DNA from: an uncultured Dehalococcoidales bacterium
Lineage (GTDB): Bacteria; Chloroflexota; Dehalococcoidia; Dehalococcoidales; E44-bin46
Assembly (NCBI GenBank): GCA_964354655.1
Contig: CAYHAL010000001.1
Location: 32,032 to 91,205 of the forward strand
Reading direction: 5' to 3'
DNA: 59,174 nucleotides
Under the pieces are notes generated by a model. The model saw only the letters and a list, made by a program, of their open reading frames with translations. It was not told the origin of the DNA and did not search any database. Both the position numbers and the translations under genes were made by a program. Below, piece by piece: positions 1 through 59,174 of this stretch. How positions within the stretch are numbered: position 1 is the first letter of the stretch; the number at the start of each line of letters is the position of its first letter.

Positions 1-540
1 CTCTGGCACTATCGTCAAGTATGATGGCACTAACTGGAGCGACCCAATGACCAGCCACACCACCAATATCCTCTATAGTGTCTGGGGAAGCCTTGCAACC
101 AATGTCTTCGCCGTGGGAGCCTCTGGCACTATCGTCAAGTATGATGGCACTAACTGGAGCGACCCAATGACCAGCGACACCACAGATACCCTTTATGGTG
201 TCTGGGGGAGTTCAGATACTGATGTCTACGCTGTAGGCGCCTCTGGCACTATCCTTCATACTGCTAATGGTGGCACTACCTGGACTCCCCTGACCAGCGG
301 CACCACAGATACCCTTTATGGTGTCTGGGGAAAGGATTCAACCCATATCTTCGCTGTAGGCGCCTCTGGCACTATCCTCTATTCTACTGGCGGCGCAACG
401 CCTAGCTGGAGCTCCCTGACCAGCAACACTACAAATGACCTTAGGGGCGTCTGGGGAAGCCTTGCAACCAATGTCTATGCTGTAGGAATCTGTGGCACTG
501 TCCTCAAGTATGATGGCACTAACTGGAGTTCAATGACCAG
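1..540 (+). repeat. Tandem ~120-nt (40-codon) coding repeats, 4-5 units
   Basis: Units start at about nt 1, 121, 241, 364 and 484, each beginning ctctggcactatc (the last is tgtggcactgtcc). The first 56 nt of units 1 and 2 are identical. Confidence 0.85.
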
Positions 541-1981
541 CCCAACCAATACCGTTGATAAGGCGATAAATATAACCGCCACCGGTAGTGTCACCTATGG
601 TGTTACCATTGATGGCATAACCTTCGCGCGGCTGAGGAGCGGCAACGTCTTTACCTACGGCATCTACGATGGTTACGCCGATTACATCACGGTGCGAAAC
701 TGTGTATTCAACTATATATACAACCGGGGGGTTATGCTCACTTCAGCAAATGTCGCCTTCACCAACGGGACAATAAGCAACAATACCTTCAGCCATGGTG
801 GTGGTTCCAGCGTGGCTGGTACTGATGCTGCCATTGATATTACGGTGCCGACGGGTACTAAAGCCATAAGCGGGATTACCATAAGCGGCAATACCATCAC
901 TGACCAAAAGGGTAAGGGTATTTACCTAGATGGATACCTTAGCAGTTATAAGGTTTCGTCGGTCAGCATCACCAACAATACCATTACCAGAGCTACCAGT
1001 TATGGTATTCAGGGATACGACGAGTATACCGATACCATTACCATAACCAGCAATACTATTACCGGTTCTTATGAGGATGGCATAGACGTAAAAGGTACCG
1101 CCTATACTATCAAGAAGAACGTTATAACCGGTAGCCTCGGTGATGGCATTGATGTGGAGACTTCGTCTGCCAGTCACCTTATTAACTACAATGACATCTA
1201 CAATAACACCGGCTATGGGATAAATGTTCGCTCAGGGGTATCAACGGTCAATGCCAAGTATAACTGGTGGGGCAATGCCACTGGACCAACCTATACTGCA
1301 GCTACCGGTGCCAGCGTCGATGTATCTAATCCTGAGGGCACCGGTGAGAACATCACCGACCGGGTTACCTATTACGAGTGGCTGTATAAGCCTAAAACTG
1401 ATGTCATCGCCGATAACGCTGCCTATTATACCCGGGCAGTGAATCTAAGCGTTGGCTGGAATACCCTGTCAACGCCGATAATCCTTGACCCGTCAGGAGA
1501 TACCGTTGATGAGGTAGTGGACTCAGCTAAGTTGACCATTGCCTACTGGTATGACACCAATGATGCTGATTCCGATGGCACTTACTGGGAGCAGGTAACC
1601 ACCGGCTATGAGTTAGAGCCGTGTGATGCTATCTATATTAAGATGCACGCTACTGACAGCGTGATACTGAAATACAATGCCACCGACGCATCTACACCAA
1701 CCAAGGATTTATATGCCGGGTGGAACCTGATAGGTCTAGCCAACCTGGAGACCAAGCACGTGGATGACGCTGTGCAATCGGTAGCCAACACGCCGACCAA
1801 CCTACCCGGTTACTCCCAGGTGGTCAGTCCATCAATGAACAGCTCAGATTGGACCTATTCTTCCGGTCAGAGCTACACCAATCAAGATATGCTGGTTGGT
1901 GAAGGCTACTGGATTTATATGCAGAATGACTGTACCTTGGCTGGGTTTACTATCACTCCATTACAGCCATCGCTCGATTAA
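2..1981 (+). CDS. Surface/secreted repeat protein, 5'-truncated by the window edge: ~40-aa beta-propeller-like repeats, then parallel beta-helix (PbH1-like) repeats, then a C-terminal domain
   Basis: The frame of ORF 47..1981 stays open back to nt 2, and nt 1-56 are identical to nt 121-176, so the CDS continues upstream. The repeat unit is WGSxxT(D/N)V(Y/F)AVGASGTI(L/V)xYDGTNWSxxTSxTTxxLYGV. The middle part has NNTITxxxxxGI-type repeats typical of right-handed beta-helix proteins. Confidence 0.7.
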   Translation, partial: SGTIVKYDGTNWSDPMTSHTTNILYSVWGSLATNVFAVGASGTIVKYDGTNWSDPMTSDTTDTLYGVWGSSDTDVYAVGASGTILHTANGGTTWTPLTSGTTDTLYGVWGKDSTHIFAVGASGTILYSTGGATPSWSSLTSNTTNDLRGVWGSLATNVYAVGICGTVLKYDGTNWSSMTSPTNTVDKAINITATGSVTYGVTIDGITFARLRSGNVFTYGIYDGYADYITVRNCVFNYIYNRGVMLTSANVAFTNGTISNNTFSHGGGSSVAGTDAAIDITVPTGTKAISGITISGNTITDQKGKGIYLDGYLSSYKVSSVSITNNTITRATSYGIQGYDEYTDTITITSNTITGSYEDGIDVKGTAYTIKKNVITGSLGDGIDVETSSASHLINYNDIYNNTGYGINVRSGVSTVNAKYNWWGNATGPTYTAATGASVDVSNPEGTGENITDRVTYYEWLYKPKTDVIADNAAYYTRAVNLSVGWNTLSTPIILDPSGDTVDEVVDSAKLTIAYWYDTNDADSDGTYWEQVTTGYELEPCDAIYIKMHATDSVILKYNATDASTPTKDLYAGWNLIGLANLETKHVDDAVQSVANTPTNLPGYSQVVSPSMNSSDWTYSSGQSYTNQDMLVGEGYWIYMQNDCTLAGFTITPLQPSLD

Positions 1982-2019
1982 GAAAGGGGGTTAAACAAAT
2001 TCAATAAAGGAGGAAACCA

Positions 2020-2928
2020 ATGAAAGCCAAAACAATTGCCTTTGTAATTCTAGCTGGGTTACTGACCCTTTTTACCACCCCAGTCTACGCCCAAGGGGTT
2101 CCACCATTGCCGCATGCCTTCTATGGTAAGATTGAGATAAACGGCAGCCCAGCGCCAGCAGGGACTGTAGTGGAAGCAGAGGGGGAGGGGGTTCAGACGG
2201 GTGTTGAGAATAACCCTATAGTAATCACCGTTAAAGGTCGGTATGGTAGTAAAGAGCCATTGGAGCCAAAGCTCATTGTCCAGGGAGAAATCACAGAGGG
2301 AACAGTCTTAACCTTCTATGTGAATGGCGTTTCCACCGGGCAGACTACGGAGTGGCACAGCGGTGAGGTAACAGAATTAAATCTGACGGTAACTGGAGAA
2401 GTTCCGCCACCGGAGACACCCGAAACTCCACCGCCAGAAACAACCGAGACTCCGCCGCCAACACCTAAGCCAGCCGCTTTTAGCCTAAGTTCTCTTACTA
2501 TATCACCTAATGAAGTTGCTCCTGCCGAAATGGTCACTATTAGTGTCAATGTAGCCAACACCGGTGAGGAAGCTGGCAACTATAAAGTAACACTAAAAAT
2601 AGATGGCGAGGTGGAAGCCAGCAAAGAGGTAACTATTGACGCTAGTGCCAGCCAACAAGTAATCTTTATCGTATCAAAGAATGTGGCTAAGACATACTCA
2701 GTAGATGTTAATGGACTTAGTGGCACATTTGTGGTTGAGGAAGAGACGCCAGCCCCACCAGCTCCGCCGGCACCCCCAGCGCCATCCACGCCAGCAATAC
2801 CTGCACCAACAGCACCAGCTAAGGCTATCAACTGGCCGGTTTTGTGGGGAGTAATAGGCGTGGCTACTGCGGTTGGGGTGGCTGCTTTTGTCCAAGCTAG
2901 AAGAAAGGCTAGGGGAAGACTATACTAA
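2020..2928 (+). CDS. Cell-surface protein: signal peptide, Pro/Thr/Glu-rich linkers, CARDB-like domain, C-terminal TM anchor with basic tail
   Basis: AGGAGG lies 7 nt upstream of the ATG. The N-terminus MKAKTIAFVILAGLLTLFTTPVYAQG looks like a signal peptide. There is a PPPETPETPPPETTETPPPTP linker. The CARDB-like block is ISPNEV..VTISVNVANTGEEAGNYKVTLKIDGE..YSVDVNGLSGTFVV. The C-terminus is AKAINWPVLWGVIGVATAVGVAAFVQARRKARGRLY. Confidence 0.78.
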   Translation: MKAKTIAFVILAGLLTLFTTPVYAQGVPPLPHAFYGKIEINGSPAPAGTVVEAEGEGVQTGVENNPIVITVKGRYGSKEPLEPKLIVQGEITEGTVLTFYVNGVSTGQTTEWHSGEVTELNLTVTGEVPPPETPETPPPETTETPPPTPKPAAFSLSSLTISPNEVAPAEMVTISVNVANTGEEAGNYKVTLKIDGEVEASKEVTIDASASQQVIFIVSKNVAKTYSVDVNGLSGTFVVEEETPAPPAPPAPPAPSTPAIPAPTAPAKAINWPVLWGVIGVATAVGVAAFVQARRKARGRLY

Positions 2929-2982
2929 GCATTGAGCAGATTGGGCGCTTAGCCTGATTGGCTGAGGGGACCAAAAGGAGTA

Positions 2983-3726
2983 ATGGATAGCCGCTTAATT
3001 GGCAAATTTATTCTGTTGGCTATTCTTCTGGCTGTTCCTTTAGTGAGTGGGTGCCAACAAGCTACTCCCTTGCCACCCCCATCTGCCATAACCAGTATTG
3101 GCGACATAAGGGCAGTCCCGACAGCCTATGAGGGGAAGGTGGTTATTATTGAGGGGGAGTATCAGGGGTGGAAGGGAGGCTTTGGGTCTCCACCAGTAAC
3201 CCGTAGCGACTGGTTGGTAAAGGATGCCAGTGGCTGGCTCTATGTAACCGGGAAGCCGGCAGGGCTTGACCCTTTGGCTGACCTTGGACACCCAATAAAA
3301 GTTACCGGGCTAGTCAGGATAACTAAGGATGGTGAGCCGTATTTATATGCTCAGGAGATAGAGATAAAAGTAAACAAGGTAAGCGCCTTACTCCTGCTGC
3401 AGATAGATTTGAAAGAGAAGCAGCTAGCTGCCCCGACACCGGAGAGATTGGAACAGATGAAGGCAATGGGGATGAGGACAGAAAACCTGGGCAAGCAGAG
3501 GATATTCATCCACCTTGCTCAAGAGCCAACAGCCCAGCAAATAGACGAGCTAAAGGCAATGGGCATCACTCCTTACCCCGATTCATGGATACCCCCGGCA
3601 GGTGAGAGCCCCACCGGCTTTATAGTGGCTGATATGCCTATAGACAAGCTTAATGAGCTAGCAGGCAAAGACTACGTGGTATGGCTGGATACCGCCGAGC
3701 AAATGCTTGAGCCCCAGACCGAATAG
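2983..3726 (+). CDS. Lipoprotein with an N-terminal OB-like domain and a C-terminal copy of the protease pro-region module
   Basis: Lipobox LVSGC follows a hydrophobic signal. C-terminal residues MKAMGMRTENLGKQ...EQMLEP match 78/86 residues of the N-terminal region of the downstream subtilase (hand alignment). Confidence 0.75.
   Translation: MDSRLIGKFILLAILLAVPLVSGCQQATPLPPPSAITSIGDIRAVPTAYEGKVVIIEGEYQGWKGGFGSPPVTRSDWLVKDASGWLYVTGKPAGLDPLADLGHPIKVTGLVRITKDGEPYLYAQEIEIKVNKVSALLLLQIDLKEKQLAAPTPERLEQMKAMGMRTENLGKQRIFIHLAQEPTAQQIDELKAMGITPYPDSWIPPAGESPTGFIVADMPIDKLNELAGKDYVVWLDTAEQMLEPQTE
3457..3714 (+). repeat. Duplicated 258-nt coding module, copy 1; copy 2 is at 4265..4522
   Basis: Near-identical nucleotide stretches, e.g. 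gcaatggggatgaggacagaaaacctgggcaagcagaggatattcatccaccttgctca in both copies. Weaker similarity extends about 27 codons upstream (KVSALL..LQ). Confidence 0.9.
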
Positions 3727-3838
3727 ACTGCAACCTAAGGCGGGCTATTTCGGGAAGTTAGCCTAAAGAAAACCATTAGCCCACCTGACAAAAGGTCAAT
3801 TTTTGTGTCCCAATCTGCCTCATTTGTCCACACCTATC

Positions 3839-3867
3839 TTGACAGAAGGCATTTTTTATGCCATAAT
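3839..3867 (+). promoter_or_regulatory. Sigma70-like promoter candidate: TTGACA-N17-CATAAT
   Basis: TTGACA at 3839-3844, a 17-nt spacer containing the palindrome GGCAT-TTTTT-ATGCC, and CATAAT at 3862-3867. Confidence 0.45.
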
Positions 3868-3974
3868 TGAGCCAAGTGTCTCTTTTATATTTAAGGGGGT
3901 TAATATGAAGTAATAGCAAAAGTGCCGGCAGTCTTCATTTTAGGAGGTTACCGTGCGGAAAATAACCTACTTAC

Positions 3975-4003
3975 TTGACAAAAGGGGATGTTTGTGGCAC
4001 AAT
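3975..4003 (+). promoter_or_regulatory. Sigma70-like promoter candidate: TTGACA-N17-CACAAT, 9 nt upstream of ATG 4013 (leaderless-type)
   Basis: TTGACA at 3975-3980 and CACAAT at 3998-4003. There is no SD before ATG 4013. The box lies inside the ORF-track GTG-3953 extension. Confidence 0.45.
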
Positions 4004-4012
4004 TGTAGCCAC

Positions 4013-7000
4013 ATGTCCACAGCACTTAACAAAATTGCCACTAGTAAAATACCTAAAGTTATAGGTACGATTTCCATCTTACTATTACTTATCTTCAGCA
4101 GTATGCCTGGTGTCCACGCAGAGTCTCAGTCAACCGGTGGTAGCCAGGCAATTTCATTTCCGGCATCTGAGCCTGGGGCAAAAGTCAGCGCTTTGCTCTC
4201 ATTGCAGGTGGGTGCCAAGCTGCGCTGCCAACAAACTCCGCCAACAGCCGATGAGCTGAACATGATGGAGGCAATGGGGATGAGGACAGAAAACCTGGGC
4301 AAGCAGAGGATATTCATCCACCTTGCTCAGGAGCCAACAGCTCAGCAAATAGATGAGCTAAAGGCAATGGGCATCACTCCCTATCCCGATTCGTGGATAC
4401 CCCCTGTAGGTGAATACCCCACCGGGTTTATAGTGGCTGATATGCCCATAGGTAAGCTTGATGAGCTGGCAGGCAAAGAGTATGTTGTCCAGCTGGATAC
4501 CACTGAGCAGATGCTTGAGCCTCATAATGACCTGGCAGCAGCAAAGATAAACGCTGATGATGTCTGGGCCTCGGGCTATGATGGCACCGGGGTCAGGATA
4601 GCGGTATTGGATTCCGGACTGGACACTGCTCACCCCGACATTCCAGTGCCAGTAGCTAGTAAAGACTACTCAGAATGGCCAGTGCTGGATAATACCATTG
4701 CCAATACCGTGACCGGGCATGGTACCCATGTTACCGGCTCGGCTGTGGGGCGGGGAACGCAATCTTCCGGAGCCACCCACCGGTATAAAGGAATGGCTCC
4801 AGACGCTGGCCTTATATTTTTGAAGATTGGTAATGATGCTAGTGGTAGTGCCTCACTTGATGCCATGACTAATGCTATTAAGGCAGCGGTAGATACCTAT
4901 GATGCTGACATCATAACCATGAGTTATGGTGGCTGGGGGAATTACCACGATGGAACCCGGCAAGATTCCCAAGCGGTAGACTACGCCTTTAGTAAGGGAG
5001 CCGTCGTCTTTATTTCCGCTGGGAATGAGGGCGATGATGCCCAGCATTACTCAGGTACAGTAAATGCCAACAGCACCACTGGCTTCATCCAGGTCAATGT
5101 TACTGGCTCTAACGGATCCAATGCCTGCCTTGGGTTTAACCTGGTCTGGTATGATGGTCTGACAAATAGTAATGACCTTGTTCTGGAATACTACGATTCT
5201 ACTCGGACGCTGTTAGCGACCACTTGGGCAGGGGCTCAAGAGCAGAGCTGGAAGGGTACGGAGCATGAGCTTTCTGGCTACGGTCCTGAAGCTGGTTGGT
5301 ACTATTACCTGCCATGGGGAAACCCAACCTACTATCTGAGGGTCACCAACAATTCAAATACTAATCAGTCCTTCCATATCTACTTTGAGGGTATTACTAG
5401 TGGCGGGGCTTCGGTGAAATTCCAGAACCCCGACCCCTTTTACACCTTAAGCTCACCAGCCGATGCGGAGAAAGCTATAGCCGTTGGCTCTTATACCACC
5501 AGAAAGACTTGGGCCGATTACCAAGGGGTTAGCCATTACTATCTCAACCCTGAAGAGACGGTAAACACGGTGAGTGCCTTTAGTAGCCGTGGACCAAGGG
5601 TAGATAGTGGGGCGCCACAGAAGCCAAACATCGTTGCCCCGGGCAGTGCCATCATCTCCGTCCGGGACCAGGGTGTCTATCCATTAGCCTCCGGGTATGA
5701 TTCTTTCATTATTGATAACGATGGTCAGAACCTAAATGGTACAGGTCCAGCCGATTATTTTGTAATGCGGGGGACGAGTATGGCTTCTCCTATTGCCGCT
5801 GGGGCAACTGCCCTATTACTTGAGGCCAAGCCTGAGCTAAAGGGACATCCAGCAACAGTCAAAAACCTGCTCCAGTCAACGGCTGCTTCTGTTGATGCCA
5901 ACAATAATATAGACGGCTACGGTCTATTAAATATCCAGGCTGCCCTGGCAGCCAGTCCCTCTGCCCTAGAGGCAGACTGGCTATTTATGGTTTACCTTGA
6001 TGCTGATAATAACCTGGAAAGCGCCGGCATTGACGACTTGAACGAAATGGAAGTTGCTGGCTCTACAACTCGGGTCAAAATTGTGGTTCAGATGGACCGT
6101 GCTGAGGGTTACGACACCAGCAACGGAAACTGGACTGGTGCCAAGAGGTTCTATGTAACTCAGGATACTAACACAGCGATTATTAACTCTCCAGTAATTG
6201 CTGACCTGGGAGAGGTAAATATGGGTGCCCTGGCGACACTGCAGGGCTTTATTGAGTGGGCTATCGCCAACTACCCAGCCCAGCATTATGCCCTAGTGCT
6301 GTGGGACCATGGCAGCGGCTGGAGGGAGCAAAACTCTTCGGCTATAAAATCCGTCTGCGTTGATGACCAAGCCAACGATGAGTTAACCATGACCGAGCTG
6401 AGGAGCGCACTGAATGCAGCTAATGCCACCACCGGGGAAGTGCTGGATATCATTGGCTTTGACGCCTGTCTAATGCAGATGGTGGAGGTGACCTACCAAG
6501 TCATGGGGAGTGCTAGCCGACCTCTGGTTGATATAGCCGTAGGCTCGGAGGAAACCGAACCCGGTGACGGCTGGGATTATGCTGCTACCCTGACTGCCCT
6601 AACCGCCAACCCAACAATGACAGCCTCGCAACTGGCTACCAGGATAGTTAATGACTACATAAGCTCTTACAGTCCGACCTTGGGCATAACCCAGTCGGCG
6701 GCAAATCTGGGTCTTGTTGATGAACTGGCAACCGCCATTAATAGCTTTGCTCAAGCCATGACCGGTGCCACCGGTGATTGGAATGCGATTAAGACAGCTA
6801 GAGGTCTAGCCCAGGAATACTACTACAGCTACTATATTGACCTCTACCACTTTGCCCAACTGGTAAATCAGAACACAAGCATTAGTCAAGCGGTCAGAAA
6901 TGCTGCCAGTTCGGTTATGACAGCGGTAAATAATGCGGTTATTGCTGAGGGGCACACCTCATCGGTAGCCAATTCCCACGGTTTGTCCATCTATTACCCT

Positions 7001-7996
7001 GAGACCGTGAGTGATTATTTCTCTGACTACGAGACCAGTCTCTTGTTCACCACCGATACCCAGTGGGACGAGTTTCTTAATGCGATACTCTTTGGGGTTG
7101 TGCCGGATACCACTCCACCTACAGTAACCAGCACCTCACCTGCGGCTAATGCCACCAATGTCGCGGTTAATACTACCGTCAGTGTTACCTTCAGCGAGGC
7201 AATGAATGCATCAACCATAACCACCAGTAGCTTTACCCTGGGTGGGGTATCGGGTAGTGTCTCTTATAACAGTGGCACTTATACTGCTATCTTCACCCCC
7301 GGTGCTAACCTGAGCAATAGCACTACCTATACTGCTAACCTGAGCACAGCCATTACTGACGCTGCTGGTAATCCACTAGCCTCAGCCTATTCGTGGAGCT
7401 TTACTACTGAGGCTGGGGTTATCGTCAGCATTGGTGCCCCGACTCAGGCAGCCCCTGACAGTGATTTTACAGCTAATGTCAATATCAGCCAGGTAGTTAA
7501 CTTTGATGCCTGTAACTATGACGTCTCGTTTGATGCCTCGGTGCTACGGCTGGACAATGTAACCTCAGGGCTGATAGGGGCAACGACGATACCGGTTGAT
7601 ATCGCTAACCAGATTAGCCCTGGGGCATACCGGGTTATTCAGAATGTTCCCGGTATATCAGGAGTAAGTGGCTCTGGGTATCTAGCAGTTTTGCATTTCC
7701 ATGTGATTGGCTCAGCAGGCACTAGCAGTGCTATAGGTCTATCCAATGGTACGCTTGCCAATAGCTTGGCTGAGGAGATAGCAGCGACATGGGTTGGTGA
7801 TTCGGTAAATGTTAGTTCGGTGCTTCCGGGAGATGCCAACGGTGACGGTAACATCAACGCTCGTGATATTACTAAAGTAGAAAGGATTGTAGCTGGGCTG
7901 GATGTCCAAACAACCGGGGCTGACGCCAATCAAGATGGAAATATCAACGCCCTGGATATTACCAAGATAGAACTAATAATCGCTGGGCTAGCTTAA
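4013..7996 (+). CDS. Multidomain secreted protease: signal peptide, pro-region, subtilisin-like S8 domain, clostripain-like C11 domain, Ig-like (SbsA-type) domain, cohesin-like domain, type-I dockerin
   Basis: M at 4013 starts MSTALNKIATSKIPKVIGTISILLLLIFSSMPGVHAES, a signal peptide. S8 triad motifs are VAVLDSGLD, HGTHVTGS and GTSMASP. C11 motifs are LWDHGSGW (nt ~6301) and GFDACLMQ (nt ~6455). The Ig-like block is DTTPPTVTSTSPAANATNV...FSEAMNASTI. Dockerin Ca-loops are GDANGDGNINARDITK and DANQDGNINALDITK. Confidence 0.85.
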   Translation: MSTALNKIATSKIPKVIGTISILLLLIFSSMPGVHAESQSTGGSQAISFPASEPGAKVSALLSLQVGAKLRCQQTPPTADELNMMEAMGMRTENLGKQRIFIHLAQEPTAQQIDELKAMGITPYPDSWIPPVGEYPTGFIVADMPIGKLDELAGKEYVVQLDTTEQMLEPHNDLAAAKINADDVWASGYDGTGVRIAVLDSGLDTAHPDIPVPVASKDYSEWPVLDNTIANTVTGHGTHVTGSAVGRGTQSSGATHRYKGMAPDAGLIFLKIGNDASGSASLDAMTNAIKAAVDTYDADIITMSYGGWGNYHDGTRQDSQAVDYAFSKGAVVFISAGNEGDDAQHYSGTVNANSTTGFIQVNVTGSNGSNACLGFNLVWYDGLTNSNDLVLEYYDSTRTLLATTWAGAQEQSWKGTEHELSGYGPEAGWYYYLPWGNPTYYLRVTNNSNTNQSFHIYFEGITSGGASVKFQNPDPFYTLSSPADAEKAIAVGSYTTRKTWADYQGVSHYYLNPEETVNTVSAFSSRGPRVDSGAPQKPNIVAPGSAIISVRDQGVYPLASGYDSFIIDNDGQNLNGTGPADYFVMRGTSMASPIAAGATALLLEAKPELKGHPATVKNLLQSTAASVDANNNIDGYGLLNIQAALAASPSALEADWLFMVYLDADNNLESAGIDDLNEMEVAGSTTRVKIVVQMDRAEGYDTSNGNWTGAKRFYVTQDTNTAIINSPVIADLGEVNMGALATLQGFIEWAIANYPAQHYALVLWDHGSGWREQNSSAIKSVCVDDQANDELTMTELRSALNAANATTGEVLDIIGFDACLMQMVEVTYQVMGSASRPLVDIAVGSEETEPGDGWDYAATLTALTANPTMTASQLATRIVNDYISSYSPTLGITQSAANLGLVDELATAINSFAQAMTGATGDWNAIKTARGLAQEYYYSYYIDLYHFAQLVNQNTSISQAVRNAASSVMTAVNNAVIAEGHTSSVANSHGLSIYYPETVSDYFSDYETSLLFTTDTQWDEFLNAILFGVVPDTTPPTVTSTSPAANATNVAVNTTVSVTFSEAMNASTITTSSFTLGGVSGSVSYNSGTYTAIFTPGANLSNSTTYTANLSTAITDAAGNPLASAYSWSFTTEAGVIVSIGAPTQAAPDSDFTANVNISQVVNFDACNYDVSFDASVLRLDNVTSGLIGATTIPVDIANQISPGAYRVIQNVPGISGVSGSGYLAVLHFHVIGSAGTSSAIGLSNGTLANSLAEEIAATWVGDSVNVSSVLPGDANGDGNINARDITKVERIVAGLDVQTTGADANQDGNINALDITKIELIIAGLA
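7457..7806 (+). repeat. Cohesin-like coding module, copy 1; the paralogous copy is at 8217..8560
   Basis: Copy 1 reads DSDFTANVNISQVVNFDACNYDVSFDASVLRLDNVTSGLIG...YLAVLHFHVIG. Copy 2 reads DSDFTANVNISEAVNFDACNYDVSFDASVLRLDGVTSGLIG...YLAVLHFHVVG. One 6-nt indel separates them. Confidence 0.85.
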
Positions 7997-8084
7997 TTGA
8001 CGTTAGCTAAAAAGATGAAGCAAGCAGGCCTTAGCTGCGCTAAAACCTTGCCCTAGCGAGAGGGCGAGGTAGGGAGGGTGTAAT

Positions 8085-8771
8085 ATGAGAAGAATACTGG
8101 AAATATTAGCCCTAATAACCATTATGGCGTTGCTTTTGGGTGGTGGAGCAGTAGTCTCAGTGGCAGCGACACCAGAGGTTATAGTTAGCCTTGATGCCCC
8201 GGATGAGGTAGCCCTAGATAGTGATTTTACGGCTAACGTCAATATCAGTGAGGCGGTGAACTTTGACGCCTGTAACTATGATGTCTCGTTCGATGCCTCA
8301 GTGCTACGTCTAGATGGTGTGACCTCGGGTCTCATAGGTTCAGCAGCAATCCCGGTTGATATTTATAACGAGATTAGCCCCGGGACATACCGGGTGGTTC
8401 AGAATGTCCCTGGCTTAGCTGGAGTAAGTGGCTCCGGGTATCTGGCGGTATTACACTTCCATGTCGTTGGCACTGGCAGTAGCGCTATAAGCTTATCTAA
8501 AGGCATGCTGTCCAATATCTTGGCTGAGAAGATACCGGCAACATGGGTAGGCGATTCGGTGATGGTGGTAGCCGCTGTTGAAGCTACTACCCCACCGGCA
8601 GCAGTCACTCCACCGACAGTAGCCAGCCCATCTTCTGTGGCTATTGCTCCTGGCGAGGAGGCAGCATTGCCAGCTAAGGCAATCAATTGGCCAGTATTGT
8701 GGGCAGTAATAGGGGTAGTGATTGCGGTTGGGGTAATTGTTTTCCTACGGGTTAGAAGAAGGGCATACTAA
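8085..8771 (+). CDS. Membrane-anchored cohesin-like protein (candidate anchoring scaffoldin)
   Basis: GGGAGGG SD. The protein has an N-terminal signal/TM (ALITIMALLLGGGAVVSVAA), one cohesin-like domain paralogous to that of the protease, a Pro/Ala/Thr linker, and the C-terminal anchor AKAINWPVLWAVIGVVIAVGVIVFLRVRRRAY. Confidence 0.75.
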   Translation: MRRILEILALITIMALLLGGGAVVSVAATPEVIVSLDAPDEVALDSDFTANVNISEAVNFDACNYDVSFDASVLRLDGVTSGLIGSAAIPVDIYNEISPGTYRVVQNVPGLAGVSGSGYLAVLHFHVVGTGSSAISLSKGMLSNILAEKIPATWVGDSVMVVAAVEATTPPAAVTPPTVASPSSVAIAPGEEAALPAKAINWPVLWAVIGVVIAVGVIVFLRVRRRAY

Positions 8772-8855
8772 TTTGACTAGGGCATAGGAGGTAACCAGTA
8801 AGCAGCTTTACCTGCTAGTAACTTAGAGCTTATCAAAGGAGATTAAGAGGATCCG

Positions 8856-9962
8856 ATGTTTTGGAAGGATCAGTGCGGCTTTGCCGCTGAAGAGTCTTTA
8901 GACTCTCGATTGAAGGCTATCTGTGACTGGGTGGGGAAAGAGACTGGTGCCTCCTATGCCATTTTACTCCTTTATGACCGAGAGGGTTCACAATTACACC
9001 AGACTGCCTGGTATGGGCAGGAACAAGCCTGGGAAGGTGAGGCGGCTGTTACGCAGTGGGTTCTGTCTAGAGCCAAGCCATTATTTCTACAAGGGCAAGC
9101 CGATGCTAAGGAAATCGTAGGCTATAGCTTGGGGAGGGGTGTACTGCCGCTTATCTGTGTCCCAATAATGCGCAATGCCAGTCCGAAGGGCGTTCTCTGT
9201 GCTGGCGCACCCCATTCTGCGAGGAAGGCGTTCTCATGCTGGCTGCCCTTTCTTGGATCGCTGGGGGAGCTAGCTGGTGTACTCATAGAGAATCAAAGCC
9301 TTCTGCGGAGTCTGGGCAACCGGGAAGAGCAAGTGCGGAACCTCATCAGGGATACCCTTGAGGCTCAGGAAGCGGAGCGGGAGCGCATCTGTCTCGAAGT
9401 TCATGATGGGGTGACTCAGACTCTAACTTCAGCCTTCCATTATCTCCAGACCTTGGAGGCGGTATCAACTGAAGGCACCCCGGGTAGACAATTACTCCTC
9501 AGGGCAAGCGCTTTGTTAAGGCGAGCCATACAGGAATCGAGGGAGGTCATCAATAGTCTCCAGCCGGCAACCCTGAGGGACCTCGGCCTTGTTGCCACAC
9601 TGCACCAGGAGATGCAAGAACTGGAGCAAGAGCTGGGATGGGAAATAGACTTTAAGGCTGACGCCATCAGGCTTCCTAAAGACACAGAGACCGGGTTATA
9701 TCGAATTATCCATGAGGCTATCACCAATGCCAGAAAACATGCTAACACCAAGCGCCTCCGCATCAGGCTAACCTCTATAAATGGCCGGGTAAATGTCGAA
9801 GTTAAGGATTGGGGTATCGGGTTTAACTACGACCCCTGGGATATGGCGGGGAGGCAAGGTACCGGTCTACTGAGCATACGTAAGCGGGCGGAGCTTTTGC
9901 AAGGTACTTGTGACATCCAAAGTGCCCCCGGTCAGGGTACCATGGTGCGAGTGCAGATATAG
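8856..9962 (+). CDS. Cytoplasmic sensor histidine kinase: GAF-like N-terminus, HisKA_3 and HATPase_c (NarL-partner class)
   Basis: The H-box is ERERICLEVHDGVTQTL. ATPase motifs are ITNARKHA, DWGIGF and GTGLLSIRKRAELL. No hydrophobic TM segment is visible. Confidence 0.85.
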   Translation: MFWKDQCGFAAEESLDSRLKAICDWVGKETGASYAILLLYDREGSQLHQTAWYGQEQAWEGEAAVTQWVLSRAKPLFLQGQADAKEIVGYSLGRGVLPLICVPIMRNASPKGVLCAGAPHSARKAFSCWLPFLGSLGELAGVLIENQSLLRSLGNREEQVRNLIRDTLEAQEAERERICLEVHDGVTQTLTSAFHYLQTLEAVSTEGTPGRQLLLRASALLRRAIQESREVINSLQPATLRDLGLVATLHQEMQELEQELGWEIDFKADAIRLPKDTETGLYRIIHEAITNARKHANTKRLRIRLTSINGRVNVEVKDWGIGFNYDPWDMAGRQGTGLLSIRKRAELLQGTCDIQSAPGQGTMVRVQI

Positions 9963-9990
9963 GGAAATCTTTACCTATAAGAAGGTAAGC

Positions 9991-10656
9991 ATGAATAAGA
10001 CGAAGGTACTTTTAGTAGATGACCACCCGGTGGTGCGTGAAGGCCTTCGCACTATGCTGGGTACTGTTCCAGACATCGAGGTGGTAGCTGAAGCCGGTGA
10101 CGGATTTGAGGCTATAGAGAAGGTAAAAGAGCACCGGCCTGACGTGGTTCTAATGGACCTCCGTATGCCTAACCTGGATGGTCTAGAAGCTACCCGGCGC
10201 ATAAAAAGCCAGCTCCCGTCTACAGCGGTCATCGTGCTCACCGTATACGACAATGACGCCTATGTTGTGGATGCAGTTAGAGCTGGTGCCGGTGGCTATG
10301 TGCTCAAGGATGCCTCAAAAGACCTCCTCGTCCATACTATCCGGGCAGTCAGTAGCGGGGCAACCCTAATCAGGACTAACCTTCTGCATAGGGCAATATC
10401 CTCCCTGGTTGACTCTAAAAGTGCCTATCAAAAATCGGGGATGTCCACTACTCCAGGTCTAGCGTTGCTAACACCTCGTGAACAGGAGGTGCTCAAATTG
10501 GTGGCTGAGGGGCGGACTAACAAGGATATAGGCAAAGAACTGAGTATCACCGAAGATACAGTGAAGAAGCATATGCAGAACATTATCGCTAAGTTGAATG
10601 CCTCCAGTCGAACTGACGCTGCACTGAAGGCAACACGTGCCGGTGTTATTAAGTAA
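9991..10656 (+). CDS. Response regulator, NarL/LuxR family (REC + HTH)
   Basis: MNKTKVLLVDDHPVVREGL...DVVLMDLRMPNLDG is followed by the LuxR HTH LTPREQEVLKLVAEGRTNKDIGKELSITEDTVKKHMQNI. ATG 9991 was chosen over the ORF-track 9910 start, which overlaps the kinase. Confidence 0.9.
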   Translation: MNKTKVLLVDDHPVVREGLRTMLGTVPDIEVVAEAGDGFEAIEKVKEHRPDVVLMDLRMPNLDGLEATRRIKSQLPSTAVIVLTVYDNDAYVVDAVRAGAGGYVLKDASKDLLVHTIRAVSSGATLIRTNLLHRAISSLVDSKSAYQKSGMSTTPGLALLTPREQEVLKLVAEGRTNKDIGKELSITEDTVKKHMQNIIAKLNASSRTDAALKATRAGVIK

Positions 10657-10992
10657 CCGGTGATATTAGAAGTTCCCCGGACATAAAGTATAGACTCAAC
10701 CCCTTCTTTGCTTCCCACTTTTGGGTAATACCCTCTTTAGGAGAAAAATAAAAGCCGTAAAATACCACTAAAGGGGGTTGCGGGGACAATTGGCAACGTT
10801 TATGATATAAATACGGCCACCTGTCGACAACAGTAGCCAGTGTGAACCCTGACCTGATAACTAAGCCTACCAAGAGAAGACAGGAACATGAACCTAACTT
10901 AGGTGTCAATGGTAAGGGAGGCGAGTTGGGGAACCACTTGCCCTCTTGCTTTTGGCATATGCTTACCTTGAGAGAAAAGGAGGTGATTCTAA

Positions 10993-11199
10993 GTGGCAGT
11001 AGAAAAGTCAATGGCATCCTCGAGCCTAGCTGAGGTTATTGACAGAATCCTGGACAAGGGCATTGTGATAGATGCCTGGGTTCGCATTAGCCTAGTGGGC
11101 ATTGAGATTTTGGCTGTCGAGGCCAGAATAGTGACTGCTGGTGTGGACACTTTCCTCAAATATGCCGAAGCTGTTGGGCTGACCGCAGCCGCTAGGTAG
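10993..11199 (+). CDS. gvpA: Major gas vesicle structural protein GvpA
   Basis: [54 protein letters not shown] is the canonical GvpA core. AGGAGGTG lies 7-8 nt before GTG 10993; an alternative ATG is at 11011. Confidence 0.92.
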
Positions 11200-11397
11200 A
11201 TTTGTGGTAAGGCCATTTGGTAAGCCGAGGGTCGAGGCGTGTTAGTGGTGACCGCCAGGTTGGTTCCCACTTACCAGTTTGAGCTTGCTTGAAGGGGGAA
11301 AGGGGGTAAGTAACCATGGTCTACACCTCGCTTGCCTCGACCTTGGCTTTAGCCAAAGGGAAGGTAGACCTACTTATTATAAAAAGGGGAATGAAAA

Positions 11398-11919
11398 ATG
11401 GGTTTAAGGCAGGAATTCCATGGGGCTAGTAGAAAGCGGCGAACCGAGATAGATGCCATCCGCTCTGGTGTAGCCAGTATACGCACTGAAGTAGCTGGTA
11501 TGCTTAGGGAGTTAGCTAGGGAAGATGCCAAGCGCAGGTCTGAGATAGATGCCATCCGCTCTGGAGTAGCTACTATGCGTTCCGAGGTGGCCGATATGCT
11601 CGAAGAGCTGGCAAAGCCGTATGCTGAGCGCAGGTCGAAGGTAACCGATTATATGCGCTCCGAGGTGAGTGCTATTTTTGAGGAGATTTTGGGCAAGGCA
11701 CCGGCTGAGAAAAAGGGAGCACCAGTGGTTAGGGAGAAACCAGTTAGTGAACTTCGTGATAGGGTCTTTGCCTACCTAGCTAACCACCCCAATGGGACTA
11801 AATTAACCGAGCTGGAAGAGAAGTTTGGCGTAGCCCGCATTCAGATGGCAAGGGTAGTCCGTGAGTTGATGGATAGTAACAAGGTAGAAAAACGCGAGCA
11901 ATTTTACTTTGCTATCTAG
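11398..11919 (+). CDS. Gas-vesicle-cluster protein with 32-aa tandem repeats and a C-terminal winged-helix-like domain
   Basis: Repeats are RRTEIDAIRSGVASIRTEVAGMLRELAREDAK, RRSEIDAIRSGVATMRSEVADMLEELAKPYAE and a shortened third unit. The C-terminus LRDRVFAYLANHPNGTKLTELEEKFGVARIQMARVVRELMDSNKVEK looks wHTH-like. Confidence 0.7.
   Translation: MGLRQEFHGASRKRRTEIDAIRSGVASIRTEVAGMLRELAREDAKRRSEIDAIRSGVATMRSEVADMLEELAKPYAERRSKVTDYMRSEVSAIFEEILGKAPAEKKGAPVVREKPVSELRDRVFAYLANHPNGTKLTELEEKFGVARIQMARVVRELMDSNKVEKREQFYFAI
11437..11628 (+). repeat. Two 96-nt tandem coding repeats, with a degenerate third unit to about 11691
   Basis: gagatagatgccatccgctctgg occurs at about 11446 and 11542. The period is 96 nt (32 codons). 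Confidence 0.85.
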
Positions 11920-11986
11920 GAGCTTGGACATGGCAGCCGGTATAAATTGCCGCTGTGTAGATTAGCTAAGAGGAGGGAGTAGAAGT

Positions 11987-12913
11987 ATGGTTATGACTAG
12001 GGGCGAGGAAATGTTAACGGTGCTGGAACCCCGTCCGTTATCCAAGTTTGTGGAGACGCAATTCATCAAGGAAATTACTGACCGCGCCATGGCCTATACT
12101 ATGGCTGGGTTCCCGGTTCATTTCAGGGGGGCATCAGGGACAGGGAAGACAACACTGGCTCTGCATGTTGCCAGCAAGATTGGCCGACCAGTAGTAATGA
12201 TACATGGGGATGAAGAATTCAGCACATCAGATTTAGTGGGAGGTGAATACGGCTACCGTTTGAGGAGGGTAGTGGATAACTTTATCCATTCCGTATTGAA
12301 GACTGAAGAGGACATGACAAGGAGGTGGGTGGATAACCGCCTGACAGCCGCCTGCAAGTACGGGTTGACCCTTATCTACGACGAGTTTACCCGTTCTCGC
12401 CCGGAGGCAAATAATGTCCTGCTTTCAGTTCTCCAGGAGAAGATGCTTGACGTGCCTGCCCATCAGGGTGACGGTGACGGCTACCTGAGGGTAGACCCTA
12501 ACTTTACCGCCATCTTCACCAGCAACCCAGAGGAGTATGCCGGTGTCTACCGGAGCCAGGATGCCCTTCGTGACCGAATGGTAACCATAGACCTGGGCCA
12601 CTTTGATGAAGAGACGGAGATAGCCATAACTGGGGCTAAATCAGGGATGCGCCGGGCAGAAGCCGCCAAGATTGTAAGTATTATCCGAGCTTTGCGCGAC
12701 TCTGGCGTGTGTGAGTATGCCCCCACTGTTCGGGGGGCGATAATGATAGCCAAGACCCTTAAAGTACTACATGGCTCAGTCAGTAGCAGAAATAATGCCT
12801 TTAGGAAGTTGTGTCTTGATATCCTGGCATCAGAGACAAGTCGAGTCGGCAGCAATGCTCAAAGCGCCAGGGTAAGAGAGAAATTGAGTGAGATAATTGA
12901 CCAATATTGCTGA
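11987..12913 (+). CDS. gvpN: Gas vesicle AAA+ ATPase GvpN
   Basis: Walker A is FRGASGTGKTTLA and Walker B is TLIYDEFTRS, consistent with the CbbQ/NirQ/NorQ/GvpN family. It sits directly after gvpA as in known gvp clusters. Confidence 0.9.
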   Translation: MVMTRGEEMLTVLEPRPLSKFVETQFIKEITDRAMAYTMAGFPVHFRGASGTGKTTLALHVASKIGRPVVMIHGDEEFSTSDLVGGEYGYRLRRVVDNFIHSVLKTEEDMTRRWVDNRLTAACKYGLTLIYDEFTRSRPEANNVLLSVLQEKMLDVPAHQGDGDGYLRVDPNFTAIFTSNPEEYAGVYRSQDALRDRMVTIDLGHFDEETEIAITGAKSGMRRAEAAKIVSIIRALRDSGVCEYAPTVRGAIMIAKTLKVLHGSVSSRNNAFRKLCLDILASETSRVGSNAQSARVREKLSEIIDQYC

Positions 12914-12959
12914 GCTAGAGATGACATCCCTTAGTATGTCCTGAAAGGAGTGCAAGCCT

Positions 12960-13418
12960 ATGAAAAAGAATGTTACTCTCGCTGATTTAGAAAGGGAGAA
13001 CAAGGAACTCCGTAGACAGTTAGCTGAGCTTGACGAGCTGCCCAACACGAGGAGACTTACCAGGAAGAGCATTAGCGACCTTAAGGGGGTGCAGAATATA
13101 GCTACTAGCCTCAGCGCGGGAGTAAGCTCCATCCCTGGCAGTCGGGAAGACCATCACTACCTTGATTTATATTTCCTGCAAATAGAGCAGGAGAGGCTGG
13201 TCAAAGAAATAGCCTCAATAAAAAGGCGAAGGCTACGGTTAGGAAGGAAGGTTTCCCACCTTGACAGGGAGATAGCTGCCAAAGAGAAAAAAGCCCTTCA
13301 AGCCATGACAATTCTGTCGGCAGGGTCTCTTAAAAAAATCAAGGCAAAAAAACAGGAAACGCCAAAGAGGGACGAAAATAAAGAGAAAGAATGGAATAAA
13401 TTTACCCTGGAGTACTAA
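12960..13418 (+). CDS. Coiled-coil protein of unknown function inside the gvp cluster
   Basis: Heptad-rich charged sequence (LADLERENKELRRQLAELDEL...; IEQERLVKEIASIKRRRLRLGRKVSHLDREIAAKEKK) with a Lys-rich tail. I recognised no family. Confidence 0.6.
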   Translation: MKKNVTLADLERENKELRRQLAELDELPNTRRLTRKSISDLKGVQNIATSLSAGVSSIPGSREDHHYLDLYFLQIEQERLVKEIASIKRRRLRLGRKVSHLDREIAAKEKKALQAMTILSAGSLKKIKAKKQETPKRDENKEKEWNKFTLEY

Positions 13419-13448
13419 GCATCTTACTAAAATGAGGAGACTTGTAGA

Positions 13449-13667
13449 ATGGTAGCCATATCGCCTGATGAAGGGCTAATCTGGAGACAGCAGAAACTGC
13501 CGTCTGAAGAGAGACCGAGGCAGATAAGGATAAATTCTGCCGTGATAGGTGCTATCGCTCGACATTTGATAGCCTGGGAATGGGCAAGAGCCCTGAGGAA
13601 AATCGCCGAGCCGTGGGAATGGCAACAAGAGCTTGAACGGAGGGTTTTTCTGGGGATAAGACGATGA
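13449..13667 (+). CDS. Small Trp/Arg-rich hypothetical protein (72 aa)
   Basis: The ORF overlaps the next gene start by 4 nt (ATGA), which suggests coupling. No recognisable motifs. Confidence 0.4.
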   Translation: MVAISPDEGLIWRQQKLPSEERPRQIRINSAVIGAIARHLIAWEWARALRKIAEPWEWQQELERRVFLGIRR

Positions 13668-14722
13668 GGAAATATATATACGGCGTTATCAAAATAAGCC
13701 AGCCAGTGACTTTTGGTCAGTCCCTTCTGTCCTCAAGCCCTGAGGAGGTATACACCATATCCCATCGTGACCTTGCCTTCGTTATCAGTAACTATGATGG
13801 GAGTGATTTTGTTTTGCTGCCCAAGGAGGATAAACTGCGTTGCTTGATGACCCACCAAGGGATTATTGAGCGAGTGATGAAGGAAGGGTATACCATACTT
13901 CCGGTAAAGTTTGGCACCCTTGTCGAGGGTGAGGATGAAATACGCCGCATTTTAAAGCAAGAGTATACAAGGCTTGTCCAAAACTTAAACCAGATGGCTG
14001 GTCTGGTGGAGATAGAGGTAGCAGCTACCTGGGACTTGAACCAGGTTCTTGAGGAGATTGGCAGCGAGGAGGAGATTAGACAACTGGGGCGCTCCATGGT
14101 GGGTAAGTCTGCCTCAGAAATAATGGAAATCCAGATAAACGCTGGTAAAGTGGTTAAGAAATCTCTAGATAGACGGAGGGAGAACTACCGCTGTCAGACA
14201 ATGCAGTCCCTTGCCGAAGCAGCGCTGGATATACAACCAAACGTATTAGTTGCTGATGAGATGGTTATGAATATCGCCCTCCTTATTTCAAGGGAGAGGC
14301 AGAGGGAGTTTGATAGCCGGGTGAGGCAAGTAAATGAGGCCTTTAATGACCAGATTAATTTCCGTATTATCGGTCCTCTACCGCCTTACAGTTTCAGTAC
14401 GGTGGAGATAAAGCGTCCCGACCCGGTGAAGATTGAACAAGCGAGGCAATTGTTTGGGCTCGGCACTGAAGTTTCACATAAGGAGCTCAAGGAGGCTTAC
14501 CGTCGCCTGGTAGCTAAGAGCCACCCCGATGTGCACCTGGATGGTAGCGATGAGCAGTTCACCAAGGTGCGGGAAGCATTTGCTTTACTGCGTGATTATT
14601 GTCACGGGCAGAGTGTGGGTGTTGAGCAAAATACAAATGGGCGATGCTATTCGCTTAAGCCCAAGGATGTAAGCCAGGTTTTTCTGGTTGAGATAAAACG
14701 CCCAGCCCTTCCAACTGGCTAA
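13664..14722 (+). CDS. GvpF/L-family gas vesicle protein fused to a C-terminal J-domain (DnaJ-type, HPD motif)
   Basis: The N-terminus YIYGVIK...HRDLAFVISNY...ILPVKFGTL...GPLPPYSF matches the GvpF/L pattern. Residues ~257-312 (ARQLFGLGTEVSHKELKEAYRRLVAKSHPDVHLDGSDEQFTKVREAFALLRD) match the J-domain pattern, with HPD at nt 14522-14530. Confidence 0.85.
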   Translation: MRKYIYGVIKISQPVTFGQSLLSSSPEEVYTISHRDLAFVISNYDGSDFVLLPKEDKLRCLMTHQGIIERVMKEGYTILPVKFGTLVEGEDEIRRILKQEYTRLVQNLNQMAGLVEIEVAATWDLNQVLEEIGSEEEIRQLGRSMVGKSASEIMEIQINAGKVVKKSLDRRRENYRCQTMQSLAEAALDIQPNVLVADEMVMNIALLISRERQREFDSRVRQVNEAFNDQINFRIIGPLPPYSFSTVEIKRPDPVKIEQARQLFGLGTEVSHKELKEAYRRLVAKSHPDVHLDGSDEQFTKVREAFALLRDYCHGQSVGVEQNTNGRCYSLKPKDVSQVFLVEIKRPALPTG

Positions 14723-15532
14723 ATGCTTGGGGTTAGTATGGCGGGAGAAGAGACTAGGGAAGCAAAGTACCTGTACTGCATAATAAAGTGCAGCCAGGAG
14801 GGCAACTTTAACGGTGTACCGGCTGTTGGTGGTCACTGCAGCCAGATTCACACCGTTGTCTTCAAGGATTTAGCCTGCGTGGTTAGCGGCTCGCCGAACA
14901 CGGAGTATGATAGTACCCGGGTAAACATGATGGCTCACGAGACGGTGATCGAGCGGGTAATGAGGGAATTCACCGTTCTACCCATAAGATTCGGCACCGT
15001 TACCACAAAAGGCTCGGGGTCGCCGGTTGAGGATATCCGCCATAAGCTCCTTGAGCGTCATTATGATGAATTTCTAAGCCTGCATGAGGACATGAGTGGG
15101 GGGGTTGAGCTAGGGCTTAAGGTATTATGGCGTGATGAGAAGGCAATCTATCAAGAGGTAGTTGCTGAAAACAGGGAATTGCGTAGGTTGAGAGATTCTA
15201 TTCAGGGTCGTTCTGCTGAGGCGACACACTTTGACCGGGTGCGATTGGGAGAAATGGTTAAAAAGGCGCTTGACCAAAAACGGGATAAGGAGGCGAGGAT
15301 GCTCCTGACTCGCTTTCACCCTATAGCCGACCGAATACGAGAGAACAGAATTATTATCGACCGAATGGTTCTGAACGCTGCCCTGCTGGTAAATAAAGAC
15401 CGGGAGAGGGAGTGTGATGAAATAGTGGAGAGACTGGATGAAGAGCTGGGAGAGAGGATGGTGTTCAAGTACACCGGGCCTAACCCTCCATTTAACTTTT
15501 GTCAGATTACGGTCAAATGGGAGAAGGAATGA
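14723..15532 (+). CDS. GvpF/L-family gas vesicle protein
   Basis: AKYLYCIIK...FKDLACVVSG...VLPIRFGTV...GPNPPFNF. An alternative start is ATG 14738. Confidence 0.85.
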   Translation: MLGVSMAGEETREAKYLYCIIKCSQEGNFNGVPAVGGHCSQIHTVVFKDLACVVSGSPNTEYDSTRVNMMAHETVIERVMREFTVLPIRFGTVTTKGSGSPVEDIRHKLLERHYDEFLSLHEDMSGGVELGLKVLWRDEKAIYQEVVAENRELRRLRDSIQGRSAEATHFDRVRLGEMVKKALDQKRDKEARMLLTRFHPIADRIRENRIIIDRMVLNAALLVNKDRERECDEIVERLDEELGERMVFKYTGPNPPFNFCQITVKWEKE

Positions 15533-15813
15533 AAGAAGGTAGGAAAATTCAGCAAGAAGAGGGAGGCGATCTTCTTACTAATATACTGGCCTTTCCTATT
15601 CTTGGCGCCCCAATAATGGTTCACTGGGTCGCCCAAAAGCTCGTCGAGGCAGCGGAGCAAGAGGAGCTGGACGAAGGTAAGCTCCAAGGTAAGTTACTGG
15701 AGCTTCAGATGCAATATGAGCTGGGAGAAATTGATGACGAAGAGTATGCGAGACAGGAAACAGCTATACTGGAAAGGCTCAACGCTATTCGTAAAACTAA
15801 GGAAGAGGAATAG
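15529..15813 (+). CDS. gvpG: Gas vesicle protein GvpG
   Basis: LLTNILAFPILGAPIMVHWVAQKLVEAAEQEELDE...LQMQYELGEIDDEEYARQETAILERLNAIR is typical GvpG. ATG 15529 overlaps the upstream stop (ATGA). The ORF-track start at 15499 is also possible. Confidence 0.8.
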   Translation: MKEGRKIQQEEGGDLLTNILAFPILGAPIMVHWVAQKLVEAAEQEELDEGKLQGKLLELQMQYELGEIDDEEYARQETAILERLNAIRKTKEEE

Positions 15814-15827
15814 TAAAAGGACGTAAT

Positions 15828-16136
15828 ATGGTGCCGACAGGGGATAAAATTACTACCAAAGGGGGGGCAAAGATGACTACCGGAATAACAAGTCTGGCTG
15901 AGCGAGCCAAGCAGCAATTGGCTAAGGTCACTGGCTTTAGCCCAGTAGCGGCAGTGGGGGGATTTAAAGACGAGGAGGGCTGGCATATCTCGGTGGATAT
16001 GCTAGAAATGGCCAGATTGCCCGAAGCAACCGATATCATTGGCACTTATGAGGTTTTGCTCGACCAGGGTGGCAACATGGTGAAATTTGAGAAAAAGAGG
16101 GCACGTCTCCGCGGTGAGCCGTATGAGGAAGGATAG
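15828..16136 (+). CDS. gvpO: Gas vesicle protein GvpO-like
   Basis: AKQQLAKVTGFSPVAAVGGFKDEEGWHISVDMLEMARLPEATDIIGTYEVLLDQGGNMVKFEKKRARLRGEPY matches the GvpO pattern (domain, then E.GW...V...E..R.P...D....YEV.LD..G). An alternative ATG is at 15873. Confidence 0.72.
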   Translation: MVPTGDKITTKGGAKMTTGITSLAERAKQQLAKVTGFSPVAAVGGFKDEEGWHISVDMLEMARLPEATDIIGTYEVLLDQGGNMVKFEKKRARLRGEPYEEG

Positions 16137-16202
16137 CTAAGTGCTACCATATTAGCTTCGTCACCATAGGAGTAGAAGCGCAACTAAAGCAAAAGAGGAT
16201 TG

Positions 16203-16562
16203 ATGAATATGGCATTACAAGCGCAAAAGGACACCGCTGGTACCTTATTTGATGTGATTGACAGGATACTGGACAAGGGGCTGGTTATTAATGCCGATAT
16301 CATGGTCTCGGTTTCCGGCGTTGAGCTACTAGGCATAAAAATAAGAGCTGCCCTGGCATCATTTGAAACCGCCGCCAGATACGGGCTGGAATTCCCTTCA
16401 GGAACTAATTTCCAAACCCCGGCCTGGCAGGAGGCAGTAGCCACTAAGGAAGAATGCCCTCAATGTGGTAAAAGGGTGCCAGCTAAGGAACTCTTGTCGG
16501 CAGGATGCCCCTGGTGTGGCTGGATAAGCGTTAAGGCAAAAGTAGCTCTGCCGCCAGCCTAA
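16203..16562 (+). CDS. GvpJ/GvpA-family protein with a C-terminal CxxC...CxxC zinc ribbon
   Basis: [48 protein letters not shown] is the GvpA/J core. The tail is CPQCGKRVPAKELLSAGCPWCGW. Confidence 0.8.
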   Translation: MNMALQAQKDTAGTLFDVIDRILDKGLVINADIMVSVSGVELLGIKIRAALASFETAARYGLEFPSGTNFQTPAWQEAVATKEECPQCGKRVPAKELLSAGCPWCGWISVKAKVALPPA

Positions 16563-16589
16563 AGGAAAGGCAAATGGCTAGCCGAAGTT

Positions 16590-16970
16590 GTGGGGATAAA
16601 GAAGTACGCAAGAGGAAAAGAAGCTATGGCAATTGTTGATATTGATGAAAAGAACCTGAAGCACGGTGTGCTGGGGCTGGTTATAGCCTTGGTGGAAATA
16701 ATCAAAGATACCCTCAAGCTTCAGGCAATGAAGCGTATGGAGGGAGGTAGCCTGACCGGGGAAGAGATAGAGCGGTTGGGAGAAGCGCTTATGGACCTAG
16801 ATATAGCCATTGACGAGATAAAGCAAGAGCAGGGGATTACCGAGTCGGTAAAATCGGTGAGGGATGGGCTGGATAATCTGGTAGATGGTGTCATTGACCA
16901 GTTCCTAAACCCTGAGAGGTGGCGGCAGGTAGCCGAATCAAAGGAGGAATCTAGCTGTGCAGCAAGATGA
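16590..16970 (+). CDS. gvpK: Gas vesicle protein GvpK
   Basis: LKHGVLGLVIALVEIIKDTLKLQAMKRMEGGSLTGEEIERLGEALMDLDIAIDEIK is the GvpK signature. GTG 16590 is taken from the ORF track; an alternative ATG is at 16626. Confidence 0.8.
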   Translation: MGIKKYARGKEAMAIVDIDEKNLKHGVLGLVIALVEIIKDTLKLQAMKRMEGGSLTGEEIERLGEALMDLDIAIDEIKQEQGITESVKSVRDGLDNLVDGVIDQFLNPERWRQVAESKEESSCAAR

Positions 16971-17760
16971 CAAGACTGAAGCCCGGAGAGAAGGGCAGGG
17001 GAGGTATCTTTACTGCATTGCCGGTAGTGGTGAGAGGGTAAGCCTGGGAGCTATCGGGATTGATGGTCATAATGTCTATACCGTTCCCTACCGGGATATA
17101 TGCGCCGTAGTACATAAGTGTCCTGCTGAGCCGTATCAGTCAACCGATAGAGAGTTGGTAAACTGTTGGCTACTGGCACACCAGAAGGTAGTGGACGAAG
17201 CTTGGCAAAGGTGGGGCACAGTGCTTCCTGTGGGATTTGATACCATAGTCATGGACAAAGATGGGGTTGGGGCGGAGGATAATGTCAGAGACTGGCTTCA
17301 AAAGGACTACGATAGCCTCAAGGACAAAATAGAGAAACTGAGGGGCAAGGCAGAGTATGGTGTGCAAATCTTTTGGTCACCCCAGGTTATTGCCCAGAAT
17401 CTAACCAAGACAAGCCCTGAAATCAGGCAGCTTGGGGAGGCAATAAAATCCCAGCCAAGGGGCATTGCCTACCTCAATAAGCAGAAGTTAGAGGGTGCAC
17501 TAAAGAAGGAATTAAAATCCAAAGCCGACCAGTGCTTTAGGGATTTCTATGAGCGTATTCGGAGACACGTTGACAATATCGTTGTGGGAAAAACGAAGCT
17601 GGGTGTTCAGGATGCTCAGATGATAATGAATCTCTCCTGCTTACTCCCCAAAGATAAGGCTGCCGAACTGGGGGAGGAACTGGGGAAGATTAATGCCATC
17701 GATGGGTTCTCGGTTCGCTTTACCGGACCCTGGCCGCCATATAGTTTTGTTGGCACCTGA
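16957..17760 (+). CDS. GvpF/L-family gas vesicle protein (third paralog)
   Basis: GRYLYCIAGS...YRDICAVVHK...VLPVGFDTI...GPWPPYSF. The GTG start overlaps gvpK by 14 nt. Confidence 0.85.
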   Translation: MQQDDKTEARREGQGRYLYCIAGSGERVSLGAIGIDGHNVYTVPYRDICAVVHKCPAEPYQSTDRELVNCWLLAHQKVVDEAWQRWGTVLPVGFDTIVMDKDGVGAEDNVRDWLQKDYDSLKDKIEKLRGKAEYGVQIFWSPQVIAQNLTKTSPEIRQLGEAIKSQPRGIAYLNKQKLEGALKKELKSKADQCFRDFYERIRRHVDNIVVGKTKLGVQDAQMIMNLSCLLPKDKAAELGEELGKINAIDGFSVRFTGPWPPYSFVGT

Positions 17761-17776
17761 TAGTAGAAGGTTATAA

Positions 17777-18073
17777 ATGGAACCAACCCGGGATACACAT
17801 TATACATTGGTAGACTTATTGGACAGGGTGCTTGATAAAGGTGTGGTGCTCTATGCCGATATTATCGTCTCAGTTGCTGGCATACCTCTAGTCGGTGTCA
17901 ACCTGCGGGCAGCGCTGGCTGGCATGGAGACCATGCTAAGCTACGGAGTAATGCAAGAGTGGGACCAGAAAATTCGTGCCGTGAAAGGGCTCGAGAAAGC
18001 GGGACTAGTTGCCTATACCAGTGCTACTAACCTGAGCGGGGAGAGGACATATGCCAAAGGCAGTTGGCATTGA
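17777..18073 (+). CDS. Small GvpA/J/M/S-family gas vesicle protein
   Basis: TLVDLLDRVLDKGVVLYADIIVSVAGIPLVGVNLRAALAGMETMLSYG. The 3' end overlaps the Hsp70 start by 23 nt. Confidence 0.8.
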   Translation: MEPTRDTHYTLVDLLDRVLDKGVVLYADIIVSVAGIPLVGVNLRAALAGMETMLSYGVMQEWDQKIRAVKGLEKAGLVAYTSATNLSGERTYAKGSWH

Positions 18074-19883
18074 CCTAGGGACTACTTTCTCACTGGTAGC
18101 CTACCTTGAGTGTGGCCGACCAGTGGTAATTCCCAATAGAGAGGGCAGCTGGCTAACACCCTCGGTGGTGGCATTTCTCAAAAACGGGAAGCGGCTGGTG
18201 GGGCAACTTGCCCGGCAGCAGGCTGTTGCCAACCCGGAGGGTACTATCTTCTCTATAAAGAGACATATGGGGCATCAGACTTACCTTGACCTTGGTGGTT
18301 TACCCAATGATAAGCAGCTTATCCAGCAGATTAAGCGGCACATGGGCTCTGATTACCGGATAAGGATTGACCACAATGAATATACCCCTGAGGAAATCTC
18401 GGCTATGATTCTTAAAAAGCTTAAGACGGATGCCGAAGAATATCTTGATGACAAGATAGAGCAGGCAGTTATCAGTGTGCCTGCCTATTTCAATGTCAGC
18501 CAACGGCAAGCCACTATAGATGCGGCTACGATTGCTGGCATCAAGGTCATGAGAATAATTGACGAGCCAACAGCCGCCGCCCTCGCCTATGGTTTGGAAA
18601 TGGAGGACGTCCACACCATCCTGGTCTGGGACTTAGGCGGCGGCACCTTTGATGTCTCTATCCTTGAGCTTGGCGATGGAATATTTGAGGTCAAGGCGGT
18701 CAACGGCAATACCTGGTTGGGTGGGGACGATTATGACCAGCGTATCGTAGATTATCTGACTGAAGAGTTTCAAGAGCAATATGGGATTGACCTCCGGAAA
18801 GATAGGGCAGTTTGTCGCCGACTGAAGGAAGTGGCTGAAAAAGCTAAGATTGAACTGACGGATAGCGAGGCTACTCTTATAGAGGTACCCTTTATCAATG
18901 CTGGCGAAGGTAGCCCCAAGCACTGGGAGATAACCCTGACCAGGGCAAAATTTGAAGAGCTAACCGAGGATTTGCGGCAGAAGATGATTGCCCCCACTAC
19001 GAAGGCGCTGGCTGATGCCGGACTCAGACCAGAAGATATAGACCGCCTTATCTTGGTCGGCGGCGCCACAAGGATGCCGGCGGTTAGAAAGCTGAGTGTG
19101 AAAATCGTAGGCAAAGAGCCCTATAAGGATATCCAGCCTGACGAAGCAGTGGCTTTGGGAGCAGCCATCCAGGCTGGCATTTTAATGGGGCAAATACAAA
19201 AGAAGGTGCTAATAGATGTTACCCCACTGTCTCTGGGTATTGAGACCCAGGGCGGTATATTTACCAAGATTATTGAGCGGAATACCCCTATCCCAACCTC
19301 CAAGAGTCAGATTTTTACCAACACCTCGGATAATCAGGCCTCCATGGATATTCATGTATTGCAGGGTGAACGGGATATGGCTGTAGATAACATTACCCTA
19401 GATAGGTTTGATTTAACTGGTATATCCTCAGCGCCCCGTGGGGAAGCCAGGGTTGAGGTGACCTTTGATATTGATGCTAATGGCATTCTTCATGTGTCGG
19501 CTAGCGACCTTTATGGCGATAGCTGCCAGGAGGTGAGGGTTAGCCCTCGTTTCTATGGGCTGCCTCAAGAGGAGATAGCCCGCATGGTTGAAGACGCAGC
19601 TAGATTCTCCGAGGATGACCGTAAACGGCGGCAGGAAGTGGAAATTGGCATCAAAGCCGATAATGTGGTGCGGGCTGCCCGGCAGGGTATTACTGAAGCT
19701 GATGTAACTGCGAATCTGAAGTTGATGCAAGAGGTGGAGAAGGCAATATTAGAGGTGCAGCAGGCTGTAGCCGACGGAGACAGTGCTGAGATCAAGTCAA
19801 GAACCGAAGCCCTGGAAAAGGAGATTAAGGCATTATACCAGCAAAGAGAGCCAAAACTAGAGGCAGAGCATGTAACCTCTTAG
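18051..19883 (+). CDS. Hsp70/DnaK-family chaperone encoded in the gvp cluster
   Basis: [39 protein letters not shown] and a substrate-binding domain ([13 protein letters not shown]...VLQGER...[13 protein letters not shown]). GGGGAGAGGA SD. No grpE or full-length dnaJ lies next to it. Confidence 0.9.
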
Positions 19884-19961
19884 ACGGTTGTCCTTCACCC
19901 CTATGCTTTGAGCTAACTGAGCGGCTTATTGTTTCTACTTATTTAAAACTCCCTATCCCTC

Positions 19962-19998
19962 TTGACAAGCTTTTTCCAATGTGTTAACATGTTAACAT
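19962..19998 (+). promoter_or_regulatory. Promoter TTGACA-N17-TAACAT overlapped by tandem TGTTAACA palindromes, 8 nt upstream of ATG 19999
   Basis: TTGACA at 19962-19967 and TAACAT at 19985-19990. TGTTAACA occurs at 19982-19989 and again at 19990-19997. No SD is present. Confidence 0.55.
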
Positions 19999-20433
19999 AT
20001 GGGGGTAATTGGGACAAGGGTATCACCAGTTCTGGAGCAATATATCCAAGACTACTGCAGTGGTTTAGGGAAAACCACTTCTCAGTGGCTCAGGGAACTT
20101 ATCGAAAAGGAAATCTCGGGTAAGACGCCAAACCCAGCGCTTGGGGATGCCATCAATGGGCTTAGCAATTTGGCTTCTGACAATGCCAAATTTATGATTG
20201 GCATACTGGCGGTGTCCTTGGGCATATATAACACCCTTATCCGGGGCGAGATTTCAAGTCACCCTGAGAGGGCAAAGCAACTAGAACAGGCACACAGTGA
20301 ATTCGTAGGCAGGCTGCTCAAAAACCTACCGCTAAAGGAGCAGCTTACCGTCGAAATGGGAATAAGAATATCGGATTTGGCAACCGAAATAGAAAGGATT
20401 AAGTCGGAAAAGCAAATACAGCAGGAGGTGTAA
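19999..20433 (+). CDS. Putative ribbon-helix-helix (CopG/Arc-like) regulator with a hydrophobic segment and coiled-coil tail
   Basis: GTRVSPVLEQYIQDYCSGLGKTTSQWLRELIEKEI fits a beta-alpha-alpha RHH pattern. The hydrophobic stretch is FMIGILAVSLGIYNTLI. It is the first gene behind the palindrome-bearing promoter. Confidence 0.6.
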   Translation: MGVIGTRVSPVLEQYIQDYCSGLGKTTSQWLRELIEKEISGKTPNPALGDAINGLSNLASDNAKFMIGILAVSLGIYNTLIRGEISSHPERAKQLEQAHSEFVGRLLKNLPLKEQLTVEMGIRISDLATEIERIKSEKQIQQEV

Positions 20434-20434
20434 G

Positions 20435-20971
20435 ATGGCTGAAGGGAAGAAAAAGGCAAAGGTAGAGTTTGATTTTGGGCTGGGGGGACTGTTTGAGGGG
20501 ATGGGTAAGCTCTTCGACCTAGTCTCCAAGATGACCGAGGAGGGAAAGGAAGAGTATACCCGTACCGGGGAAATTAAAGGTCTAGGTGATAAGGCTAAGG
20601 GAATCTACGGCTTTAGCATCAAGATGGGCTTAGGCGGTCAGCCAACGGTAGAGCATTTCGGTAACATCAAGAAGACAGCGAGGGGCTCAGTGGAGGTAGC
20701 CGAGGTCAGAGAGCCCATAGTTGATGTCTTCGACGAGGGAGGCTATCTATTAATTATTGCCGAAGTCCCTGGCGTCGAGGAGGAAAACATCGACCTTGAA
20801 ATAAGGGGGGATATTCTCAGCCTGAAGGCTGAGGGTAAAGATAGGAAGTACAGTAAAGAGGTTCTCCTGCCATCAGAGGTTGAGGCTGAAAGTATGAAGA
20901 CCCAGTATAAAAGCGGAGTCTTGGAGATAAAACTTGCCAAGAAGATATCACCGTCGGGTAAAGGCAGTTAG
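20435..20971 (+). CDS. Hsp20/alpha-crystallin family small heat-shock protein
   Basis: [77 protein letters not shown] is an ACD domain. GGAGGTG SD. Confidence 0.85.
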
Positions 20972-20975
20972 AAAT

Positions 20976-23123
20976 ATGCCAGAAATGAAGACAAAAGACG
21001 CCTTGATACTTAAGGTAGCCGAAGCATTAGCCAAAGACGTTGGTCGGGGGATAGCCAGGCTTGACCCCAAAGACATGGCAAGACTGGGGGTTGAGGTGGG
21101 GGATATCATTCAGGTCATGGGTAAGAGACCTACCCCAGCCAAGGTTATGCCGGCGTTTATGGAGGACAGAGGCAAGGATATTATCCAGATAGATGGCATT
21201 ACTCGGGAGAATGCTCAGATAGGTCTTGATGAAAAGGGGCAAGTTCAGAAAGCTGAGTACAAGACGGCTAGCGTAGTGGTTCTTGCCCCCTTAACTACAC
21301 GAGGGACATTAAAGGAAAGGGATACTGGTTATATCGGGAAGCTGCTCGAGGGACTAGCCGTTAGTGCCGGGGACAAGGTAAGGGCTACCCTCTTTGGCAC
21401 TCGTTACCAGGAATTCTCTGTGGTTGATACTAGCCCCAAGGGAATAACTGTCATCCATTCTACCACTACCATAAAGATAGCCGGAGAAGGGGCACGGGTA
21501 AAGGAAGGGGTTGGAATTACCTATGAGGATATTGGTGGGCTGCATCGGGAGACCCAGAAAATAAGGGAGATGATTGAACTACCGTTGAAGTACCCTGAGG
21601 TATTTGAGAGATTGGGGATAGATGCCCCCAAAGGGGTATTACTTCATGGACCACCAGGCTGTGGCAAGACCTTGATAGCCAGGGCGGTAGCCAATGAGAC
21701 CTCAGCCCATTTTATACATATAAGTGGCCCCGAGGTTATCCATAAGTTCTACGGGGAGAGTGAAGCTCACCTGCGAGCCCTTTTTGAGGATGCCAGAACA
21801 AATGCCCCATCGATTGTATTTGTGGATGAGATAGATGCTATCGCTTCTAAACGGGAGGAGATCCGGGGTGACCAGCAGGTAGAGCGAAGGGTGGTAGCTC
21901 AACTTCTGGCTTTGATGGATGGCTTGAAATCGAGGGGGGAGGTAGTGGTCATCGGAGCGACCAACATACCTAATGTGCTCGACCCAGCCTTGAGACGGCC
22001 GGGGCGCTTTGATAGAGAGATAGCCATTAGTATTCCTGATAAGAACGCAAGGCTGGAGATACTTCATATTCATATCAGGGGAATGCCTCTGGCTGCTGAT
22101 GTAGACCTGGAAAGGATTGCTGGAATTACTCACGGGTTTGTTGGGGCAGACCTGGAGGCTCTAGCCAGAGAAGCCGCCATGATAACCCTGAGGAAGATAA
22201 TGCCTAAGATTGAATTCGAAGCTGATAATATCCCCTATGAGTTGCTTCTGGAGCTGGAAGTAACTATGGATGACTTCCTGAATGCATTAAAGGAGGTAGA
22301 GCCCTCAGCCATCAGGGAGGTCTTCATTGAGATTCCTGATGTTCGTTGGGATGATGTCGGGGGACTAGACGAGGTAAAACGGGTGCTCAAGGAAAGCATT
22401 GAATGGCCGCTAAAATACCCGGAGCTTTTTGACCACATGAGAACCAATCCCCCCAAAGGCATCCTACTTTATGGTCCTCCTGGTAGCGGGAAGACATTCC
22501 TAGCTAAGGCAGTAGCCAGTGAGAGCGAGATCAATTTCATTTCGGTCAAGGGTCCAGAGCTACTGTCTAAGTGGGTTGGAGAATCAGAGAGGGGCATAAG
22601 GGAGGTATTTAGAAAAGCTAAACAGGCTAGCCCTTGCATTGTCTTTTTTGATGAAATAGATGCTATAGCCCCAATTCGGGGGGCGAGTAGCGATTCTCAT
22701 GTTACTGAACGGGTAATCAGCCAATTTCTGACCGAGTTGGATGGAATGGAAGAGCTCAAAGGTGTGATTGTGCTGGCAGCTACTAACCGGCTGGATATGG
22801 TAGACCCAGCCTTGCTTCGACCTGGCAGGTTTGACCTTCGGCTGGAATTGCCCACCCCCGATGCTAAAGCCCGCCTGGAAATATTCAATATACATACCAG
22901 AGGAAAACCACTAGCTGCTGACGTGGACCTCAAGGCTCTGGCTGATACCACTGATGGCTTGGTTGGGGCTGACATAGAGGCTATCTGCAGAAGGGCTTCC
23001 ATGCTGGCTATACGAGAGTTTCTGGGTAAGCATAGAACCTTCAAGTCGGAAACTAAAAAGGTAGACCTTTCCCAAGCTAAAGTCAGTAATAAGCACTTTG
23101 AGGAGGTAATCAGGGAGTTGTGA
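20976..23123 (+). CDS. Cdc48/VCP-like double-ring AAA+ ATPase (N domain + D1 + D2)
   Basis: The Cdc48-N-like region is [38 protein letters not shown]. Two Walker A motifs are present, GPPGCGKT and GPPGSGKT. Two Walker B motifs are present, IVFVDEID and [11 protein letters not shown] 20976 follows the hsp20 stop by 4 nt. Confidence 0.9.
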
Positions 23124-23824
23124 AAGAAATGAGAAGATTGATTTATATCCCTATCATTCATACTGATTCTGACATGGGCAGTCTGGCTTCGGCACTTGAG
23201 CTGGGCACGACTGCAGTCTGTGGGGAGAAACGCTGGGAAAGGCATAAGGCAACCGCCTCTAGATTCTGGCAGATGGTATTGGACTTTTTTGAAACATTGG
23301 ATGCCAATGGTCTTAAGGTATACCAGGATGGTTTTGTTTCAGATGGTGTCTCGAGCCGAAAGATGGTTCGAGAGGCGGCGAGGAGAGGGAGTAAGAACTA
23401 TGAAATCATCCTTGGTCTGCTTAGCCGGGGCGCTGAGATAGTATCTACAGAGGATAAGGCGCTGCTTCAGGAGGAATATGGATACATTAGCCGGATTATT
23501 GATTCTGAGACCCTCTCCCAGAGAGCGCTTGCCTACAAGGAATATAATTTGCGGAAGAATCAATTAATGATAGAAAGAGATAGCTTTATAGCTAGAAGGA
23601 TAAATGAGACCCTGGCGGATGGAGAGGCGGGGGCTCTATTTATGGGAGCCTACCATGATATTGTTCCTCACTTGGCTAGGGACATCGCGGTAAGGCAGCT
23701 CAAAGAGCGAGAGAAGGTAAAGGCCTACTTTGATGAGTTAATGTATGGTAGAGACGAAAGGAACTTCGAACAGCTGACAAGGTACATTAACTCAGCAGTT
23801 GGGGCGCTAGTGATTATAAACTAG
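23120..23824 (+). CDS. Conserved hypothetical protein, last gene of the hsp20-cdc48 operon
   Basis: The GTG start overlaps the cdc48 stop (GTGA); an alternative ATG is at 23129. The motif LFMGAYH is faintly reminiscent of the TraB/GumN/ChaN-like GxxH motif. No firm family assignment. Confidence 0.6.
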
Positions 23825-23956
23825 TCCCAAAAAATTGATAATTTTTTAAGGACATTTTAATGATGAGCAAATGATGAATGAATTAATATAGATAAATGAA
23901 TGCTGTCGCCGTGCCAAACATTGGCATCCTCCTAAACTAAAAGGTAAGCATTGCTA

Positions 23957-23990
23957 CAAGTAAGGGCTCTTTAAAAGGAGCCCTTACTTG
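23957..23990 (+). terminator. Rho-independent-type terminator hairpin ending the gvp/hsp gene array
   Basis: Perfect 13-bp stem CAAGTAAGGGCTC / GAGCCCTTACTTG with an 8-nt loop, followed by TTAATTAAT. It lies in an AT-rich gap. Confidence 0.6.
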
Positions 23991-24071
23991 TTAATTAATG
24001 CCTCATGGTCAAGTTAGTGTTGGTATCACCCCACAGGCTAATGATAGTGAACATCTCCTCCGTGGAGCCGA

Positions 24072-24100
24072 TTGACATTTGCCATTTGGCAAATTACAAT
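24072..24100 (+). promoter_or_regulatory. Promoter TTGACA-N17-TACAAT with palindromic spacer, 8 nt upstream of ATG 24109
   Basis: TTGACA at 24072-24077, spacer palindrome TTTGCCA-TT-TGGCAAA, and TACAAT at 24095-24100. Confidence 0.5.
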
Positions 24101-24108
24101 GTTGTCGT

Positions 24109-24387
24109 ATGATTCGAAGCATACCACCAAGTAGAAGAGCAAATAGCAGGGCTTATAAAATAAATGCCTATAGGGTAAATAGGTATGTGCCTTATTATAA
24201 CCGCATGCGTAGCAGTACCCTGGAAAGCTTGCTTGCCGAGGCAGAAAGGCTAGAGTCAGAACAGATTGAAGTGGTAAAGCTTCTGCCTTTTGATGAGGAA
24301 TTACAGAGGCTGGACAAATTACAGCGGGTGGTTATGCAACTCAAGGCACAGATAGTACTCAGGGCAAATAGTCACTGCTTCTGCTGA
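24109..24387 (+). CDS. Small basic hypothetical protein (92 aa), possibly leaderless
   Basis: The in-frame ATG is 8 nt after the -10 box. The N-terminus is Arg/Tyr-rich and the C-terminus is coiled-coil-like. No recognisable family. Confidence 0.4.
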   Translation: MIRSIPPSRRANSRAYKINAYRVNRYVPYYNRMRSSTLESLLAEAERLESEQIEVVKLLPFDEELQRLDKLQRVVMQLKAQIVLRANSHCFC

Positions 24388-24430
24388 GCAACACATAACT
24401 ATGCTGCCAAATTGCGCTCCCTTGAGTTAT

Positions 24431-26122
24431 TTAGGGCTTCGTTTTAGCTGGACTAAAGTCGAGGATATTAAGCCTTAGCCTCTCCCTTCCACTCCATTGG
24501 TCTACCTCCAGGTTATAGACAATATCGAGCAGTGAGGAGACCTCTGCCAGATAGTTACCAAGCCCAAAAGCCACCCCGTCCCAAACAGTGCCGCCCTGCT
24601 TTAGTTTCAACCTCAGGTGTTCTCCGCTAGTGCCCATTGTCTGGCAATCAACGACCTCTACCCTCCGGCTGAGGAAGGTAGGTGCTGGGTTACCGTGACC
24701 AAAAGGGGCTAGCTTTTGAATTGATTGGTAGGTGTCTCCGGCAAGGTCGGGCAATTTAATCTCGACATCAATATCCAGGCAGGGATGAAGGTCAACCCCA
24801 GCCAGCTCGGTAGATGCTAGTTGTAAGAGCGTTTGCTTAAAACGGGTCAGATTCTTAGTCGGTAGGGTAAAACCGGCTGCCTGGGGGTGTCCGCCGAAGT
24901 TAGACAGCAAACTACTGCACTGGTTTAGAGCCTGAACAATATTAAACTCAGGGATGCTACGGCAACTGCCGCTACTTATCTCCCTGCCGGTTTTAATCAC
25001 CACTGCCGGGCGGCAGAACTCCTCTGAAAGCCTGCTGGCTACCAGTCCCATGATTCCACCAGGGTAGTCTTCATCGCTGGCTACGAGAAGAGGTAGGAGT
25101 CCTTGCGCCAATACTTGCTCTCTGGCTTTAGCCAAGGTATTGCTGGTTAATTTCTGCCGCTCAGCATTTTTCTCTTCCAGCCACATAGTTAATTCATGCG
25201 CCTCTTGAGGTGAGGCCGTTGTCAGCAATTTATAGCTGATCATGGCATGTGCCAATCTGCCGGCGGCGTTTAAACGTGGGGCTAGAATCCAGGAGATAAC
25301 TTCGGCATCCAGGCTGCCAATATTTAACCCAGCCTGGATTAACATTTCTCTCACCCCAAGACGGGGGGTGGTATTAATCAGCTTCAGTCCTTGCTTAACC
25401 AGATATCGATTTTCCCCCAGTAGAGGCATCATATCAGCCACAGTCCCCAGGGCGACTAGGTCTATTAGTTCATCCAGTTGCTTTTCTTTACCAATGCCTT
25501 GGAATAGAGCCTGAAGAAGCTTAAAGGCTACCCCAACGCCGGCTAGTCCTGAGAAGGGGTAAGTTGAGTTTGGTAGTTTAGGATCAACTATGGCAATAGC
25601 TGGCGGGATTACGGTGGGAGGGGTGTGGTGGTCGGTAATAATTATATCAAGCCCTAGCCTTTGTGCCTTCTTAACCTGGGTAAAGGCGGTAATTCCACAA
25701 TCAACGGTAATAACTAAGCTAATACCCTGCTGGTAGAGGTTGTCTAGGGTGGTTGTTTTAAGTCCATAACCTTCGGTCAAGCGATGGGGTATATAAGGGG
25801 TGACCCGGCTGCCAAGGCTTGACAGAGCCTGCACTAGCAGAGCCGTCCCGGTGATGCCATCAACATCAAAGTCGCCATAGATAGCAATGTTTTCACCGGA
25901 TAGCAAAGCCCGGTAGATTCTAGCTACCGCCCGGTGCATATCAGGGAGCAGGAGCGGGTTGCCCAACAGGCATTCATCAGCAGCGATAAATGGTTCTAAC
26001 TGGGATGGTTCAGTGAGTCCGCGATTATACAGGAGCTGGGCTATCAGTGTTGAGAATCCTGAAGTGGTAGCCAAATATTCGGCCGGGGCTGACGGCAGAA
26101 GATTCCAACGACTATGATTCAA
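24431..26122 (-). CDS. recJ: Single-stranded-DNA-specific exonuclease RecJ
   Basis: DHH-family motifs IAIYGDFDVDGITG, ITVDCG, IIITDHH and the DHHA1 region GGHPQAAG. The length and architecture are of the bacterial RecJ type. Confidence 0.9.
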   Translation of the reverse strand: MNHSRWNLLPSAPAEYLATTSGFSTLIAQLLYNRGLTEPSQLEPFIAADECLLGNPLLLPDMHRAVARIYRALLSGENIAIYGDFDVDGITGTALLVQALSSLGSRVTPYIPHRLTEGYGLKTTTLDNLYQQGISLVITVDCGITAFTQVKKAQRLGLDIIITDHHTPPTVIPPAIAIVDPKLPNSTYPFSGLAGVGVAFKLLQALFQGIGKEKQLDELIDLVALGTVADMMPLLGENRYLVKQGLKLINTTPRLGVREMLIQAGLNIGSLDAEVISWILAPRLNAAGRLAHAMISYKLLTTASPQEAHELTMWLEEKNAERQKLTSNTLAKAREQVLAQGLLPLLVASDEDYPGGIMGLVASRLSEEFCRPAVVIKTGREISSGSCRSIPEFNIVQALNQCSSLLSNFGGHPQAAGFTLPTKNLTRFKQTLLQLASTELAGVDLHPCLDIDVEIKLPDLAGDTYQSIQKLAPFGHGNPAPTFLSRRVEVVDCQTMGTSGEHLRLKLKQGGTVWDGVAFGLGNYLAEVSSLLDIVYNLEVDQWSGRERLRLNILDFSPAKTKP

Positions 26123-26124
26123 GT

Positions 26125-27378
26125 CTATACCTCATTGTATTGTTGAAAGACCAGAACCGAATTATGACCGCCGAAGCCAAAAGAATTAGACAGGGCGGTG
26201 GTAACCTTAGCCCGGCGGGCTATATTGGGCACATAATCTAAATCGCATTCAGGGTCGGGGTGGGTAAGGTTTATCGTCGGTGGTATTATACCTTGCTGGA
26301 TAACCATAATGCATATTGCTGCCTCAACAGCACCGGCCGCTCCAAGTAGGTGCCCTGTCATTGACTTGGTTGAGCTTATTGGAATGTGATAGGCAGTGTC
26401 ATCAAACACCGCTTTTATCGCTTTGGTTTCCATTTTGTCGTTTAGTGGGGTAGATGAGCCATGAGCATTTATATAATCAATTTCGGTAGTAGCCAGCCCG
26501 GCTTTATTAAGTGCTATCTGCATCGCCCTTACTGCCCCTTCCCCACCTTCAGTCGGCTGGGTGATGTGATAAGCGTCGCTGCTGACTCCGTAGCCTGTAA
26601 TTTCAGCCAGAATATTAGCCCCTCGTGATTGGGCGAAGGCAAGGTCTTCCAGTATAAGGGCAGCCGCTCCCTCGCCGAGGACAAAGCCATCGCGCTCAGC
26701 GTCAAAGGGTCGTGAGGCTAACTGGGGCTGGCTATTTCGGGTGGAGAGAGCCCCGAGGGCGTTGAAGGCAGCAATCCCTATTGGAATTACTGCCGCTTCG
26801 CTGCCACCAGCCAGCATGGCTTGGGCGTCACCGCGCCTGATAATTTCATAAGCAGTGCCTATGGCATCCGAGCCACTGGAGCAGGCTGAGGTGGTACAGA
26901 AGTTTGGTCCCTTAGCTCCGAGAAGGATTGATACCTGGGCTGAAGCCATATCGGCAGCCATCATTGGTATTAAGAAAGGGCTTACTCTATTCGGCCCCCT
27001 CTCCAGTAGTGTTCTTACTTGTTGAGACAAAGTAAGCAACCCTCCAAACCCACTACCGATTACGACGCCGATATTATCCTGATTACTGGAATTTATTTGT
27101 ATTCCGGCTTGCTTTACCGCCTGCAAGCTGGCAGCCACCGCCAGTTGAACAAAACGGTCCATGTGGCGGGCTGCCTTGCGGCTGACATAGTCAGTAGGTT
27201 CAAATCCTTTCACCTCGCCGGCAAACTTGGTGGCCAACGGCTCAGGGTCAAATAGGGTGATATGGTCAATGCCAGACTTGCCAGCGATAAGGGCTTCCCA
27301 GGTGGAGGAGGCATCCAGACCTACTGGGCATAAAATACCTATGCCGGTAACCACAACTCTGCTGTTGATTGCTGACAC
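26125..27378 (-). CDS. fabF: 3-oxoacyl-[ACP] synthase II
   Basis: RVVVTGIGILCPVG, active-site TTSACSSGSDAIG, HITQP, INAHGSSTPLND and the C-terminal SNSFGFGGHNSVLVF. Confidence 0.9.
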   Translation of the reverse strand: MSAINSRVVVTGIGILCPVGLDASSTWEALIAGKSGIDHITLFDPEPLATKFAGEVKGFEPTDYVSRKAARHMDRFVQLAVAASLQAVKQAGIQINSSNQDNIGVVIGSGFGGLLTLSQQVRTLLERGPNRVSPFLIPMMAADMASAQVSILLGAKGPNFCTTSACSSGSDAIGTAYEIIRRGDAQAMLAGGSEAAVIPIGIAAFNALGALSTRNSQPQLASRPFDAERDGFVLGEGAAALILEDLAFAQSRGANILAEITGYGVSSDAYHITQPTEGGEGAVRAMQIALNKAGLATTEIDYINAHGSSTPLNDKMETKAIKAVFDDTAYHIPISSTKSMTGHLLGAAGAVEAAICIMVIQQGIIPPTINLTHPDPECDLDYVPNIARRAKVTTALSNSFGFGGHNSVLVFQQYNEV

Positions 27379-27417
27379 CCCGACTAAACTATAGGCTGGA
27401 ATGGCAAATATCTCAGC

Positions 27418-27765
27418 CTAGAGAACCGTTTTCTTGCGTTGCTGCTTAAACCACTCCCGGCTATCTTCAACCTTGGGAAGGTTGTCCAATTCTGCCTGGT
27501 TATCAGCGATGTACTTCTTGCCCTTTTCCGTGGGTTCTATTTGCAAAATGTAGGTTCTCCAAGCCAGATAACCTTTATCTACCAACCCATCTAAAACATC
27601 AGCCCATTCCCTGACTGTCGGCTCCGTCCAGAGGGTTGGTCCAGGGGCATCATAATCCGAAATTATTGTCCGACAATGTTTACCAATATCGGTCCGCTCA
27701 ATCATACCCTTACGCACCGCATCCATTATCGCTATTTCCATTAATGTTAGCTTGTCTTCAGCCAT
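27418..27765 (-). CDS. Hypothetical protein, possibly winged-helix-like
   Basis: AAGGAGG lies upstream of the internal ATG at 27765, inside the longer ORF-track version. No recognised family. Confidence 0.5.
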   Translation of the reverse strand: MAEDKLTLMEIAIMDAVRKGMIERTDIGKHCRTIISDYDAPGPTLWTEPTVREWADVLDGLVDKGYLAWRTYILQIEPTEKGKKYIADNQAELDNLPKVEDSREWFKQQRKKTVL

Positions 27766-27826
27766 AGCTAGGCTAATCCTCCTTTTTATGCCATACATTA
27801 TACTGTATTCCCCTCATCTCTTCAAT

Positions 27827-27855
27827 TTGACCAGCCGAGAAGTTGAAAGTACAAT
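27827..27855 (+). promoter_or_regulatory. Promoter TTGACC-N17-TACAAT, 8 nt upstream of ATG 27864
   Basis: TTGACC at 27827-27832 and TACAAT at 27850-27855. The ORF-track TTG start at 27843 lies inside the spacer. Confidence 0.5.
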
Positions 27856-27863
27856 GCCCATAT

Positions 27864-29171
27864 ATGGTAAGTAACTTCATAATGGAGTTTATTAACCGAA
27901 GCAGAAAGCCTAAAGAAATAAAGGTGGCTTTAGATACCCTCGGCTGTAAACTCAACCAGGCTGAGACGGAGCTCTTAGCCCGGCAATTGGCTGAGGCAGG
28001 GTATCAACTAGTACCCCCGGCTGATGAGGCTGATATCTATATCCTGAATACCTGCACCGTCACTCATATTGCCGACAGCAAATCGCGACATCACCTCAGG
28101 CTGGCGCACCGGCGAAATCCTGACGCCTTAATAGTAGTTACTGGTTGCTATGCCCAACGAGCCCCCAAGGAGCTAGCCCAGATTGAAGGGGTTAGCCTTG
28201 TCCTGGGCAATAATGAGAAGGCGTCTCTGCCCTTGCTACTAAAGGAGGCTGGCTGTATGGGTAGCCTGGCCTTTGTTCAAAAGGGTTCAATTATCAGTCA
28301 TTATGCCGGGTTCAGGACTCGTGCCTTGGTCAAGGTTCAGGATGGTTGTAATAGCTTTTGCTCCTATTGTATCGTCCCCCTGGTCAGGGGCAGGGAGAAG
28401 AGCCTACCGGTTGACCAGGTTGTTGATGAAGTCAGACATCGGGTGGCTGAGGGCTATAAAGAGGTAGTATTGACCGGGGTCAAGATTGGTTCCTATGATT
28501 ATGGCGGGGTTAATCTAGAAGGCTTGCTGGAGCATATCTTAAATGAGACCGGTGTGGAGAGGTTAAGGCTGTCCTCTCTACAGCCCTGGGAAGTCTCCCC
28601 CGAGCTTATCAGCCTATGGCGCAACCAAAGACTATGCCCCCACTTTCATCTATCACTTCAGAGCGGCAGCAATGGGGTGCTTAGTCGGATGAAGCGGGGC
28701 TACTCTGCTAGTGATTATGAGCAGTCGGTATCTTTAATTCGGGCCCTACTGCCTGAAGCAGCTATCACTACCGACATTATGGTTGGCTTCCCCGGTGATA
28801 CTGATGAGGAGTTTGATGAGAGCTATGATTTTTGTCGGCGGATGGAATTTGCCCGAATCCATGTCTTCTCTTACTCACCGCGCCAGGGGACTCAAGCCGC
28901 CCAGATGCCACATCAAGTCAGCGAGAGAGTCAAAAAAGAGCGTAGCCAGAAAATGCTGGCTTTAGCTAAAGAAAGCGCCCAGAACTTCAGCCAGCGGTTT
29001 TTGGGCAGGACAATGACGGTACTATTTGAGCAGCAATCTAACGGCGTCTGGTCTGGCCACACCGATAACTACATCAAGGTATACACCAAAGCCACCGCTG
29101 ACTTAACCAATAAACTCCTGCCATTAAAGCTGGTGGAGATTAGAGGGGATGGGGTGTGGGGGAATATATAG
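27864..29171 (+). CDS. mtaB: Radical-SAM tRNA methylthiotransferase, MtaB-like (MiaB family)
   Basis: The UPF0004 N-domain is VALDTLGCKLNQAE...YILNTCTVT. The radical-SAM motif is CNSFCSYCIVP. There is a TRAM-like C-terminus. Start alternatives are 27864 (leaderless) and 27882. Confidence 0.85.
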   Translation: MVSNFIMEFINRSRKPKEIKVALDTLGCKLNQAETELLARQLAEAGYQLVPPADEADIYILNTCTVTHIADSKSRHHLRLAHRRNPDALIVVTGCYAQRAPKELAQIEGVSLVLGNNEKASLPLLLKEAGCMGSLAFVQKGSIISHYAGFRTRALVKVQDGCNSFCSYCIVPLVRGREKSLPVDQVVDEVRHRVAEGYKEVVLTGVKIGSYDYGGVNLEGLLEHILNETGVERLRLSSLQPWEVSPELISLWRNQRLCPHFHLSLQSGSNGVLSRMKRGYSASDYEQSVSLIRALLPEAAITTDIMVGFPGDTDEEFDESYDFCRRMEFARIHVFSYSPRQGTQAAQMPHQVSERVKKERSQKMLALAKESAQNFSQRFLGRTMTVLFEQQSNGVWSGHTDNYIKVYTKATADLTNKLLPLKLVEIRGDGVWGNI

Positions 29172-29223
29172 TGTGATATATTAGAAGAACAAATATGTAA
29201 ATAACCTCGGTACTGCCACGGGG

Positions 29224-29799
29224 GTGATGGAATTGCCTTTTTCTGAAGGAGTAAAAGCGCAAGCACGTAGGAAAGCTCATTTCAGATGTGTAATTTGTCA
29301 CGAGCCTTTCGTGGATGTGCATCATATAATACTTGAGTCAGAAAGTGGATCAAATACTTTGGACAATGCTGCACCTCTATGTGCAAAGTGCCACGATGAT
29401 TATGGAAATAATCCCGACAAGAGGAAACAAATTAGAGGTATGAGAGACCTTTGGTATGATATTTGCGAGAAAAGATATGCGGAATCAAATATCAAGGTCT
29501 ACGAGAAGCTAAATGAATTGTATGAAATGACGAAAACTGTGAAAGAAGACCAAGTTAAGTCTCAAGAAATACTAAGGGAAATAAAGGATACTATGTCTGG
29601 GCTTCTAGATGCTACCGGAGATTCTATCAAGAAGATAGGGACAATGGATGATATTATAGCTACCTCAGGCTATTTAACTAGCGGCACAAAGCTTGGTGAC
29701 AATGTGTATGCTAATGTAAGTTGTCGTAACTGCGGGACATATATCGGGCTGCTAGTAGGTACAGACAAGTGCCCAAATTGTGGAATGCCAATTAGGTGA
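29224..29799 (+). CDS. HNH-nuclease-domain protein with coiled-coil middle and C-terminal zinc ribbon
   Basis: CVICHEPFVDVHHIILESESGSNTLDNAAPLCAKCH is the HNH motif. The C-terminus is CRNCG...CPNCG. The region is visibly AT-richer than its flanks (by eye, not computed). Confidence 0.75.
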   Translation: MMELPFSEGVKAQARRKAHFRCVICHEPFVDVHHIILESESGSNTLDNAAPLCAKCHDDYGNNPDKRKQIRGMRDLWYDICEKRYAESNIKVYEKLNELYEMTKTVKEDQVKSQEILREIKDTMSGLLDATGDSIKKIGTMDDIIATSGYLTSGTKLGDNVYANVSCRNCGTYIGLLVGTDKCPNCGMPIR

Positions 29800-29862
29800 T
29801 AGCGGAAGAATCAATCAACTCTGTCCCTCAGCTTGTGCCGCTACACATGTGAATTTACCCAT

Positions 29863-30348
29863 CTAATCATTCCCCACCTCAATTCCCAAAACGACTGAGG
29901 TCTCAATCTGGCGCTGGGGGATGTCCCAGTAGGTCTTCAGTAGCTCGTCCTTGTTGGGCAGTAGGGTAAAGCCGTGCTTGACATAAAATTCTATTGCCCA
30001 ATAGGCATCAGTCCAGGTTCCGACCAGCAGGCGGGAAGTGGTAGCCAGACCTTTGAGGTGCGCCAGGAGTCTGCTGGCTATCCCCTGTCTCTGCCACGAG
30101 GGCAAGACGTAGGCATGGCGGATGAGGGTAACGTCCTTAATCGGCTCAAAACCCATTACCCCGACCAGCTCTTGGTTTACCTCCCAGCCAAAGAAGGTCA
30201 TCCGTTTCATCTCCCGGCTTAGCTCCTCCATAGTCATGTAGGGCTGGTGATAGCAGTCAGTTGGTATGATACCTTCGTAGGCTTTGGCTGCCTCATTAAT
30301 GATAAAATATATCCTCTGGATATCACCGGGATGGCATATATGAATCAC
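29863..30348 (-). CDS. GNAT-family N-acetyltransferase
   Basis: LVGVMGFEP...IRHAYVLPSWQRQGIASRLLAHL is acetyl-CoA-binding motif A (Q/RxxGxA). Confidence 0.8.
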   Translation of the reverse strand: MIHICHPGDIQRIYFIINEAAKAYEGIIPTDCYHQPYMTMEELSREMKRMTFFGWEVNQELVGVMGFEPIKDVTLIRHAYVLPSWQRQGIASRLLAHLKGLATTSRLLVGTWTDAYWAIEFYVKHGFTLLPNKDELLKTYWDIPQRQIETSVVLGIEVGND

Positions 30349-30376
30349 AAGCTTAATATTAACATAAAGTAAAGAG

Positions 30377-30405
30377 TTGCTCGTTTTCTATTATTATGCT
30401 AAAGT
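30377..30405 (+). promoter_or_regulatory. Weak promoter candidate TTGCTC-N17-TAAAGT upstream of the hydrogenase operon
   Basis: TTGCTC at 30377-30382 and TAAAGT at 30400-30405. Confidence 0.3.
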
Positions 30406-30459
30406 GCTTGAGAAAGAAAGACGGAAATGGTTAAGCAACCGTCTAGGAAGGGGGTAAAG

Positions 30460-31446
30460 ATGGCTAAGCCTAAGGTCGCTTTTTATTGGTGTGCTTCATG
30501 CGGTGGGTGTGAGGAGGCAGTCGTTGACCTTAATGAAGATTTATTGAAAGTGGCTGAGGCTGTGGATATTGTCCTATGGCCTGTAGCCATGGACTTTAAG
30601 AGAAAGGATATTGAAGCCCTGAGCGATGGTGAGATAGCGGTGAGCTTTATAAATGGGGCAGTGAGGCTAGATGAGCAGGAAGAGATGGTAAAGCTCCTGC
30701 GAGAAAAATCTGGTCTTGTGGTTGCTTTCGGCGCCTGCGCTCACCTGGGTGGAATACCTGGACTGGCAAACTTCTGGACGAGGGAAACTATTTTTCATAG
30801 AGCGTATAAGGAAACCCCAAGCGTTGAAAATCCAGAGGGGATTACTCCACAAGAGAAGATAATCACTAATGGCGATGAACTTACCCTGCCAGAATTTTAT
30901 GATACGGTAATGACTTTAGATCAAGTTATTCCGGTGGATTACTACCTTCCTGGTTGTCCACCACCGCCAGACTTGATACTGAATGCAGTAAATGCCATTC
31001 TCCGGGGAGAGTTGCCAGAGAGGGGAGCAGTGCTTGCTCCTGATAAAGCCCTGTGTGATACCTGCCCGAGGCAAGAGACAAAGCCAGAGAAGTTATCCAT
31101 GAAAGAGATAAAAAGACCGTGGGAAATCAAGATTGACCCTGAGAAATGCTTTCTTGAGCAGGGACTAATTTGTCTCGGTCCTGCCACCCGGTCAGGGTGT
31201 GGAGAAACATGCATTAAGGCGAATCAGCCATGTCGGGGGTGCTTTGGTCCGGTAGACGGGGTTATAGACCAAGGGGCAAAAGCCCTGTCAATGATTGCTT
31301 CTATACTAGGGCTTGAAGGCGAAGAAAGGATGACCGACGAGGAGGTCGAAGAATTAATTAATGGGATTGTAGACCCGGCAGGCACATTTTATAGATTTAG
31401 CCTGCCAGCCTCACTGCTTAGAAGGAAGAGACTGGAAACGAAATAG
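30460..31446 (+). CDS. Cytoplasmic [NiFe]-hydrogenase small subunit (group-3-like)
   Basis: KVAFYWCASCGGCEEAVVDL is the proximal-cluster motif. Further Cys clusters are CPPPPD, CDTCP, CLGPATRSGCGETC and CRGCFGP. There is no Tat signal. GGAAGGGGG SD precedes ATG 30460. Confidence 0.85.
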   Translation: MAKPKVAFYWCASCGGCEEAVVDLNEDLLKVAEAVDIVLWPVAMDFKRKDIEALSDGEIAVSFINGAVRLDEQEEMVKLLREKSGLVVAFGACAHLGGIPGLANFWTRETIFHRAYKETPSVENPEGITPQEKIITNGDELTLPEFYDTVMTLDQVIPVDYYLPGCPPPPDLILNAVNAILRGELPERGAVLAPDKALCDTCPRQETKPEKLSMKEIKRPWEIKIDPEKCFLEQGLICLGPATRSGCGETCIKANQPCRGCFGPVDGVIDQGAKALSMIASILGLEGEERMTDEEVEELINGIVDPAGTFYRFSLPASLLRRKRLETK

Positions 31447-31455
31447 GAGGGCACA

Positions 31456-32916
31456 GTGAGAAAGATAACGATAGACCCAATAACCAGGCTTGAAGGACAT
31501 GGAAAGATAGAGATATTCCTCAATGATGAGGGGAATTGCGACCGGGCTTACCTTCAGGTCCCTGAGCTCCGAGGCTTTGAGAAATTCTCTGAGGGAAGAC
31601 CTGCTGAGGAGATGCCACGAATAACCACCATGATCTGTGGCGTGTGTCCTACTGCTCACCATATGGCATCAACTAAGGCTCTTGACGACCTTTGGAAGGT
31701 TGAGCCAACATCAGCAGCGAAGAAAATAAGAGAGCTTATGTATAACGCCTTCCAGGCTGAAGACCATATATTAAATTTCTTCTTCCTTGGCGGTCCCGAC
31801 TTCGTTGTTGGTCTCCAAGCACCTGCTGCAGAAAGGAATGTATTAGGGGTTATCGCTAAGGCTGGACTGGAAGCTGGCAAAAAGGTTATAGAAGTAAGGA
31901 AAAGGCTAAGAGGAATCCTGAGAATAATTGGCGGGAAGCCGGTTATGCCTACCTGCGGCCTGCCGGGAGGGGTATCAAAACAAATCACCGAGGAGGAAAG
32001 GGGGACAATTATAGAGGCGGGGGAATATGCCGTTGATTTCGCCAGGTTTGCCCTCGACCTTTTTAATGACATTGTACTTAAAAACAAAGACTATGTTGAC
32101 CTCATCACCGGCGATGTTTACAAACATAGGACGTATTATATGGGGCTGGTGGATGAGAACAACAAGGTGAACTTCTACGATGGAGTTATAAGGGTGGTTG
32201 ACCCCAATGGTAAAGAGTTTGCCAAGTTTAGGGCTCAGCGGTATCTTGACCACATCAGGGAGCATGTTGAGCCCTGGACTTACGCCAAGTTCTCCTATCT
32301 CAAGAATGTAGGCTGGAGGGGATTTGTTGATGGAGAAGAGAGCGGCGTCTTTAGGGTAGCGCCATTGGCTAGGCTGAATGCGTCTGATGGGATGGCAACA
32401 CCGCTGGCCCAGGAAGCCTATGAAAAGATGTATGAAGTATTAGGCGGGAAACCAGTTCACAGCACTTTAGCTTTCCACTGGGCGCGACTCATTGAGGCAC
32501 TTTATGCCTCGGAACGGGTGCTGGAGCTTGCCCATGACCCTGAACTTACTTCTCCTGACATAGTAAATTTGCCTACCCAGACTCCGAAGGAGGGGATAGG
32601 CGTAGTCGAAGCGCCAAGAGGAACCCTAATTCACCACTATCAGACTGATGACAGGGGAATTCTGACTAAGGTCAACTTAATTGTCGCCACCCAGAATAAC
32701 TCGGCGGCTATTAACATGTCGGTCGAGAAAGCAGCCAAATCACTGATAAAGAAAGGAAAAGTCCCCGATGGGATTCTCAATATGATTGAGATGGCATTCA
32801 GGGCCTATGACCCCTGCCATGCCTGCGCCACCCATTCACTCCCGGGAGGAATGCCGCTTGAGGTGGATGTATATAACTCCAAAGGGGACTTAGTGAAGAA
32901 GTTAAAGAGAGGATAG
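31456..32916 (+). CDS. [NiFe]-hydrogenase large (catalytic) subunit
   Basis: The N-terminus has RLEGHGKI and the L1-type MICGVCPTAHH motif. The C-terminus has DPCHACATH followed by a 26-aa extension. GGAGGG SD precedes the GTG start. Confidence 0.9.
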   Translation: MRKITIDPITRLEGHGKIEIFLNDEGNCDRAYLQVPELRGFEKFSEGRPAEEMPRITTMICGVCPTAHHMASTKALDDLWKVEPTSAAKKIRELMYNAFQAEDHILNFFFLGGPDFVVGLQAPAAERNVLGVIAKAGLEAGKKVIEVRKRLRGILRIIGGKPVMPTCGLPGGVSKQITEEERGTIIEAGEYAVDFARFALDLFNDIVLKNKDYVDLITGDVYKHRTYYMGLVDENNKVNFYDGVIRVVDPNGKEFAKFRAQRYLDHIREHVEPWTYAKFSYLKNVGWRGFVDGEESGVFRVAPLARLNASDGMATPLAQEAYEKMYEVLGGKPVHSTLAFHWARLIEALYASERVLELAHDPELTSPDIVNLPTQTPKEGIGVVEAPRGTLIHHYQTDDRGILTKVNLIVATQNNSAAINMSVEKAAKSLIKKGKVPDGILNMIEMAFRAYDPCHACATHSLPGGMPLEVDVYNSKGDLVKKLKRG

Positions 32917-32917
32917 G

Positions 32918-34720
32918 ATGGGGAAGGCTGTTTCTGATGAAGAACAAGCTCAGGTTGAGGAAGTAATTAATGAAGCTGGAAAGGTATATTTGCCACCCTG
33001 TCAGATAGCCTGTCCTTTAGGCGAGGACATCCAACGCAGTCATGCTATGATTGCTTTACTTCCTCTGGATGCTGAAGAGGCGGCAGGTCAGATAATCAAG
33101 ATTGGGGACGAAATTTATGATAAGAATCCTTTGTTCCTACTGTGCAGCTATATTTGTGGGCTTTGTGAGAAGCAGTGCAATTATAAGGACCAGACTGGAG
33201 CCGTTAGGCGACGGATGATATTGAAACTTATTGCTGAGTACTATCTTTCCTATTTGGAGACCAAGCCTCCGTTGCCCGTGCCAAACAAAGAGAAAGTAGC
33301 TGTGATTGGGGGTGGACCAGGAGGCTTGATGTGCGCCTATACCTTGAGTAAGAAAGGCTACCGAGTTACCATTCTGGAAAGAGGCTTTGAGCTAGGCGGC
33401 GCTCTACGATATATCCCCAGGTATCGTCTTCCCAAGGATATAGTCGATGCTGCGATACGCAACCTAGTCAGGATTGCCCATATTGATGTCAAGCTTGGGA
33501 CTAGGATGGGTGACGGTGGGAAAACGCTGGATGACCTTAGGCATGAAAGCTATCGGGCGATATTCATAGCTACTGGCACTCCCTCTCCTAGACCTCTAAC
33601 TATAGACAGGGAATGTGTAGCCGGAGCTGACCTAGAGGGGGTCATGTTCGGATTACCCTTGCTCTTTGCGGTAAATCAGGGAAGGGTTCCCCCTCAGCTC
33701 TTTCAAGGTAAGCGAGCGATAGTAGTTGGCGGTGGTAATGTAGCCTTTGATGTAGCCAGGACAGCCCGAAGGCTGGGGGGAGAGGTTACTCTTGTCTGTC
33801 TAGAAAATGGAGATGAGTGTTCCAAGGATGGCATACCGGCTGACCTTGAAGAGATAGAAGGCGCTACCGAAGAAGGCATAAAAATAATCTACTCCAGAGG
33901 TGTAGCCGAGATAATCGGCGAAAATGGGAAATTTAAGAAAATAGAATGCCCCCGGTGCACATCGGTCTTTGATGAAGATGGTAGATTTAACCCTAAATTC
34001 GACCGGGGCGATGTAATATATCTTGAAGGGGATGTGCTGCTCATTACAATAGGCCAAGGTCCAGAGCGGGCATTCTTCCAGCAGGAGAATCTACTGAATG
34101 AGAAGGGTAGATTGGACATTGATGAAGTTACCCTTAGGAGCAACCTTAAACAGGGGGTTTTCATCGGCGGTGATGTTAGAAGGGTAGGTTTTATGGCAGA
34201 AGCGATGAGGGAGGGGGTAACCGCCGCCGAGTCCATTGACCGCTACCTGAAGGGTGAGGACATGAAGGCAGGGAGGGAAAGGGAATACGAAAAAGCCTCC
34301 ATCCCAGACCGTCTGGAGTATAAGCCTCAACCAGCACTCAAATGGGCTCCAGCCGAAGACAGGCTGAATTTTGACCCCTTTGAGGAAGCATTCACCCTGG
34401 AAGAAGTAATAGAAGAGGCTAGGCGATGTCTCTGTTGTGGACCGTGTAAGAGTTGTAAAGGATGTGTCGCCCTAGAGCTTCAGCCTGAGATACTAGAGGT
34501 TGAGATTAACGAAGATTTGTGCAGCGGATGTGGAATTTGCGTTGCCGTCTGCCCCTATGATACCTGTAGATTGGAAAAAACTGAAAAGGGGCTAGTATCA
34601 GTCACAGATAGCCTTAAGTGTAAGGGATGCGGAGTGTGTATTAGTGCTTGTCCTGCCGGGGCAAGAACCATGAAAGATAAACTGGCGGAAATTGTAGCTA
34701 ATATCTACGCTACGTTATGA
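32918..34720 (+). CDS. GltD/NfnB-like FAD- and NAD(P)H-binding iron-sulfur oxidoreductase with a C-terminal 2x[4Fe-4S] ferredoxin domain (putative hydrogenase diaphorase subunit)
   Basis: Rossmann motifs are VAVIGGGPGGLMCA and AIVVGGGNVAFDVA. Cys motifs are CGLCEKQC, CLCCGPCKSCKGC, CSGCGICVAVCP and CKGCGVCISACP. Confidence 0.82.
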   Translation: MGKAVSDEEQAQVEEVINEAGKVYLPPCQIACPLGEDIQRSHAMIALLPLDAEEAAGQIIKIGDEIYDKNPLFLLCSYICGLCEKQCNYKDQTGAVRRRMILKLIAEYYLSYLETKPPLPVPNKEKVAVIGGGPGGLMCAYTLSKKGYRVTILERGFELGGALRYIPRYRLPKDIVDAAIRNLVRIAHIDVKLGTRMGDGGKTLDDLRHESYRAIFIATGTPSPRPLTIDRECVAGADLEGVMFGLPLLFAVNQGRVPPQLFQGKRAIVVGGGNVAFDVARTARRLGGEVTLVCLENGDECSKDGIPADLEEIEGATEEGIKIIYSRGVAEIIGENGKFKKIECPRCTSVFDEDGRFNPKFDRGDVIYLEGDVLLITIGQGPERAFFQQENLLNEKGRLDIDEVTLRSNLKQGVFIGGDVRRVGFMAEAMREGVTAAESIDRYLKGEDMKAGREREYEKASIPDRLEYKPQPALKWAPAEDRLNFDPFEEAFTLEEVIEEARRCLCCGPCKSCKGCVALELQPEILEVEINEDLCSGCGICVAVCPYDTCRLEKTEKGLVSVTDSLKCKGCGVCISACPAGARTMKDKLAEIVANIYATL

Positions 34721-34755
34721 ATATGGATATGAATATGGAAAGGAGGGGATAAACC

Positions 34756-34974
34756 ACGAAAGAGAAGGTAGAAGCGGTTCTGGCTCAAATAAGACCTGTC
34801 TTGCAGGCAGACGGGGGTGATGTCGAGCTGGTAGATGTGAGTGAAGGAGTGGTTAGGCTAAAGCTCAAAGGTGCCTGTAGTGGCTGCCCTATGGCAACTA
34901 TAACCCTGCAGCGCGGGATTGAGCGAATCCTCAAAGAGCAGATACCCGAGGTTAAAGAAGTGATTGCCGTCTAG
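34756..34974 (+). CDS. NifU C-terminal domain (Nfu-type) Fe-S scaffold/carrier protein with no canonical start codon
   Basis: The translation [68 protein letters not shown] is a clear Nfu domain with CxxC. The frame is closed by TAA at 34750. AGGAGGGG at 34741-34748 lies 7 nt before ACG 34756. The next CTG/TTG/GTG codons are too far downstream. The start coordinate is therefore uncertain. Confidence 0.6.
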
Positions 34975-34992
34975 CAACCCGTATGGGAGAGG

Positions 34993-35223
34993 ATGATGCC
35001 TATATATGAATATCTTTGCTCAAATTGTAAACTTAAGTTTGAGCTGCTTAGAGCAATGAGCCAGTCGGGTGAGGGTGCTCTTTGTCCGAGGTGCGGAAGC
35101 AGTGCCCAGCGAGTGCTTTCATTGTTCTCCAGAAGTTCCGAGGGGGCATCGGCTTCCGAGGGAAGAAGTGCATGCAGCAGTTGCACTTCCTATAACTGTA
35201 GTTCCTGCTCTCTATCAGGATAA
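34993..35223 (+). CDS. FmdB-family zinc-ribbon protein
   Basis: MPIYEYLCSNCKLKFELL...ALCPRCGS matches CxxC_CxxC_SSSS. The tail is Ser/Cys-rich. Confidence 0.7.
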   Translation: MMPIYEYLCSNCKLKFELLRAMSQSGEGALCPRCGSSAQRVLSLFSRSSEGASASEGRSACSSCTSYNCSSCSLSG

Positions 35224-35306
35224 AGCGTTAAAAATGAAACCGAGGATGGCCTCCAGCCCCTCAAGGTTTTCTAGAATCCGTTAAATAAGAACTGAGTGGC
35301 GTAACT

Positions 35307-36011
35307 ATGTTACAAATAGAGAACCTAAAATTGATATTGGAGGGTAAGCCAATAATCGATGACTTGAGCCTTCATGTAGAAAAAGAGGAAATCCTGGCGG
35401 TACTGGGAGTAAATGGGACGGGGAAAACAACCCTGGCTTATCTGATAATGGGGGTAAATTACTTGCCTGATGATGGGAAAATAATATTTGAAGGTAAGGA
35501 CATTACCAAGTACTCAATCTCTCAGAGAGCCAAAATGGGGATAACCCTGGCTTGGCAAGAACCAGCTAGATTTGAGGGGCTGAGCATAAGAGAATACCTT
35601 GGGTTAGGAAATAGATTGAAAATGGAGGAGATTGAAGATTACCTTTGGGCGGTTGGACTGCCACCTTCCCAGTTCTTGAACCGGTCAGTGGACGCTAGTT
35701 TAAGCGGGGGAGAGAGAAAGAGGGTAGAGCTTGCCTCCGTTTTAGCCATGAAACCAAAACTTGCTATTTTAGATGAGGTTGATTCTGGAATAGATGTGGT
35801 TTCGCTACCTCATATCGTAAATGGTATCGTTAAAATGAAAAGCCTCGGCTCCTCAGTTCTTTTAATCACTCATAGTGAAGATACCGTAGAGATAGCCGAT
35901 AAAGTATCGGTGATGTGTGCTGGAAAGATATATAAGACAGGGCCGCCGAAGGAAATGTGTCAGTGGTTTAAACAGAATTGCCAAGTATGCGGTCACATTG
36001 TGCCAGACTAA
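35307..36011 (+). CDS. sufC: SufC-like Fe-S assembly ABC ATPase
   Basis: Walker A is GVNGTGKTT, the signature is LSGGERKR and Walker B is LAILDEVDSGID. It is directly followed by a SufB/D-like gene. Confidence 0.82.
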   Translation: MLQIENLKLILEGKPIIDDLSLHVEKEEILAVLGVNGTGKTTLAYLIMGVNYLPDDGKIIFEGKDITKYSISQRAKMGITLAWQEPARFEGLSIREYLGLGNRLKMEEIEDYLWAVGLPPSQFLNRSVDASLSGGERKRVELASVLAMKPKLAILDEVDSGIDVVSLPHIVNGIVKMKSLGSSVLLITHSEDTVEIADKVSVMCAGKIYKTGPPKEMCQWFKQNCQVCGHIVPD

Positions 36012-36025
36012 AGGCGGTTTAAGAG

Positions 36026-36976
36026 ATGATTACTATTAAAGAAGAATACCAAGAGATTATTCAAGCCTACGGAAAAGCTGGTGGGAGTAAGAAAGCCCTT
36101 GAAAGCAGAGAGGTAGCCAGTCTTGTAGTCCATGAAAACCGGGTCTTAAGGGCTAACCAAGCAGAAGGAATAAGCGTGAAATGGGAGCAACTGGAGAAAG
36201 GGGTTAGGGTTGAGCTGGTGGTGGAGGAGGGGAAGAAAATCAAATATCCTGTCCATCTATGCTTCGGCATGCTACCGCAGGAAGGGCTACAGGAAATTGT
36301 TTTAAAGGTAAATGTTCAAGATGGTGGCGAGGTAAGTATAATCGCCCACTGTATTTTCCCCAGTGCGGTTAACATAATCCATAAGATGGATGCCGATATA
36401 AAAATAGGCAATAATGCTAAGTTTAAATATCATGAAACTCATTACCATGGGGACTCTGGCGGCATCAAGGTCATCCCCAAGGCAAAGGTTGAGGTCGGAG
36501 AGAAAAGCATTTATCACAACACCTTTAGCCTGATTGAAGGCTGTGTTGGGACGCTGGATTTCAATTACGAGGTATTTTGTGGTGAAAAAAGTATAACCGA
36601 GCTTGTAGCCAAGGTATATGGGGAAAAAGAAGATGACATAAAAATATCAGAGAAGGTGAATCTGAACGGACGCGAGGCTAGAAGTTTGATAAAAAGTCGC
36701 CTCGTCCTAAGAGATAAGGCCAAGGCAGAGGTTATTGGTGAGACCTATGGTAATGCCCCCTTGGCTCGAGGACATGTTGATTGTACTGAGATTGTAGATG
36801 GTGAAGAAGCAATAGCCAAAGCTATACCCATTGTATCAGTGACTAACAAAGAAGCCAAGGTCACCCATGAAGCGGCTATAGGTAGCATTGACAAAAAGCA
36901 GATGCAGACATTGATGGCTAGAGGGCTGGATAGAGAGGGAGCAGTCAAGGTTATTGTAAAAGGGATATTGAAATAG
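36026..36976 (+). CDS. SufB/SufD-family Fe-S assembly scaffold protein (short form)
   Basis: It has a beta-helix-type repetitive core and the C-terminal block GHVDCTEIV...AKAIPIVSV...EAKVTHEAAIGSIDKKQMQTLMARGLDREGA, typical of SufB/D. Confidence 0.8.
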   Translation: MITIKEEYQEIIQAYGKAGGSKKALESREVASLVVHENRVLRANQAEGISVKWEQLEKGVRVELVVEEGKKIKYPVHLCFGMLPQEGLQEIVLKVNVQDGGEVSIIAHCIFPSAVNIIHKMDADIKIGNNAKFKYHETHYHGDSGGIKVIPKAKVEVGEKSIYHNTFSLIEGCVGTLDFNYEVFCGEKSITELVAKVYGEKEDDIKISEKVNLNGREARSLIKSRLVLRDKAKAEVIGETYGNAPLARGHVDCTEIVDGEEAIAKAIPIVSVTNKEAKVTHEAAIGSIDKKQMQTLMARGLDREGAVKVIVKGILK

Positions 36977-36980
36977 AAGT

Positions 36981-37406
36981 ATGAAGAATTTTGAACCTAA
37001 AGTTGTGGTCTTCTGTTGTAACTGGTGTTCACCCGCTGGAGTCGACCTCGCTGGCAGTTCAAAATTAAAGAGCAATCTCTATTCCAGAATTATCAAAACC
37101 ACGTGTACCGGAAGAATAGAGCCAAGCTTCATCCTTCGCGCTTTTGCTAAAGGCGCTGATGGGGTAATTATAGCCGGATGTCACCCTGGGGATTGCCATT
37201 ATATCAGTGGTAACCTTAAGGCAAGGCGAATAATAACGTTAATTAAAAATCTACTCCCACAACTCGGGATAGAACTCGAGAGATTAAGGCTAGAGTGGAT
37301 TTCAACATCTGAGGCGGAGAAATTCCAGTCAGCAGCCGATGAATTCATGGATGAGGTCACCAAGCTTGGTTCCCTTAGACAAATTGACAGGGTGAAGGTA
37401 AAATGA
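36981..37406 (+). CDS. MvhD/FlpD-like hydrogenase iron-sulfur subunit
   Basis: KVVVFCCNWC...CTGRIEP...GADGVIIAGCHPGDCHY matches the methyl-viologen-reducing hydrogenase delta-subunit family pattern. Confidence 0.85.
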   Translation: MKNFEPKVVVFCCNWCSPAGVDLAGSSKLKSNLYSRIIKTTCTGRIEPSFILRAFAKGADGVIIAGCHPGDCHYISGNLKARRIITLIKNLLPQLGIELERLRLEWISTSEAEKFQSAADEFMDEVTKLGSLRQIDRVKVK

Positions 37407-37471
37407 GCCAGCAAACTATCCAGCTAAGTGGTTGGAAAGTCACTGTATGATAGATTCAGTGGGGTTAGCGA

Positions 37472-39775
37472 ATGGTGCTGGTAAGAGTAAAAAAACTAGC
37501 CAGGATAAAGGTTCAGGGGGTGGTGCAGGGGGTTGGCTTCAGACCCTTTGTTTATCGATTGGCTGGTGGGTATAACCTTAAGGGTTGGGTGCGCAATACC
37601 TCAGGAAATGTAGAGATTGAGGTAGAGGGAGATGAGGAGTCCTTAAGAAGTTTCCTGAATGACCTTGAAACCAAAGCCCCTCCCATGGCGTGTCTTGAAA
37701 AGGTCGAAACCACTTTCCACCCCCCGAAGGGTTATACCGAGTTCAAGATTTGGGAGAGTCTGAGCCAAAAGGGGAAATACCAGTTAGTGTCACCAGATAT
37801 CGCCACCTGTGAAGAGTGTAAGCGGGAGCTCTTCTGTCCTACCGACCGCCGTTTCCGCTACCCATTTACTAACTGCACCAATTGCGGTCCTCGATTTACC
37901 ATTATTGAGGACATCCCTTACGACCGCCCCAAGACTACCATGCGCCAGTTTGTAATGTGCCCTGAGTGTCAGCAGGAATACGATAATCCTTTAGACCGGC
38001 GTTTTCATGCCCAGCCTAATGCCTGCCCTAAGTGCGGTCCCAGCTTGAAGCTAGTTAACGGTGATGGTAACCCTACTAAGATTAAAGATGTCATTAAAGC
38101 GGCAAGCGCTCTCCTGAAATCAGGGAAAATCTTGGCACTTAGAGGTCTAGGTGGATTTCACCTTGCCTGTGATGCTACCAATGAGGAAGCGGTAAACCGT
38201 TTAAGAGCCAGGAAAAGGCGCCCCGCCAAACCTTTGGCGGTCATGGTAGGTACTATTGAGGATATTGAAAACCACTGCTTCATATTCCCTGAAGAGAAAA
38301 AGCTGCTCCAATCCCCGCAATGTCCGATTGTCCTTTTGAGGTGGAAACATAGCTCGTCCAATATCTCCCCAGCGGTAGCCCCAAATCTAAAGTATCTCGG
38401 GGTCATGCTGCCTTATACCCCTCTGCATCACCTTCTATTAAGGGAGACCGGTGTTCCTCTGGTTATGACCAGCGGCAACATTAGCGAGGAGCCCATTGCT
38501 AAGGATAACGACGAAGCTTTGAGAAGGCTCAGGGGAATTGCTGATTATTTTCTGCTTCACAATCGGGATATATATGCCCGTTATGATGATAGTGTCTATA
38601 TGGTAGAGGGTGTGCCTCAGGCTATAAGGCGAGCCCGGAGTTATGCCCCATGCCCCATTTTTCTTCCTTTTAAGTCAAAGCAGGTTCTTGCCTGCGGTGC
38701 CGAACTGAAGAATACCTTCTGCCTTACTAAAGATGAACACGCCTTCCTTAGCCAGCACATCGGCGATATGGAGAATGAGGAAACCTTAGACCACTTTGAA
38801 AACACCATTGAGCTTTATAAGAAGCTATTCCGCATTGAACCTGAAATTGTGGCTTATGATATGCACCCAGAATATCTTGCCACGAAATATGCCCTTCAAG
38901 TCGGCTTTGAGCGCGGCTTAAGACTTGTCCCGGTTCAGCATCATCATGCCCATATCGTAAGTTGTCTGGCAGAGAATAATGTAGAGGGTCCGGTTATCGG
39001 CGTAGCCTTTGATGGCACAGGCTACGGTACTGATGACACCATTTGGGGAGGGGAATTTCTGCTCGCTGACTGGCGCAGCTGCCAAAGGGTTGGACATCTA
39101 GAATATGTCCCTCTAGTTGGAGGTGCTGCCGCTATAAGGAAGCCCTATCGTATGGCTTTAAGCTATCTCTATACATTGCTAGGCGAAGACTTTGCCTTGG
39201 ATGGTCTTGCTATTAATAAGCTAAATCCCGTCGAGCTTGAGGTAATAAAACAACAGCTAAAGCAAGGGGTAAATTCTCCGCTGACTTCAAGCGCCGGGCG
39301 ACTTTTTGACGCCGTTTCCGCCTTAGCCGGGGTCAGGGGAGAAATAGATTATGAAGCTCAGGCAGCCATTGAGCTTGAGATGCTGGCTCCAGACGAATTG
39401 GACGAATTTGAGGCAAAGTCCTACCCCTTCTCCATCACTAAAGACCAGGGAATAAGGGCGCTAAAACTGGGAGGGCTATTCGCAACGATAGTTCAGGATG
39501 TCAGAAATCGGGTTCCTGCCCCAATAATATCACTCAAGTTTCATAACACCATGGCTCAGATGGTCGCTGAAATGTGTAAAACCATCGCCGAAGAGAGTGG
39601 CATAAAGAGAGTGGCACTAAGCGGGGGAGTTTTCCAGAATCGGTTGCTGCTGAAGCTAGCGACATCTGCTTTATATAAAGAAGGTCTCGCTGTGCTTACC
39701 CACCGGCTGATGCCCTGCAATGATGGTGGCATTTCCTTAGGGCAAGCGGTGATTGCCAATTTTGCCAGTAGTTGA
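37472..39775 (+). CDS. hypF: [NiFe]-hydrogenase maturation carbamoyltransferase HypF
   Basis: The acylphosphatase domain is VQGVVQGVGFRPFVYRLA. Two CxxC-x18-CxxC zinc fingers are present (CEECKRE..CTNCGPRF and CPECQQE..CPKCGP). There is a YrdC-like domain (RLRARKRRPAKPLAVM) and a Kae1-like C-terminus. Confidence 0.92.
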   Translation: MVLVRVKKLARIKVQGVVQGVGFRPFVYRLAGGYNLKGWVRNTSGNVEIEVEGDEESLRSFLNDLETKAPPMACLEKVETTFHPPKGYTEFKIWESLSQKGKYQLVSPDIATCEECKRELFCPTDRRFRYPFTNCTNCGPRFTIIEDIPYDRPKTTMRQFVMCPECQQEYDNPLDRRFHAQPNACPKCGPSLKLVNGDGNPTKIKDVIKAASALLKSGKILALRGLGGFHLACDATNEEAVNRLRARKRRPAKPLAVMVGTIEDIENHCFIFPEEKKLLQSPQCPIVLLRWKHSSSNISPAVAPNLKYLGVMLPYTPLHHLLLRETGVPLVMTSGNISEEPIAKDNDEALRRLRGIADYFLLHNRDIYARYDDSVYMVEGVPQAIRRARSYAPCPIFLPFKSKQVLACGAELKNTFCLTKDEHAFLSQHIGDMENEETLDHFENTIELYKKLFRIEPEIVAYDMHPEYLATKYALQVGFERGLRLVPVQHHHAHIVSCLAENNVEGPVIGVAFDGTGYGTDDTIWGGEFLLADWRSCQRVGHLEYVPLVGGAAAIRKPYRMALSYLYTLLGEDFALDGLAINKLNPVELEVIKQQLKQGVNSPLTSSAGRLFDAVSALAGVRGEIDYEAQAAIELEMLAPDELDEFEAKSYPFSITKDQGIRALKLGGLFATIVQDVRNRVPAPIISLKFHNTMAQMVAEMCKTIAEESGIKRVALSGGVFQNRLLLKLATSALYKEGLAVLTHRLMPCNDGGISLGQAVIANFASS

Positions 39776-39783
39776 GAGAGTCA

Positions 39784-39804
39784 AAGAGAGGCTTTGCCTC
39801 TCTT
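39784..39804 (+). terminator. Short hairpin immediately after the hypF stop (weak terminator or processing signal)
   Basis: Stem AAGAGAGGC-TTT-GCCTCTCTT of 9 bp. There is no downstream T-run. Confidence 0.3.
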
Positions 39805-39808
39805 ATAT

Positions 39809-39891
39809 AACCCATCCCCCTGACCCCCTTCCCTTGACAAGGAGAGGGGGACAAAGGGGGTGAGGTCAACAAAACTAAAGGGGGATAGGGT
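39809..39891. repeat. C/G-run-rich imperfect palindromic intergenic element (REP/MITE-like), copy A
   Basis: The left arm is acccatccccctgacccccttccc, the inner hairpin is ccccttcccttgacaaggagagggg, and the right arm is gggggtgaggtca...gggggatagggt. It is homologous to the reverse complement of 49131..49180 apart from four 1-nt gaps in homopolymer runs and a few substitutions. Confidence 0.65.
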
Positions 39892-39906
39892 CATTAGGAG
39901 TTAGAT

Positions 39907-40137
39907 ATGTGCCTAGCCATACCAGCGCTGATTAAGCTTGTAGAGGATAAAGAGGCTGAGGTTGAGATAGGAGGTATAACTCGGCGGATAAGCCTATGGC
40001 TCACCCCAGAGGCTAAAGTAGGGGACTATGTGCTGGTTCATACCGGCTACGCCATAAATATCTTAGACCAGGAAGAAGCCGAGGAAACCTTAAGGCTCTT
40101 GGAGGAAATAGCTGAGTTGGTTGAGGAGGAAGGGTGA
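39907..40137 (+). CDS. hypC: Hydrogenase maturation chaperone HypC
   Basis: The N-terminal MCLAIP motif and the length of 76 aa fit HypC. The stop overlaps the hypD start. Confidence 0.9.
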   Translation: MCLAIPALIKLVEDKEAEVEIGGITRRISLWLTPEAKVGDYVLVHTGYAINILDQEEAEETLRLLEEIAELVEEEG

Positions 40138-41228
40138 GGTTTATCACTGAATTTCGGCGCTCTGAACTGGCTAAGGGATTGATTTCCCACATTCACCGTC
40201 AGTCTAAGACCCGGGCAAGATTCATGGAGTTCTGCGGTGGTCATACCGTAACTATCTTTAGATATGGTATTCGGCAGGTTTTACCCAAAACTATTGACAT
40301 GGTCTCCGGTCCGGGTTGTCCTATCTGTGTTACCGCAACCCCTGACTTGGACAAGGCAATTGTCTTAGCCCAAACTCCGGGCGTCACCATCGCTACCTTC
40401 GGCGATATGCTTAAAGTCCCGGGAAGCTATTCTAGCTTAGAGAAGGTCAAGGCTAATGGGGCTGAGGTGTATGTGGTATATTCCACTGTGGACGCTCTTG
40501 AAATAGCCAAGGAAAATCCGACTAAGTCTGTGGTCTTCCTTGGAATTGGATTTGAGACCACCGCCCCAACTATCGCTGTTTCCGTCCTCCAAGCCCAGGA
40601 GAGAAAGATAAGGAATTACTATGTCCTTTCTTTACATAAACTTTGTCCTCCGGTGATTAAAGCTATCCTTGATTCTGGCGAGGTCAGGCTTGATGGACTT
40701 ATATGCCCCGGGCATGTAAGTGCTATTATTGGCTCCCATCCCTGGGAATTTATTGCCCGGGATTACGGCATCCCCTGTGTGATCTCCGGCTTTGAACCTT
40801 TAGACATCCTACAATCCGTTGATATGCTGGTGAATCAGGTTGAAAATGGTGAGTCTAAGGTTGAAATTGCCTACCGACGGGGAGTGCGTCCTGAGGGCAA
40901 CCGACAGGCTTTAAGGCTCATGGGGCAGGTATTTGAGCCTTGCTCAGCCAGGTGGCGGGGGGTAGGGGAGGTTCCCAATAGTGGTTTAAAGTTAAGGCAA
41001 GAATATCAGCGCTTTGATGCTGAACTTGCTTTTGATATCACCCCCAGCCCTGCTTGTGAACCTACGGGTTGCATCTGTGGCGACATCCTTCGCGGAGTTA
41101 AGACGCCGGCTGATTGCCCACTCTTCGGCCAAGCCTGCACCCCGCAAAATCCGGTAGGACCATGTATGGTCTCGTCAGAGGGCGCTTGCTCTGCCTACTA
41201 CCTTTATGGAGGTGATTTTGGAGGATAA
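40134..41228 (+). CDS. hypD: Hydrogenase maturation protein HypD
   Basis: FMEFCGGHT, GPGCPICV, GFETTAP and the C-terminal Cys cluster PTGCICG...CPLF..C all fit HypD. Confidence 0.92.
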   Translation: MRFITEFRRSELAKGLISHIHRQSKTRARFMEFCGGHTVTIFRYGIRQVLPKTIDMVSGPGCPICVTATPDLDKAIVLAQTPGVTIATFGDMLKVPGSYSSLEKVKANGAEVYVVYSTVDALEIAKENPTKSVVFLGIGFETTAPTIAVSVLQAQERKIRNYYVLSLHKLCPPVIKAILDSGEVRLDGLICPGHVSAIIGSHPWEFIARDYGIPCVISGFEPLDILQSVDMLVNQVENGESKVEIAYRRGVRPEGNRQALRLMGQVFEPCSARWRGVGEVPNSGLKLRQEYQRFDAELAFDITPSPACEPTGCICGDILRGVKTPADCPLFGQACTPQNPVGPCMVSSEGACSAYYLYGGDFGG

Positions 41229-42222
41229 AATCCTGCTCGCCCACGGCAGTGGAGGCAAGCTAGCCCATGAGCTGGTGGAGAAAAGCTTTGTCAAAGCTTT
41301 TGCCAATCCATTTTTAGCTAAATTGGATGACTCAGCCGTTTTTGAACTAAGCGGGAAACTTGCTTTCACCACCGATAGTTATGTGGTAAGCCCTATTTTC
41401 TTTCCTGGTGGAGATATTGGCAAGCTTGCCGTCTATGGCACGGTGAACGACTTAGCTATGTCCGGGGCTAAACCCCTTTATTTATCGCTTGCCTTCATCA
41501 TTGAGGAGGGGCTGCCCTATAGTGAGCTGAGCAAAATCGTAGAGTCTACTCAGAGGGCAACCCAGGAAGCGGGGGTACAAATCGTCACCGGGGACACTAA
41601 AGTGGTACATAGAGGCAGCGCCGATAAGCTCTTTATTAATACTGCCGGTGTGGGTGTAATACCGGAGGGGGTTGATATCTCTGGTAGCAAGGCAACGCTG
41701 GGAGATAAGGTGATTCTAAGCGGGACTATAGGCGACCACGGAATAGCTGTGCTCAGCCAGCGGGAAGGGCTGAGCTTTTCTACTCAATTGGAGAGCGATT
41801 GCGCTCCACTTAATAGCTTGGTAGCTAGAATGTTAGCCGTTAGCCCAAATATCCATTGTTTACGAGACCCTACCCGAGGTGGACTAGCTACTACTCTAAA
41901 TGAACTGGCAAAACAATCAAAAGTAGGTATAAGGATTGAAGAGGAAAAGGTCCCGGTACGCGAGGAGGTTCTGGCAGCTTGCGAGATGTTGGGCTTTGAC
42001 CCCCTCTATGTAGCCAATGAGGGAAAGCTAGTGGCTATAGTCCCGGCTGAAGACGCCGATAAGATTCTTGAGGCAATGCTGGGAAACCACTATGGAAAAT
42101 GCGCAGCAATCATCGGCGAAGTAAGCGAAGAACACCCTGGACGGGTGGTAATGAAAACCTGTCTGGGTGCTTCCCGCATAGTTGATATGTTAGTTGGAGA
42201 CCTACTGCCTAGGATTTGTTAG
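41206..42222 (+). CDS. hypE: Hydrogenase maturation protein HypE
   Basis: It shows the AIR-synthase-like fold pattern (LAHGSGG, GTVNDLAMSGAKP, VTGDTKV) and the invariant C-terminal PRIC. Confidence 0.92.
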   Translation: MEVILEDKILLAHGSGGKLAHELVEKSFVKAFANPFLAKLDDSAVFELSGKLAFTTDSYVVSPIFFPGGDIGKLAVYGTVNDLAMSGAKPLYLSLAFIIEEGLPYSELSKIVESTQRATQEAGVQIVTGDTKVVHRGSADKLFINTAGVGVIPEGVDISGSKATLGDKVILSGTIGDHGIAVLSQREGLSFSTQLESDCAPLNSLVARMLAVSPNIHCLRDPTRGGLATTLNELAKQSKVGIRIEEEKVPVREEVLAACEMLGFDPLYVANEGKLVAIVPAEDADKILEAMLGNHYGKCAAIIGEVSEEHPGRVVMKTCLGASRIVDMLVGDLLPRIC

Positions 42223-42223
42223 A

Positions 42224-42565
42224 ATGCACGAACTTGCCATCACCCAAAGTATGCTCAACCTTGTCCTGGAACAAGCCCAAAAGGCTGGAGCCAAGGAAGT
42301 CAAGAGAATCAACCTGGTCATCGGGAAGATGAGCGGATTTGCTGAGGAAAGTGTGCAGTTTTACTTTGACCTTATTAGTAAAGGAACCATCGCTGAGAGG
42401 GCTGTCCTTTCTTTCAAGACGATTCCGACAACGGCTCGCTGCCAGGGCTGTGGTAAGTTCTTCGAGCCTAAAGAGTCTGATTGGTCTTGCCCCTACTGTC
42501 AGAGTAATAGTGTGGAGATTGTAGCTGGTGAAGAGCTGCAGGTAGAAAGTATTGAGGTAGAATAG
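42224..42565 (+). CDS. hypA: Hydrogenase nickel-insertion protein HypA
   Basis: The N-terminus is MHELAITQSM and the zinc site is CQGCG...CPYCQ. ATG 42224 follows the hypE stop by 1 nt. Confidence 0.9.
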   Translation: MHELAITQSMLNLVLEQAQKAGAKEVKRINLVIGKMSGFAEESVQFYFDLISKGTIAERAVLSFKTIPTTARCQGCGKFFEPKESDWSCPYCQSNSVEIVAGEELQVESIEVE

Positions 42566-42568
42566 ATG

Positions 42569-42597
42569 GAGATAAAGGTTCTCAAATCCTTTATCTC
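42569..42597. terminator. Hairpin between convergent hypA and cutA
   Basis: 10-bp stem GAGATAAAGG / CCTTTATCTC with a 9-nt loop. It overlaps the cutA stop. No clear U-tract on either strand. Confidence 0.35.
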
Positions 42598-42914
42598 ACC
42601 TCTTTCTGTATCCACTCTAGATAATCCTGATTGCCGCCGATAATGGGTAAGGCGATTAATTCAGGAATATCGTAGCTGTGAATCTCTTTGACTAATGGGA
42701 CAATTTCGCTTAATTGCGATGCTTTAGTCTTGACAATAAGCAGGCTTTCCTCAGCCGAATCAAGCTTACCCTGCCACCAGAAAAGCGAATTGACCTTAGG
42801 CACAATGTTCACACAAGCTACCTTCTTCTGCTCAAGTAGCACCCTGGATATCCGCTGTGCTTCCTCGGCAGTAGCTGCGGTGATAAGGAGGACTATATAA
42901 GTGGATGCTTCCAT
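42591..42914 (-). CDS. cutA: Divalent-cation tolerance protein CutA
   Basis: VLLITAATAEEAQRISRVLLEQKKVACVNIVPKVNSLFWWQGKLDSAEESLLIVKT matches the CutA1 family pattern. Confidence 0.85.
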   Translation of the reverse strand: MEASTYIVLLITAATAEEAQRISRVLLEQKKVACVNIVPKVNSLFWWQGKLDSAEESLLIVKTKASQLSEIVPLVKEIHSYDIPELIALPIIGGNQDYLEWIQKEVR

Positions 42915-42955
42915 TCTTATTGATGGGCAGGACTTTTCGCTTGGCTTTAGGCTTC

Positions 42956-43111
42956 CTACAATTCCTTCTTAAGTATTTTTTCTTTGAGAGCCTGCCACTG
43001 CTCGATAGTCAACTTACAGGTGTTGCCCTTCTCTCCTATTTCTACATGTTTTTCCCCTACCTTGACTACCGGGCAACTTGAGCATGAACTGCATAGACTT
43101 ACGATTTTCAT
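42956..43111 (-). CDS. Small Cys-rich protein (51 aa), not in the ORF track
   Basis: The reverse strand has GGAGGGG, then 7 nt, then ATG. The product is MKIVSLCSSCSSCPVVKVGEKHVEIGEKGNTCKLTIEQWQALKEKILKKEL. The stop is at 42956-42958. Confidence 0.5.
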   Translation of the reverse strand: MKIVSLCSSCSSCPVVKVGEKHVEIGEKGNTCKLTIEQWQALKEKILKKEL

Positions 43112-43224
43112 ATTCTTACCCCTCCTTTCATACTAAGGCATAGATTCTCTCGAGCCCCCGCCCACAATCAGGCTGCTCATTACACTAAATTGTACACTAT
43201 ACTTTAGCCTCGCTTCAAGTTTTA

Positions 43225-43953
43225 TTAAATAGAAGTGGGGCAAATTTTCACCCTGCCCCAAAGTCCGGTATTCTCACCTTGAATGATTATCACGCCTAAT
43301 ACACCCTCAATACTCTTAGCTAACTCAATGCCATCGGGAATATTAGTTGGTTGCTTAATCAAGTTTCCAATAGCGGTGGCAGCAGCATCAGCCAGAATGG
43401 CTGATTTAGAAAGTACGACAACTGCGTCAGCCTTGCCGAAACTTAGAGAATGCCCCACCGTTCCTGAAGAGGTACAGATTCCTATCGGTGTATCTGTCCC
43501 GGCGATTTCTAGCCCTATTTTGCCGGTTAATGGTGATAGTCCAGCATAAATCCCTACTACCCTTTTCCCCAGGCTTTTCAGGTAAATGTCGCCCCCGTTT
43601 TCTATAATTACCTCTGGCGAGAAGGCTATTAGTTCAGTGCCAACAAATTCAGCTATAGCCCCGGCAACCGACGCCATTGGACCAACTCCAGCCCGGCTGG
43701 CTGCCTCTGACATCGCCTTTACAATGCGGGGGGCATTGTCATCAACGGGGAGGGGTTGCAGGGAGGTTAAAAAGGCAGGATATTGGCTAATATACCTTTC
43801 CAATATATCACGATACTTTAATACTAGCCTAAGCGCCTTCCGTCTCAGGTTAGTTGAGGCACGAATATATAAATCTGTCTCTTTCACTACTACATTGAAA
43901 GAGACCAGGTCTCCGCCTTTAATCCAATGGCGATAGGTTCGGGGTTCATACAT
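43225..43953 (-). CDS. UPF0280 / COG2122 (ApbE-related) protein
   Basis: The pattern RTYRH...ETDLYI....GVGPMASVAGAIAEFVG...ENGGDIY...CTSSGTVGHSLSFGKADAV fits this family. It is adjacent to the COG1900/NIL-ferredoxin pair. Confidence 0.72.
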   Translation of the reverse strand: MYEPRTYRHWIKGGDLVSFNVVVKETDLYIRASTNLRRKALRLVLKYRDILERYISQYPAFLTSLQPLPVDDNAPRIVKAMSEAASRAGVGPMASVAGAIAEFVGTELIAFSPEVIIENGGDIYLKSLGKRVVGIYAGLSPLTGKIGLEIAGTDTPIGICTSSGTVGHSLSFGKADAVVVLSKSAILADAAATAIGNLIKQPTNIPDGIELAKSIEGVLGVIIIQGENTGLWGRVKICPTSI

Positions 43954-43956
43954 CAG

Positions 43957-44367
43957 CTAGAAATGCAACTCCATGGCTCTGGGGGGACATGCCTTAATGC
44001 ATAGTTCGCAAGCCAGGCATTTTTCACCGTAGAAATTAACCCGCCTGGTGGCAAAGTCAAGCTCAAAGGCACCGGTAGGGCAAATAGTTATACATGCCCC
44101 ACAATGAGTGCATCTTTCATCATTACGAGTGACATCTTGGCTAAGCGATTGAATCCTCACCCCGGTCTCAGCTAAATACCTGATACCTCTATCATAGTCG
44201 ACTTGCTTCCCGCTTAATTCCAATACCATTAGGCCTTCTTCATCCGGAGTGACCGAGGCCTTTAGAATATTAAAGTCAAGGTTATAGTCCCTAACCAGTC
44301 GGCTGACTATGGGTCGCTCTACCAGTCGCTTGGGAAAATGTAGTACGATTCTTTTAGAAACTGCCAT
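43957..44367 (-). CDS. NIL-domain plus 2x[4Fe-4S] ferredoxin protein
   Basis: The NIL-like N-terminus is IVSRLVRDYNLDFNILKASVTPDEEGLMVLEL. The ferredoxin motifs are CTHCGACITICP and CLACELCIKACP. Confidence 0.85.
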   Translation of the reverse strand: MAVSKRIVLHFPKRLVERPIVSRLVRDYNLDFNILKASVTPDEEGLMVLELSGKQVDYDRGIRYLAETGVRIQSLSQDVTRNDERCTHCGACITICPTGAFELDFATRRVNFYGEKCLACELCIKACPPRAMELHF

Positions 44368-44368
44368 T

Positions 44369-45577
44369 TTACTCCTCTATCGGGCGCTCCTTAAGTGGCT
44401 TGACGGTTATACCTGATTCTACCCCGGGCAGAGGTGCCACCGGCTCGGTTAACAGGAATTTCCCACTTAGTATCCACTCCTTCAGAATGGTGGCAATTTC
44501 CACCGCTCGGGAGTAGCTAGATAGGGAAGCAGTAGGTACCTGCTTACCTTGAACAAGTATTTCCCCGCTCTTTAATTGAGCATAACTGACCTCCTCTAAG
44601 ATATCGGGCTTCATTTGAGGATATGCCTCTGAGTAATCTATCACTGGGGCAAAAATTTCATCATCGCTTACTGTGGTATAACGTAGAATCTCCTCAGAGA
44701 GTATCGGGATGGGGATGCCAATACCTACGGTTATGGTGCAGCCATAGCCCAGCATGCTGGTGCCTATTAGCCACCGTGGTTTCATCTGCTTCAAATCACC
44801 GATTACGGCAAGGGTGCCAGCCCCTCTCCTGGGCACCCCCTTCTCAGAGCGGAGGACATTCGGGTTATGCTGGGTGCCTTGCCAGGCAATAAAGCCTATG
44901 CCACCGCCCAGGAATATCTTGGTGCCGATGCCAATGGTCTTATAGTATGGGTCGTTTAGTAGTGGCGATAGCTGCCCGGCACTACAATAGTTAGCATTGC
45001 CCAAGTTGGGTTTTAATACCCCCATATAGGTGTAAATCGTCTTATCGGACAGATTCACTGCCACATTATAATTCTGGTAGGCATTCCTGATGTTGAATAG
45101 CACCGCCTCATTAAGGTCTTTTATATTTATCCAGGTTTCAAGCCTTTTCCTGGGGTAGCAATCCGTGCCGTAAGCAATAGCCACCAATCTGATGTCCTTC
45201 CCAGCTACCAGCTCTTCAATTACATGCCCACCGCCATAATTGAATTCACCGGGATGGATTCTGTTCCTGGGGTCATCATCGGGAAGGGCATTAGCCCCGA
45301 TATATAAGTCTATTGCAGCAAATCCGGTATAGGCTAGGACATCGTTGAGATATGCCCTGCCACCGCCTAGCTTTATTCTTGGCTTAGAGTGCCCAATATT
45401 AAAATAGGCACCGGATGAGCACATGGGGCCGAAGGTACCAGTAGTAACTACATCTACCTCCTCAGCCGCTTTCTTAACGCCCTTCTCTTTAGCAATGCCT
45501 ATTATTTCTTCAGCAGTAACTACTACTGCTTTGCCCTCTCGTATCTTCTCGTTTATTTCTTCAATCGTTTTTGTCAT
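44369..45577 (-). CDS. COG1900 (DUF39) homocysteine-biosynthesis-type protein
   Basis: The N-terminus KTIEEINEKIREGKAVVVTAEE, then VDVVTTGTFGPMCSSGA and YGGGHVIEELV, are typical of the family implicated in sulfide-dependent homocysteine formation in methanogens. Confidence 0.82.
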   Translation of the reverse strand: MTKTIEEINEKIREGKAVVVTAEEIIGIAKEKGVKKAAEEVDVVTTGTFGPMCSSGAYFNIGHSKPRIKLGGGRAYLNDVLAYTGFAAIDLYIGANALPDDDPRNRIHPGEFNYGGGHVIEELVAGKDIRLVAIAYGTDCYPRKRLETWINIKDLNEAVLFNIRNAYQNYNVAVNLSDKTIYTYMGVLKPNLGNANYCSAGQLSPLLNDPYYKTIGIGTKIFLGGGIGFIAWQGTQHNPNVLRSEKGVPRRGAGTLAVIGDLKQMKPRWLIGTSMLGYGCTITVGIGIPIPILSEEILRYTTVSDDEIFAPVIDYSEAYPQMKPDILEEVSYAQLKSGEILVQGKQVPTASLSSYSRAVEIATILKEWILSGKFLLTEPVAPLPGVESGITVKPLKERPIEE

Positions 45578-45637
45578 ATCTTCAAGATGATAATATTAAA
45601 ACCTTTGGCTTGTCAATTTACCCTAGACGAGATTTGC

Positions 45638-46270
45638 TTATCCCGAGCTTGCTGGCTTGCCCACCGGCATAATGTATAGCGGCTTATATTGCTTGTCTAG
45701 TCGTAAAACCTCTCTAACCGGCTCATCATAAAAGGCACCGATGGCTACGGTAGCCAAACCAAGGGCGGTAGCCTGTAGGTAGATATTCTGCCCGGCATGA
45801 CCTACTTCTATATGCACATACCTTTCCCCCCGGCTACCATAATGTAGGGTCGTCCGCTCATATAGAGCACAGATGATTATATTTACTGGAGCATGGTATA
45901 TCATTTCCTCACCTAATGCTGCTCTGGCTAGAGCTAATCGGACATCTCCCTCGTGGTGTAGGGTCAGAGAGTGGTGGGCTATATCGTAGTGATATATGCC
46001 ATCACTTATTCCTTCAATACCATTCCGACCACAAACAACAAAAATCTCCAATGGATAGGTAGCACCGGCACTGGGAACAGACCTTGCTCCCGATGAAGTA
46101 TCAGTGATGCCTTGGGTAGCCCACAGTATCTGGGATAGCTGAGACTGTGAAATAGATTCTGGGGTGAAGTCTCTTATCGACCTTCTCTGGGTAATAGCCT
46201 CTTCCAGCGATATGCTGCCTTTTTGGCGTGGTGAGGGCAGGTGAATTCTTGGCGGCTGACTTGTGCCCAT
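45638..46270 (-). CDS. SagB-type / nitroreductase-family oxidoreductase
   Basis: LEEAITQRRSIRDF...LSQILWATQGIT...RSVPSAGATYPLEIFVV...GHAGQNIYLQATALGL. Confidence 0.8.
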   Translation of the reverse strand: MGTSQPPRIHLPSPRQKGSISLEEAITQRRSIRDFTPESISQSQLSQILWATQGITDTSSGARSVPSAGATYPLEIFVVCGRNGIEGISDGIYHYDIAHHSLTLHHEGDVRLALARAALGEEMIYHAPVNIIICALYERTTLHYGSRGERYVHIEVGHAGQNIYLQATALGLATVAIGAFYDEPVREVLRLDKQYKPLYIMPVGKPASSG

Positions 46271-46276
46271 ATTTAC

Positions 46277-47182
46277 TTATTTATTCCATAAGCCCAGGCT
46301 AAGGTATTTCCATCCTCCATCAGCCAACATAGCTACTATATTGCCCTCGTCCATTTCGCTGGCAACCTTGATAGCTTGGTAAGCTACGGCTCCTGAGGAT
46401 AACCCAGCAAAAATTCCTTCCTTATCCAGCAGCTGTCTGGTGGCTTCAGCTGCCTGCCGGCTGGTAACAAAACGCCTCTCGGTAATAAGGCTCAAATCCA
46501 GAAACGGTGGAACCTCTTTAAGTTCTTCAAGGCACTTTAAGCCCTGGATGGCGTCGCCAGAGGGCGGTTCAACACCAATCACCTTGATACCGGGATACTT
46601 CTCCCTTAGTCGTCGGCTAACGCCAACTATAGTCCCGCCGGTGCCAATGCCGGCAATAAAGACATCAATTCGGTCGTAGGGGAAGTCCTCCATTATTTCA
46701 ACACCAGTAGTCTCATAGTGAGCCTGGGGATTAGCTGGATTAGAGAACTGGTCAGGCATATAATACCTTTTGTCTTGGGCGGCCAGTTCCCTGGCAGTAG
46801 TAATAGCCCCACCCATCCCGTAAGCACCTTTGGTAAGAATAAGCTCAGCACCAAAGATTCTGAGTAATTGCTGCCTCTCCAGGCTCATGCTGTCGGGCAT
46901 AACAATGCTGACCTTATACCCTTTCCTATACCCCAGGCAGGCTAGAGCTATCCCGGTATTGCCACTGGTGGCTTCAATGATAGTCTTGTCCTTGGTTAGT
47001 TCTCTACTCCGCTCTGCCTTTTCTATCATATATTTTGCTATCCGGTCTTTGATACTGGCACTCCCCCCCAGGTTCTGCCCCTCCAGCTTAGCCAGAATTT
47101 TAACCTTTTTGTTCGGGCTCATTTGAGCCATTTCTACCAGTGGAGTATGCCCTATAGCATCAATAACATTTTTGAAATACAT
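46277..47182 (-). CDS. PLP-dependent cysteine synthase family enzyme (CysK/CysM/O-phosphoserine sulfhydrylase-like)
   Basis: GHTPLV, PLP-lysine context GGSASIKDR, TSGNTGIALA and GIGTGGTIVG. Confidence 0.88.
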   Translation of the reverse strand: MYFKNVIDAIGHTPLVEMAQMSPNKKVKILAKLEGQNLGGSASIKDRIAKYMIEKAERSRELTKDKTIIEATSGNTGIALACLGYRKGYKVSIVMPDSMSLERQQLLRIFGAELILTKGAYGMGGAITTARELAAQDKRYYMPDQFSNPANPQAHYETTGVEIMEDFPYDRIDVFIAGIGTGGTIVGVSRRLREKYPGIKVIGVEPPSGDAIQGLKCLEELKEVPPFLDLSLITERRFVTSRQAAEATRQLLDKEGIFAGLSSGAVAYQAIKVASEMDEGNIVAMLADGGWKYLSLGLWNK

Positions 47183-47187
47183 TTTTT

Positions 47188-48648
47188 CTACCCCTTAATT
47201 ACACCTATTGGAGTTGCCCTAGCTACCTTGCTAGACAGGCCTGCCTTATGGGTTACCTCAACCACCTCAGTTACATCCTTGTAGGCTTCAGAGGCTTCCT
47301 CTGCCAGCGAACCCATACTACCTGCCTTAACCGTAATTCCTTTGGCGGCCAATGCTTTGACAACATCAGCTCCTCTAAGGCTGCGCTTGGCGGCAGCCCG
47401 ACTCTGTATCCTGCCGGCGCCATGGCAGGTAGAGCCAAAGGTCTCCTTCATTGCTGTCTCTGTGCCCAGTGCTACATAGGAACAGCGCCCCATATCCCCG
47501 GGAATGAGGACGGGCTGACCTATATCTCGGTAAACATCAGGAACATCAGGGTGTCCAGCCGGGAAGGCTCTGGTAGCCCCTTTACGGTGAACGCAAAGCC
47601 TCTGCTTCTTACCATTAATAGGGTATTCCTCAATCTTAGCAATGTTATGGCACACGTCATAAATCTGCTCCAGTCCAAGTTCCCTTTGGCTCTTGCCCAA
47701 GACCTTGACCAGAGATTCTCTAGTCCAGTGAGTGATACACTGCCGGTTAGTCCAAGCATAGTTAGCAGCACAGGCCATAGCTTGGAGGTAGTCTTGTCCC
47801 TCGGGCGAGTTTACCGGGGCACAAGCCAGTTGACGGTCAGGTAGGCTGATGCCATACCTTTTTACTGCTTCGCCAAGTAATCTCACGTAGTCACTGCAAA
47901 CCTCATGCCCAAAGCCTCGGGAACCAGTATGAATCAAGATAAGTACCTGACCGATGTCATTAATACCCATTGCCTTGGCTGCATCACGGTCATAGATTTC
48001 ATCCACTGCCTCCACCTCTAGGAAGTGATTACCCGAGCCCAAGGTTCCCAGTTGGGGAATGCCTCGCTTCTTAGCCTTGCTACCTACCTTATCCGGGTTA
48101 GCCCCTTTGAGACAGCCTGACTCTTCAGTAACTATGATATCCTCAGCTTCGCCGTAACCCTTTTCTAATGCCCACCGACTACCCTTTATAAGGACTTCAT
48201 TCAGTTCCTTTTCACTTACCCTTATCTTACCTTCAGAACCTAGCCCTGAAGGGATATTGACATAAAGTTCAGCAATTAACTGTTCAATTTTAGGTCTTAC
48301 CTCTTTCTTGGTAAGATTTGTCCGTAGTAGTCTGACACCGCAATTAATATCAAAGCCAACACCGCCGGGTGATATTACCCCGTCCTTTACCCTAGTGGCG
48401 GCTACCCCTCCAATAGGGAAGCCATAGCCCCAGTGGATATCAGGCATAGCCAGGGAATGACCGACAATGCCTGGTAGGAAAGCCACGTTAGCCACTTGTT
48501 GGAAGACCTGGTCCTGCCAGATATGGGCAAGCATTGCCTCGCTGGCGAAGATTAGACCAGACACAGACATACCCACTTTATAGCTTGTGGGAATCTCCCA
48601 TCGGTAGTCGTCTATCTTCTTAAGTATCCCTTGCCATGGCGCCGGCAT
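47188..48648 (-). CDS. rtcB: RNA 3'-phosphate ligase RtcB
   Basis: DIHWGYG, GFDINCGVR, GSGNHFLEV, HTGSRGFGH, HRKGATRA and CHGAGR. Confidence 0.93.
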   Translation of the reverse strand: MPAPWQGILKKIDDYRWEIPTSYKVGMSVSGLIFASEAMLAHIWQDQVFQQVANVAFLPGIVGHSLAMPDIHWGYGFPIGGVAATRVKDGVISPGGVGFDINCGVRLLRTNLTKKEVRPKIEQLIAELYVNIPSGLGSEGKIRVSEKELNEVLIKGSRWALEKGYGEAEDIIVTEESGCLKGANPDKVGSKAKKRGIPQLGTLGSGNHFLEVEAVDEIYDRDAAKAMGINDIGQVLILIHTGSRGFGHEVCSDYVRLLGEAVKRYGISLPDRQLACAPVNSPEGQDYLQAMACAANYAWTNRQCITHWTRESLVKVLGKSQRELGLEQIYDVCHNIAKIEEYPINGKKQRLCVHRKGATRAFPAGHPDVPDVYRDIGQPVLIPGDMGRCSYVALGTETAMKETFGSTCHGAGRIQSRAAAKRSLRGADVVKALAAKGITVKAGSMGSLAEEASEAYKDVTEVVEVTHKAGLSSKVARATPIGVIKG

Positions 48649-48659
48649 TTTTACCTCCG

Positions 48660-49076
48660 CTAAATATCAAACAATACCTGAACTTGGCAGCCATTGGTCT
48701 TGTCAACCTTCAGCATATGGTAAGTGGCTGCCTTAACCCCTATTTTTAGCTTATGTTTAGAACTATCTACCTTCTCTCCATAGCTTCTAGCTTTAAGACG
48801 GGTGTTGTTAAGCTGGGTAATATTAAACCGCTTAAAAATAATATTCTCGGCATCAAATATATAAATGAGCTCGTTTAACCATTCTACCAACAGGCTTTCT
48901 TGGTCAGGGGCTACTAGCTCTATATCCCGATAAATAACCTCGCCTACATTATCAAGCTCAGTTATTAGGCTGAACAAAGCTTTAGCTGCATTGGCAAACG
49001 CTTGGTTCATACTGCTACCATAGGCTCTAATGCCAACATCAGCGGTATGGTCTACGATTTCAAACTCCTTCGCCAT
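48660..49076 (-). CDS. Archease (RtcB activator)
   Basis: FEIVDHTADVGIRAYG...VKAATYHMLKV. It lies immediately upstream of rtcB. Confidence 0.88.
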   Translation of the reverse strand: MAKEFEIVDHTADVGIRAYGSSMNQAFANAAKALFSLITELDNVGEVIYRDIELVAPDQESLLVEWLNELIYIFDAENIIFKRFNITQLNNTRLKARSYGEKVDSSKHKLKIGVKAATYHMLKVDKTNGCQVQVLFDI

Positions 49077-49130
49077 GTAGATAGATTATACCATTTACTA
49101 CCACAGACATAAACTATAGGGAATATCTAC

Positions 49131-49180
49131 AATCCCCCTTCCCCTTATTAAGGGGAAGGGGGGTCAGGGGGGATAGGGTG
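49131..49180. repeat. C/G-run-rich palindromic intergenic element, copy B
   Basis: Perfect 13-bp hairpin CCCCCTTCCCCTT-ATTA-AAGGGGAAGGGGG followed by gtcaggggggatagggtg. The reverse complement aligns to 39809..39857. Confidence 0.65.
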
Positions 49181-49215
49181 CTAAACAATCTCAATATTGA
49201 ACGGTGTTTGATACT

Positions 49216-49243
49216 TTGAGCTTTTTTAGCTATATAGTATAAT
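49216..49243 (+). promoter_or_regulatory. Promoter candidate TTGAGC-N16-TATAAT
   Basis: TTGAGC at 49216-49221 and TATAAT at 49238-49243, upstream of the ORF at 49273. Confidence 0.45.
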
Positions 49244-49272
49244 TTAACAAAGGGTAATTTAAGTATGGCAAC

Positions 49273-49878
49273 ATGGCTGGGGGACTGATGGGTGAGATAA
49301 AGAGTGCTATTGAGATAGCTATGGAGAAGGCGAAAGGGTTGGGCGAGGCAAGTGATGAAGAGCGCTTGAAATGGAAATATGTCCCTGAGGGGGAAAGGCT
49401 GGCGGCTAGGTATCTTAAGCAAGATTGTAATTTAGTGGTTGAGCTGAGCCAGTATGATGACAAGATAAAAAAATATGTTATACAGGGTGTCGCCGGTATA
49501 TTAATTAGAAATATCAACTTATCCAAAAGTGATTTAGCTAAAAGAGCCAATAGAAGAGCAATGGAGGGTTTGAAGATAGTTAAGAGTGACAAAGCAAGAG
49601 TGGAAAATGTCTACACTAAGCTGAGGCGTATCTTTGAACACTATGTAGGGCAGGGTGGGCAGCAGAGGAAGCAGGCTTATGAATCACTTAAGATTGAATT
49701 TGAAGCTAGGATAAAGCAGGCTATTCAGCAGCAGTTAGGCTCATTTGTAGGAATTAGAATAGATGTGGAGAGGCAACCTCAATTCCAGGAAGAATGGCGC
49801 AAGCTACTGACTCAGCTAGATTCTCAATACGTCAAGCTCCTGGACGAATATAAGCAAGAGCTATCAGCCATATCGTAG
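49273..49878 (+). CDS. Hypothetical coiled-coil protein
   Basis: A long ORF with no conflicting frame. An alternative start is ATG 49288. No recognised family. Confidence 0.6.
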   Translation: MAGGLMGEIKSAIEIAMEKAKGLGEASDEERLKWKYVPEGERLAARYLKQDCNLVVELSQYDDKIKKYVIQGVAGILIRNINLSKSDLAKRANRRAMEGLKIVKSDKARVENVYTKLRRIFEHYVGQGGQQRKQAYESLKIEFEARIKQAIQQQLGSFVGIRIDVERQPQFQEEWRKLLTQLDSQYVKLLDEYKQELSAIS

Positions 49879-49886
49879 GATGTGTT

Positions 49887-50255
49887 ATGAACGACGAATT
49901 ATCAGCTTTTATAGATGCAGTTTATAGAGAACCTTATTCCCTCGTCAGGAACAACTGTATCAATAAGTCGTTGCGGATAAAAGCTAAGGCAGAAGGGCTG
50001 GGGATGAAAGCCGATTTGATAGGTTGTATAGCCATGGTGGCGGTTAAGAAATGGCACAATCTCCTTATTATTAGCCCTCATTTCTATACTGAGATTGAGG
50101 GGAAAAGGGTGGATGTTGCCCATGACCCTAGACGTGAGGAGCTATGGTGCAAGAATTGTGAAATAAAGGTGGTCATGCCAGTGAACATTTCCAAGATGAG
50201 GCGAGCCTTTTGCCACAGGGCTGGTCTCAGAAGTCAGCCATTAAAGGAAGGGTGA
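49887..50255 (+). CDS. Hypothetical protein with a possible Cys-His-Asp (transglutaminase/papain-like) arrangement
   Basis: RNNCINKS ... SPHFYTEIEGKRVDVAHD. This is a weak, pattern-level suggestion only. Confidence 0.5.
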   Translation: MNDELSAFIDAVYREPYSLVRNNCINKSLRIKAKAEGLGMKADLIGCIAMVAVKKWHNLLIISPHFYTEIEGKRVDVAHDPRREELWCKNCEIKVVMPVNISKMRRAFCHRAGLRSQPLKEG

Positions 50256-50265
50256 GGGGAATATA

Positions 50266-50970
50266 ATGGACGTTGATGACGAAAGGATTAGAGACGCAGT
50301 TAAGAACACTGAAATATTAAGGCCGCCTAAGCAGAGCTTGGCTACCTTCGGCACCACCAATATATATTATTATCTAGTTACCAAACCTGCCTACGCCGAG
50401 CTAATAAAGAATGTCACGGAGACGGTGGTGAGAGAGGGCAGGGTAATTGCCGAGAAGCCGAGGATTGTCACCCCCTATTACCTCTCTAGGCTTGAAGGAT
50501 TTAGCTTAGAGGCTAAAAGATACTTTGACATGCTAATGAGGACTCATGGTGCTAGTGCCCCTGGGCTACTCTATAGCTACCGGAATGAGCCAAAAGAACT
50601 CACCATTGTGTCTGCAGATCTGCTATCAGTGGTAGATAAGCTAAATGCTGAGATTGATAAGCGTGCTGACCCCCTAGCCTCTATTATTAAAGGTGAGGAT
50701 GAGCTTTGGGATGTGTCGTTGTTGACGTTTATTTATGAAATGACCAGGAGTTCTCTACGGAATAATCTATTGCAATTGGGGGCTAGAGGGCTTTTGGATA
50801 CAGATGCCAGCGGAATCCCGGTTGATGCCAGGGTAAGGATTGAGGAACTCTTTAGGCTGGTTTTCAATGGAGAGGTTGAACCCCATGAGCTAAAGGATGA
50901 GCTTGACCGCTGGAGCTTGTTTGAGGAGTACGAGGACAGGTTCTTCACCATTTTCAAGAAGAAACGATAA
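50266..50970 (+). CDS. Conserved hypothetical protein (234 aa)
   Basis: A clean ORF tightly spaced with its neighbours. No recognised motifs. Confidence 0.62.
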   Translation: MDVDDERIRDAVKNTEILRPPKQSLATFGTTNIYYYLVTKPAYAELIKNVTETVVREGRVIAEKPRIVTPYYLSRLEGFSLEAKRYFDMLMRTHGASAPGLLYSYRNEPKELTIVSADLLSVVDKLNAEIDKRADPLASIIKGEDELWDVSLLTFIYEMTRSSLRNNLLQLGARGLLDTDASGIPVDARVRIEELFRLVFNGEVEPHELKDELDRWSLFEEYEDRFFTIFKKKR

Positions 50971-51016
50971 ATAAAGAGCTAGAGGGAATGAAGAAGACCA
51001 CTAGCTAATTGGTGCG

Positions 51017-51664
51017 ATGAAGATTTCAGTAATTGAAGCTAGAGACCTTTCCGAGGCGTGGTTTCTTTGCCTGCGCAAGACTTTGGCTGAAGGCTACGAG
51101 TATAAGATTGAGCGGGGGAGCTATGCCGGTCAGCGTCGGAAAGAGCTTGACTTTGTCGTAGTCCAGGTCAGGAAACCAGGGATAAGACCATTGGTTCCGG
51201 ATGTGCCACAGGGTGTGCCACCACCTAGCACCATGGAATATGTAGAAAGCTATCTTCCCTATCTTATGACCGCCCATAAAGCCAAAGGGGAGCAGTATAC
51301 CTACGGGCAGTATCTGGAGACGCAGATAGCTGAAGTAATCAAAATGTACAAGGAAGATGGCTATAATACTAATCAGGCTTTTATGGCGGTGGGCGATAGC
51401 CAATCTATTTTCCTCTCCGACCCTCCATGTTTGAGGGGGATAGATACCAGAATCCGTGATAATAGGCTCAATTTTGTCGTCTATTTCAGGTCGTGGGACT
51501 TGTGGGCTGGCTTCCCCTCCAATCTGGCAGCCATTCAGCTCTTGAAGGAGTATATGGCGAGTGAGATAGGGGTCGAGGATGGCGAGATTATTGCCCTGAG
51601 TAAGGGCTTACACCTTTATGAGTATTCCTGGGAGCTAGCTAGAATCGCCGCCAGGGTGGATTAA
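51017..51664 (+). CDS. Thymidylate-synthase-like protein of the short archaeal (methanogen) type
   Basis: LSEAW near the N-terminus, EQYTYGQYL, catalytic-Cys context DPPCL, FVVYFRSWDLWAGFPSNL and GLHLYEY are all features I recall from the MJ0757-type ThyA family. Confidence 0.62.
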   Translation: MKISVIEARDLSEAWFLCLRKTLAEGYEYKIERGSYAGQRRKELDFVVVQVRKPGIRPLVPDVPQGVPPPSTMEYVESYLPYLMTAHKAKGEQYTYGQYLETQIAEVIKMYKEDGYNTNQAFMAVGDSQSIFLSDPPCLRGIDTRIRDNRLNFVVYFRSWDLWAGFPSNLAAIQLLKEYMASEIGVEDGEIIALSKGLHLYEYSWELARIAARVD

Positions 51665-51750
51665 TCTTTGACCTTTAAGTGGTTTTTATCCCCATTGTGT
51701 GCCATATTCTTAAGCCTGGTTTTAGTCCTTAAGGTTTTAAAGGTGGTGGA

Positions 51751-52977
51751 TTGAAAATAGGACTAATTGCTACCGCTGTGTGTTTATTATCGGTCAGTTT
51801 GCTTGGTGAAAGTTGTGCTATGACTCGGGATTTTGATACCAGTCTAAGCTCAATAGTGAAGTCATACCGCTTCAGTATTATGAAGTGGGAATCAAGGGCT
51901 ATACCCCGCGAAGCAAAACAGCGTATTTTCGGTAGCCACAAGAAGAACGAGAACGAAGTCTCTGTGGTTACAGAGTATTTTTCTAACATTGACCAGATAG
52001 AAACCTTGGAGTCAGAAATTAAAGCAATTAACGCTGGTAATAAGCAGGGCGACTTAACTTCGCTTGAAGCTGAATTAAATATATTACAGGAACAAAAGGG
52101 GGCGTTAAAGGATACAGTGGAGAGGATACTAGAGAATCAGATGAAGAAAACCCTGGCTCAACAGGGCATCTTCAATCCGGTAAACAGGTATATAAAAATT
52201 AATTTCCCACCGCTGAATTTTAGCCTGGAGAAATCGCCCTATTTACTTGTGATTTCACCCAGGGACAGGATAGAAAGCATAAGGCGGATTACCTTGCAGC
52301 CGAGCCTGAGCCTAAAGGAAATAGAGGATATTGAAACCGAGGTCGATAAATTAGGCGTCTCTTCACTGGTGGTGGAGCTTGGTGGCTTGGGGGCAACCTA
52401 TCCCACCTTTGTTACCGACGAGGCTAGCCTCCGGTTTATTATTGACACGGCGACTGAAGAATGGCTCCATCAGTATCTGGCTTTCAAACCGTTGGGATTT
52501 CTATACCTGCTTGATTCAATAGGCGTGTCCAGAAACTATGAGATTGCGGTCATGAATGAGACCCTAGCCAGCATGGTGAGCAAGGAAATTGGCACCATCC
52601 TAGTTGAAAATTATTACCCCCAATATGAAAATAGCAACCATCAAACTCGGGCATCAGAGGCAGAATTTGACTTTAACCGAGAGATGAGAAACATAAGAAG
52701 AGCTGTTGATAATTACCTTGCTCGGGGAGAGATTGAACAGGCTGAGGAGTTTATGGAGCAGAAACGGCAGTATTTAGCCTCAAAGGGCTATTATATTAGA
52801 AAATTGAATCAAGCCTACTTTGCCTTTTATGGCACCTACGCTGATAGTCCAAACTCTATTAGTCCCGTCGGGCTTGAGTTAAATGAGCTAAGAAGTCAAA
52901 GCACCTCACTAAAGGAATTCCTAGACAGGGTGGCTGCCATGACCAGTCGCCAAGACCTCGTAAATAGTATAAAATAG
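51751..52977 (+). CDS. N-terminally anchored hypothetical protein (408 aa)
   Basis: TTG start behind AAAGGTGGTGGA. The N-terminal hydrophobic segment is IGLIATAVCLLSVSLLG. No recognised family. Confidence 0.6.
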   Translation: MKIGLIATAVCLLSVSLLGESCAMTRDFDTSLSSIVKSYRFSIMKWESRAIPREAKQRIFGSHKKNENEVSVVTEYFSNIDQIETLESEIKAINAGNKQGDLTSLEAELNILQEQKGALKDTVERILENQMKKTLAQQGIFNPVNRYIKINFPPLNFSLEKSPYLLVISPRDRIESIRRITLQPSLSLKEIEDIETEVDKLGVSSLVVELGGLGATYPTFVTDEASLRFIIDTATEEWLHQYLAFKPLGFLYLLDSIGVSRNYEIAVMNETLASMVSKEIGTILVENYYPQYENSNHQTRASEAEFDFNREMRNIRRAVDNYLARGEIEQAEEFMEQKRQYLASKGYYIRKLNQAYFAFYGTYADSPNSISPVGLELNELRSQSTSLKEFLDRVAAMTSRQDLVNSIK

Positions 52978-53030
52978 GGTGCTCACTAGGTTGCGTGATA
53001 GCTTAAGGTTTGCTAGACTTAATACAACTT

Positions 53031-53106
<76 letters not shown>

Positions 53107-53139
53107 CTCGTCAATTTGTATAGTCAGGGCGGAGCGATG

Positions 53140-53148
53140 TGATATAAT
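53140..53148 (+). promoter_or_regulatory. Extended -10 element TGaTATAAT upstream of the islet gene
   Basis: TG at 53140-53141 and TATAAT at 53143-53148. There is no good -35. Confidence 0.35.
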
Positions 53149-53219
53149 ACACGTGCGAGTATAACAGCTTGTAAACTAATTCTAGCAGCGTGACTGGGAT
53201 ATCAACACGGGAAAAAGAC

Positions 53220-54428
53220 ATGAATAGGAAGCTGATCAAAATCCCTTTGCTATGGTTAATCTTGGTGTTGATGTTGTCAATGTTGGTAATGTTATTCACG
53301 GCGAAGCCAGTTGAAGCTGGCTGCCCTTGTGAGAACGATGGCGGGTCATCATCACCCCCGGCAACCAGGACTGTCAGCGTACATATAAGCCCGAGCGGCG
53401 GTGGTGATGTCGAGGTAGAAGGGCGGGTGCCACGCTCCTATCCCGCTAAGCGTACCGTGACGAAAGGTGATTATGTCCGCCTTGAGGCAGAGCCAGCACC
53501 TGGCTATTATTTCGTCAGCTGGAGTGGAGACCTGATTGGCAATGAGAACCCAACAGATGTAAGGATAAATACTAATACAACAATCGTTGCCTACTTTTTC
53601 CCTGAAGAGTTCGTCTCCAAGGATGAGATGCTTCACATTGTTATTCCCGAGGGTACTATTATCCTGAATAAAGACGGTGAGCCGCTTATCAGTTTAGAAC
53701 TTACTATCAATGAGACGCCGCTACCGCCACTTCCAGAGGCTAATATTGTTGGGCTACCCTATGACCTGGGACCCGATGGGGCTACCTTTGACCAGCCAAT
53801 TACCATAACCTGTAGCTATGAGCCGTATGAAATTCCCCCGGAGGTAGCTGAGGAGGACTTGGTTATAGCCTACTACGATGAAGATGTTGGCGAATGGCTG
53901 GTGTTACCATCGGTGGTTGATGTGGTGAATAATACTGTTACGACCCTTGTGGTGGACCACCTCAGTACTTTTGCTATCATGGCTCCGGTACCTATATCGG
54001 TACCCATACCGGCACCAGTACCGGCACCAGCTGCTTTTACCCCCAGTTCGCTGAGTATCTTCCCGCTTGAGGCTGATATTAGCGAAACGGTAAGTATAAG
54101 CGTTTTAGTGACTAATACCGGTGAGCAAGAAGCTAGCTATACCGTAACCCTTAAGATAAACGAGATGATAGAAGAAACCAGGGAAATAACCCTTGCTGGC
54201 GGTAGGGAAACGGTAACCTTTACCACAGTCAAGACCAAAGCTGGTACTTACTCTGTGGATGTTAATGGTCTTCACGGTTCGTTTATGGTCAAAGAAGTAC
54301 CACAATCCCAACCAGTTGCGCCCCCCACCGGGGTTAAGTGGACTATACTTGGACCAATTCTCGCTGTGATAATATTTTTAGCCATTTTCTTACCGATTAG
54401 ATTAAGGCGAAGAAGGGCCTTCCGCTAG
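53220..54428 (+). CDS. Cell-surface protein: signal peptide, InlB-B-repeat-like domain, Pro/Ala/Val linker, CARDB-like domain, C-terminal TM anchor with Arg tail
   Basis: ATG 53220 gives MNRKLIKIPLLWLILVLMLSMLVMLFTAKPVEA. YYFVSWSGDLIGNENPTDV is the bacterial repeat-domain pattern. The CARDB-like block VSISVLVTNTGEQEASYTVTLKIN...GTYSVDVNGLHGSFMV is paralogous to ORF 2020. The tail is ILGPILAVIIFLAIFLPIRLRRRRAFR. Confidence 0.75.
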   Translation: MNRKLIKIPLLWLILVLMLSMLVMLFTAKPVEAGCPCENDGGSSSPPATRTVSVHISPSGGGDVEVEGRVPRSYPAKRTVTKGDYVRLEAEPAPGYYFVSWSGDLIGNENPTDVRINTNTTIVAYFFPEEFVSKDEMLHIVIPEGTIILNKDGEPLISLELTINETPLPPLPEANIVGLPYDLGPDGATFDQPITITCSYEPYEIPPEVAEEDLVIAYYDEDVGEWLVLPSVVDVVNNTVTTLVVDHLSTFAIMAPVPISVPIPAPVPAPAAFTPSSLSIFPLEADISETVSISVLVTNTGEQEASYTVTLKINEMIEETREITLAGGRETVTFTTVKTKAGTYSVDVNGLHGSFMVKEVPQSQPVAPPTGVKWTILGPILAVIIFLAIFLPIRLRRRRAFR

Positions 54429-54500
54429 AAAATTTAGTCAAGCTCTCCTTAAACAACAAGCCAGAAAGTCAAGTCAACTAAGGGTTCTCCTCGGTTTATG

Positions 54501-54529
54501 TTGACACCTTTGTTAACACTTTCTATAAT
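54501..54529 (+). promoter_or_regulatory. Perfect-consensus sigma70 promoter TTGACA-N17-TATAAT with TGTTAACA in the spacer and no downstream ORF
   Basis: TTGACA at 54501-54506, TGTTAACA at 54511-54518 and TATAAT at 54524-54529. A second TTGACA at 54538-54543 is followed by CACAAT 18 nt later. Confidence 0.6.
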
Positions 54530-54628
54530 TTGCTTTCTTGACATCTACCCGCTCGCTGCTACACAATCGGGTCGAAAGGAGGCAAGCGGTTGGTCTAGCA
54601 AACGATTAGCAGCTTGTCTCTCAGCCAG

Positions 54629-54674
54629 CTCTTAATCAGCCGGTTACAGGTTCGAGTCCTGTGCGGCTCACCAC
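54629..54674 (+). repeat. 46-nt direct repeat of the 3' part of tRNA-Lys, from the anticodon loop to CCA+1 (att-like)
   Basis: ctcttaatcagccggttacaggttcgagtcctgtgcggctcaccac is identical to 53062..53107. The 5' half of the tRNA is absent and the anticodon stem cannot form. Confidence 0.9.
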
Positions 54675-54731
54675 AAAGCTGGGGAAGTAACCGACTTGGG
54701 CGAGGTTTAATCCCCCAAATCATGTTCGTAA

Positions 54732-55178
54732 CTATGGTTGGGGTGCTCTTTTGTCTCCTTTGACCCTGAGCGCTTCCTCATAGATTTCGCGATTTTGCGC
54801 AATATACTCATCTGGGAGTCTTAGTCCATGTTCGTAGGGCTTCCCCTGTTTATCAACGGTGACAAACGTAACCATACCAGAGACTGCGGGAGTCTCATCC
54901 TCATTGATAAACGCTTGGCCATGAACGGTTATGCTTCTGGCACCAAGAAGTGCTATCTTGGCGCTGATTCTCATAATATCCCCGTTAGTAGCTGGCTTGT
55001 CAAAGCTCATTCCGTGTATCTGAACGCATACTACGTCCTCGGGTTTTCCCACCAGCCGACATGCAGCGATAAAACAAGCTTCTACAAACCAGTCTGCCAT
55101 ACGTCCCGCAAACAAAGTTCCGTGGTGTTGAAGGTCCTCGGGTTTTACCAGGTGAAATATGGCCGTTTCTTTCAGCAT
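54732..55178 (-). CDS. Acyl-CoA thioesterase (hotdog fold)
   Basis: LVKPEDLQHHGTLFAGRMADWFVEA...IHGMSFDKPATNGDIMRISAKI matches the YciA/BFIT-like pattern. Confidence 0.8.
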   Translation of the reverse strand: MLKETAIFHLVKPEDLQHHGTLFAGRMADWFVEACFIAACRLVGKPEDVVCVQIHGMSFDKPATNGDIMRISAKIALLGARSITVHGQAFINEDETPAVSGMVTFVTVDKQGKPYEHGLRLPDEYIAQNREIYEEALRVKGDKRAPQP

Positions 55179-55454
55179 ATGAAACCACCTCTTTTCTTGC
55201 TCGTTCTCTAATTATTATAACACTGGGATGCGTCGTTTACTTCCTTAACATCTATAAATTTGTTACTATTACACCATAGAAATCATAACTTGACGAAGCA
55301 GCTTGTCCTGTTATTAAATCTAACCGAAGAAGCCTTAACTTCCAGAATTGGCTTCCTTTACCCCAACATAAATCTATAAGTCATAATTAGACCGATATGG
55401 CTGAGGTCTATTTCTTCACCGAGACGAAGAAACTCCTAAGTGCCCTTGACCTTC

Positions 55455-55483
55455 TTGACATTGATAACTTTAGAGGGGAATAT
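55455..55483 (+). promoter_or_regulatory. Promoter candidate TTGACA-N17-GAATAT
   Basis: TTGACA at 55455-55460 and GAATAT at 55478-55483. GGAGG SD follows before ATG 55511. Confidence 0.35.
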
Positions 55484-55510
55484 GAATACTAATGTAGAGG
55501 AGGCAGGCTT

Positions 55511-56089
55511 ATGAATAAGATTCCGATGGGACCGCAAACGTTAATTTACCCCATGCCGACACTGTTAGTTGGGGCGAATGTCAATAATAGACCAAATTTT
55601 ATGACTGTTGCCTGGGGTGGTATTGCCAATGGGGAGCCACCGATGATTTCTGTAGCCATACGACATACTCGGTACACCCTCAGCGGCATAAAGCAAAACT
55701 TGACCTTTTCTGTTAATTTACCTTCTGCTGACATGGTAAGGGAGGTAGATTACTGTGGCCTTACCCATGGCTCAGAAGTCAATAAAGCAGAAGTCTGTCG
55801 GTTTAAGGTGTTTTACGGTAAATTAGGTAACGCCCCGCTTATTGAGCAATGCCCTATCAATCTGGAGTGTAAGGTTGCCCATATCTTGGATTTAGGGAGT
55901 CACTCACTTGTCGTTGGCAGGATTGAGGAGACCTATATCTCAGAGGATTGTCTCACCCAAGGGAAACCGGATGTTAATAAAATTAAGCCCCTTAGCTACA
56001 TTAGAGCCCCGGGTCGGCGATATCAAGCCCTAGGCGCGGTCATAGCTAAAGCATTCAGCATCGGTGAGGAAATCAAAGCAAGACAATAA
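55511..56089 (+). CDS. Flavin reductase-like (FMN-binding split-barrel) protein
   Basis: YPMPTLLVGANVNNRPNFMTVAWGG...PPMISVAI...FSVNLP. Confidence 0.85.
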   Translation: MNKIPMGPQTLIYPMPTLLVGANVNNRPNFMTVAWGGIANGEPPMISVAIRHTRYTLSGIKQNLTFSVNLPSADMVREVDYCGLTHGSEVNKAEVCRFKVFYGKLGNAPLIEQCPINLECKVAHILDLGSHSLVVGRIEETYISEDCLTQGKPDVNKIKPLSYIRAPGRRYQALGAVIAKAFSIGEEIKARQ

Positions 56090-56113
56090 AACATTAAATG
56101 GGAAGTGGACAAA

Positions 56114-56869
56114 TCACTGAGCCGTCCATCCAGCATCTACCGGGAGTACAACACCGGTAATCACTTTTGCTGCATCGCTGGCTAGAAAGCAGGTAGCAGC
56201 GGCTATATCGTCAACCGTTGCCAGACAGTGAAGGGGAGTGTTGTCTAAAACGTAGGCTTTGAATTCCGGGTCGCTTAAATAGCTCTTGGTCATTTCGGTT
56301 AGAGCAAACGTTGGTGCCACGGCGTTAACCCGAATATTATATGGTGCCCATTCAATAGCTTCCTGGCGGGTTAGCTGAACCACTCCTCCCTTACTGGCAC
56401 AATAAGAAGCACGCTTCGGTCCGCCAACGAGGCCGAATATTGAGGCGACGTTAACAATAGCCCCAGTCTTGCGTGGTATCATTGACTGGACAGCTACCGC
56501 CTGATTGCAAAAGAACAACCCCTTGATATTGACTGAGAGGACTGCATCCCAGTCAGCCTCGGTGACCTCTTGAGCCAGCTTGGGGATATTAATTCCAGCC
56601 ACACAGACAAGAATGTCAACCTCACCCAGGTCTTGCCTTATGCGGCTGATTGTAGAGGCGATTGCCGGTGTATCAGTGACATCTAACTGGTAACCTTGGG
56701 CAATACCTTTCTGTTGCACACTTTTGGTGGCTTCTGCCAGACGGTCTGGTTGACAATCAATTAAAGCAACCCGTGCTCCACTGTCAGCTAGCAATTGGGC
56801 ACAGGCTAGACCGATATCACCAGCAGCTCCAGTTACCACGGCTACTTTGTTATCAAAACTGATATTCAA
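56114..56869 (-). CDS. Short-chain dehydrogenase/reductase (SDR, FabG-like)
   Basis: The cofactor motif is VAVVTGAAGDIGLA, NAG is represented by VCVAGI, and the catalytic motif is SYCASKGG (YxxxK). Confidence 0.88.
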   Translation of the reverse strand: MNISFDNKVAVVTGAAGDIGLACAQLLADSGARVALIDCQPDRLAEATKSVQQKGIAQGYQLDVTDTPAIASTISRIRQDLGEVDILVCVAGINIPKLAQEVTEADWDAVLSVNIKGLFFCNQAVAVQSMIPRKTGAIVNVASIFGLVGGPKRASYCASKGGVVQLTRQEAIEWAPYNIRVNAVAPTFALTEMTKSYLSDPEFKAYVLDNTPLHCLATVDDIAAATCFLASDAAKVITGVVLPVDAGWTAQ

Positions 56870-56947
56870 GGTAGTGTCCTCTTACCAAATTATACTAGCT
56901 GGCTCTCATTTTGAGAAGACTCTTATATTTTGGCTGATATTTATGAC

Positions 56948-58003
56948 TTACTTGTCAGGTTCTACTATTACCTTAATCTCATCATGACCTGGCGAAGTGA
57001 GTACATCAAACCCCTTTTTGACAATATCGCGCAACTTAATCTTAGAGGTTATTATCTCGTTAACTGGCAAAAGGCGCCGTTTCAGGAACTCCATGACCAT
57101 GGGAAATTCATCGTGGTAGTAGCAAAAGCTACCCTGTAGGCTATATTCATAGAGGGTAAAAGGTAGGGGAACGACCGGGATTTCATGAGCATGAAGCCCG
57201 ACGAGAATAACTTGCCCTCTGGGTCGGAGAAAGCTAGGCGCACTTTGAAACGCCTCGGGTTTTCCCGAACACTCAAATACCACATCAACCCCCACCCCGT
57301 CGGTCAGCTCAAACACCTTTTGTTTCAAGTCTGGGACTTCTGCAGGGCAAAACACATGGTCTGCCCCGAGCTTCATTGCCACTTCACCCCGTTTCTTATT
57401 CTTCCCTATAGTAGCAATGATTAACCCAGCACCAGCATTCCTTAGATGCGTGATAACCCCAAGCCCTATCATCCCACAGCCCAGCACCGTTGCTCTCTCT
57501 CTGGGCTTAAAATTTGACATCCTGACCGCATGTAGCGAGCAAGCCAGGGGTTCAACCAGCGTTCCCTCTTCAAAGGATACTTCGTCAGGGAGAGCATATA
57601 ACCTGTATTCCGGATGAGGGACTCTGACATACTTGGCAAAGCCGCCAGCATCCCCTAGCCCAGGAACGCAACCTATCTCGTGTTCCAACGCCTGCCGGCA
57701 ACATGAGGTAAACCCATGCTCACAAGCGTAGCACTCACCGCACTCATATAACTCGTTGCACACCACCCTGTCCCCCACCTTCCAACCCTTCACCTTCTTC
57801 CCCACCTTGGCAACAACCCCAGAAAATTCATGCCCTAAATAGGTCCCTGGTTGGATAAAGTCACGAGTCCTATATGAACCTAGGTCACTGCCACAAATTC
57901 CACACCATTTAACCTCTACCAGCACCTCATCATCAGAAATTTCGGGCACTGGTACCTCCTCAAGAACAATATCTCCCGGCCCTCTTAATAGTGCTGCTTT
58001 CAC
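56948..58003 (-). CDS. Zinc-dependent alcohol/polyol dehydrogenase (MDR family)
   Basis: The catalytic Zn motif is CGICGSDL...GHEFSG, the structural Zn motif is CGECYACEHGFTSCC, and the Rossmann motif is VLGCGMIGLG. Confidence 0.88.
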   Translation of the reverse strand: MKAALLRGPGDIVLEEVPVPEISDDEVLVEVKWCGICGSDLGSYRTRDFIQPGTYLGHEFSGVVAKVGKKVKGWKVGDRVVCNELYECGECYACEHGFTSCCRQALEHEIGCVPGLGDAGGFAKYVRVPHPEYRLYALPDEVSFEEGTLVEPLACSLHAVRMSNFKPRERATVLGCGMIGLGVITHLRNAGAGLIIATIGKNKKRGEVAMKLGADHVFCPAEVPDLKQKVFELTDGVGVDVVFECSGKPEAFQSAPSFLRPRGQVILVGLHAHEIPVVPLPFTLYEYSLQGSFCYYHDEFPMVMEFLKRRLLPVNEIITSKIKLRDIVKKGFDVLTSPGHDEIKVIVEPDK

Positions 58004-58059
58004 TTTTCACCTCCTAAAGACATAATAAGTCTTTGTCTCATCCACAACTTGGCGGGTGT

Positions 58060-59019
58060 TTAAAATACCCCGGTCATTTCCTTCAGGCCAAGCGATTTTA
58101 CTACATTTCTAAGCCGCTCCATTTGCTCTTCGCTAGGGGGTCTAACCTCTCCCAGCTCATATTGCATGCCTAACTGTCTATATTTGGATGAGCCAAGCGC
58201 ATGATAAGGCAGCAGCTCTATCATTGTGCCGCCTGATTCAGCCACAAACCTGGCTATAGCTGCTACCTCCTGTTCCAAATCATTGCAACCCGGGACTACT
58301 GGGATGCGGACAATAACCTCACAGCCCACCTCGCCAGAAAGGACTCGCCTGGCGTTACTCAGAATCAACTCATTTGACACCCCGGTGAGTTCCTTGTGCC
58401 TTACCGAATCCATATGCTTGATGTCGTAATACAGTAGGTCGAGATATTCCGAGATTTGTTTCAGGTGTTGCCACCGCCCGTGCCCACATGTCTCTAGGGC
58501 GGTATGAAAGAACCGCTCCTTGCACTTCTTGACGAGGGCTAGCACAAACTCAAATTGCATCAACGGCTCGCCACCACCTATAGTAACCCCGCCACCCGAC
58601 CTATTGTAGAAGGGCCAATCCTTTTCGACCTCGGCTAACACCTCGTCTACCGTCATTCTCTTCCCGGCGATAGTTCGAGCCCCAAAGAGGCAAGCCTCAG
58701 TACACTTCCCGCAAGCCTGGCAAAGCTCCCAGTTGGTAGCGGCTTTGCCTTCTGGTGATAGACTAATTGCTCCCTCGGGACAGACGGCGACACATGGCGC
58801 CTTACATACATCGGCACCAACGCACTTTATACTTAAGAAGCGAAGCTGGGGATGATGTTTTTGTCCTTCTGGATTGCAACACCATTTGCATGCTAGCGGG
58901 CACCCCTGCATAAATACCAGAGTCCTGATGCCGGGTCCATCGTGGAGGGAAAACCGCTGGATGTCAAAAACCCACCCCGTAATTTGCTTACGCTCACTTA
59001 AAATCGTTCCACTTGACAC
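58060..59019 (-). CDS. Glycyl-radical enzyme activating protein (radical SAM, with ferredoxin-like insert)
   Basis: The GTG start gives ...SLHDGPGIRTLVFMQGCPLACKWCCNPE, the CxxxCxxC motif. Extra clusters are CKAPCVAVCPEGA and CQACGKCTEAC. GGGEPL is present. Confidence 0.88.
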   Translation of the reverse strand: MSSGTILSERKQITGWVFDIQRFSLHDGPGIRTLVFMQGCPLACKWCCNPEGQKHHPQLRFLSIKCVGADVCKAPCVAVCPEGAISLSPEGKAATNWELCQACGKCTEACLFGARTIAGKRMTVDEVLAEVEKDWPFYNRSGGGVTIGGGEPLMQFEFVLALVKKCKERFFHTALETCGHGRWQHLKQISEYLDLLYYDIKHMDSVRHKELTGVSNELILSNARRVLSGEVGCEVIVRIPVVPGCNDLEQEVAAIARFVAESGGTMIELLPYHALGSSKYRQLGMQYELGEVRPPSEEQMERLRNVVKSLGLKEMTGVF

Positions 59020-59105
59020 CTACTAAGTGTCCCCTCTCTTGGAATTGTCTTGAGACAAGAACCCCCTAGTCCATATAGCACTGGGGTCAGGTTAACTCAA
59101 CCCGG

Positions 59106-59174
59106 TCACATACTGTGCTCTGTCCTCATAATGATATCCTCTTGCATAGCAGGATCCAGTGAGACGAACAGAGC
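59106..59174 (-). CDS. 3' end (22 codons) of a glycyl-radical enzyme, truncated by the window edge
   Basis: The reverse-strand translation is ALFVSLDPAMQEDIIMRTEHSM*. The motif Q(E/D)DII.RTEH is the conserved extreme C-terminus of PFL-family glycyl-radical enzymes, and an activase lies directly downstream. Confidence 0.6.
   Translation of the reverse strand, partial: ALFVSLDPAMQEDIIMRTEHSM

Follow-up and report, generated by a model that had tools for sequence, protein, structure and literature searches.

Gene Content of the Cluster

The question raised by this locus is whether a gas-vesicle (gvp) gene cluster encodes an Hsp70 chaperone of its own. In a 59,174-nucleotide stretch of DNA from an uncultured Dehalococcoidales bacterium (the window), the last small gvp gene shares 23 nt, 18051-18073 by coordinates, with a full-length Hsp70 gene, and the original prediction took this for a client-dedicated Hsp70 system acting in gas-vesicle assembly or GvpA recycling. 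As Table 1 shows, ORF calls and Pfam return the predicted gvpA, gvpN, three GvpF/L paralogs, gvpG, gvpO, gvpJ-like, gvpK and gvpS-like genes, all co-directional and at the positions first given, and the overlap with Hsp70 is borne out by the coordinates and the Pfam HSP70 match. The end that had been placed at 19883, however, cuts the system off too early. Co-directional genes run to 23824, and ORF144, the Hsp20, the CDC48-type ATPase and ORF234, all of which had been left out, belong to the system.

Table 1. Features of the gvp cluster and its 5' flank (positions in the window; L numbers are locus labels)
Feature	Coordinates	Strand	Evidence or remark
Sensor histidine kinase, GAF + HisKA_3 + HATPase_c	8856..9962	+	Pfam; candidate cluster regulator by position only
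Response regulator, LuxR/GerE HTH	9910..10656	+	Pfam Response_reg 1e-31, GerE 3e-20; candidate regulator by position only
gvpA, major shell protein	10993..11199	+	Pfam Gas_vesicle 1.5e-15
ORF173, 32-aa repeats	11398..11919	+	96-nt direct repeats
gvpN, AAA+ ATPase	11987..12913	+	Pfam AAA_5 1.7e-17; 1e-167 vs GvpN of L004
ORF152, conserved, 3' of gvpN	12960..13418	+	Homologs after gvpN in L004, L006, L217, L222, L228, others
ORF72, small	13449..13667	+	Weak homologs in L004, L114
GvpF/L with C-terminal J-domain (GvpF-J)	13664..14722	+	Pfam GvpL_GvpF 1e-52, DnaJ 1e-8
GvpF paralog	14723..15532	+	Pfam 3.4e-61
GvpG	15499..15813	+	Pfam 1.1e-17
GvpO	15828..16136	+	Pfam 8.9e-17
GvpJ-like, Gas_vesicle domain + C-terminal Cys4 zinc-ribbon-like tail	16200..16562	+	Pfam Gas_vesicle 3.4e-16
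GvpK	16590..16970	+	Pfam 7.7e-18
GvpL/F paralog	16957..17760	+	Pfam 6.6e-69
GvpS/J-like small GvpA-family protein	17777..18073	+	Pfam Gas_vesicle 7.7e-17
gvp-associated Hsp70, DnaK-like, 610 aa	18051..19883	+	Pfam HSP70 1e-209, profile positions 1-596 of 599
ORF144	19999..20433	+	Homologs in L001, L008, L113, L169
Small heat-shock protein, archaeal-type Hsp20	20435..20971	+	Pfam HSP20 7e-8; NCBIfam 'archaeal Hsp20' 160.5 > 140
CDC48/VAT-type double-ring AAA+ ATPase, N domain + D1 + D2	20934..23123	+	Pfam CDC48_N, CDC48_2, 2x AAA; TIGR01243 981 > 803
ORF234, conserved gvp-cluster protein	23120..23824	+	4-nt overlap with CDC48 stop

The response regulator gene sits immediately 5' of gvpA. ORF173 takes the place that GvpC has in cyanobacterial clusters and its homologs follow gvpA in many related loci; it gave nothing above cut-off in Pfam or NCBIfam, and ORF152, ORF72 and ORF144 likewise have no family match in either. 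ORF152, read by eye, is a putative coiled coil, and ORF144 was found only in close Dehalococcoidia-labelled relatives. The GvpJ-like protein matches NCBIfam GvpJ at 1e-27, which is below cut-off, and its translation carries the tail motif CPQCG...CPWCG. Hsp20 is weakly GvpH-like (Pfam GvpH, 0.006), and a CDC48-type ATPase gene is present in most related gvp clusters. ORF234 accompanies gvp clusters at many loci; its 539 homologs are without exception hypothetical proteins that lack a Pfam domain, and neither its AF2 model (pLDDT 88.9, pTM 0.85) by fold (best E 0.12) nor its sequence matches a PDB entry. The start of the Hsp70 lines up with the starts of its homologs. Promoter and terminator scans of the cluster performed no better than on shuffled sequence, and the operon structure is therefore read from gene spacing alone.

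Conservation of the Hsp70-gvp Linkage

The adjacency of hsp70 and the gvp genes is kept far beyond close relatives. Each of the 12 neighborhoods of the nearest Hsp70 homologs (57-84% identity) is a gvp cluster in which the genes run GvpK-GvpL/F-GvpS-Hsp70, and about 30 further GTDB genomes have the same linkage. This order occurs in MAGs labelled Chloroflexota/Dehalococcoidia, Desulfobacterota, Actinomycetota, Planctomycetota, Verrucomicrobiota, Aerophobetes and 'Eubacteriales', and a cluster with both its own Hsp70 and a J-domain on GvpF is common to at least six named bacterial lineages. One carrier is the closed Desulfatiglandales chromosome OY759599.1. At 80 control DnaK loci, an arbitrary sample of GTDB genomes, gvp genes were found at none, while grpE and/or full dnaJ were found at most; gvp-linked loci screened in the same manner had grpE or full dnaJ at 0 of 9. 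The comparison of 12/12 with 0/80 gives a naive Fisher exact p of ∼3e-15, a value that overstates independence because the loci are phylogenetically related. The adjacency is more than chance. Every sequence, of this locus and of its relatives, is from a MAG or metagenome, and gas vesicles are predicted in these organisms from their genes.

Phylogeny and Residue Patterns of the Hsp70

The 116 nearest homologs are monophyletic with respect to 81 DnaK sequences of non-gvp loci (bootstrap 100/100), in a set picked by similarity, a selection that itself favors monophyly against an arbitrary panel. In a 305-sequence tree, built by neighbor joining with Kimura distances rather than by maximum likelihood, the gvp-linked Hsp70s fall apart from housekeeping DnaKs in two clades, A with 144 sequences and B with 21, which together have bootstrap 94/100 and contain no housekeeping sequence. 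The two clades separately reach 77 and 52, and each mixes phyla. Excluded from the group are 73 DnaKs taken as housekeeping because grpE or a dnaJ-like gene lies beside them. Among the 73 is the long-type DnaK from L042, a grpE-dnaK-dnaJ locus of Dehalococcoidales, with only 52% identity to the window Hsp70. The window protein passes the NCBIfam DnaK model NF001413 (786 > 648) and fails the strict DnaK equivalog TIGR02350 (779 < 822.55).

The Hsp70 keeps D8, K70, R71, P143, R151, E171, D194, T199, D201, D393, R167 and T173. At arch position 404, 76 of 81 comparison DnaKs have L or M, whereas 131 of the 144 clade A sequences have Q, E or R and all 21 of clade B have Q or E. S427T and V436M are common in the gvp-type Hsp70s, and 94/144 of clade A have another residue in place of the salt-bridge R56. 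The gvp-type proteins are ∼27 residues shorter (median 609 aa vs 636 aa), and DnaK's acidic C-terminal tail is absent from those sampled. The window Hsp70 is polar at 404 and lacks the acidic C-terminal tail; in place of residues ∼75-98 of long-type DnaKs, it carries 24 residues with a sequence of their own. In two Anaerolineae clusters, the gene immediately preceding GvpF-J encodes another Hsp70, of the long type, which is separately placed in the tree, has K at 404 as well as T at 427, and lacks the acidic tail; on these residues, the change at 404 in the Anaerolineae copies is convergence with the gvp-type Hsp70. Judged by placement and profile scores, the window Hsp70 is no plain ortholog of the housekeeping DnaKs, and the gvp-linked Hsp70s are a distinct, gvp-restricted DnaK-like lineage with an intact ATPase and allosteric core and a substrate-binding cleft that reads as remodeled.

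A J-Domain Fused to GvpF

As first described, grpE and canonical dnaJ are missing from the window, whose sole J-domain is on GvpF. Searches of the 59 kb by phmmer with E. coli DnaJ and GrpE, and with HMMs built from 63 J-domains and 51 GrpEs, found no GrpE, full DnaJ or second J-domain; their single match was the GvpF fusion (E 3.8e-10). A second Hsp70 is also absent from the 59-kb window, and the cluster encodes no nucleotide-exchange factor. The J-domain of the fusion spans approximately aa 264-311 with HPD at 287-289, scores 35.5 bits against the Pfam DnaJ cut-off of 27.8, and has the HPD and helix II/III signature; Y279, R280, H287, P288, D289, F299 and L309 are invariant (alignment A2). 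HPD is found in 9/10 fusions that occur with gvp-linked Hsp70s, and in GvpF-J at 74/80 GTDB loci.

The fusions are more widespread than the gvp-linked Hsp70, as evidenced by ∼10 complete-looking clusters in which GvpF-J is present with no Hsp70 within 10 kb. The dedicated Hsp70 is therefore an extra that only some of the clusters have and is not required for the cluster type, and the J-domain of GvpF-J could partner the housekeeping DnaK instead. The prediction of a client-dedicated Hsp70 is supported by the conserved adjacency, the separate clade, the HPD on GvpF-J and the remodeled cleft, and is qualified by this subset distribution; a role of the gvp-linked Hsp70 in assembly or recycling is what we infer from the sequences.

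Comparison with Known Systems

This locus and known gvp clusters have a gvpA, N, F/L, G, J, K and O core in common, along with a cluster-linked Hsp20. Relatives of the window have two-domain ArsA homologs, as in Castillo & Saier (PMC2963123), and a Hakubella neighborhood with gvp and hsp20 was noted earlier (PMC7325909); both papers are silent on Hsp70/DnaK, J-domains and CDC48. In the searchable literature we found no description of Hsp70, DnaK, DnaJ, a J-domain or CDC48 with gas vesicles or gvp genes. The haloarchaeal, Bacillus megaterium, cyanobacterial, Serratia and actinomycete model clusters are not known to have Hsp70, J-domain or CDC48 genes.

The window Hsp70 has the plan of housekeeping DnaK (NBD, linker, SBD-beta and helical lid) and shares its catalytic and allosteric residues and the J-domain contacts R167 and T173, but differs from the DnaK-DnaJ-GrpE system in having no adjoining grpE or dnaJ. 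In the case of HscA-HscB, which work with IscU, a specialized Hsp70 and its J-domain partner likewise lie inside the operon served (isc), with no GrpE alongside, a patchy distribution over phyla, and an SBD tuned to a narrow client set (PMC8215388), the clients here being presumed. The differences are that the J-domain here is on the structural assembly factor GvpF rather than an HscB-type adaptor, and that the presumed clients are shell proteins rather than an Fe-S scaffold. As a candidate HscA, the window protein was rejected (TIGR01991, 587 vs cut-off 708.55), NF001413 (DnaK) being passed. E. coli HscC with DjlB/DjlC is a non-essential extra Hsp70 with dedicated J-domain proteins as neighbors, apparently GrpE-independent; HscC, set beside the window Hsp70 by description only, has large SBD changes and membrane-anchored partners (PMC8215388). 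The window Hsp70 is much closer to DnaK, and there is no HscC-type family among its NCBIfam matches. Finally, as an analogy of mechanism only, class C J-domain proteins such as auxilin/GAK, which work with Hsc70 in clathrin uncoating, have their J-domain on a module that binds a self-assembling lattice, and a fusion of this type would recruit Hsp70 to one specific assembly. Auxilin/GAK, in contrast, are eukaryotic, have unrelated client-binding domains and act in disassembly, whereas the present system may act in either direction.

Proposed Role of the Chaperone Genes

We consider it probable, at approximately 0.72, that the gvp operon encodes its own protein-handling machinery, made up of a specialized Hsp70, the GvpF-J co-chaperone, Hsp20 and a CDC48-type unfoldase. 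The binding partners and the effect on vesicle formation in this scheme are those that we infer from the observed gene content, cross-phylum synteny, separate clade and residue patterns. Most likely, GvpF-J would recruit Hsp70 to GvpA-family proteins. The GvpF/L part of the fusion would bind the small, hydrophobic, aggregation-prone GvpA, GvpJ and GvpS, or the growing vesicle, as suggested by the published binding of GvpF and GvpL to the GvpA-family protein GvpM, whose aggregation is prevented by GvpH (PMC6107691). By the universal Hsp70/J-domain mechanism, the J-domain would set off ATP hydrolysis in the cluster Hsp70 through HPD, and the Hsp70 would clamp its client, hold shell subunits soluble and pass them on for ordered insertion. 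Hsp20 would serve as a holdase, and subunits that assemble wrongly may be pulled out or unfolded by CDC48. Heterologous expression of gas vesicles is known to result in proteotoxic stress, and a chaperone role toward GvpA has been proposed for assembly factors (PMC12848028).

It is also conceivable, though we think it rather unlikely, that the same machinery mainly dismantles collapsed or surplus vesicles and recycles or degrades GvpA. Gas-vesicle shells are extremely stable and cannot re-inflate once collapsed, so an ATP-driven extractor would be useful. CDC48/VAT-type unfoldases and sHSPs do recur in these gvp clusters, and placing a J-domain on a protein that binds a lattice would follow the logic of auxilin/Hsc70 uncoating clathrin, or of Hsp70 with an AAA+ disaggregase. 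The chaperone genes are, however, embedded in and translationally coupled to biogenesis genes, as the gvpS overlap illustrates, and the contacts published for GvpF/L argue for a step early in assembly (PMC6107691). Sequence does not distinguish the two roles, which are not mutually exclusive.

There is little to recommend a general stress module that travels and is co-regulated with the gvp cluster, in cells that make vesicles under heat or other stress, and that has no gas-vesicle-specific clients. Merino et al. suggested a heat-shock link for Hakubella because hsp20 adjoins the gvp genes there (PMC7325909), and the NCBI DnaK model NF001413 is passed; yet the J-domain is fused to GvpF rather than to a general DnaJ body, the Hsp70 lineage is found solely beside gvp genes in a place after GvpK-GvpL-GvpS that is fixed across phyla, and cleft residues near-invariant in housekeeping DnaKs are replaced, convergently so in a separately placed copy. 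That the window Hsp70 is the genome's only, orthologous housekeeping DnaK, beside gvp genes by chance, is very hard to credit despite its full length and intact catalytic core, given that it groups with the gvp-linked Hsp70s of other phyla and not with Dehalococcoidales L042, fails the strict equivalog TIGR02350, belongs to loci with grpE or dnaJ nearby in none of the nine screened, and has counterparts in Hakubella, whose genomes contain GrpE (supplement of PMC7325909) that is absent from the gvp loci L007 and L101.

We therefore favor machinery that serves the making of gas vesicles. The arrangement, common to several lineages, suggests that gas-vesicle building uses a dedicated ATP-driven chaperone.

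Results and Discussion

The window carries a complete set of gas-vesicle (gvp) genes, and every gene named in the original prediction is confirmed by the ORF listing and Pfam (see the table). Genes for GvpA and for GvpN, F/L, G, J/S, K and O are clustered on the same strand, no more than about 200 nt apart, each product passes its Pfam gathering score, and the ATG of hsp70 lies 23 nt inside the preceding small GvpA-family gene. While the predicted gene content stands, the predicted end of the cluster at 19883 does not, as the tight co-directional run extends to 23824. We infer the operon structure from spacing and overlaps only; promoter and terminator scans of the window gave results no different from those with shuffled sequence. 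GC content is even along the whole window, and the remainder holds genes ordinary for the chromosome of an anaerobe, including a NiFe hydrogenase with hypF/D/E, SufBC, RecJ, FabF, RtcB and HcyBio. Upstream lies a gene for a 1347-aa protein (3953–7996) in which two peptidase domains, subtilase S8 and clostripain C11, are combined with Big_5 and a type I dockerin. After it, 8085–8771 encodes a cohesin-domain protein carrying a membrane anchor at its C-terminus; the two form a cellulosome-style cohesin–dockerin pair in what is probably a Dehalococcoidia genome.

Features of the gas-vesicle and chaperone gene cluster, in window coordinates
Feature	Position	Strand	Remarks
GAF-HisKA_3 histidine kinase and LuxR-type response regulator	8856-10656	+	directly upstream of gvpA
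gvpA	10993-11199	+	
ORF173, no gene assignment	11398-11919	+	between gvpA and gvpN
gvpN	11987-12913	+	AAA_5
ORF152, no gene assignment	12960-13418	+	among gvp genes
ORF72, no gene assignment	13449-13667	+	among gvp genes
GvpF-J	13664-14722	+	GvpL_GvpF 1e-52; C-terminal DnaJ domain 35.5 bits, cut-off 27.8
Second GvpF	14723-15532	+	Pfam
GvpG	15499-15813	+	Pfam
GvpO	15828-16136	+	Pfam
GvpJ-like protein with Cys4 tail	16200-16562	+	Pfam
GvpK	16590-16970	+	Pfam
Third GvpL/F	16957-17760	+	Pfam
Small GvpA-family protein	17777-18073	+	Pfam
Full-length Hsp70	18051-19883	+	Pfam HSP70 E 1e-209
ORF144	19999-20433	+	in co-directional run 3' of hsp70
Hsp20	20435-20971	+	passes NCBIfam 'archaeal Hsp20' model; weak Pfam GvpH match
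CDC48/VAT-type AAA+ ATPase	20934-23123	+	TIGR01243 981 bits
ORF234	23120-23824	+	overlaps CDC48 stop

An Hsp70 outside the housekeeping context

The window Hsp70 matches PF00012 over its full length (697.8 bits, E 1.3e-209, profile positions 1–596 of 599), through the nucleotide-binding domain, linker, substrate-binding domain and lid. Among the NCBIfam DnaK models it passes NF001413 (786 against a cut-off of 648) and falls below the stricter TIGR02350 (779 against 822.55) as well as NF009947 and NF009946, and the label "DnaK" would come from the NCBI models via NF001413. Assignment as HscA fails on score (TIGR01991, 587 against 708.55; NF003520, 582 against 620) and on the lack of adjacent isc genes. 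The matches of the protein include no NCBIfam family devoted to gas-vesicle Hsp70s.

Neither phmmer searches of the 59-kb window with the E. coli DnaJ and GrpE sequences nor custom HMMs built from 63 DnaJ J-domains and 51 GrpEs detected a GrpE, a full DnaJ or a second Hsp70. Both methods find a single J-domain (HMM E 3.8e-10), located in GvpF-J, the GvpF/L protein with a C-terminal J-domain, which bears out the claim that neither grpE nor a canonical dnaJ is present and that the only J-domain sits on a GvpF. The gene thus lacks the neighbors of an hrcA-grpE-dnaK-dnaJ type locus. GrpE and full DnaJ are also absent from all nine gvp-linked loci screened; most of the 80 control DnaK loci have them. 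The presence of GrpE in Candidatus Hakubella SAGs (PMC7325909, supplement) is an indirect hint of a separate housekeeping dnaK system in carrier genomes.

Linkage to gas-vesicle genes in other genomes

The Hsp70 homologues returned by a protein search range in identity from 57 to 96% and are labeled, where a label is given, as Dehalococcoidia, Ca. Scalindua rubra, Thermodesulfobacteriota, Ca. Hakubella (Actinomycetota), Ca. Oleimmundimicrobium and 'Deltaproteobacteria'. Twelve neighborhoods spanning that range (L001–L009 and L092–L094) all contain gvp clusters. In 10 of them a Gas_vesicle-family gene lies immediately 5' of the Hsp70 gene, some pairs overlapping, and the usual order is GvpK, GvpL/F, Gas_vesicle protein, Hsp70. 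The other two are L005, where three extra genes including an ArsA homologue intervene, and the Ca. Scalindua rubra locus (L003), where a GvpL/GvpF gene follows the Hsp70 gene at a distance of about 3 kb. Hsp20, CDC48, an ORF234 homologue and GvpF-J are also present in most of the 12. The nearest GTDB relatives are MAGs labeled Dehalococcoidales or Dehalococcoidia (Hsp70 84% identical, GvpF-J 73–75%), which makes an uncultured Dehalococcoidia bacterium (Chloroflexota) the most likely source of the window. All carriers of this cluster type are uncultured MAGs or metagenome contigs.

As a control panel we used 80 DnaK loci among the matches listed, which carry universal DnaK motifs and represent an arbitrary sample of GTDB genomes. 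The locus search with the Hsp70 alignment that supplied them had chosen universal motifs and gave housekeeping DnaKs only; it is therefore usable for controls and not as a survey. These DnaKs are 49–57% identical to the window Hsp70, none of the 80 loci contains gvp genes, and grpE and/or full dnaJ adjoin most, as in the grpE-dnaK-dnaJ locus of a Dehalococcoidales genome (L042, 52% identical). By contig name, control and gvp loci have no genome prefix in common. About 30 further GTDB genomes with an Hsp70 inside a gvp cluster came from two more scans, one by motif and one with the GvpF-J alignment; their labels include Pirellulales, Verrucomicrobiota, Syntrophales, Desulfobacteraceae, Desulfatiglandales, Aerophobetes, 'Eubacteriales' and, for many, Chloroflexota. 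The linkage on which a gas-vesicle-dedicated Hsp70 had been predicted therefore recurs in relatives.

The motif G[ND]TWLGG[DE]D does not serve as a clade marker, as it also matches other Hsp70 types without gvp neighbors (Hymenobacter and Myxococcales labels, among others). The proteins concerned (L095, L096, L104, L121 and others, from Hymenobacter and other Bacteroidota and from Myxococcota) are much more divergent and Hsp70-like, at 110–415 bits; their 8-kb pieces hold no gvp genes, and most are without grpE or dnaJ.

Phylogeny of the gas-vesicle-linked Hsp70s

Housekeeping DnaKs score 595–665 bits against the window protein in phmmer and overlap one of the gvp-linked groups (clade B, below), and because of this overlap classification was by tree and context rather than by bit score. 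An NJ tree of 197 sequences recovers the 116 nearest homologues as monophyletic (100/100) with respect to the 80 DnaKs from non-gvp loci and E. coli DnaK. A 305-sequence NJ tree resolves two gvp-linked groups, clade A with 144 sequences including the window Hsp70 (bootstrap 77) and clade B with 21 sequences from Chloroflexota and Desulfobacterota (bootstrap 52). Both trees use Kimura distances and a homologue set selected by similarity. Clades A and B are joined at 94/100, placing the window Hsp70 with gvp-linked Hsp70s of other phyla, and no member has a grpE or dnaJ-like neighbor, the genomic context having been verified for part of clade A. The window protein is not placed among the DnaKs of its phylum; the Chloroflexota housekeeping DnaKs L042, L025, L057, L060 and L064 all fall outside A+B. 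Since each clade mixes phyla whose housekeeping DnaKs are placed elsewhere in the tree, the pattern is that of an apparent paralogue traveling with the gvp cluster.

Two Anaerolineae MAGs are exceptions. In JAKLPW01 (L223, 6239–8233) and CAZEXX01 (L232, 731–2551) an Hsp70 of the long type is encoded between gvpN and GvpF-J, and both proteins are nearest to Chloroflexota housekeeping DnaKs in the tree. These look like a separate recruitment with convergent changes.

Conserved and altered residues

Residues D8, K70, E171, D194, T199, D201, P143, R151 and D393 (E. coli numbering) are the catalytic and allosteric residues of Hsp70. All of these, and R71, are identical in the window protein. Clade A conserves the set (D8 in 141 of 144 sequences, with a gap in the other three, and D393 in 131 of 144), and the 21 sequences of clade B show no variation at these positions. 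The J-domain contact residues R167 and T173 are retained in the gvp-linked proteins, and position N170 is D in 102 of 144 clade A members.

The substrate-binding domain presents a different picture. Arch residue 404, which is L or M in 76 of 81 comparison DnaKs, is Q, E or R in 131 of 144 clade A sequences, Q or E in 21 of 21 from clade B, and K in both Anaerolineae proteins. The S427T replacement is distributed in the same way, with T427 in the Anaerolineae pair too, and V436, present in 81 of 81 comparison DnaKs, is M in 95 of 144 (clade A) and 13 of 21 (clade B). By alignment, then, the substrate-binding cleft of the gvp-linked Hsp70s is altered. These proteins are also shorter (median 609 vs 636 residues), and the acidic C-terminal tail of housekeeping DnaKs is missing from those sampled and from L223 and L232.

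R56 is replaced in 94 of 144 clade A sequences, by Q in the window protein. This arginine reportedly forms one of two salt bridges that slow nucleotide release from DnaK (Brehmer et al. 2001). The GrpE independence of HscC has been linked to loss of these salt bridges (review, PMC8215388), and the replacement is thus compatible with a lower need for GrpE in gvp-type Hsp70s. Finally, most of clade A, including the window protein, contains a 24-residue segment that is absent from clade B and from actinobacterial members. Partial duplication (IKRHMG...IKRHMG) was considered as its source. As the segment occupies the exact site of one of the same length in long-type DnaKs, it may instead be a diverged ancestral segment.

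A J-domain fused to GvpF

The J-domain of GvpF-J (PF00226, residues 264–311) carries its HPD motif at residues 287–289 (KSHPDV). When GvpF-J is aligned with four distant fusions, Y279, R280, H287, P288, D289, F299 and L309 are invariant; by this comparison they are the helix II–HPD–helix III signature of J-domains. GvpF-J is not a class A or B DnaJ, as only its J-domain part matches DnaJ models (TIGR02349, about 31 bits, cut-off 377), and the position of the J-domain C-terminal to GvpL_GvpF indicates a class C-type architecture.

In all of the best 80 GTDB matches to the fusion alignment the J-domain is on GvpF, with HPD in 74 of the 80. The lineages are very broad and mostly uncultured (labels include Nitrospirota, Nitrospinae, NC10, Latescibacteria, Omnitrophota, Zixibacteria, Ignavibacteriales, Saganbacteria, Edwardsbacteria). 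An Hsp70 is present in 12 of the 23 GvpF-J loci that have full 10-kb flanks; at L243 it lies just outside the flank, on the same contig as L131. About 10 of the 23 look complete (ending GvpK, GvpJ, ORF234) with no Hsp70 within 10 kb, and here the J-domain presumably uses the cellular DnaK. These clusters suggest that the dedicated Hsp70 elaborates on a more widespread scheme, with GvpF as the predicted J-domain co-chaperone. A Dehalococcoidia MAG (JAUWIC01, L213 10001–11065) encodes a GvpF-J 75% identical to that of the window on its own, with neighbors on the opposite strand and no other gvp gene within 10 kb on either side.

Hsp20, CDC48 and other partners

The AAA+ protein of the window has CDC48_N (1e-24), CDC48_2 (7e-10) and two AAA domains, and its TIGR01243 score exceeds the cut-off of 802.65. 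An archaeal-type Hsp20 gene followed by such a CDC48/VAT double ATPase recurs in L001, L006, L092, L094, L229–L231, L243 and others, in gvp clusters of many bacterial phyla and often immediately before GvpF-J. We found no mention of CDC48 in gas-vesicle clusters in the literature searched.

ORF234 encodes a conserved protein of about 230 aa, tied to this gvp cluster type (L001, L005–L008, L092, L094, L230, L262, L275 and others), where it adjoins CDC48 or GvpF-J or ends the cluster. Its 539 homologues are all hypothetical, and none has a Pfam domain. The AF2 model is confident (pLDDT 88.9, pTM 0.85) and of alpha/beta type, with no match in a fold comparison against the PDB (best E 0.12, TM ~0.2). 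Invariant residues, including His, Asp, Glu and Trp (H11, D15, H39, Y65-Q-D-G68, R150-D151 and H176 among them), suggest a putative enzyme or binding site. A role as nucleotide-exchange factor or adaptor found no support: sequence and fold comparisons gave no match, and ORF234 is present in clusters without Hsp70 too.

ORF173 contains 32-aa (96-nt) repeats with a 7-aa sub-period, detected by a gapless repeat finder and not by Tandem Repeats Finder, and a weak winged-helix-like C-terminus. Its slot between gvpA and gvpN holds larger homologues in relatives. In position and repeat structure it resembles GvpC, but there is no sequence match.

Related clusters contain genes that the window does not. 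Two-domain ArsA/Get3-like ATPases (ArsA homologues in L001, L005, L007 and L092) and small DnaJ-type CXXCXGXG zinc-finger proteins without a J-domain are found at L001 557–2512 and 6660–7052, L005 838–2793 and 7502–9610, L007 4133–6091, L092 1953–3896 and L003 5020–5463. A roughly 300-aa Hsp20-like protein is often encoded immediately 3' of the Hsp70, and some relatives (L005, L006, L094) have stand-alone receiver proteins after the Hsp70–Hsp20 pair instead of the upstream kinase and regulator.

A predicted role in gas-vesicle assembly

J-domain proteins target Hsp70s and, through the HPD motif, trigger hydrolysis of ATP and capture of the client. Members of the GvpA family are small, hydrophobic and prone to aggregation. 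In haloarchaea, GvpF and GvpL bind GvpM, a GvpA-family protein whose aggregation is prevented by GvpH (PMC6107691), and gas-vesicle expression in E. coli leads to proteotoxic stress, with assembly factors thought to chaperone GvpA (PMC12848028). We propose that the GvpF part of GvpF-J would bind a GvpA-family subunit or the nascent vesicle and that its J-domain would load the bound subunit onto the cluster Hsp70, while Hsp20 would hold subunits and CDC48 would unfold or extract misplaced ones. The predicted role of the cluster chaperones is gas-vesicle assembly and quality control, to which we assign a probability of roughly 70%. That the same proteins act mainly in gas-vesicle disassembly appears improbable.

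Two-domain ArsA homologues and Hsp20 were already known in gvp clusters (PMC2963123), and the paper on Hakubella names gvp genes and hsp20 without mention of the adjoining DnaK gene (PMC7325909). We found no description of the gvp-Hsp70/J-domain/CDC48 arrangement in the full-text literature, a corpus that leaves most subscription journals outside its coverage; a broad query yielded general chaperone papers only. HscA/HscB is likewise a client-dedicated Hsp70/J-protein pair; in the window, a predicted pair of this kind is attached to a known organelle system.

The accessory Gvps are suspected chaperones. The evolutionary fusion of a J-domain to GvpF suggests that GvpF hands something to Hsp70, so that the question of how the highly hydrophobic GvpA stays soluble and enters the growing shell becomes testable. 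For chaperone biology, the assembly reading would offer a natural, phylogenetically coherent, client-dedicated bacterial Hsp70 with a remodeled substrate arch, and a second lineage that appears convergent. Gas vesicles serve as acoustic and MRI reporter genes. In E. coli many gvp clusters meet assembly failure or toxicity through proteotoxic stress (PMC12848028), and GvpF-J, Hsp70, Hsp20 and CDC48 may be portable gvp-specific chaperone modules worth trying. Dehalococcoidia, Desulfobacterota, Nitrospirota and candidate phyla are among the uncultured and largely anaerobic lineages in which the extended cluster type is widespread, and the known range of gvp clusters is thereby broadened.

According to a recent review, the prokaryotic Hsp70s comprise only DnaK, HscA and HscC (PMC8215388). 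Speculatively, and with the odds against it, the gvp-Hsp70 might be a fourth functional class, organelle-dedicated and recruited by a J-domain within GvpF, which would work with sHSPs and the CDC48 unfoldase as an ATP-driven machine, loading subunits of the GvpA family into the growing shell and also withdrawing them. If this is true, gas-vesicle content, and hence buoyancy, would be actively and reversibly remodeled and not merely diluted by growth.

Follow-up and report, generated by a model that had tools for sequence, protein, structure and literature searches.

In the isc operon, the specialised J-protein HscB works with a dedicated Hsp70, HscA, on a single client, IscU. In auxilin and GAK, a C-terminal J-domain is carried on a coat-binding region and recruits Hsc70 to a protein shell. 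Bacterial disaggregation systems consist of a small heat-shock protein (sHsp), Hsp70 and an AAA+ unfoldase. For gas vesicles it is an open question in the field how the very hydrophobic GvpA stays soluble and enters the growing vesicle; only recently has a chaperone of GvpA been proposed in GvpF, which is reported to bind shell protein as its primary, transient and chaperone-like partner (PMC11445434).

We analysed a stretch of 59,174 nucleotides from an uncultured Dehalococcoidales bacterium (the window), in which a GvpF-type domain is fused to a real J-domain with an HPD loop. The gene, here called gvpF-J, is sited in a gas-vesicle cluster with gvpA, N, F, G, O, J, K, L and M around it on the same strand. 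The cluster and the parts of gvpF-J are as follows (window positions):

10993..11199, + strand: gvpA, shell protein, first gene of the cluster (NCBIfam GvpA 126.8 bits, cut-off 100)
11987..12913, + strand: gvpN, AAA+ ATPase (TIGR02640 330.8 bits, cut-off 266.8)
13664..14722, + strand: gvpF-J, ORF of 352 aa (translation checked)
13664..14398, + strand: GvpF-type domain of gvpF-J, aa 1-245 (Pfam, NCBIfam, Foldseek)
14399..14413, + strand: outgoing beta-strand TVEIK, aa 246-250 (predicted, AF2/DSSP)
14423..14611, + strand: J-domain helices I-III, aa 254-316 (Pfam, family profile, Foldseek)
14522..14530, + strand: HPD tripeptide of the loop that links helices II and III, aa 287-289 (sequence)
14684..14698, + strand: returning beta-strand LVEIK, aa 341-345 (predicted, AF2/DSSP)
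14723..15532, + strand: plain GvpF-like paralogue, directly downstream (Pfam E 3.4e-61; NCBIfam GvpF 123 versus GvpL 65 bits)
15529-15813, + strand: gvpG (Pfam/NCBIfam; start from the gene call in locus L086)
15828-16136, + strand: gvpO (Pfam/NCBIfam)
16200-16562, + strand: gvpJ-like gene (Pfam/NCBIfam)
16590-16970, + strand: gvpK (Pfam/NCBIfam)
16957..17760, + strand: gvpL, GvpL-like paralogue (Pfam E 6.6e-69; NCBIfam GvpL 197.6 bits)
17777-18073, + strand: gvpM-like gene (Pfam/NCBIfam)
18051..19883, + strand: DnaK/Hsp70 paralogue, 610 aa (Pfam HSP70 E 1.3e-209)
20435..20971, + strand: Hsp20/GvpH-like small heat-shock protein (Pfam HSP20; NCBIfam Hsp20 160.5 bits, cut-off 140)
20934..23123, + strand: Cdc48-type double-ring AAA+ ATPase (Pfam CDC48_N, CDC48_2 and two AAA; TIGR01243 981 bits, cut-off 803)

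The ATG of gvpF-J overlaps the stop of an upstream 72-aa ORF (ATGA), and its TAA directly abuts the ATG with which the following gvpF begins. In the independent assembly of sequencing run ERR4334731 the gene recurs with its neighbours unchanged, and the identical protein is present on 7 contigs, that run included. A preliminary description of this DNA had quoted the ORF at 13664-14722 (+) and had assigned residues 1-245 to the GvpF/L pattern; the ORF is there with the quoted translation, and the Pfam GvpL_GvpF family (PF06386) covers aa 3-245 with 180 bits (E 1.1e-52, model positions 2-244 of 245). In NCBIfam this domain is nearer to the GvpF model, with 88.5 bits as against 58.9 bits for GvpL. 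In Foldseek searches it matched the GvpF crystal structures 6l5d_B (E 2.8e-14) and 4qsg (E 1e-13), and the two-domain GvpF fold of 4QSG and 6L5D was recovered with target-normalised TM-scores of 0.75-0.80. Residues 1-245 match canonical GvpF/GvpL both in sequence and in predicted fold, and the gene setting is similar as well, with gvpN, gvpG, gvpO, gvpJ and gvpK nearby. Unlike characterised GvpF and GvpL proteins, which, like the two plain paralogues of the window, stop soon after a motif of the PPYSF type, GvpF-J continues for about 107 residues beyond GPLPPYSF (aa 237-244) with a strand, the J-domain, a linker and a second strand; aa 347-352 are predicted to be disordered. GPLPPYSF had also been given as the ending of both plain paralogues; neither of them ends with that exact motif, their endings being the related GPNPPFNF and GPWPPYSF.

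The J-domain recognised in the preliminary description was borne out by profile scoring, since PF00226 matched with 35.5 bits (gathering cut-off 27.8, E 1.1e-8) at aa 264-311 (nt 14453-14596; model positions 6-55 of 63), and the HPD had been placed exactly. The C-terminal piece by itself scored 37.3 bits. When a family profile of the C-terminal region was compared with PDB sequences, all 60 matches were J-domains (best E 2.6e-12), E. coli DnaJ being matched at E 3.7e-11. The full-length AlphaFold2 (AF2) model (pLDDT 88, pTM 0.81) matched J-domains with a Foldseek probability of 1.00 and an rmsd of 1.1-1.8 A over 49-58 residues, among them the DnaK-bound DnaJ J-domain 5nro_B at 1.3 A. In this model the HPD lies between predicted helices 272-286 and 296-316; the helix II signature KEAYRRL..K.HPD and the helix III signature F..V.EAF.LL are visible in both sequence and alignment, and a canonical helix IV was not predicted in the GvpF-J J-domain. 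Taken together, the Pfam score, the PDB profile matches, the predicted fold with its structural matches and the helix signatures identify the extension as a J-domain. It is of the same kind as that of type I DnaJ, whereas the hallmarks of type I and II DnaJ proteins (G/F region, zinc finger and DnaJ C-terminal domains) are absent from GvpF-J, and Pfam showed no further domain. DnaJ equivalog models matched only aa 262-312 (model positions about 6-59), with 16-31 bits against cut-offs of 338-619. The CxxCxGxG motif does not occur in any ORF of the window; separate small proteins with 5-6 such motifs are encoded in 47 of 85 related gvp loci.

The J-domain is flanked by two VEIKRP segments, aa 247-252 (nt 14402-14419) and aa 342-347 (nt 14687-14704), which had been noted before and had been taken for the scar of a domain insertion or duplication. 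Of 200,000 shuffles that kept the composition, 527 (0.26%) contained an exact repeat of 6 residues, which is thus not expected by chance. A recent duplication scar was nevertheless rejected: the DNA copies are identical at 14 of 18 positions with all 4 differences at synonymous third positions, and each segment is a separately conserved beta-strand, with near-identity of the two confined to a minority of the family. Across 91 homologues the two strands agree at 6 of 9 positions in only 9 cases (mode 2 of 9), and the family consensus is [ST]TVE[VI]xRP for the first strand and [FL]L[VI]x[IV][KR]R for the second. T246, V247, E248, R251 and P252, and likewise L341 and R346, are each at least 90% conserved in this set. 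Both strands remained when the C-terminal 121 residues were modelled without the GvpF body, which suggests that they pair with each other; strands 246-250 and 341-345 would thus probably form a hairpin that bears the J-domain. Mean-field DCA (170 sequences, Neff about 90) yielded noisy leading pairs without a clear signal between the strands, and the best strand-strand pair ranked 115 of 60,031. From the predicted secondary structure only, we infer this pairing and the exposure of the HPD.

Of the 120 best protein clusters, more than 110 combine PF06386 with PF00226 (45-92% identity), and the fusion was found in 80 species-level genomes or loci of many phyla, including Chloroflexota, Desulfobacterota, Elusimicrobia, Omnitrophota, Actinomycetota, Planctomycetes, Nitrospirota, Chlamydiota and Alphaproteobacteria. 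Among the carriers is the cultured, gas-vacuolate Octadecabacter arcticus 238, whose fusion protein WP_015497776.1 is encoded on plasmid pOA238_160; a protein search of a plasmid collection returned plain GvpF/L matches and the Octadecabacter fusion. By its sequence distribution, the fusion is an old family and no local accident. A literature search on gas vesicles found no description of it; such clusters have been described in an ArsA paper (PMC2963123) and in the Octadecabacter genome paper (PMC3646047), with the J-domain unremarked.

The HPD is well conserved within the family. In 26 homologues P288 and D289 are invariant and H287 is at least 90% conserved, and in 91 homologues with 45-92% identity each of the three residues is conserved to at least 90%. 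Among the 83 loci with a complete J region the HPD is kept in all but 12, namely a Chloroflexota clade of 11 loci and one further locus; these show, for example, QRS, QRT or HRM instead, yet the domain is otherwise kept, as are the two strands and the cluster. In L006/P0017, a close relative, the canonical position is occupied by QPD. In this comparison, loss of the HPD is a derived state found in a minority. The HPD-less Chloroflexota clade keeps a cluster Hsp70 in all 5 of its loci with wide flanks. When a second J-protein that might serve this clade was sought with a J-domain HMM, only one of the 84 loci, L022, gave an extra match, and the window gave none.

The Hsp70 encoded in the window scored 786 bits with the DnaK model NF001413 (cut-off 648) and 779 bits with TIGR02350, which is under the cut-off of 822.55 for that model; HscA models ranked next after the DnaK-like ones. 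It retains the arginine of the RIIxEPTAA motif and the interdomain linker, and this operon-encoded paralogue is the likely partner of the J-domain. GrpE or another nucleotide-exchange factor was not recognised in the window with Pfam or NCBIfam; two ORFs considered for this role, at 19999-20433 (144 aa, after the Hsp70 gene) and 23120-23824 (234 aa), gave no significant match with either. Across the 80 genome loci, an Hsp70 gene lies within about 10 kb of the fusion in 38, and within 10 kb in 21 of the 40 loci with wide flanks. In 8 Anaerolineales loci it is directly upstream of the fusion, with adjacent or overlapping reading frames; the Octadecabacter cluster has no Hsp70 gene. An apparent triple fusion of Hsp70 with GvpF-J (a 1002-codon frame in L024) spans a run of 100 N and was discarded as an artefact; the junction affected is another one than that between GvpF and the J-domain. 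Hsp20 is encoded in 57 of the 80 loci and a Cdc48-type AAA+ ATPase in 51 (directly upstream of the fusion in 37), and a plain GvpF/L gene follows the fusion gene in 62.

We consider it rather probable that GvpF-J is a specialised class C/III J-protein which passes shell protein bound by GvpF on to Hsp70. The GvpF body would be the client-binding module for the hydrophobic GvpA, or for its relatives GvpJ and GvpM. The chain would leave this body through strand 246-250, form the three-helix J-domain and re-enter through strand 341-345, so that the J-domain would be held on a two-stranded stalk. Its HPD loop may dock ATP-bound Hsp70, either the downstream DnaK paralogue or, in lineages without one, the housekeeping DnaK. 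Docking would set off ATP hydrolysis, upon which Hsp70 would clamp the GvpF-bound client, keep the aggregation-prone shell protein soluble and pass it on for insertion; Hsp20 and the Cdc48-type AAA+ ATPase of the operon would complete a dedicated proteostasis set. It is plausible, as had been suggested for this protein before, that the fusion ties the recruitment of Hsp70 to a factor that binds GvpA. From sequence and gene order, we infer GvpA binding by GvpF-J, stimulation of Hsp70 and the direction of client transfer. The window has two GvpF-like paralogues, GvpF-J among them, and GvpF-J is therefore not necessarily the GvpA binder.

HscB resembles GvpF-J in that an HPD J-domain is joined to a client-specific domain, in lacking the G/F region, the zinc finger and the C-terminal domains of DnaJ, and in being encoded in an operon with the (for GvpF-J putative) client, in this window also with a divergent DnaK paralogue. 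The logic would be the same, one adaptor bringing one difficult client to Hsp70, as is proposed for GvpF-J. However, the client domain of HscB is a helical bundle and that of GvpF-J an unrelated GvpF fold, the J-domain of HscB is N-terminal whereas that of GvpF-J is C-terminal and inserted between two strands, and a dedicated Hsp70 accompanies GvpF-J in only about half of its loci. With auxilin and GAK, GvpF-J shares a C-terminal J-domain on a module that recognises, in GvpF-J putatively, a self-assembling shell or its subunit, for local Hsp70 action; auxilin, however, belongs to eukaryotes and is targeted by unrelated domains.

Moreover, auxilin drives disassembly, whereas GvpF-J could serve assembly or removal. 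In the latter case, the J-domain would recruit Hsp70, together with Hsp20 and the Cdc48-type unfoldase, to strip GvpF from its client or from a vesicle under construction, or to remove shell protein that has misassembled or collapsed, a quality-control or uncoating role like that of auxilin with Hsc70 on clathrin cages. The Cdc48-type AAA+ gene, usually together with Hsp20, and not Hsp70, is the most conserved neighbour of the fusion gene across phyla, and the set of sHsp, Hsp70 and AAA+ unfoldase matches the composition of bacterial disaggregation systems. The binding of GvpF to shell protein is also transient and needs displacing (PMC11445434). The fusion gene nevertheless sits, translationally coupled, amid the core assembly genes gvpN, gvpF, gvpG and gvpO, which fits biogenesis at least equally well, and although sequence does not separate delivery from removal, we regard removal as the unlikely one of the two.

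Still less probable, in our estimate, is that the J-fold mainly serves structure or interaction, for example by oligomerising the protein or by docking a further Gvp protein, with no part in driving an Hsp70 cycle, the HPD being an ancestral leftover. The 12 loci that replaced the HPD and kept the remaining domain would agree with this, as would the QPD of the close relative and the lack of a nearby Hsp70 in about half of the loci. However, HPD loss is derived and confined to a minority, whereas family members of 45-92% identity, from different phyla, still share the HPD, the basic face of helix II and the signature of helix III, a conservation that is not expected without selection for Hsp70 contact. 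To our knowledge a housekeeping DnaK is available in every bacterium, and it would be at hand where the cluster Hsp70 is missing. That the fusion is an artefact, by assembly or by a frameshift joining adjacent genes, or that the resemblance to a J-domain is due to chance, deserves practically no credence: the recurrence of the identical protein on 7 contigs, an independent run among them, the shared architecture in so many protein clusters and genomes, the above-cut-off Pfam score and the confirmed fold stand against it, and the conservation data already refute it.

As a gene-fusion ('Rosetta stone') link, the ancient and widespread GvpF-J fusion argues that GvpF works with an ATP-driven chaperone, and it suggests that Hsp70 helps to build the gas-vesicle shell; the fusion thereby also names a candidate partner of GvpF. 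With Octadecabacter arcticus 238 a cultured gas-vacuolate carrier exists in which the idea is directly testable. Gas vesicles expressed in foreign hosts cause proteotoxic stress (PMC12848028), for which co-expression of a GvpF-J adaptor with its Hsp70 may be a remedy. More tentatively, and with somewhat less than even probability, gas-vesicle biogenesis in a large and mostly uncultured share of bacteria may depend on an operon-encoded proteostasis machine made up of GvpF-J as adaptor, DnaK (a paralogue or that of the host), Hsp20, an unfoldase of the Cdc48 type and zinc-finger proteins of the DnaJ type, with GvpF-J as an HscB-like specificity factor that loads Hsp70 with shell protein. If true, this would back the proposed chaperone role of GvpF.

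Translation of gvpF-J placed its GPLPPYSF motif at aa 237-244, and HPD and both VEIKRP sites lay where the preliminary description had put them:

13664-14722, + strand: gvpF-J, 352 codons
14402-14419, + strand: first VEIKRP copy, aa 247-252
14522-14530, + strand: HPD, the tripeptide between J-domain helices II and III, aa 287-289
14687-14704, + strand: second VEIKRP copy, aa 342-347

A 72-codon ORF lies ahead of gvpF-J, its stop overlapping the gvpF-J ATG, and the gvpF-J TAA directly abuts the ATG of the next gene. In Pfam, GvpL_GvpF covered aa 3-245 (E 1.1e-52) and DnaJ (PF00226) covered aa 264-311 with 35.5 bits, the curated cut-off being 27.8 bits; by themselves, the C-terminal 107 residues reached 37.3 bits for DnaJ and matched no other Pfam family. 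The GvpF half scored nearer to GvpF than to GvpL. An identical protein was present on seven contigs, and the gene order around gvpF-J was the same in one independent sequencing run (ERR4334731). With PF00226 above its cut-off and the fold matched by Foldseek, the J-domain claimed to follow the GvpF/L part stands, and the observation of an ORF joining GvpF to a J-domain is confirmed. An artefact explanation of the fusion was excluded.

A full-length AlphaFold2 model built on 91 homologues (mean pLDDT 88, pTM 0.81) was compared with the PDB using Foldseek. Its N-terminal 245-250 residues matched crystal structures of GvpF (6l5d_B, E 2.8e-14; 4qsg, E 1e-13), and the same model also matched a series of J-domains (probability 1.00, rmsd 1.1-1.8 A). 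For a separate model of aa 232-352 the top matches were exclusively J-domains, among them that of E. coli DnaJ in complex with DnaK (5nro_B; 54 columns, rmsd 1.3 A). A sequence profile of the C-terminal region matched 60 distinct PDB sequences, all of them J-domains (best E 2.6e-12; E. coli DnaJ 3.7e-11). The helix II and loop signature reads KEAYRRLVAKSHPD and that of helix III FTKVREAFALLRD; a canonical helix IV was not predicted. Whole-protein DnaJ models matched the J segment only, far under their cut-offs. Because G/F region, zinc finger and DnaJ C-terminal domain are absent from the protein, GvpF-J is a class C (type III) J-domain protein. Y312 and C313 (nt 14600-14602), which follow helix III, did not vary among 26 homologues. 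Close to the short strand 328-330 lies another cysteine (C328, nt 14645-14647 in the window), which recurs in many lineages, not all, in the context CYSL in the window and CSF in Desulfobacterota and Anaerolineales. The two cysteines may form a disulfide or bind a metal, as a feature particular to the GvpF-J family.

The flanking VEIKRP repeat had been taken for the scar of a domain insertion or duplication. When the protein was shuffled 200,000 times, an exact six-residue repeat arose in 0.26% of cases, and the two DNA copies are identical at 14 of 18 positions, all differences being synonymous third positions. In the full-length model both segments form beta-strands (aa 246-250 and 341-345) with good confidence. 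These persisted in a model of the C-terminal 121 residues without the GvpF body, as did the short strands 269-271 and 328-330. The simplest reading of this predicted secondary structure is that strands 246-250 and 341-345 are paired; on this view the chain would exit the GvpF body, build the J-domain and come back, and the J-domain would sit where a hairpin stalk turns. Among the 91 homologues the strands are conserved separately: T246, V247, E248, R251 and P252 of strand 1 were each at least 90% conserved, as were L341 and R346 of strand 2, where the consensus is [FL]L[VI]x[IV][KR]R. Near-identity of the two is limited to a minority of the family, 6 of 9 positions being shared in only 9 of 91 homologues (mode 2). 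Since the second strands of more distant members are quite different (LLINIRR, ILVKV, WIAVKP, LMVTIG), a recent insertion scar is ruled out, and the VEIKRP pair represents structural strands with a common pattern. The terminal strand may have been duplicated in the distant past.

A protein database search with GvpF-J returned 438 relatives; save for a few fragments, the best 120 clusters contained both PF06386 and PF00226, at 45-92% identity. Scanning one genome per species gave 145 relatives, of which 80 loci were kept, all from metagenome-assembled genomes. Carriers of the fusion belong to Dehalococcoidia, Anaerolineales and other Chloroflexota, Desulfobacteraceae and Desulfatiglandales, Elusimicrobia, Omnitrophota, Actinomycetota, Thermoleophilia, Planctomycetes, Nitrospirota, Chlamydiota and Alphaproteobacteria. 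The closest relative among the 80 loci was L006 from the Dehalococcoidia MAG CSMAG_2284 (75% identity), which makes Dehalococcoidia the most probable origin of the window. A plasmid search added a cultured carrier from sea ice, the gas-vacuolate Octadecabacter arcticus 238, whose 360-aa GvpF-J (WP_015497776.1, plasmid pOA238_160; locus L087, 11878-12960) scored 145.9 bits for GvpL_GvpF and 28.0 bits for DnaJ against the cut-off of 27.8, and has HPD and both strands. Its cluster contains Hsp20, no Hsp70 and no Cdc48. IS elements border that cluster, and the plasmid is mobilizable.

Among loci with the entire J region, just 12 were without HPD. In a neighbour-joining tree 11 of these (L027, L033, L037, L041, L042, L045, L047, L054, L059, L063 and L076) formed one Chloroflexota clade, L053 lying outside it, and the loss of HPD is therefore derived. 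The clade carries replacements such as QRS, QRT or HRM; its J-like helices and both strands remain, as does the cluster Hsp70 wherever the flanks extend far enough, and a second J-protein was not found nearby. In the L006 protein (P0017) QPD occupies the canonical position, followed by AHPD; DnaJ loses its activity when this H is replaced by Q.

In the window, the + strand carries gvpA, a 173-aa repeat protein, gvpN, a 152-aa coiled-coil protein, the 72-aa ORF and gvpF-J, followed by gvpF, gvpG, gvpO, gvpJ, gvpK, gvpL and gvpM and then by Hsp70, a 144-aa ORF, Hsp20, a Cdc48-type AAA+ ATPase and a 234-aa ORF. Positions of selected features are:

8856-10656: GAF histidine kinase (HisKA_3) and LuxR-type response regulator, just upstream of gvpA
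11398-11919, + strand: 173-aa ORF between gvpA and gvpN
13449-13667, + strand: 72-aa ORF, no family match
14723-15532, + strand: plain GvpF-like paralogue, second in the cluster, just downstream of gvpF-J
16957-17760, + strand: GvpL-like gene
18051-19883, + strand: operon Hsp70
20435-20971, + strand: Hsp20, downstream of gvpF-J, past Hsp70
20934-23123, + strand: Cdc48-type AAA+ ATPase, likewise past Hsp70

The kinase-regulator pair, which likely controls the gvp cluster, also adjoins the related loci L001, L003 and L005, and L004 has the regulator. The 173-aa ORF resembles GvpC in position and repeat length, with about 2.5 copies of a 32-residue repeat (starts aa 14, 46 and 78; RR[ST]EIDAIRSGVA..R.EVA.ML.ELA) and a weak winged-helix-like C-terminal match (HVO_A0261_N, under cut-off). 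CxxCxGxG DnaJ-type zinc-finger proteins of about 120-160 aa, with 5-6 motifs each, occurred in 47 of 85 loci (one or more), often just upstream of gvpF-J (e.g. L001 9088-9519, L003 7656-8048, L005 8324-9091); the window has none, and only the 72-aa ORF occupies that position. Expanded clusters in L001, L002 and L003 contain a two-domain ArsA-type ATPase (e.g. L001 12538-14493), another gvpN and additional copies of gvpF/G/A; gvp clusters with ArsA homologues had been reported earlier (PMC2963123).

A plain GvpF/L gene came next after the fusion gene in 62 of the 80 genome loci. Hsp20 was present in 57, the Cdc48-type gene in 51 (immediately ahead of gvpF-J in 37) and Hsp70 in 38, eight Anaerolineales loci having Hsp70 directly upstream with frames adjacent or overlapping. 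Within 10 kb, Hsp70 was found in 21 of 40 loci with wide flanks; some relatives' clusters are much larger, and Hsp70 could sit past the flank. The Cdc48-type gene encodes a double AAA+ ATPase and, directly upstream of gvpF-J, usually follows Hsp20 in Desulfobacterota, Elusimicrobia, Omnitrophota, Actinomycetota and others.

The window Hsp70 is DnaK-like yet divergent, passing one NCBIfam DnaK model and falling below the stricter TIGR02350 cut-off. It retains the RIIxEPTAA arginine and a VLIDV-type interdomain linker, which are J-domain contact sites in work on DnaK and DnaJ. Its N-terminal domain has a 25-residue insert repeating IKRHMG (aa 69-74, nt 18255-18272; aa 94-99, nt 18330-18347), common to the three cluster Hsp70s of L010 and L012 (Dehalococcoidia MAGs) and L004 (metagenome contig). 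An insert is lacking here in most other gvp-cluster Hsp70s; those of Anaerolineales have an unrelated one of similar length.

Published work describes GvpF as the primary partner of the shell protein, binding it transiently and in the manner of a chaperone (PMC11445434), and shows gas-vesicle expression in E. coli to be proteotoxic (PMC12848028). The best-supported reading is that GvpF-J is a putative client-specific J-protein for Hsp70. It would carry GvpF-bound shell protein, or the related GvpJ or GvpM, to Hsp70 and trigger ATP hydrolysis via HPD, the partner being the operon's own DnaK paralogue in the window and presumably the housekeeping DnaK elsewhere. The nearest parallel in function is HscB/HscA from the isc operon; for action on a protein shell, the parallel is auxilin/Hsc70. 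In the main alternative the same parts serve a reversed purpose: Hsp70 would be recruited to free GvpF or to clear misassembled shell protein, jointly with Hsp20 and the Cdc48-type unfoldase, and the Cdc48-type gene is indeed a steadier neighbour of gvpF-J than Hsp70. A weaker alternative, a purely structural role of the J-like domain, draws on the HPD-less clade, which still has Hsp70.

The PF06386 and PF00226 pair is visible in precomputed Pfam annotations, and the proteins are named 'GvpL/GvpF family gas vesicle protein', 'Chaperone protein DnaJ' or 'hypothetical protein' at source. In the searchable literature, covering part of the journals, no paper describing or discussing the fusion was found, and the Octadecabacter genome paper does not mention it. 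GvpF-J can be viewed as a variant of known proteins, a J-domain protein whose targeting domain is new or, with equal right, a GvpF whose effector domain is new. For research on gas vesicles and chaperones, it makes a hypothesis about GvpF open to direct experiment.

Follow-up and report, generated by a model that had tools for sequence, protein, structure and literature searches.

A conserved Hsp20-Cdc48 chaperone operon linked to gas-vesicle genes in an uncultured Dehalococcoidales bacterium

Introduction

In Pyrococcus furiosus, the regulator Phr represses its own gene together with genes for an Hsp20 and an AAA+ ATPase, and its promoter site is palindromic. Feedback exerted by the chaperones is the known logic of the HspR/HAIR and HrcA/CIRCE systems. 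Operators that are tandem or palindromic and cover the -10 box are typical of ribbon-helix-helix (RHH) autorepressors. Among Cdc48-type enzymes, VAT has an aromatic pair in the D1 pore loop that goes with autonomous unfoldase activity, while p97 lacks aromatic residues there.

The gas-vesicle shell protein GvpA is extremely hydrophobic and amyloid-like, and gas-vesicle biology still asks how its shell stays soluble and undergoes insertion and repair. GvpN is the only ATPase named in present assembly models (PMC9501494). In haloarchaea, the small heat-shock protein (sHsp)-like GvpH prevents aggregation of the hydrophobic GvpM, keeps it soluble and stabilises the vesicles (PMC6107691). Gas-vesicle clusters that contain Hsp20 and an ArsA homologue have been described in Bacteroidota, Chlorobi and Geobacter (Castillo and Saier 2010, PMC2963123). 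Proteotoxic stress limits the heterologous expression of gas vesicles for use as ultrasound reporters (PMC12848028).

Here we analyze region 19962-23824 of a 59,174-nucleotide stretch of DNA (the window) from an uncultured Dehalococcoidales bacterium. We consider, with moderate confidence in the explanation as a whole, that this region is the proteostasis arm of a gas-vesicle island, in which a chaperone module would be repressed by the product of the first gene of its operon, p144.

Results and Discussion

Organization of the operon

Four genes form a tight unit behind the promoter, encoding p144, Hsp20, Cdc48 and p234 (Table 1). The gene order and the spacing or overlap of 1-4 nt given in the preliminary description were confirmed when the junctions were re-read. 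The TAA of p144 is followed after 1 nt by the Hsp20 ATG at 20435, with GGAGG just 5' of this ATG, and the Hsp20 TAG is separated by AAAT from the Cdc48 ATG at 20976, which replaces a previously assigned TTG start at 20934. The Cdc48 TGA is overlapped by a GTG at 23120, while an alternative ATG at 23129 begins after 5 nt. Since all p234 homologues begin MRxLIYVPIIH, the ATG is most likely the true start; the protein would then have 231 residues, rather than the 234 obtained by starting at the GTG.

Table 1. Features of the operon and the adjoining gas-vesicle cluster, in window coordinates.
Feature	Position	Strand	Description
gvp cluster and dedicated Hsp70	11017..19883	+	Pfam matches; proposed clients and partner chaperones
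Sigma-70-type promoter	19962..19990	+	TTGACA, 17-nt spacer, TAACAT, extended -10 TG
Putative operator	19982..19997	strandless	Two abutting 8-bp palindromes TGTTAACA; covers the -10 box and expected start site
p144	19999..20433	+	RHH-like N-terminus (residues ~3-43), helical C-terminal part of ~100 aa, hydrophobic helix 63-81
Small heat-shock protein	20435..20971	+	Archaeal Hsp20 type (holdase); PF00011, NF041800
Double-ring AAA+ unfoldase	20976..23123	+	Cdc48/VAT type with N domain, D1 and D2; TIGR01243, Pfam domains
p234	23129..23824	+	Conserved alpha/beta protein; partner of gas-vesicle-linked Cdc48; enzyme-like invariant residues

Upstream, the gas-vesicle cluster runs in the order gvpA, gvpN, gvpF-J domain fusion, gvpF, gvpG, gvpO, gvpJ, gvpK, gvpL, gvpA-like and hsp70. 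A second, housekeeping-type Hsp70 with 53% identity to that of the cluster is encoded on contig C24. Because no clear terminator was found between hsp70 and the operon promoter, transcripts of the gvp operon may read through into it. The window carries no ArsA gene; related loci L119 and L120 do.

Proteins of the chaperone module

Profile searches bore out the earlier identification of an alpha-crystallin sHsp followed by a two-ring Cdc48-type unfoldase. The Hsp20 matches PF00011 (E = 7e-8, 32.9 bits, cut-off 20.8) and the 'archaeal Hsp20' model NF041800 (160.5 bits, cut-off 140), and is the only PF00011 match in the genome. It was also compared with GvpH (PF05455), an assignment that was rejected at 17.1 bits (E = 0.006), below the cut-off of 22. 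The Cdc48 scores 981.4 bits against TIGR01243 (cut-off 802.65), a model exceeded among the control genomes in the four archaea only. Its Pfam domains are CDC48_N (PF02359, 1e-24), CDC48_2 (PF02933, 7e-10) and then PF00004 twice. Both rings have Walker A sequences, GPPGCGKT (D1) and GPPGSGKT (D2), Walker B sequences, VFVDEID and VFFDEID, and pore loops, KFYGES (D1) and KWVGES (D2); the D1 loop is FY in 90/92 homologues. The TIGR01243 score, the two Walker A motifs and the D1 loop speak for a protein competent as an unfoldase. The protein ends in ...VIREL and so lacks the Hb-Y-X proteasome-docking motif. Likewise, none of the best 40 listed homologue C-termini has a penultimate Tyr, and these termini are not conserved. 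The genome holds no other Cdc48.

The fourth gene, previously described as encoding an unknown protein, belongs to a conserved family with 1376 cluster representatives at E <= 1e-3; the window's p234 has no Pfam or NCBIfam match. The family alignment has invariant residues H11, D15, Y65-Q66-D67, N90, E116, R150-D151 and H176. While the AlphaFold2 model has a pLDDT of 94.1, a Foldseek search of the PDB gave no solved match (best E = 0.07, TM-score 0.18). Assignment to TraB_PrgY_gumN (PF01963) is not supported: 15/35 members match below threshold, at best with 22 bits against a cut-off of 26.8, and over the C-terminal motif only. Comparison with Escherichia coli YbaP by hhalign gave a probability of 0.45%.

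Linkage to gas-vesicle genes

The genomic context of the module was surveyed on contigs, among them those of all of the best 80 Cdc48 relatives (60-90% identity), and comprised 93 loci with a long Cdc48 match, drawn from about 15 phyla. Gas-vesicle genes occur in the retrieved flank of 70/93 loci. An Hsp20 gene is found no more than 1.6 kb from Cdc48 in 67/93 and p234 no more than 3 kb away in 56/93. Most of the 23 loci without gvp genes are on short contigs, and Cdc48 is still adjoined by Hsp20 or p234 in 17 of them. Searches started from p234 likewise reached gvp-cluster ends in Chloroflexota, Nitrospirota, Planctomycetota, Bacteroidota, Verrucomicrobiota and others. Hsp20-Cdc48 is located between gvpN and gvpF, within the core assembly operon, in most other phyla. 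These data strongly support the suggested tie to gas vesicles, with Hsp20, Cdc48 and p234 as a conserved core trio that many phyla carry alongside their gvp clusters. The occurrence of Hsp20 genes in bacterial gvp clusters was reported before, in a study that makes no mention of a Cdc48-type ATPase, p234 or a regulator (PMC2963123), and a literature search found no paper tying Cdc48 to gas vesicles.

The same association is seen at the level of the class. Among 301 Dehalococcoidia genomes, 21 encode both Cdc48 and GvpA, six only Cdc48, seven only GvpA and 267 neither (odds ratio 133, Fisher p = 2.8e-21, from counts that ignore kinship). Since six genomes have Cdc48 without GvpA and seven GvpA without Cdc48, the pairing is frequent and not obligatory. 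Strong p234 matches are found in 18/21 genomes with both genes and in 0/13 with only one. Of the 20 nearest relatives of the present genome, a single one (G303) carries p144, and it is also the only one with GvpA. Close relatives without gvp genes also lack the module, and genomes of the same order lack Cdc48, which indicates that the module is not a housekeeping system of the lineage.

These results bear on whether the region is instead a generic archaeal-type heat-shock operon resembling the Phr regulon, brought next to the gvp genes by one horizontally transferred island and functionally untied to them. Such an origin would fit the archaeal scores of the Hsp20 and of the Cdc48, whose model exceeds its cut-off in archaeal control genomes only, the separate promoter and regulator, and the lack of the operator at any gvp promoter. 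It would also fit the status of these proteins as the sole sHsp and sole Cdc48 of a 1.4-Mb genome. However, the linkage survives many rearrangements in ~15 phyla, which is not predicted by hitch-hiking, p234 is restricted to genomes with both Cdc48 and GvpA, and the module is missing from the close relatives without gvp genes. We therefore regard a generic heat-shock operon as very unlikely. The earlier proposal that the module may be tied to the adjacent gas-vesicle genes rather than being a generic stress operon is upheld by the synteny, the co-occurrence within the class and the joint presence or absence in the 20 relatives. Because the genome has no other Hsp20 or Cdc48, the two proteins may serve general stress in addition to their gas-vesicle role.

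A candidate autoregulator and its putative operator

The preliminary description had placed a TTGACA-N17-TAACAT promoter ahead of the first gene, two tandem palindromes over the -10 box and start site, and an ATG 8 nt after the -10. All three were found to be correct. Direct reading puts TTGACA at 19962-19967, TAACAT at 19985-19990 and the extended -10 TG at 19982-19983, and a consensus scan recovers the same promoter with 10/12 matches and the TG. The TGTTAACA copies occupy 19982-19989 and 19990-19997, and the joined 16-mer is itself a perfect palindrome. The ATG of p144 (19999) lies 8 nt past the -10 without a Shine-Dalgarno sequence, a geometry that fits the claimed leaderless promoter in this organism. 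Its relatives keep a leader of 10-20 nt with a Shine-Dalgarno sequence (GGAG) before p144; the predicted leaderless start is peculiar to the present species. With the p144-operator pair, nature thus supplies one promoter both with and without a leader for comparison.

The operator is both rare and conserved. It occurs once in the window at up to 3 mismatches (0.19 expected) and once in the 1.375-Mb genome at up to 2 mismatches, and the genome-wide scan (<=2 mismatches) placed none at gvp promoters. Across 129 loci, it is present (<=2 mismatches) in just the seven that encode p144 and include its upstream DNA, and absent from the other 122. It is invariant in those seven while the flanks diverge, and strain contigs from other metagenomes keep it unchanged among variable flanking bases. 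Likewise, TTGACAA and the -10 region are invariant across six related loci whose surrounding sequence has diverged.

The p144 proteins are a new narrow family of Dehalococcoidales-like bacteria only: its 91 homologues share 57-97% identity, all have ~144 residues, and the gene always lies directly 5' of Hsp20-Cdc48-p234. Profile searches of the window's protein gave no Pfam or NCBIfam match, and a p144 profile found nothing among PDB sequences. An RHH-like N-terminus had been proposed earlier. Curated RHH profiles (PF01402 and relatives) do not match the window's p144, and only 1/27 family members reaches E = 0.18. An hhalign comparison of the p144 alignment with seven RHH_1 domains, on the other hand, places 41 columns in register (P = 2.8e-4, probability 41%), so that residues 3-43 align with the whole domain. 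A low-confidence AlphaFold2 monomer (pLDDT 60) leaves residues 1-9 unstructured and forms helices at 10-22 and 27-39. Between them lies a Gly-Lys-Thr-x-Ser turn whose G24, K25, T26 and S28 are invariant in the family. The hydrophobic stretch noted previously is present, although with a Kyte-Doolittle mean of 1.63 over 19 residues it is borderline as a membrane helix.

Since the operator is unique in the genome, invariant and restricted to loci encoding p144, p144 is likely to be the cognate autoregulator, and probably the autorepressor, of its own operon. The earlier suggestion of an autoregulated module gains indirect support from this strict co-occurrence and from the RHH alignment, although Pfam itself calls no RHH domain. 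Alternatively, p144 may not be the DNA-binding regulator, with another factor or none at the palindrome, and may serve the chaperone module as an adaptor or as a component associated with the membrane or the vesicle. In favour of this, no curated RHH model matches, about 100 of its 144 residues lie in long helices, one of them hydrophobic, and it is translationally coupled to Hsp20 across a 1-nt gap. This alternative appears rather unlikely given that the site strictly accompanies the p144 gene, that its uniqueness in the genome speaks against a global factor, that the N-terminus is in register with RHH domains, and that operators of this arrangement over a -10 box are characteristic of RHH autorepressors. 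If p144 does repress through this site, the two would be a compact, apparently orthogonal repressor-operator unit.

Proposed function

In the explanation that we favour, the sHsp would keep very hydrophobic shell proteins of the GvpA/J/M type soluble, and the VAT-like Cdc48 hexamer would thread and unfold misassembled or aggregated shell subunits. Both of its rings have aromatic pore loops, and it lacks a proteasome-docking tail. p234, made beside Cdc48 probably via coupled translation, would be a Cdc48 cofactor or a hydrolase acting on released chains. The Hsp70 of the cluster and the J-domain fused to GvpF probably handle the same clients. In the Dehalococcoidales-like lineage, the trio would have been relocated to where the island ends, forming a transcription unit of its own, and have acquired p144 as a regulator specific to the lineage. 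Through its RHH-like N-terminus, p144 would most likely occupy both abutting palindromes over the -10 box and start site as a dimer of dimers and repress the operon. The gene content, the conserved promoter and operator, the synteny and the co-occurrence are demonstrated, whereas we infer that p144 binds DNA, which clients the chaperones have and what p234 does.

The same proteins could instead be a turnover machine. Cdc48 would then pull GvpA out of vesicles that have collapsed or are in surplus and whose shells otherwise hardly dissolve, p234 would degrade or process the chains, and the repressor-controlled promoter would be on only when vesicles are removed or recycled. Consistent with this, the module is transcribed separately, from behind an operator of its own, after the structural genes, and Cdc48/p97 enzymes are known to pull subunits from stable assemblies. 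In addition, p234 has enzyme-like invariant His, Asp, Glu and Arg residues and a weak C-terminal motif of the TraB/PrgY/GumN type, a family that includes peptidases. We nevertheless consider turnover in place of assembly unlikely: the position of Hsp20-Cdc48 between gvpN and gvpF in most other phyla implies co-expression with assembly, and the protease assignment of p234 is below threshold, with nothing found by Foldseek or hhalign.

A more speculative version, which we hold to be improbable, makes the operon a gas-vesicle-specific unfolded-protein response. Through its hydrophobic C-terminal helices, p144 would be an Hsp20/Cdc48 client or a sensor of unassembled GvpA. Accumulating sticky shell protein that occupies the chaperones would alter the amount of functional p144 repressing the promoter, and so set the level of Cdc48, Hsp20 and p234; together with Hsp70 and the GvpF-J domain protein, these would extract and re-deliver subunits. 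Were this true, the archaeal-type Cdc48 enzymes that occur sporadically in bacteria would be unfoldases dedicated to an organelle.

On the proteostasis reading, the Hsp20-Cdc48-p234 trio, the dedicated Hsp70 and the J-domain are concrete candidates for the missing GvpA-handling machinery in ~15 phyla, and bacterial Cdc48 enzymes gain a testable client. As a native chaperone module, it could also be co-expressed in ultrasound-reporter work against the proteotoxic limit.

Comparison with known systems

Individual components resemble described proteins to different degrees. p234 shares with the TraB/PrgY/GumN (Tiki) family, PF01963, a His after strand 1 (PIIH), an R-D motif and a G-x-x-H after strand 4; unlike members of that family, it scores below threshold and has no solved structural relative by Foldseek. 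The Cdc48 has the N domain, D1 and D2 order of Thermoplasma acidophilum VAT and archaeal Cdc48, and the D1 aromatic pair (here KFYGES). It differs from them in that its clade lacks a C-terminal Hb-Y-X and in its bacterial host, gvp-linked gene and p234 partner.

HspR/HAIR and HrcA/CIRCE likewise pair an inverted repeat in the promoter with a repressor, here a candidate one, that is encoded in the chaperone operon or acts on it. However, p144 has no sequence relationship to either HspR, which is MerR-type, or HrcA, which has its own fold. The Hsp20 resembles GvpH in being sHsp-like and in having its gene in a gas-vesicle cluster; unlike GvpH, it falls below the GvpH cut-off and within the archaeal Hsp20 equivalog. 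In contrast to haloarchaeal gvp clusters, which have no Cdc48, it is paired with one. The clusters of Castillo and Saier likewise hold chaperone-type and ATPase genes among gvp genes; their ArsA recurs in the relatives L119 and L120 and is missing from the window.

The Phr regulon is similar in placing an archaeal-type Hsp20 and a Cdc48-type AAA+ ATPase under a dedicated autoregulator, for which p144 is the candidate here. Phr has a winged-helix fold and its target is an archaeal promoter, whereas p144 is an RHH-like candidate regulator of a promoter of the bacterial sigma-70 type. Furthermore, the present operon adds a fourth gene, p234, and a genomic tie to gas-vesicle genes.

Genetic organization and context of the operon

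The source genome is 1.375 Mb in size and 95% complete; among named relatives, the nearest are Dehalococcoidales MAGs (metagenomes from sediment, wetland and groundwater). The four-gene operon, encoding the candidate regulator p144, Hsp20, Cdc48 and the conserved protein p234, lies beside a gas-vesicle (gvp) cluster, as summarized in the table. The last gene of this cluster is its own Hsp70. A second Hsp70, encoded on another contig (C24), shares 53% identity with it and is probably the housekeeping DnaK. The operon promoter begins 78 nt past the hsp70 stop codon. No terminator-like hairpin is found in the intervening segment, and hence read-through from the gvp operon could supplement transcription from the regulated promoter.

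Related gvp clusters carry additional genes. A tubulin-family gene (PF00091, 387 aa) is inserted between gvpK and gvpL in one of them. An ArsA/Get3-like two-domain ATPase is encoded between Hsp70 and p144 in one relative; in another it precedes an hsp20 and gvpK. It is absent from the window, being either lost or never present.

Features of the operon, its surroundings and related loci (window coordinates unless a contig or locus is named)
Feature	Location	Description
Gas-vesicle cluster	about 11.0-19.9 kb	gvpA, GvpC-position gene, gvpN, gvpF + J-domain fusion, gvpF, gvpG, gvpO, gvpJ, gvpK, gvpL, gvpA-like gene
gvpJ-gvpK gap	16562-16590	27-nt gap
hsp70 stop to promoter	19884-19961	
-35 box	19962-19967	TTGACA, 17-nt spacer
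-10 box	19985-19990	TG + TAACAT
Putative operator	19982-19997	two copies of TGTTAACA
p144 gene	19999-20433	ATG at 19999
Cdc48 start codon	20976	ATG
p234 gene	23129-23824	ATG 23129 most likely
Promoter-like site and 102-aa ORF	24072-24387	TTGACA-17-TACAAT, 11/12 matches; ATG 24109
Distant p234 paralogue	C9:4142-4765 (same genome)	207 aa, 25% identity, Tyr replaces His11
J-protein/paralogue pair	C9:3465-4765 (same genome)	outside the window
Disrupted p234 homologue	G149:C19:25900-26572 (another Dehalococcoidia genome)	two pieces, internal stop codons
Tubulin-family gene	L120:1736-2899 (related locus)	
ArsA/Get3-like ATPase	L119:3944-5944; L120:1-447 (related loci)	two-domain
Extra divergent Hsp20 gene	L039:4057-4515 (related locus)	between gvpJ and gvpK

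The promoter, the tandem palindrome and the p144 start codon are as first described, and so is the tight packing of the four genes, with 1 nt before Hsp20 and 4 nt before Cdc48. Two start codons were corrected. That of Cdc48 was reassigned, and p234 most likely starts at the ATG listed because every homologue opens with MRxLIYVPIIH; depending on this start, Cdc48 and p234 overlap by 4 nt or are 5 nt apart. Another strong promoter-like site precedes a 102-aa ORF without a family match, whose conservation after p234 is limited to the closest relatives (L001, L002, L039). Its ATG would again fall 8 nt past the -10 box.

Linkage of the module to gas vesicles

The preliminary description proposed that the module is tied to the adjacent gas-vesicle genes. 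Four tests, based on p234 loci, Cdc48 loci, co-occurrence and nearest relatives, support this inference. The p234-based search recovered 38 loci in Chloroflexota, Nitrospirota, Planctomycetota, Bacteroidota, Verrucomicrobiota, Acetothermia, Desantisbacteria and others, with p234 bordering a gvp cluster in every case with sufficient flank. The Cdc48-based survey covered the best 80 of 547 relatives (60-90% identity). A long Cdc48 match is present in 93 loci, and 70 of these have gvp genes in the fetched flank; Hsp20 lies within 1.6 kb of Cdc48 in 67/93, and p234 within 3 kb in 56/93. The 23 loci with no gvp gene are mostly short contigs, and Hsp20 or p234 still adjoins Cdc48 in 17 of them. While gene order differs by phylum, the trio of Hsp20, Cdc48 and p234 remains together: Nitrospirota and many Chloroflexota show the order GvpN-Hsp20-Cdc48-GvpF, and Myxococcota, Acidobacteriota and Desulfobacterota the order Hsp20-GvpL-p234-Cdc48.

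Among 301 genomes of the class, 21 encode both Cdc48 (above the cut-off) and GvpA, six Cdc48 only, seven GvpA only and 267 neither, giving an odds ratio of 133 (Fisher p = 2.8e-21) from counts that ignore phylogeny; the positives are distributed over many families. Strong p234 matches occur in 18/21 genomes with both proteins and in 0/13 with one only. In the 20 nearest relatives, p144 is found in a single genome (G303), and GvpA likewise in that genome only. The linkage to gvp genes is thus present in related genomes and, on the basis of these four tests, the island including the operon is gained and lost as a unit. It is highly probable that the Hsp20-Cdc48-p234 module is dedicated to gas vesicles.

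Two MAGs labelled archaeal (loci L094 and L107) encode close homologues of the gvp-linked Cdc48 with 61-62% identity, and L107 also carries gvpN, gvpO, gvpJ and p234 nearby. These homologues hint at between-domain transfer of the whole module.

Hsp20 and Cdc48

The operon Hsp20 passes the NCBI archaeal Hsp20 equivalog and does not pass the GvpH model. The ATPase is a full Cdc48/VAT protein comprising an N domain plus two AAA rings, and both rings contain Walker A and B motifs. Two aromatics occupy the D1 pore loop, KFYGES (FY in 90/92 homologues), which corresponds to the VAT-like rather than the p97-like state; the D2 pore loop is KWVGES. The protein has no Hb-Y-X tail and proteasome docking is therefore not expected. 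Both Hsp20 and Cdc48 are the sole members of their families in the genome, which leaves room for an additional general stress role. The extra Hsp20 gene seen in relatives is missing from the window, leaving the operon Hsp20 as the genome's sole sHsp.

p144 and its putative operator

p144 is a genuine, conserved gene, 91 homologues of which were identified (57-97% identity). It is limited to a narrow Dehalococcoidales-like group, where it occupies a constant slot immediately upstream of Hsp20-Cdc48-p234; phmmer searches of the intervals preceding Hsp20 in 50 further loci found no divergent homologues beyond close Dehalococcoidales relatives. No Pfam or NCBIfam model matches p144, and no curated model calls the ribbon-helix-helix (RHH) fold. 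Searches of PDB sequences with the p144 and p234 profiles returned chance-level matches only (lambda CI, E about 1; Stu2, E = 0.12). When compared profile to profile with a set of seven RHH_1 domains taken from related genomes, residues 3-43 align in register with the entire domain (P = 2.8e-4, probability 41%). In the monomer model the N-terminal stretch is unstructured and precedes two short helices, the arrangement expected of an RHH protein whose strand would form only in the dimer. The turn G24-K25-T26-x-S28 is invariant. The other 100 residues are modelled as long helices, one of them hydrophobic and borderline as a membrane span.

The 16-bp putative operator is a perfect palindrome. A single copy is present in the window with up to 3 mismatches tolerated (0.19 expected), and a single copy in the genome as a whole with up to 2. 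In six loci with p144 identity down to 64%, TTGACAA and TGTGTTAACATGTT(A/T)ACA are kept base for base within unalignable intergenic DNA. We surveyed 129 loci (1.79 Mb), mostly gvp clusters lacking p144, and the 16-mer (up to 2 mismatches) was present in exactly seven: those encoding p144 with upstream DNA. The site precedes the start codon by 20-35 nt in all of them. At strain level, contigs from three further metagenomes differ in the bases flanking the palindrome and show no variation within it. Conservation, co-occurrence with p144, strain invariance and uniqueness in the genome argue for a local, cognate pairing of regulator and operator, which would block the -10 box and start site and thereby act in autorepression. 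DNA binding by p144 is what we infer from these sequence patterns, and the protein is rather probably an autorepressor.

An origin of the palindrome as a restriction-site artefact was also considered and dropped, as GTTAAC is merely mildly under-represented (267 observed, 357 expected). The ATG directly follows the palindrome in the window's species only, the five related loci having a 10-20 nt leader with GGAG. An assembly error as the cause of the missing leader was rejected, since contigs from three other metagenomes have no indel there.

p234 and its superfamily

The p234 family is large, numbering 1376 representatives (50% identity level, E <= 1e-3), and lacks a Pfam or NCBIfam model. The protein is modelled confidently (pLDDT 94) as a five-stranded alpha/beta fold. 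Its invariant residues (H11, D15, Y65-Q66-D67, S88/N90, T107-E108, E116, R150-D151 and G173-x-x-H176) are placed at strand ends, as in an enzyme. This pattern is similar to that of the TraB/PrgY/GumN (Tiki) superfamily, to whose C-terminal motif 15/35 p234 members give sub-threshold matches. Membership was not assigned, given that hhalign against E. coli YbaP was negative and Foldseek found no relative among solved structures. A search of 81 Dehalococcoidia genomes found no canonical TraB proteins for a comparison profile.

The distant paralogue of p234 begins 15 nt downstream of a DnaJ-type J-protein gene, an adjacency present in 5/10 Dehalococcoidia genomes checked, and some Flavobacteria-type gvp clusters have p234 directly after Hsp70. 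On account of both arrangements, association with chaperones seems to be a general trait of the superfamily, and the paralogue adjacency suggests that all of it works with Hsp70/J-protein systems. The disrupted p234 homologue lies beside Cdc48 and appears to be a pseudogene; the genome concerned retains Cdc48 and GvpA.

Discussion

Overall, the initial observation is confirmed and its interpretation supported. The most likely reading, favored with moderate confidence, is that the operon forms a proteostasis arm of the gas-vesicle island and is autoregulated. A holdase-unfoldase mechanism acting on shell proteins has about an even chance of being correct.

The literature searched yielded no publication that links a Cdc48-type ATPase to gas vesicles or gvp clusters. 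Bacterial gvp clusters with Hsp20 genes and ArsA homologues have already been noted (PMC2963123), GvpM is kept soluble by GvpH (PMC6107691), and GvpN is the sole ATPase named in gas-vesicle reviews (PMC9501494). The locus adds a lineage-specific candidate regulator with its putative operator, a predicted leaderless variant, the three-way rule relating p234 to Cdc48 and GvpA, and a p234 paralogue paired with a J-protein.
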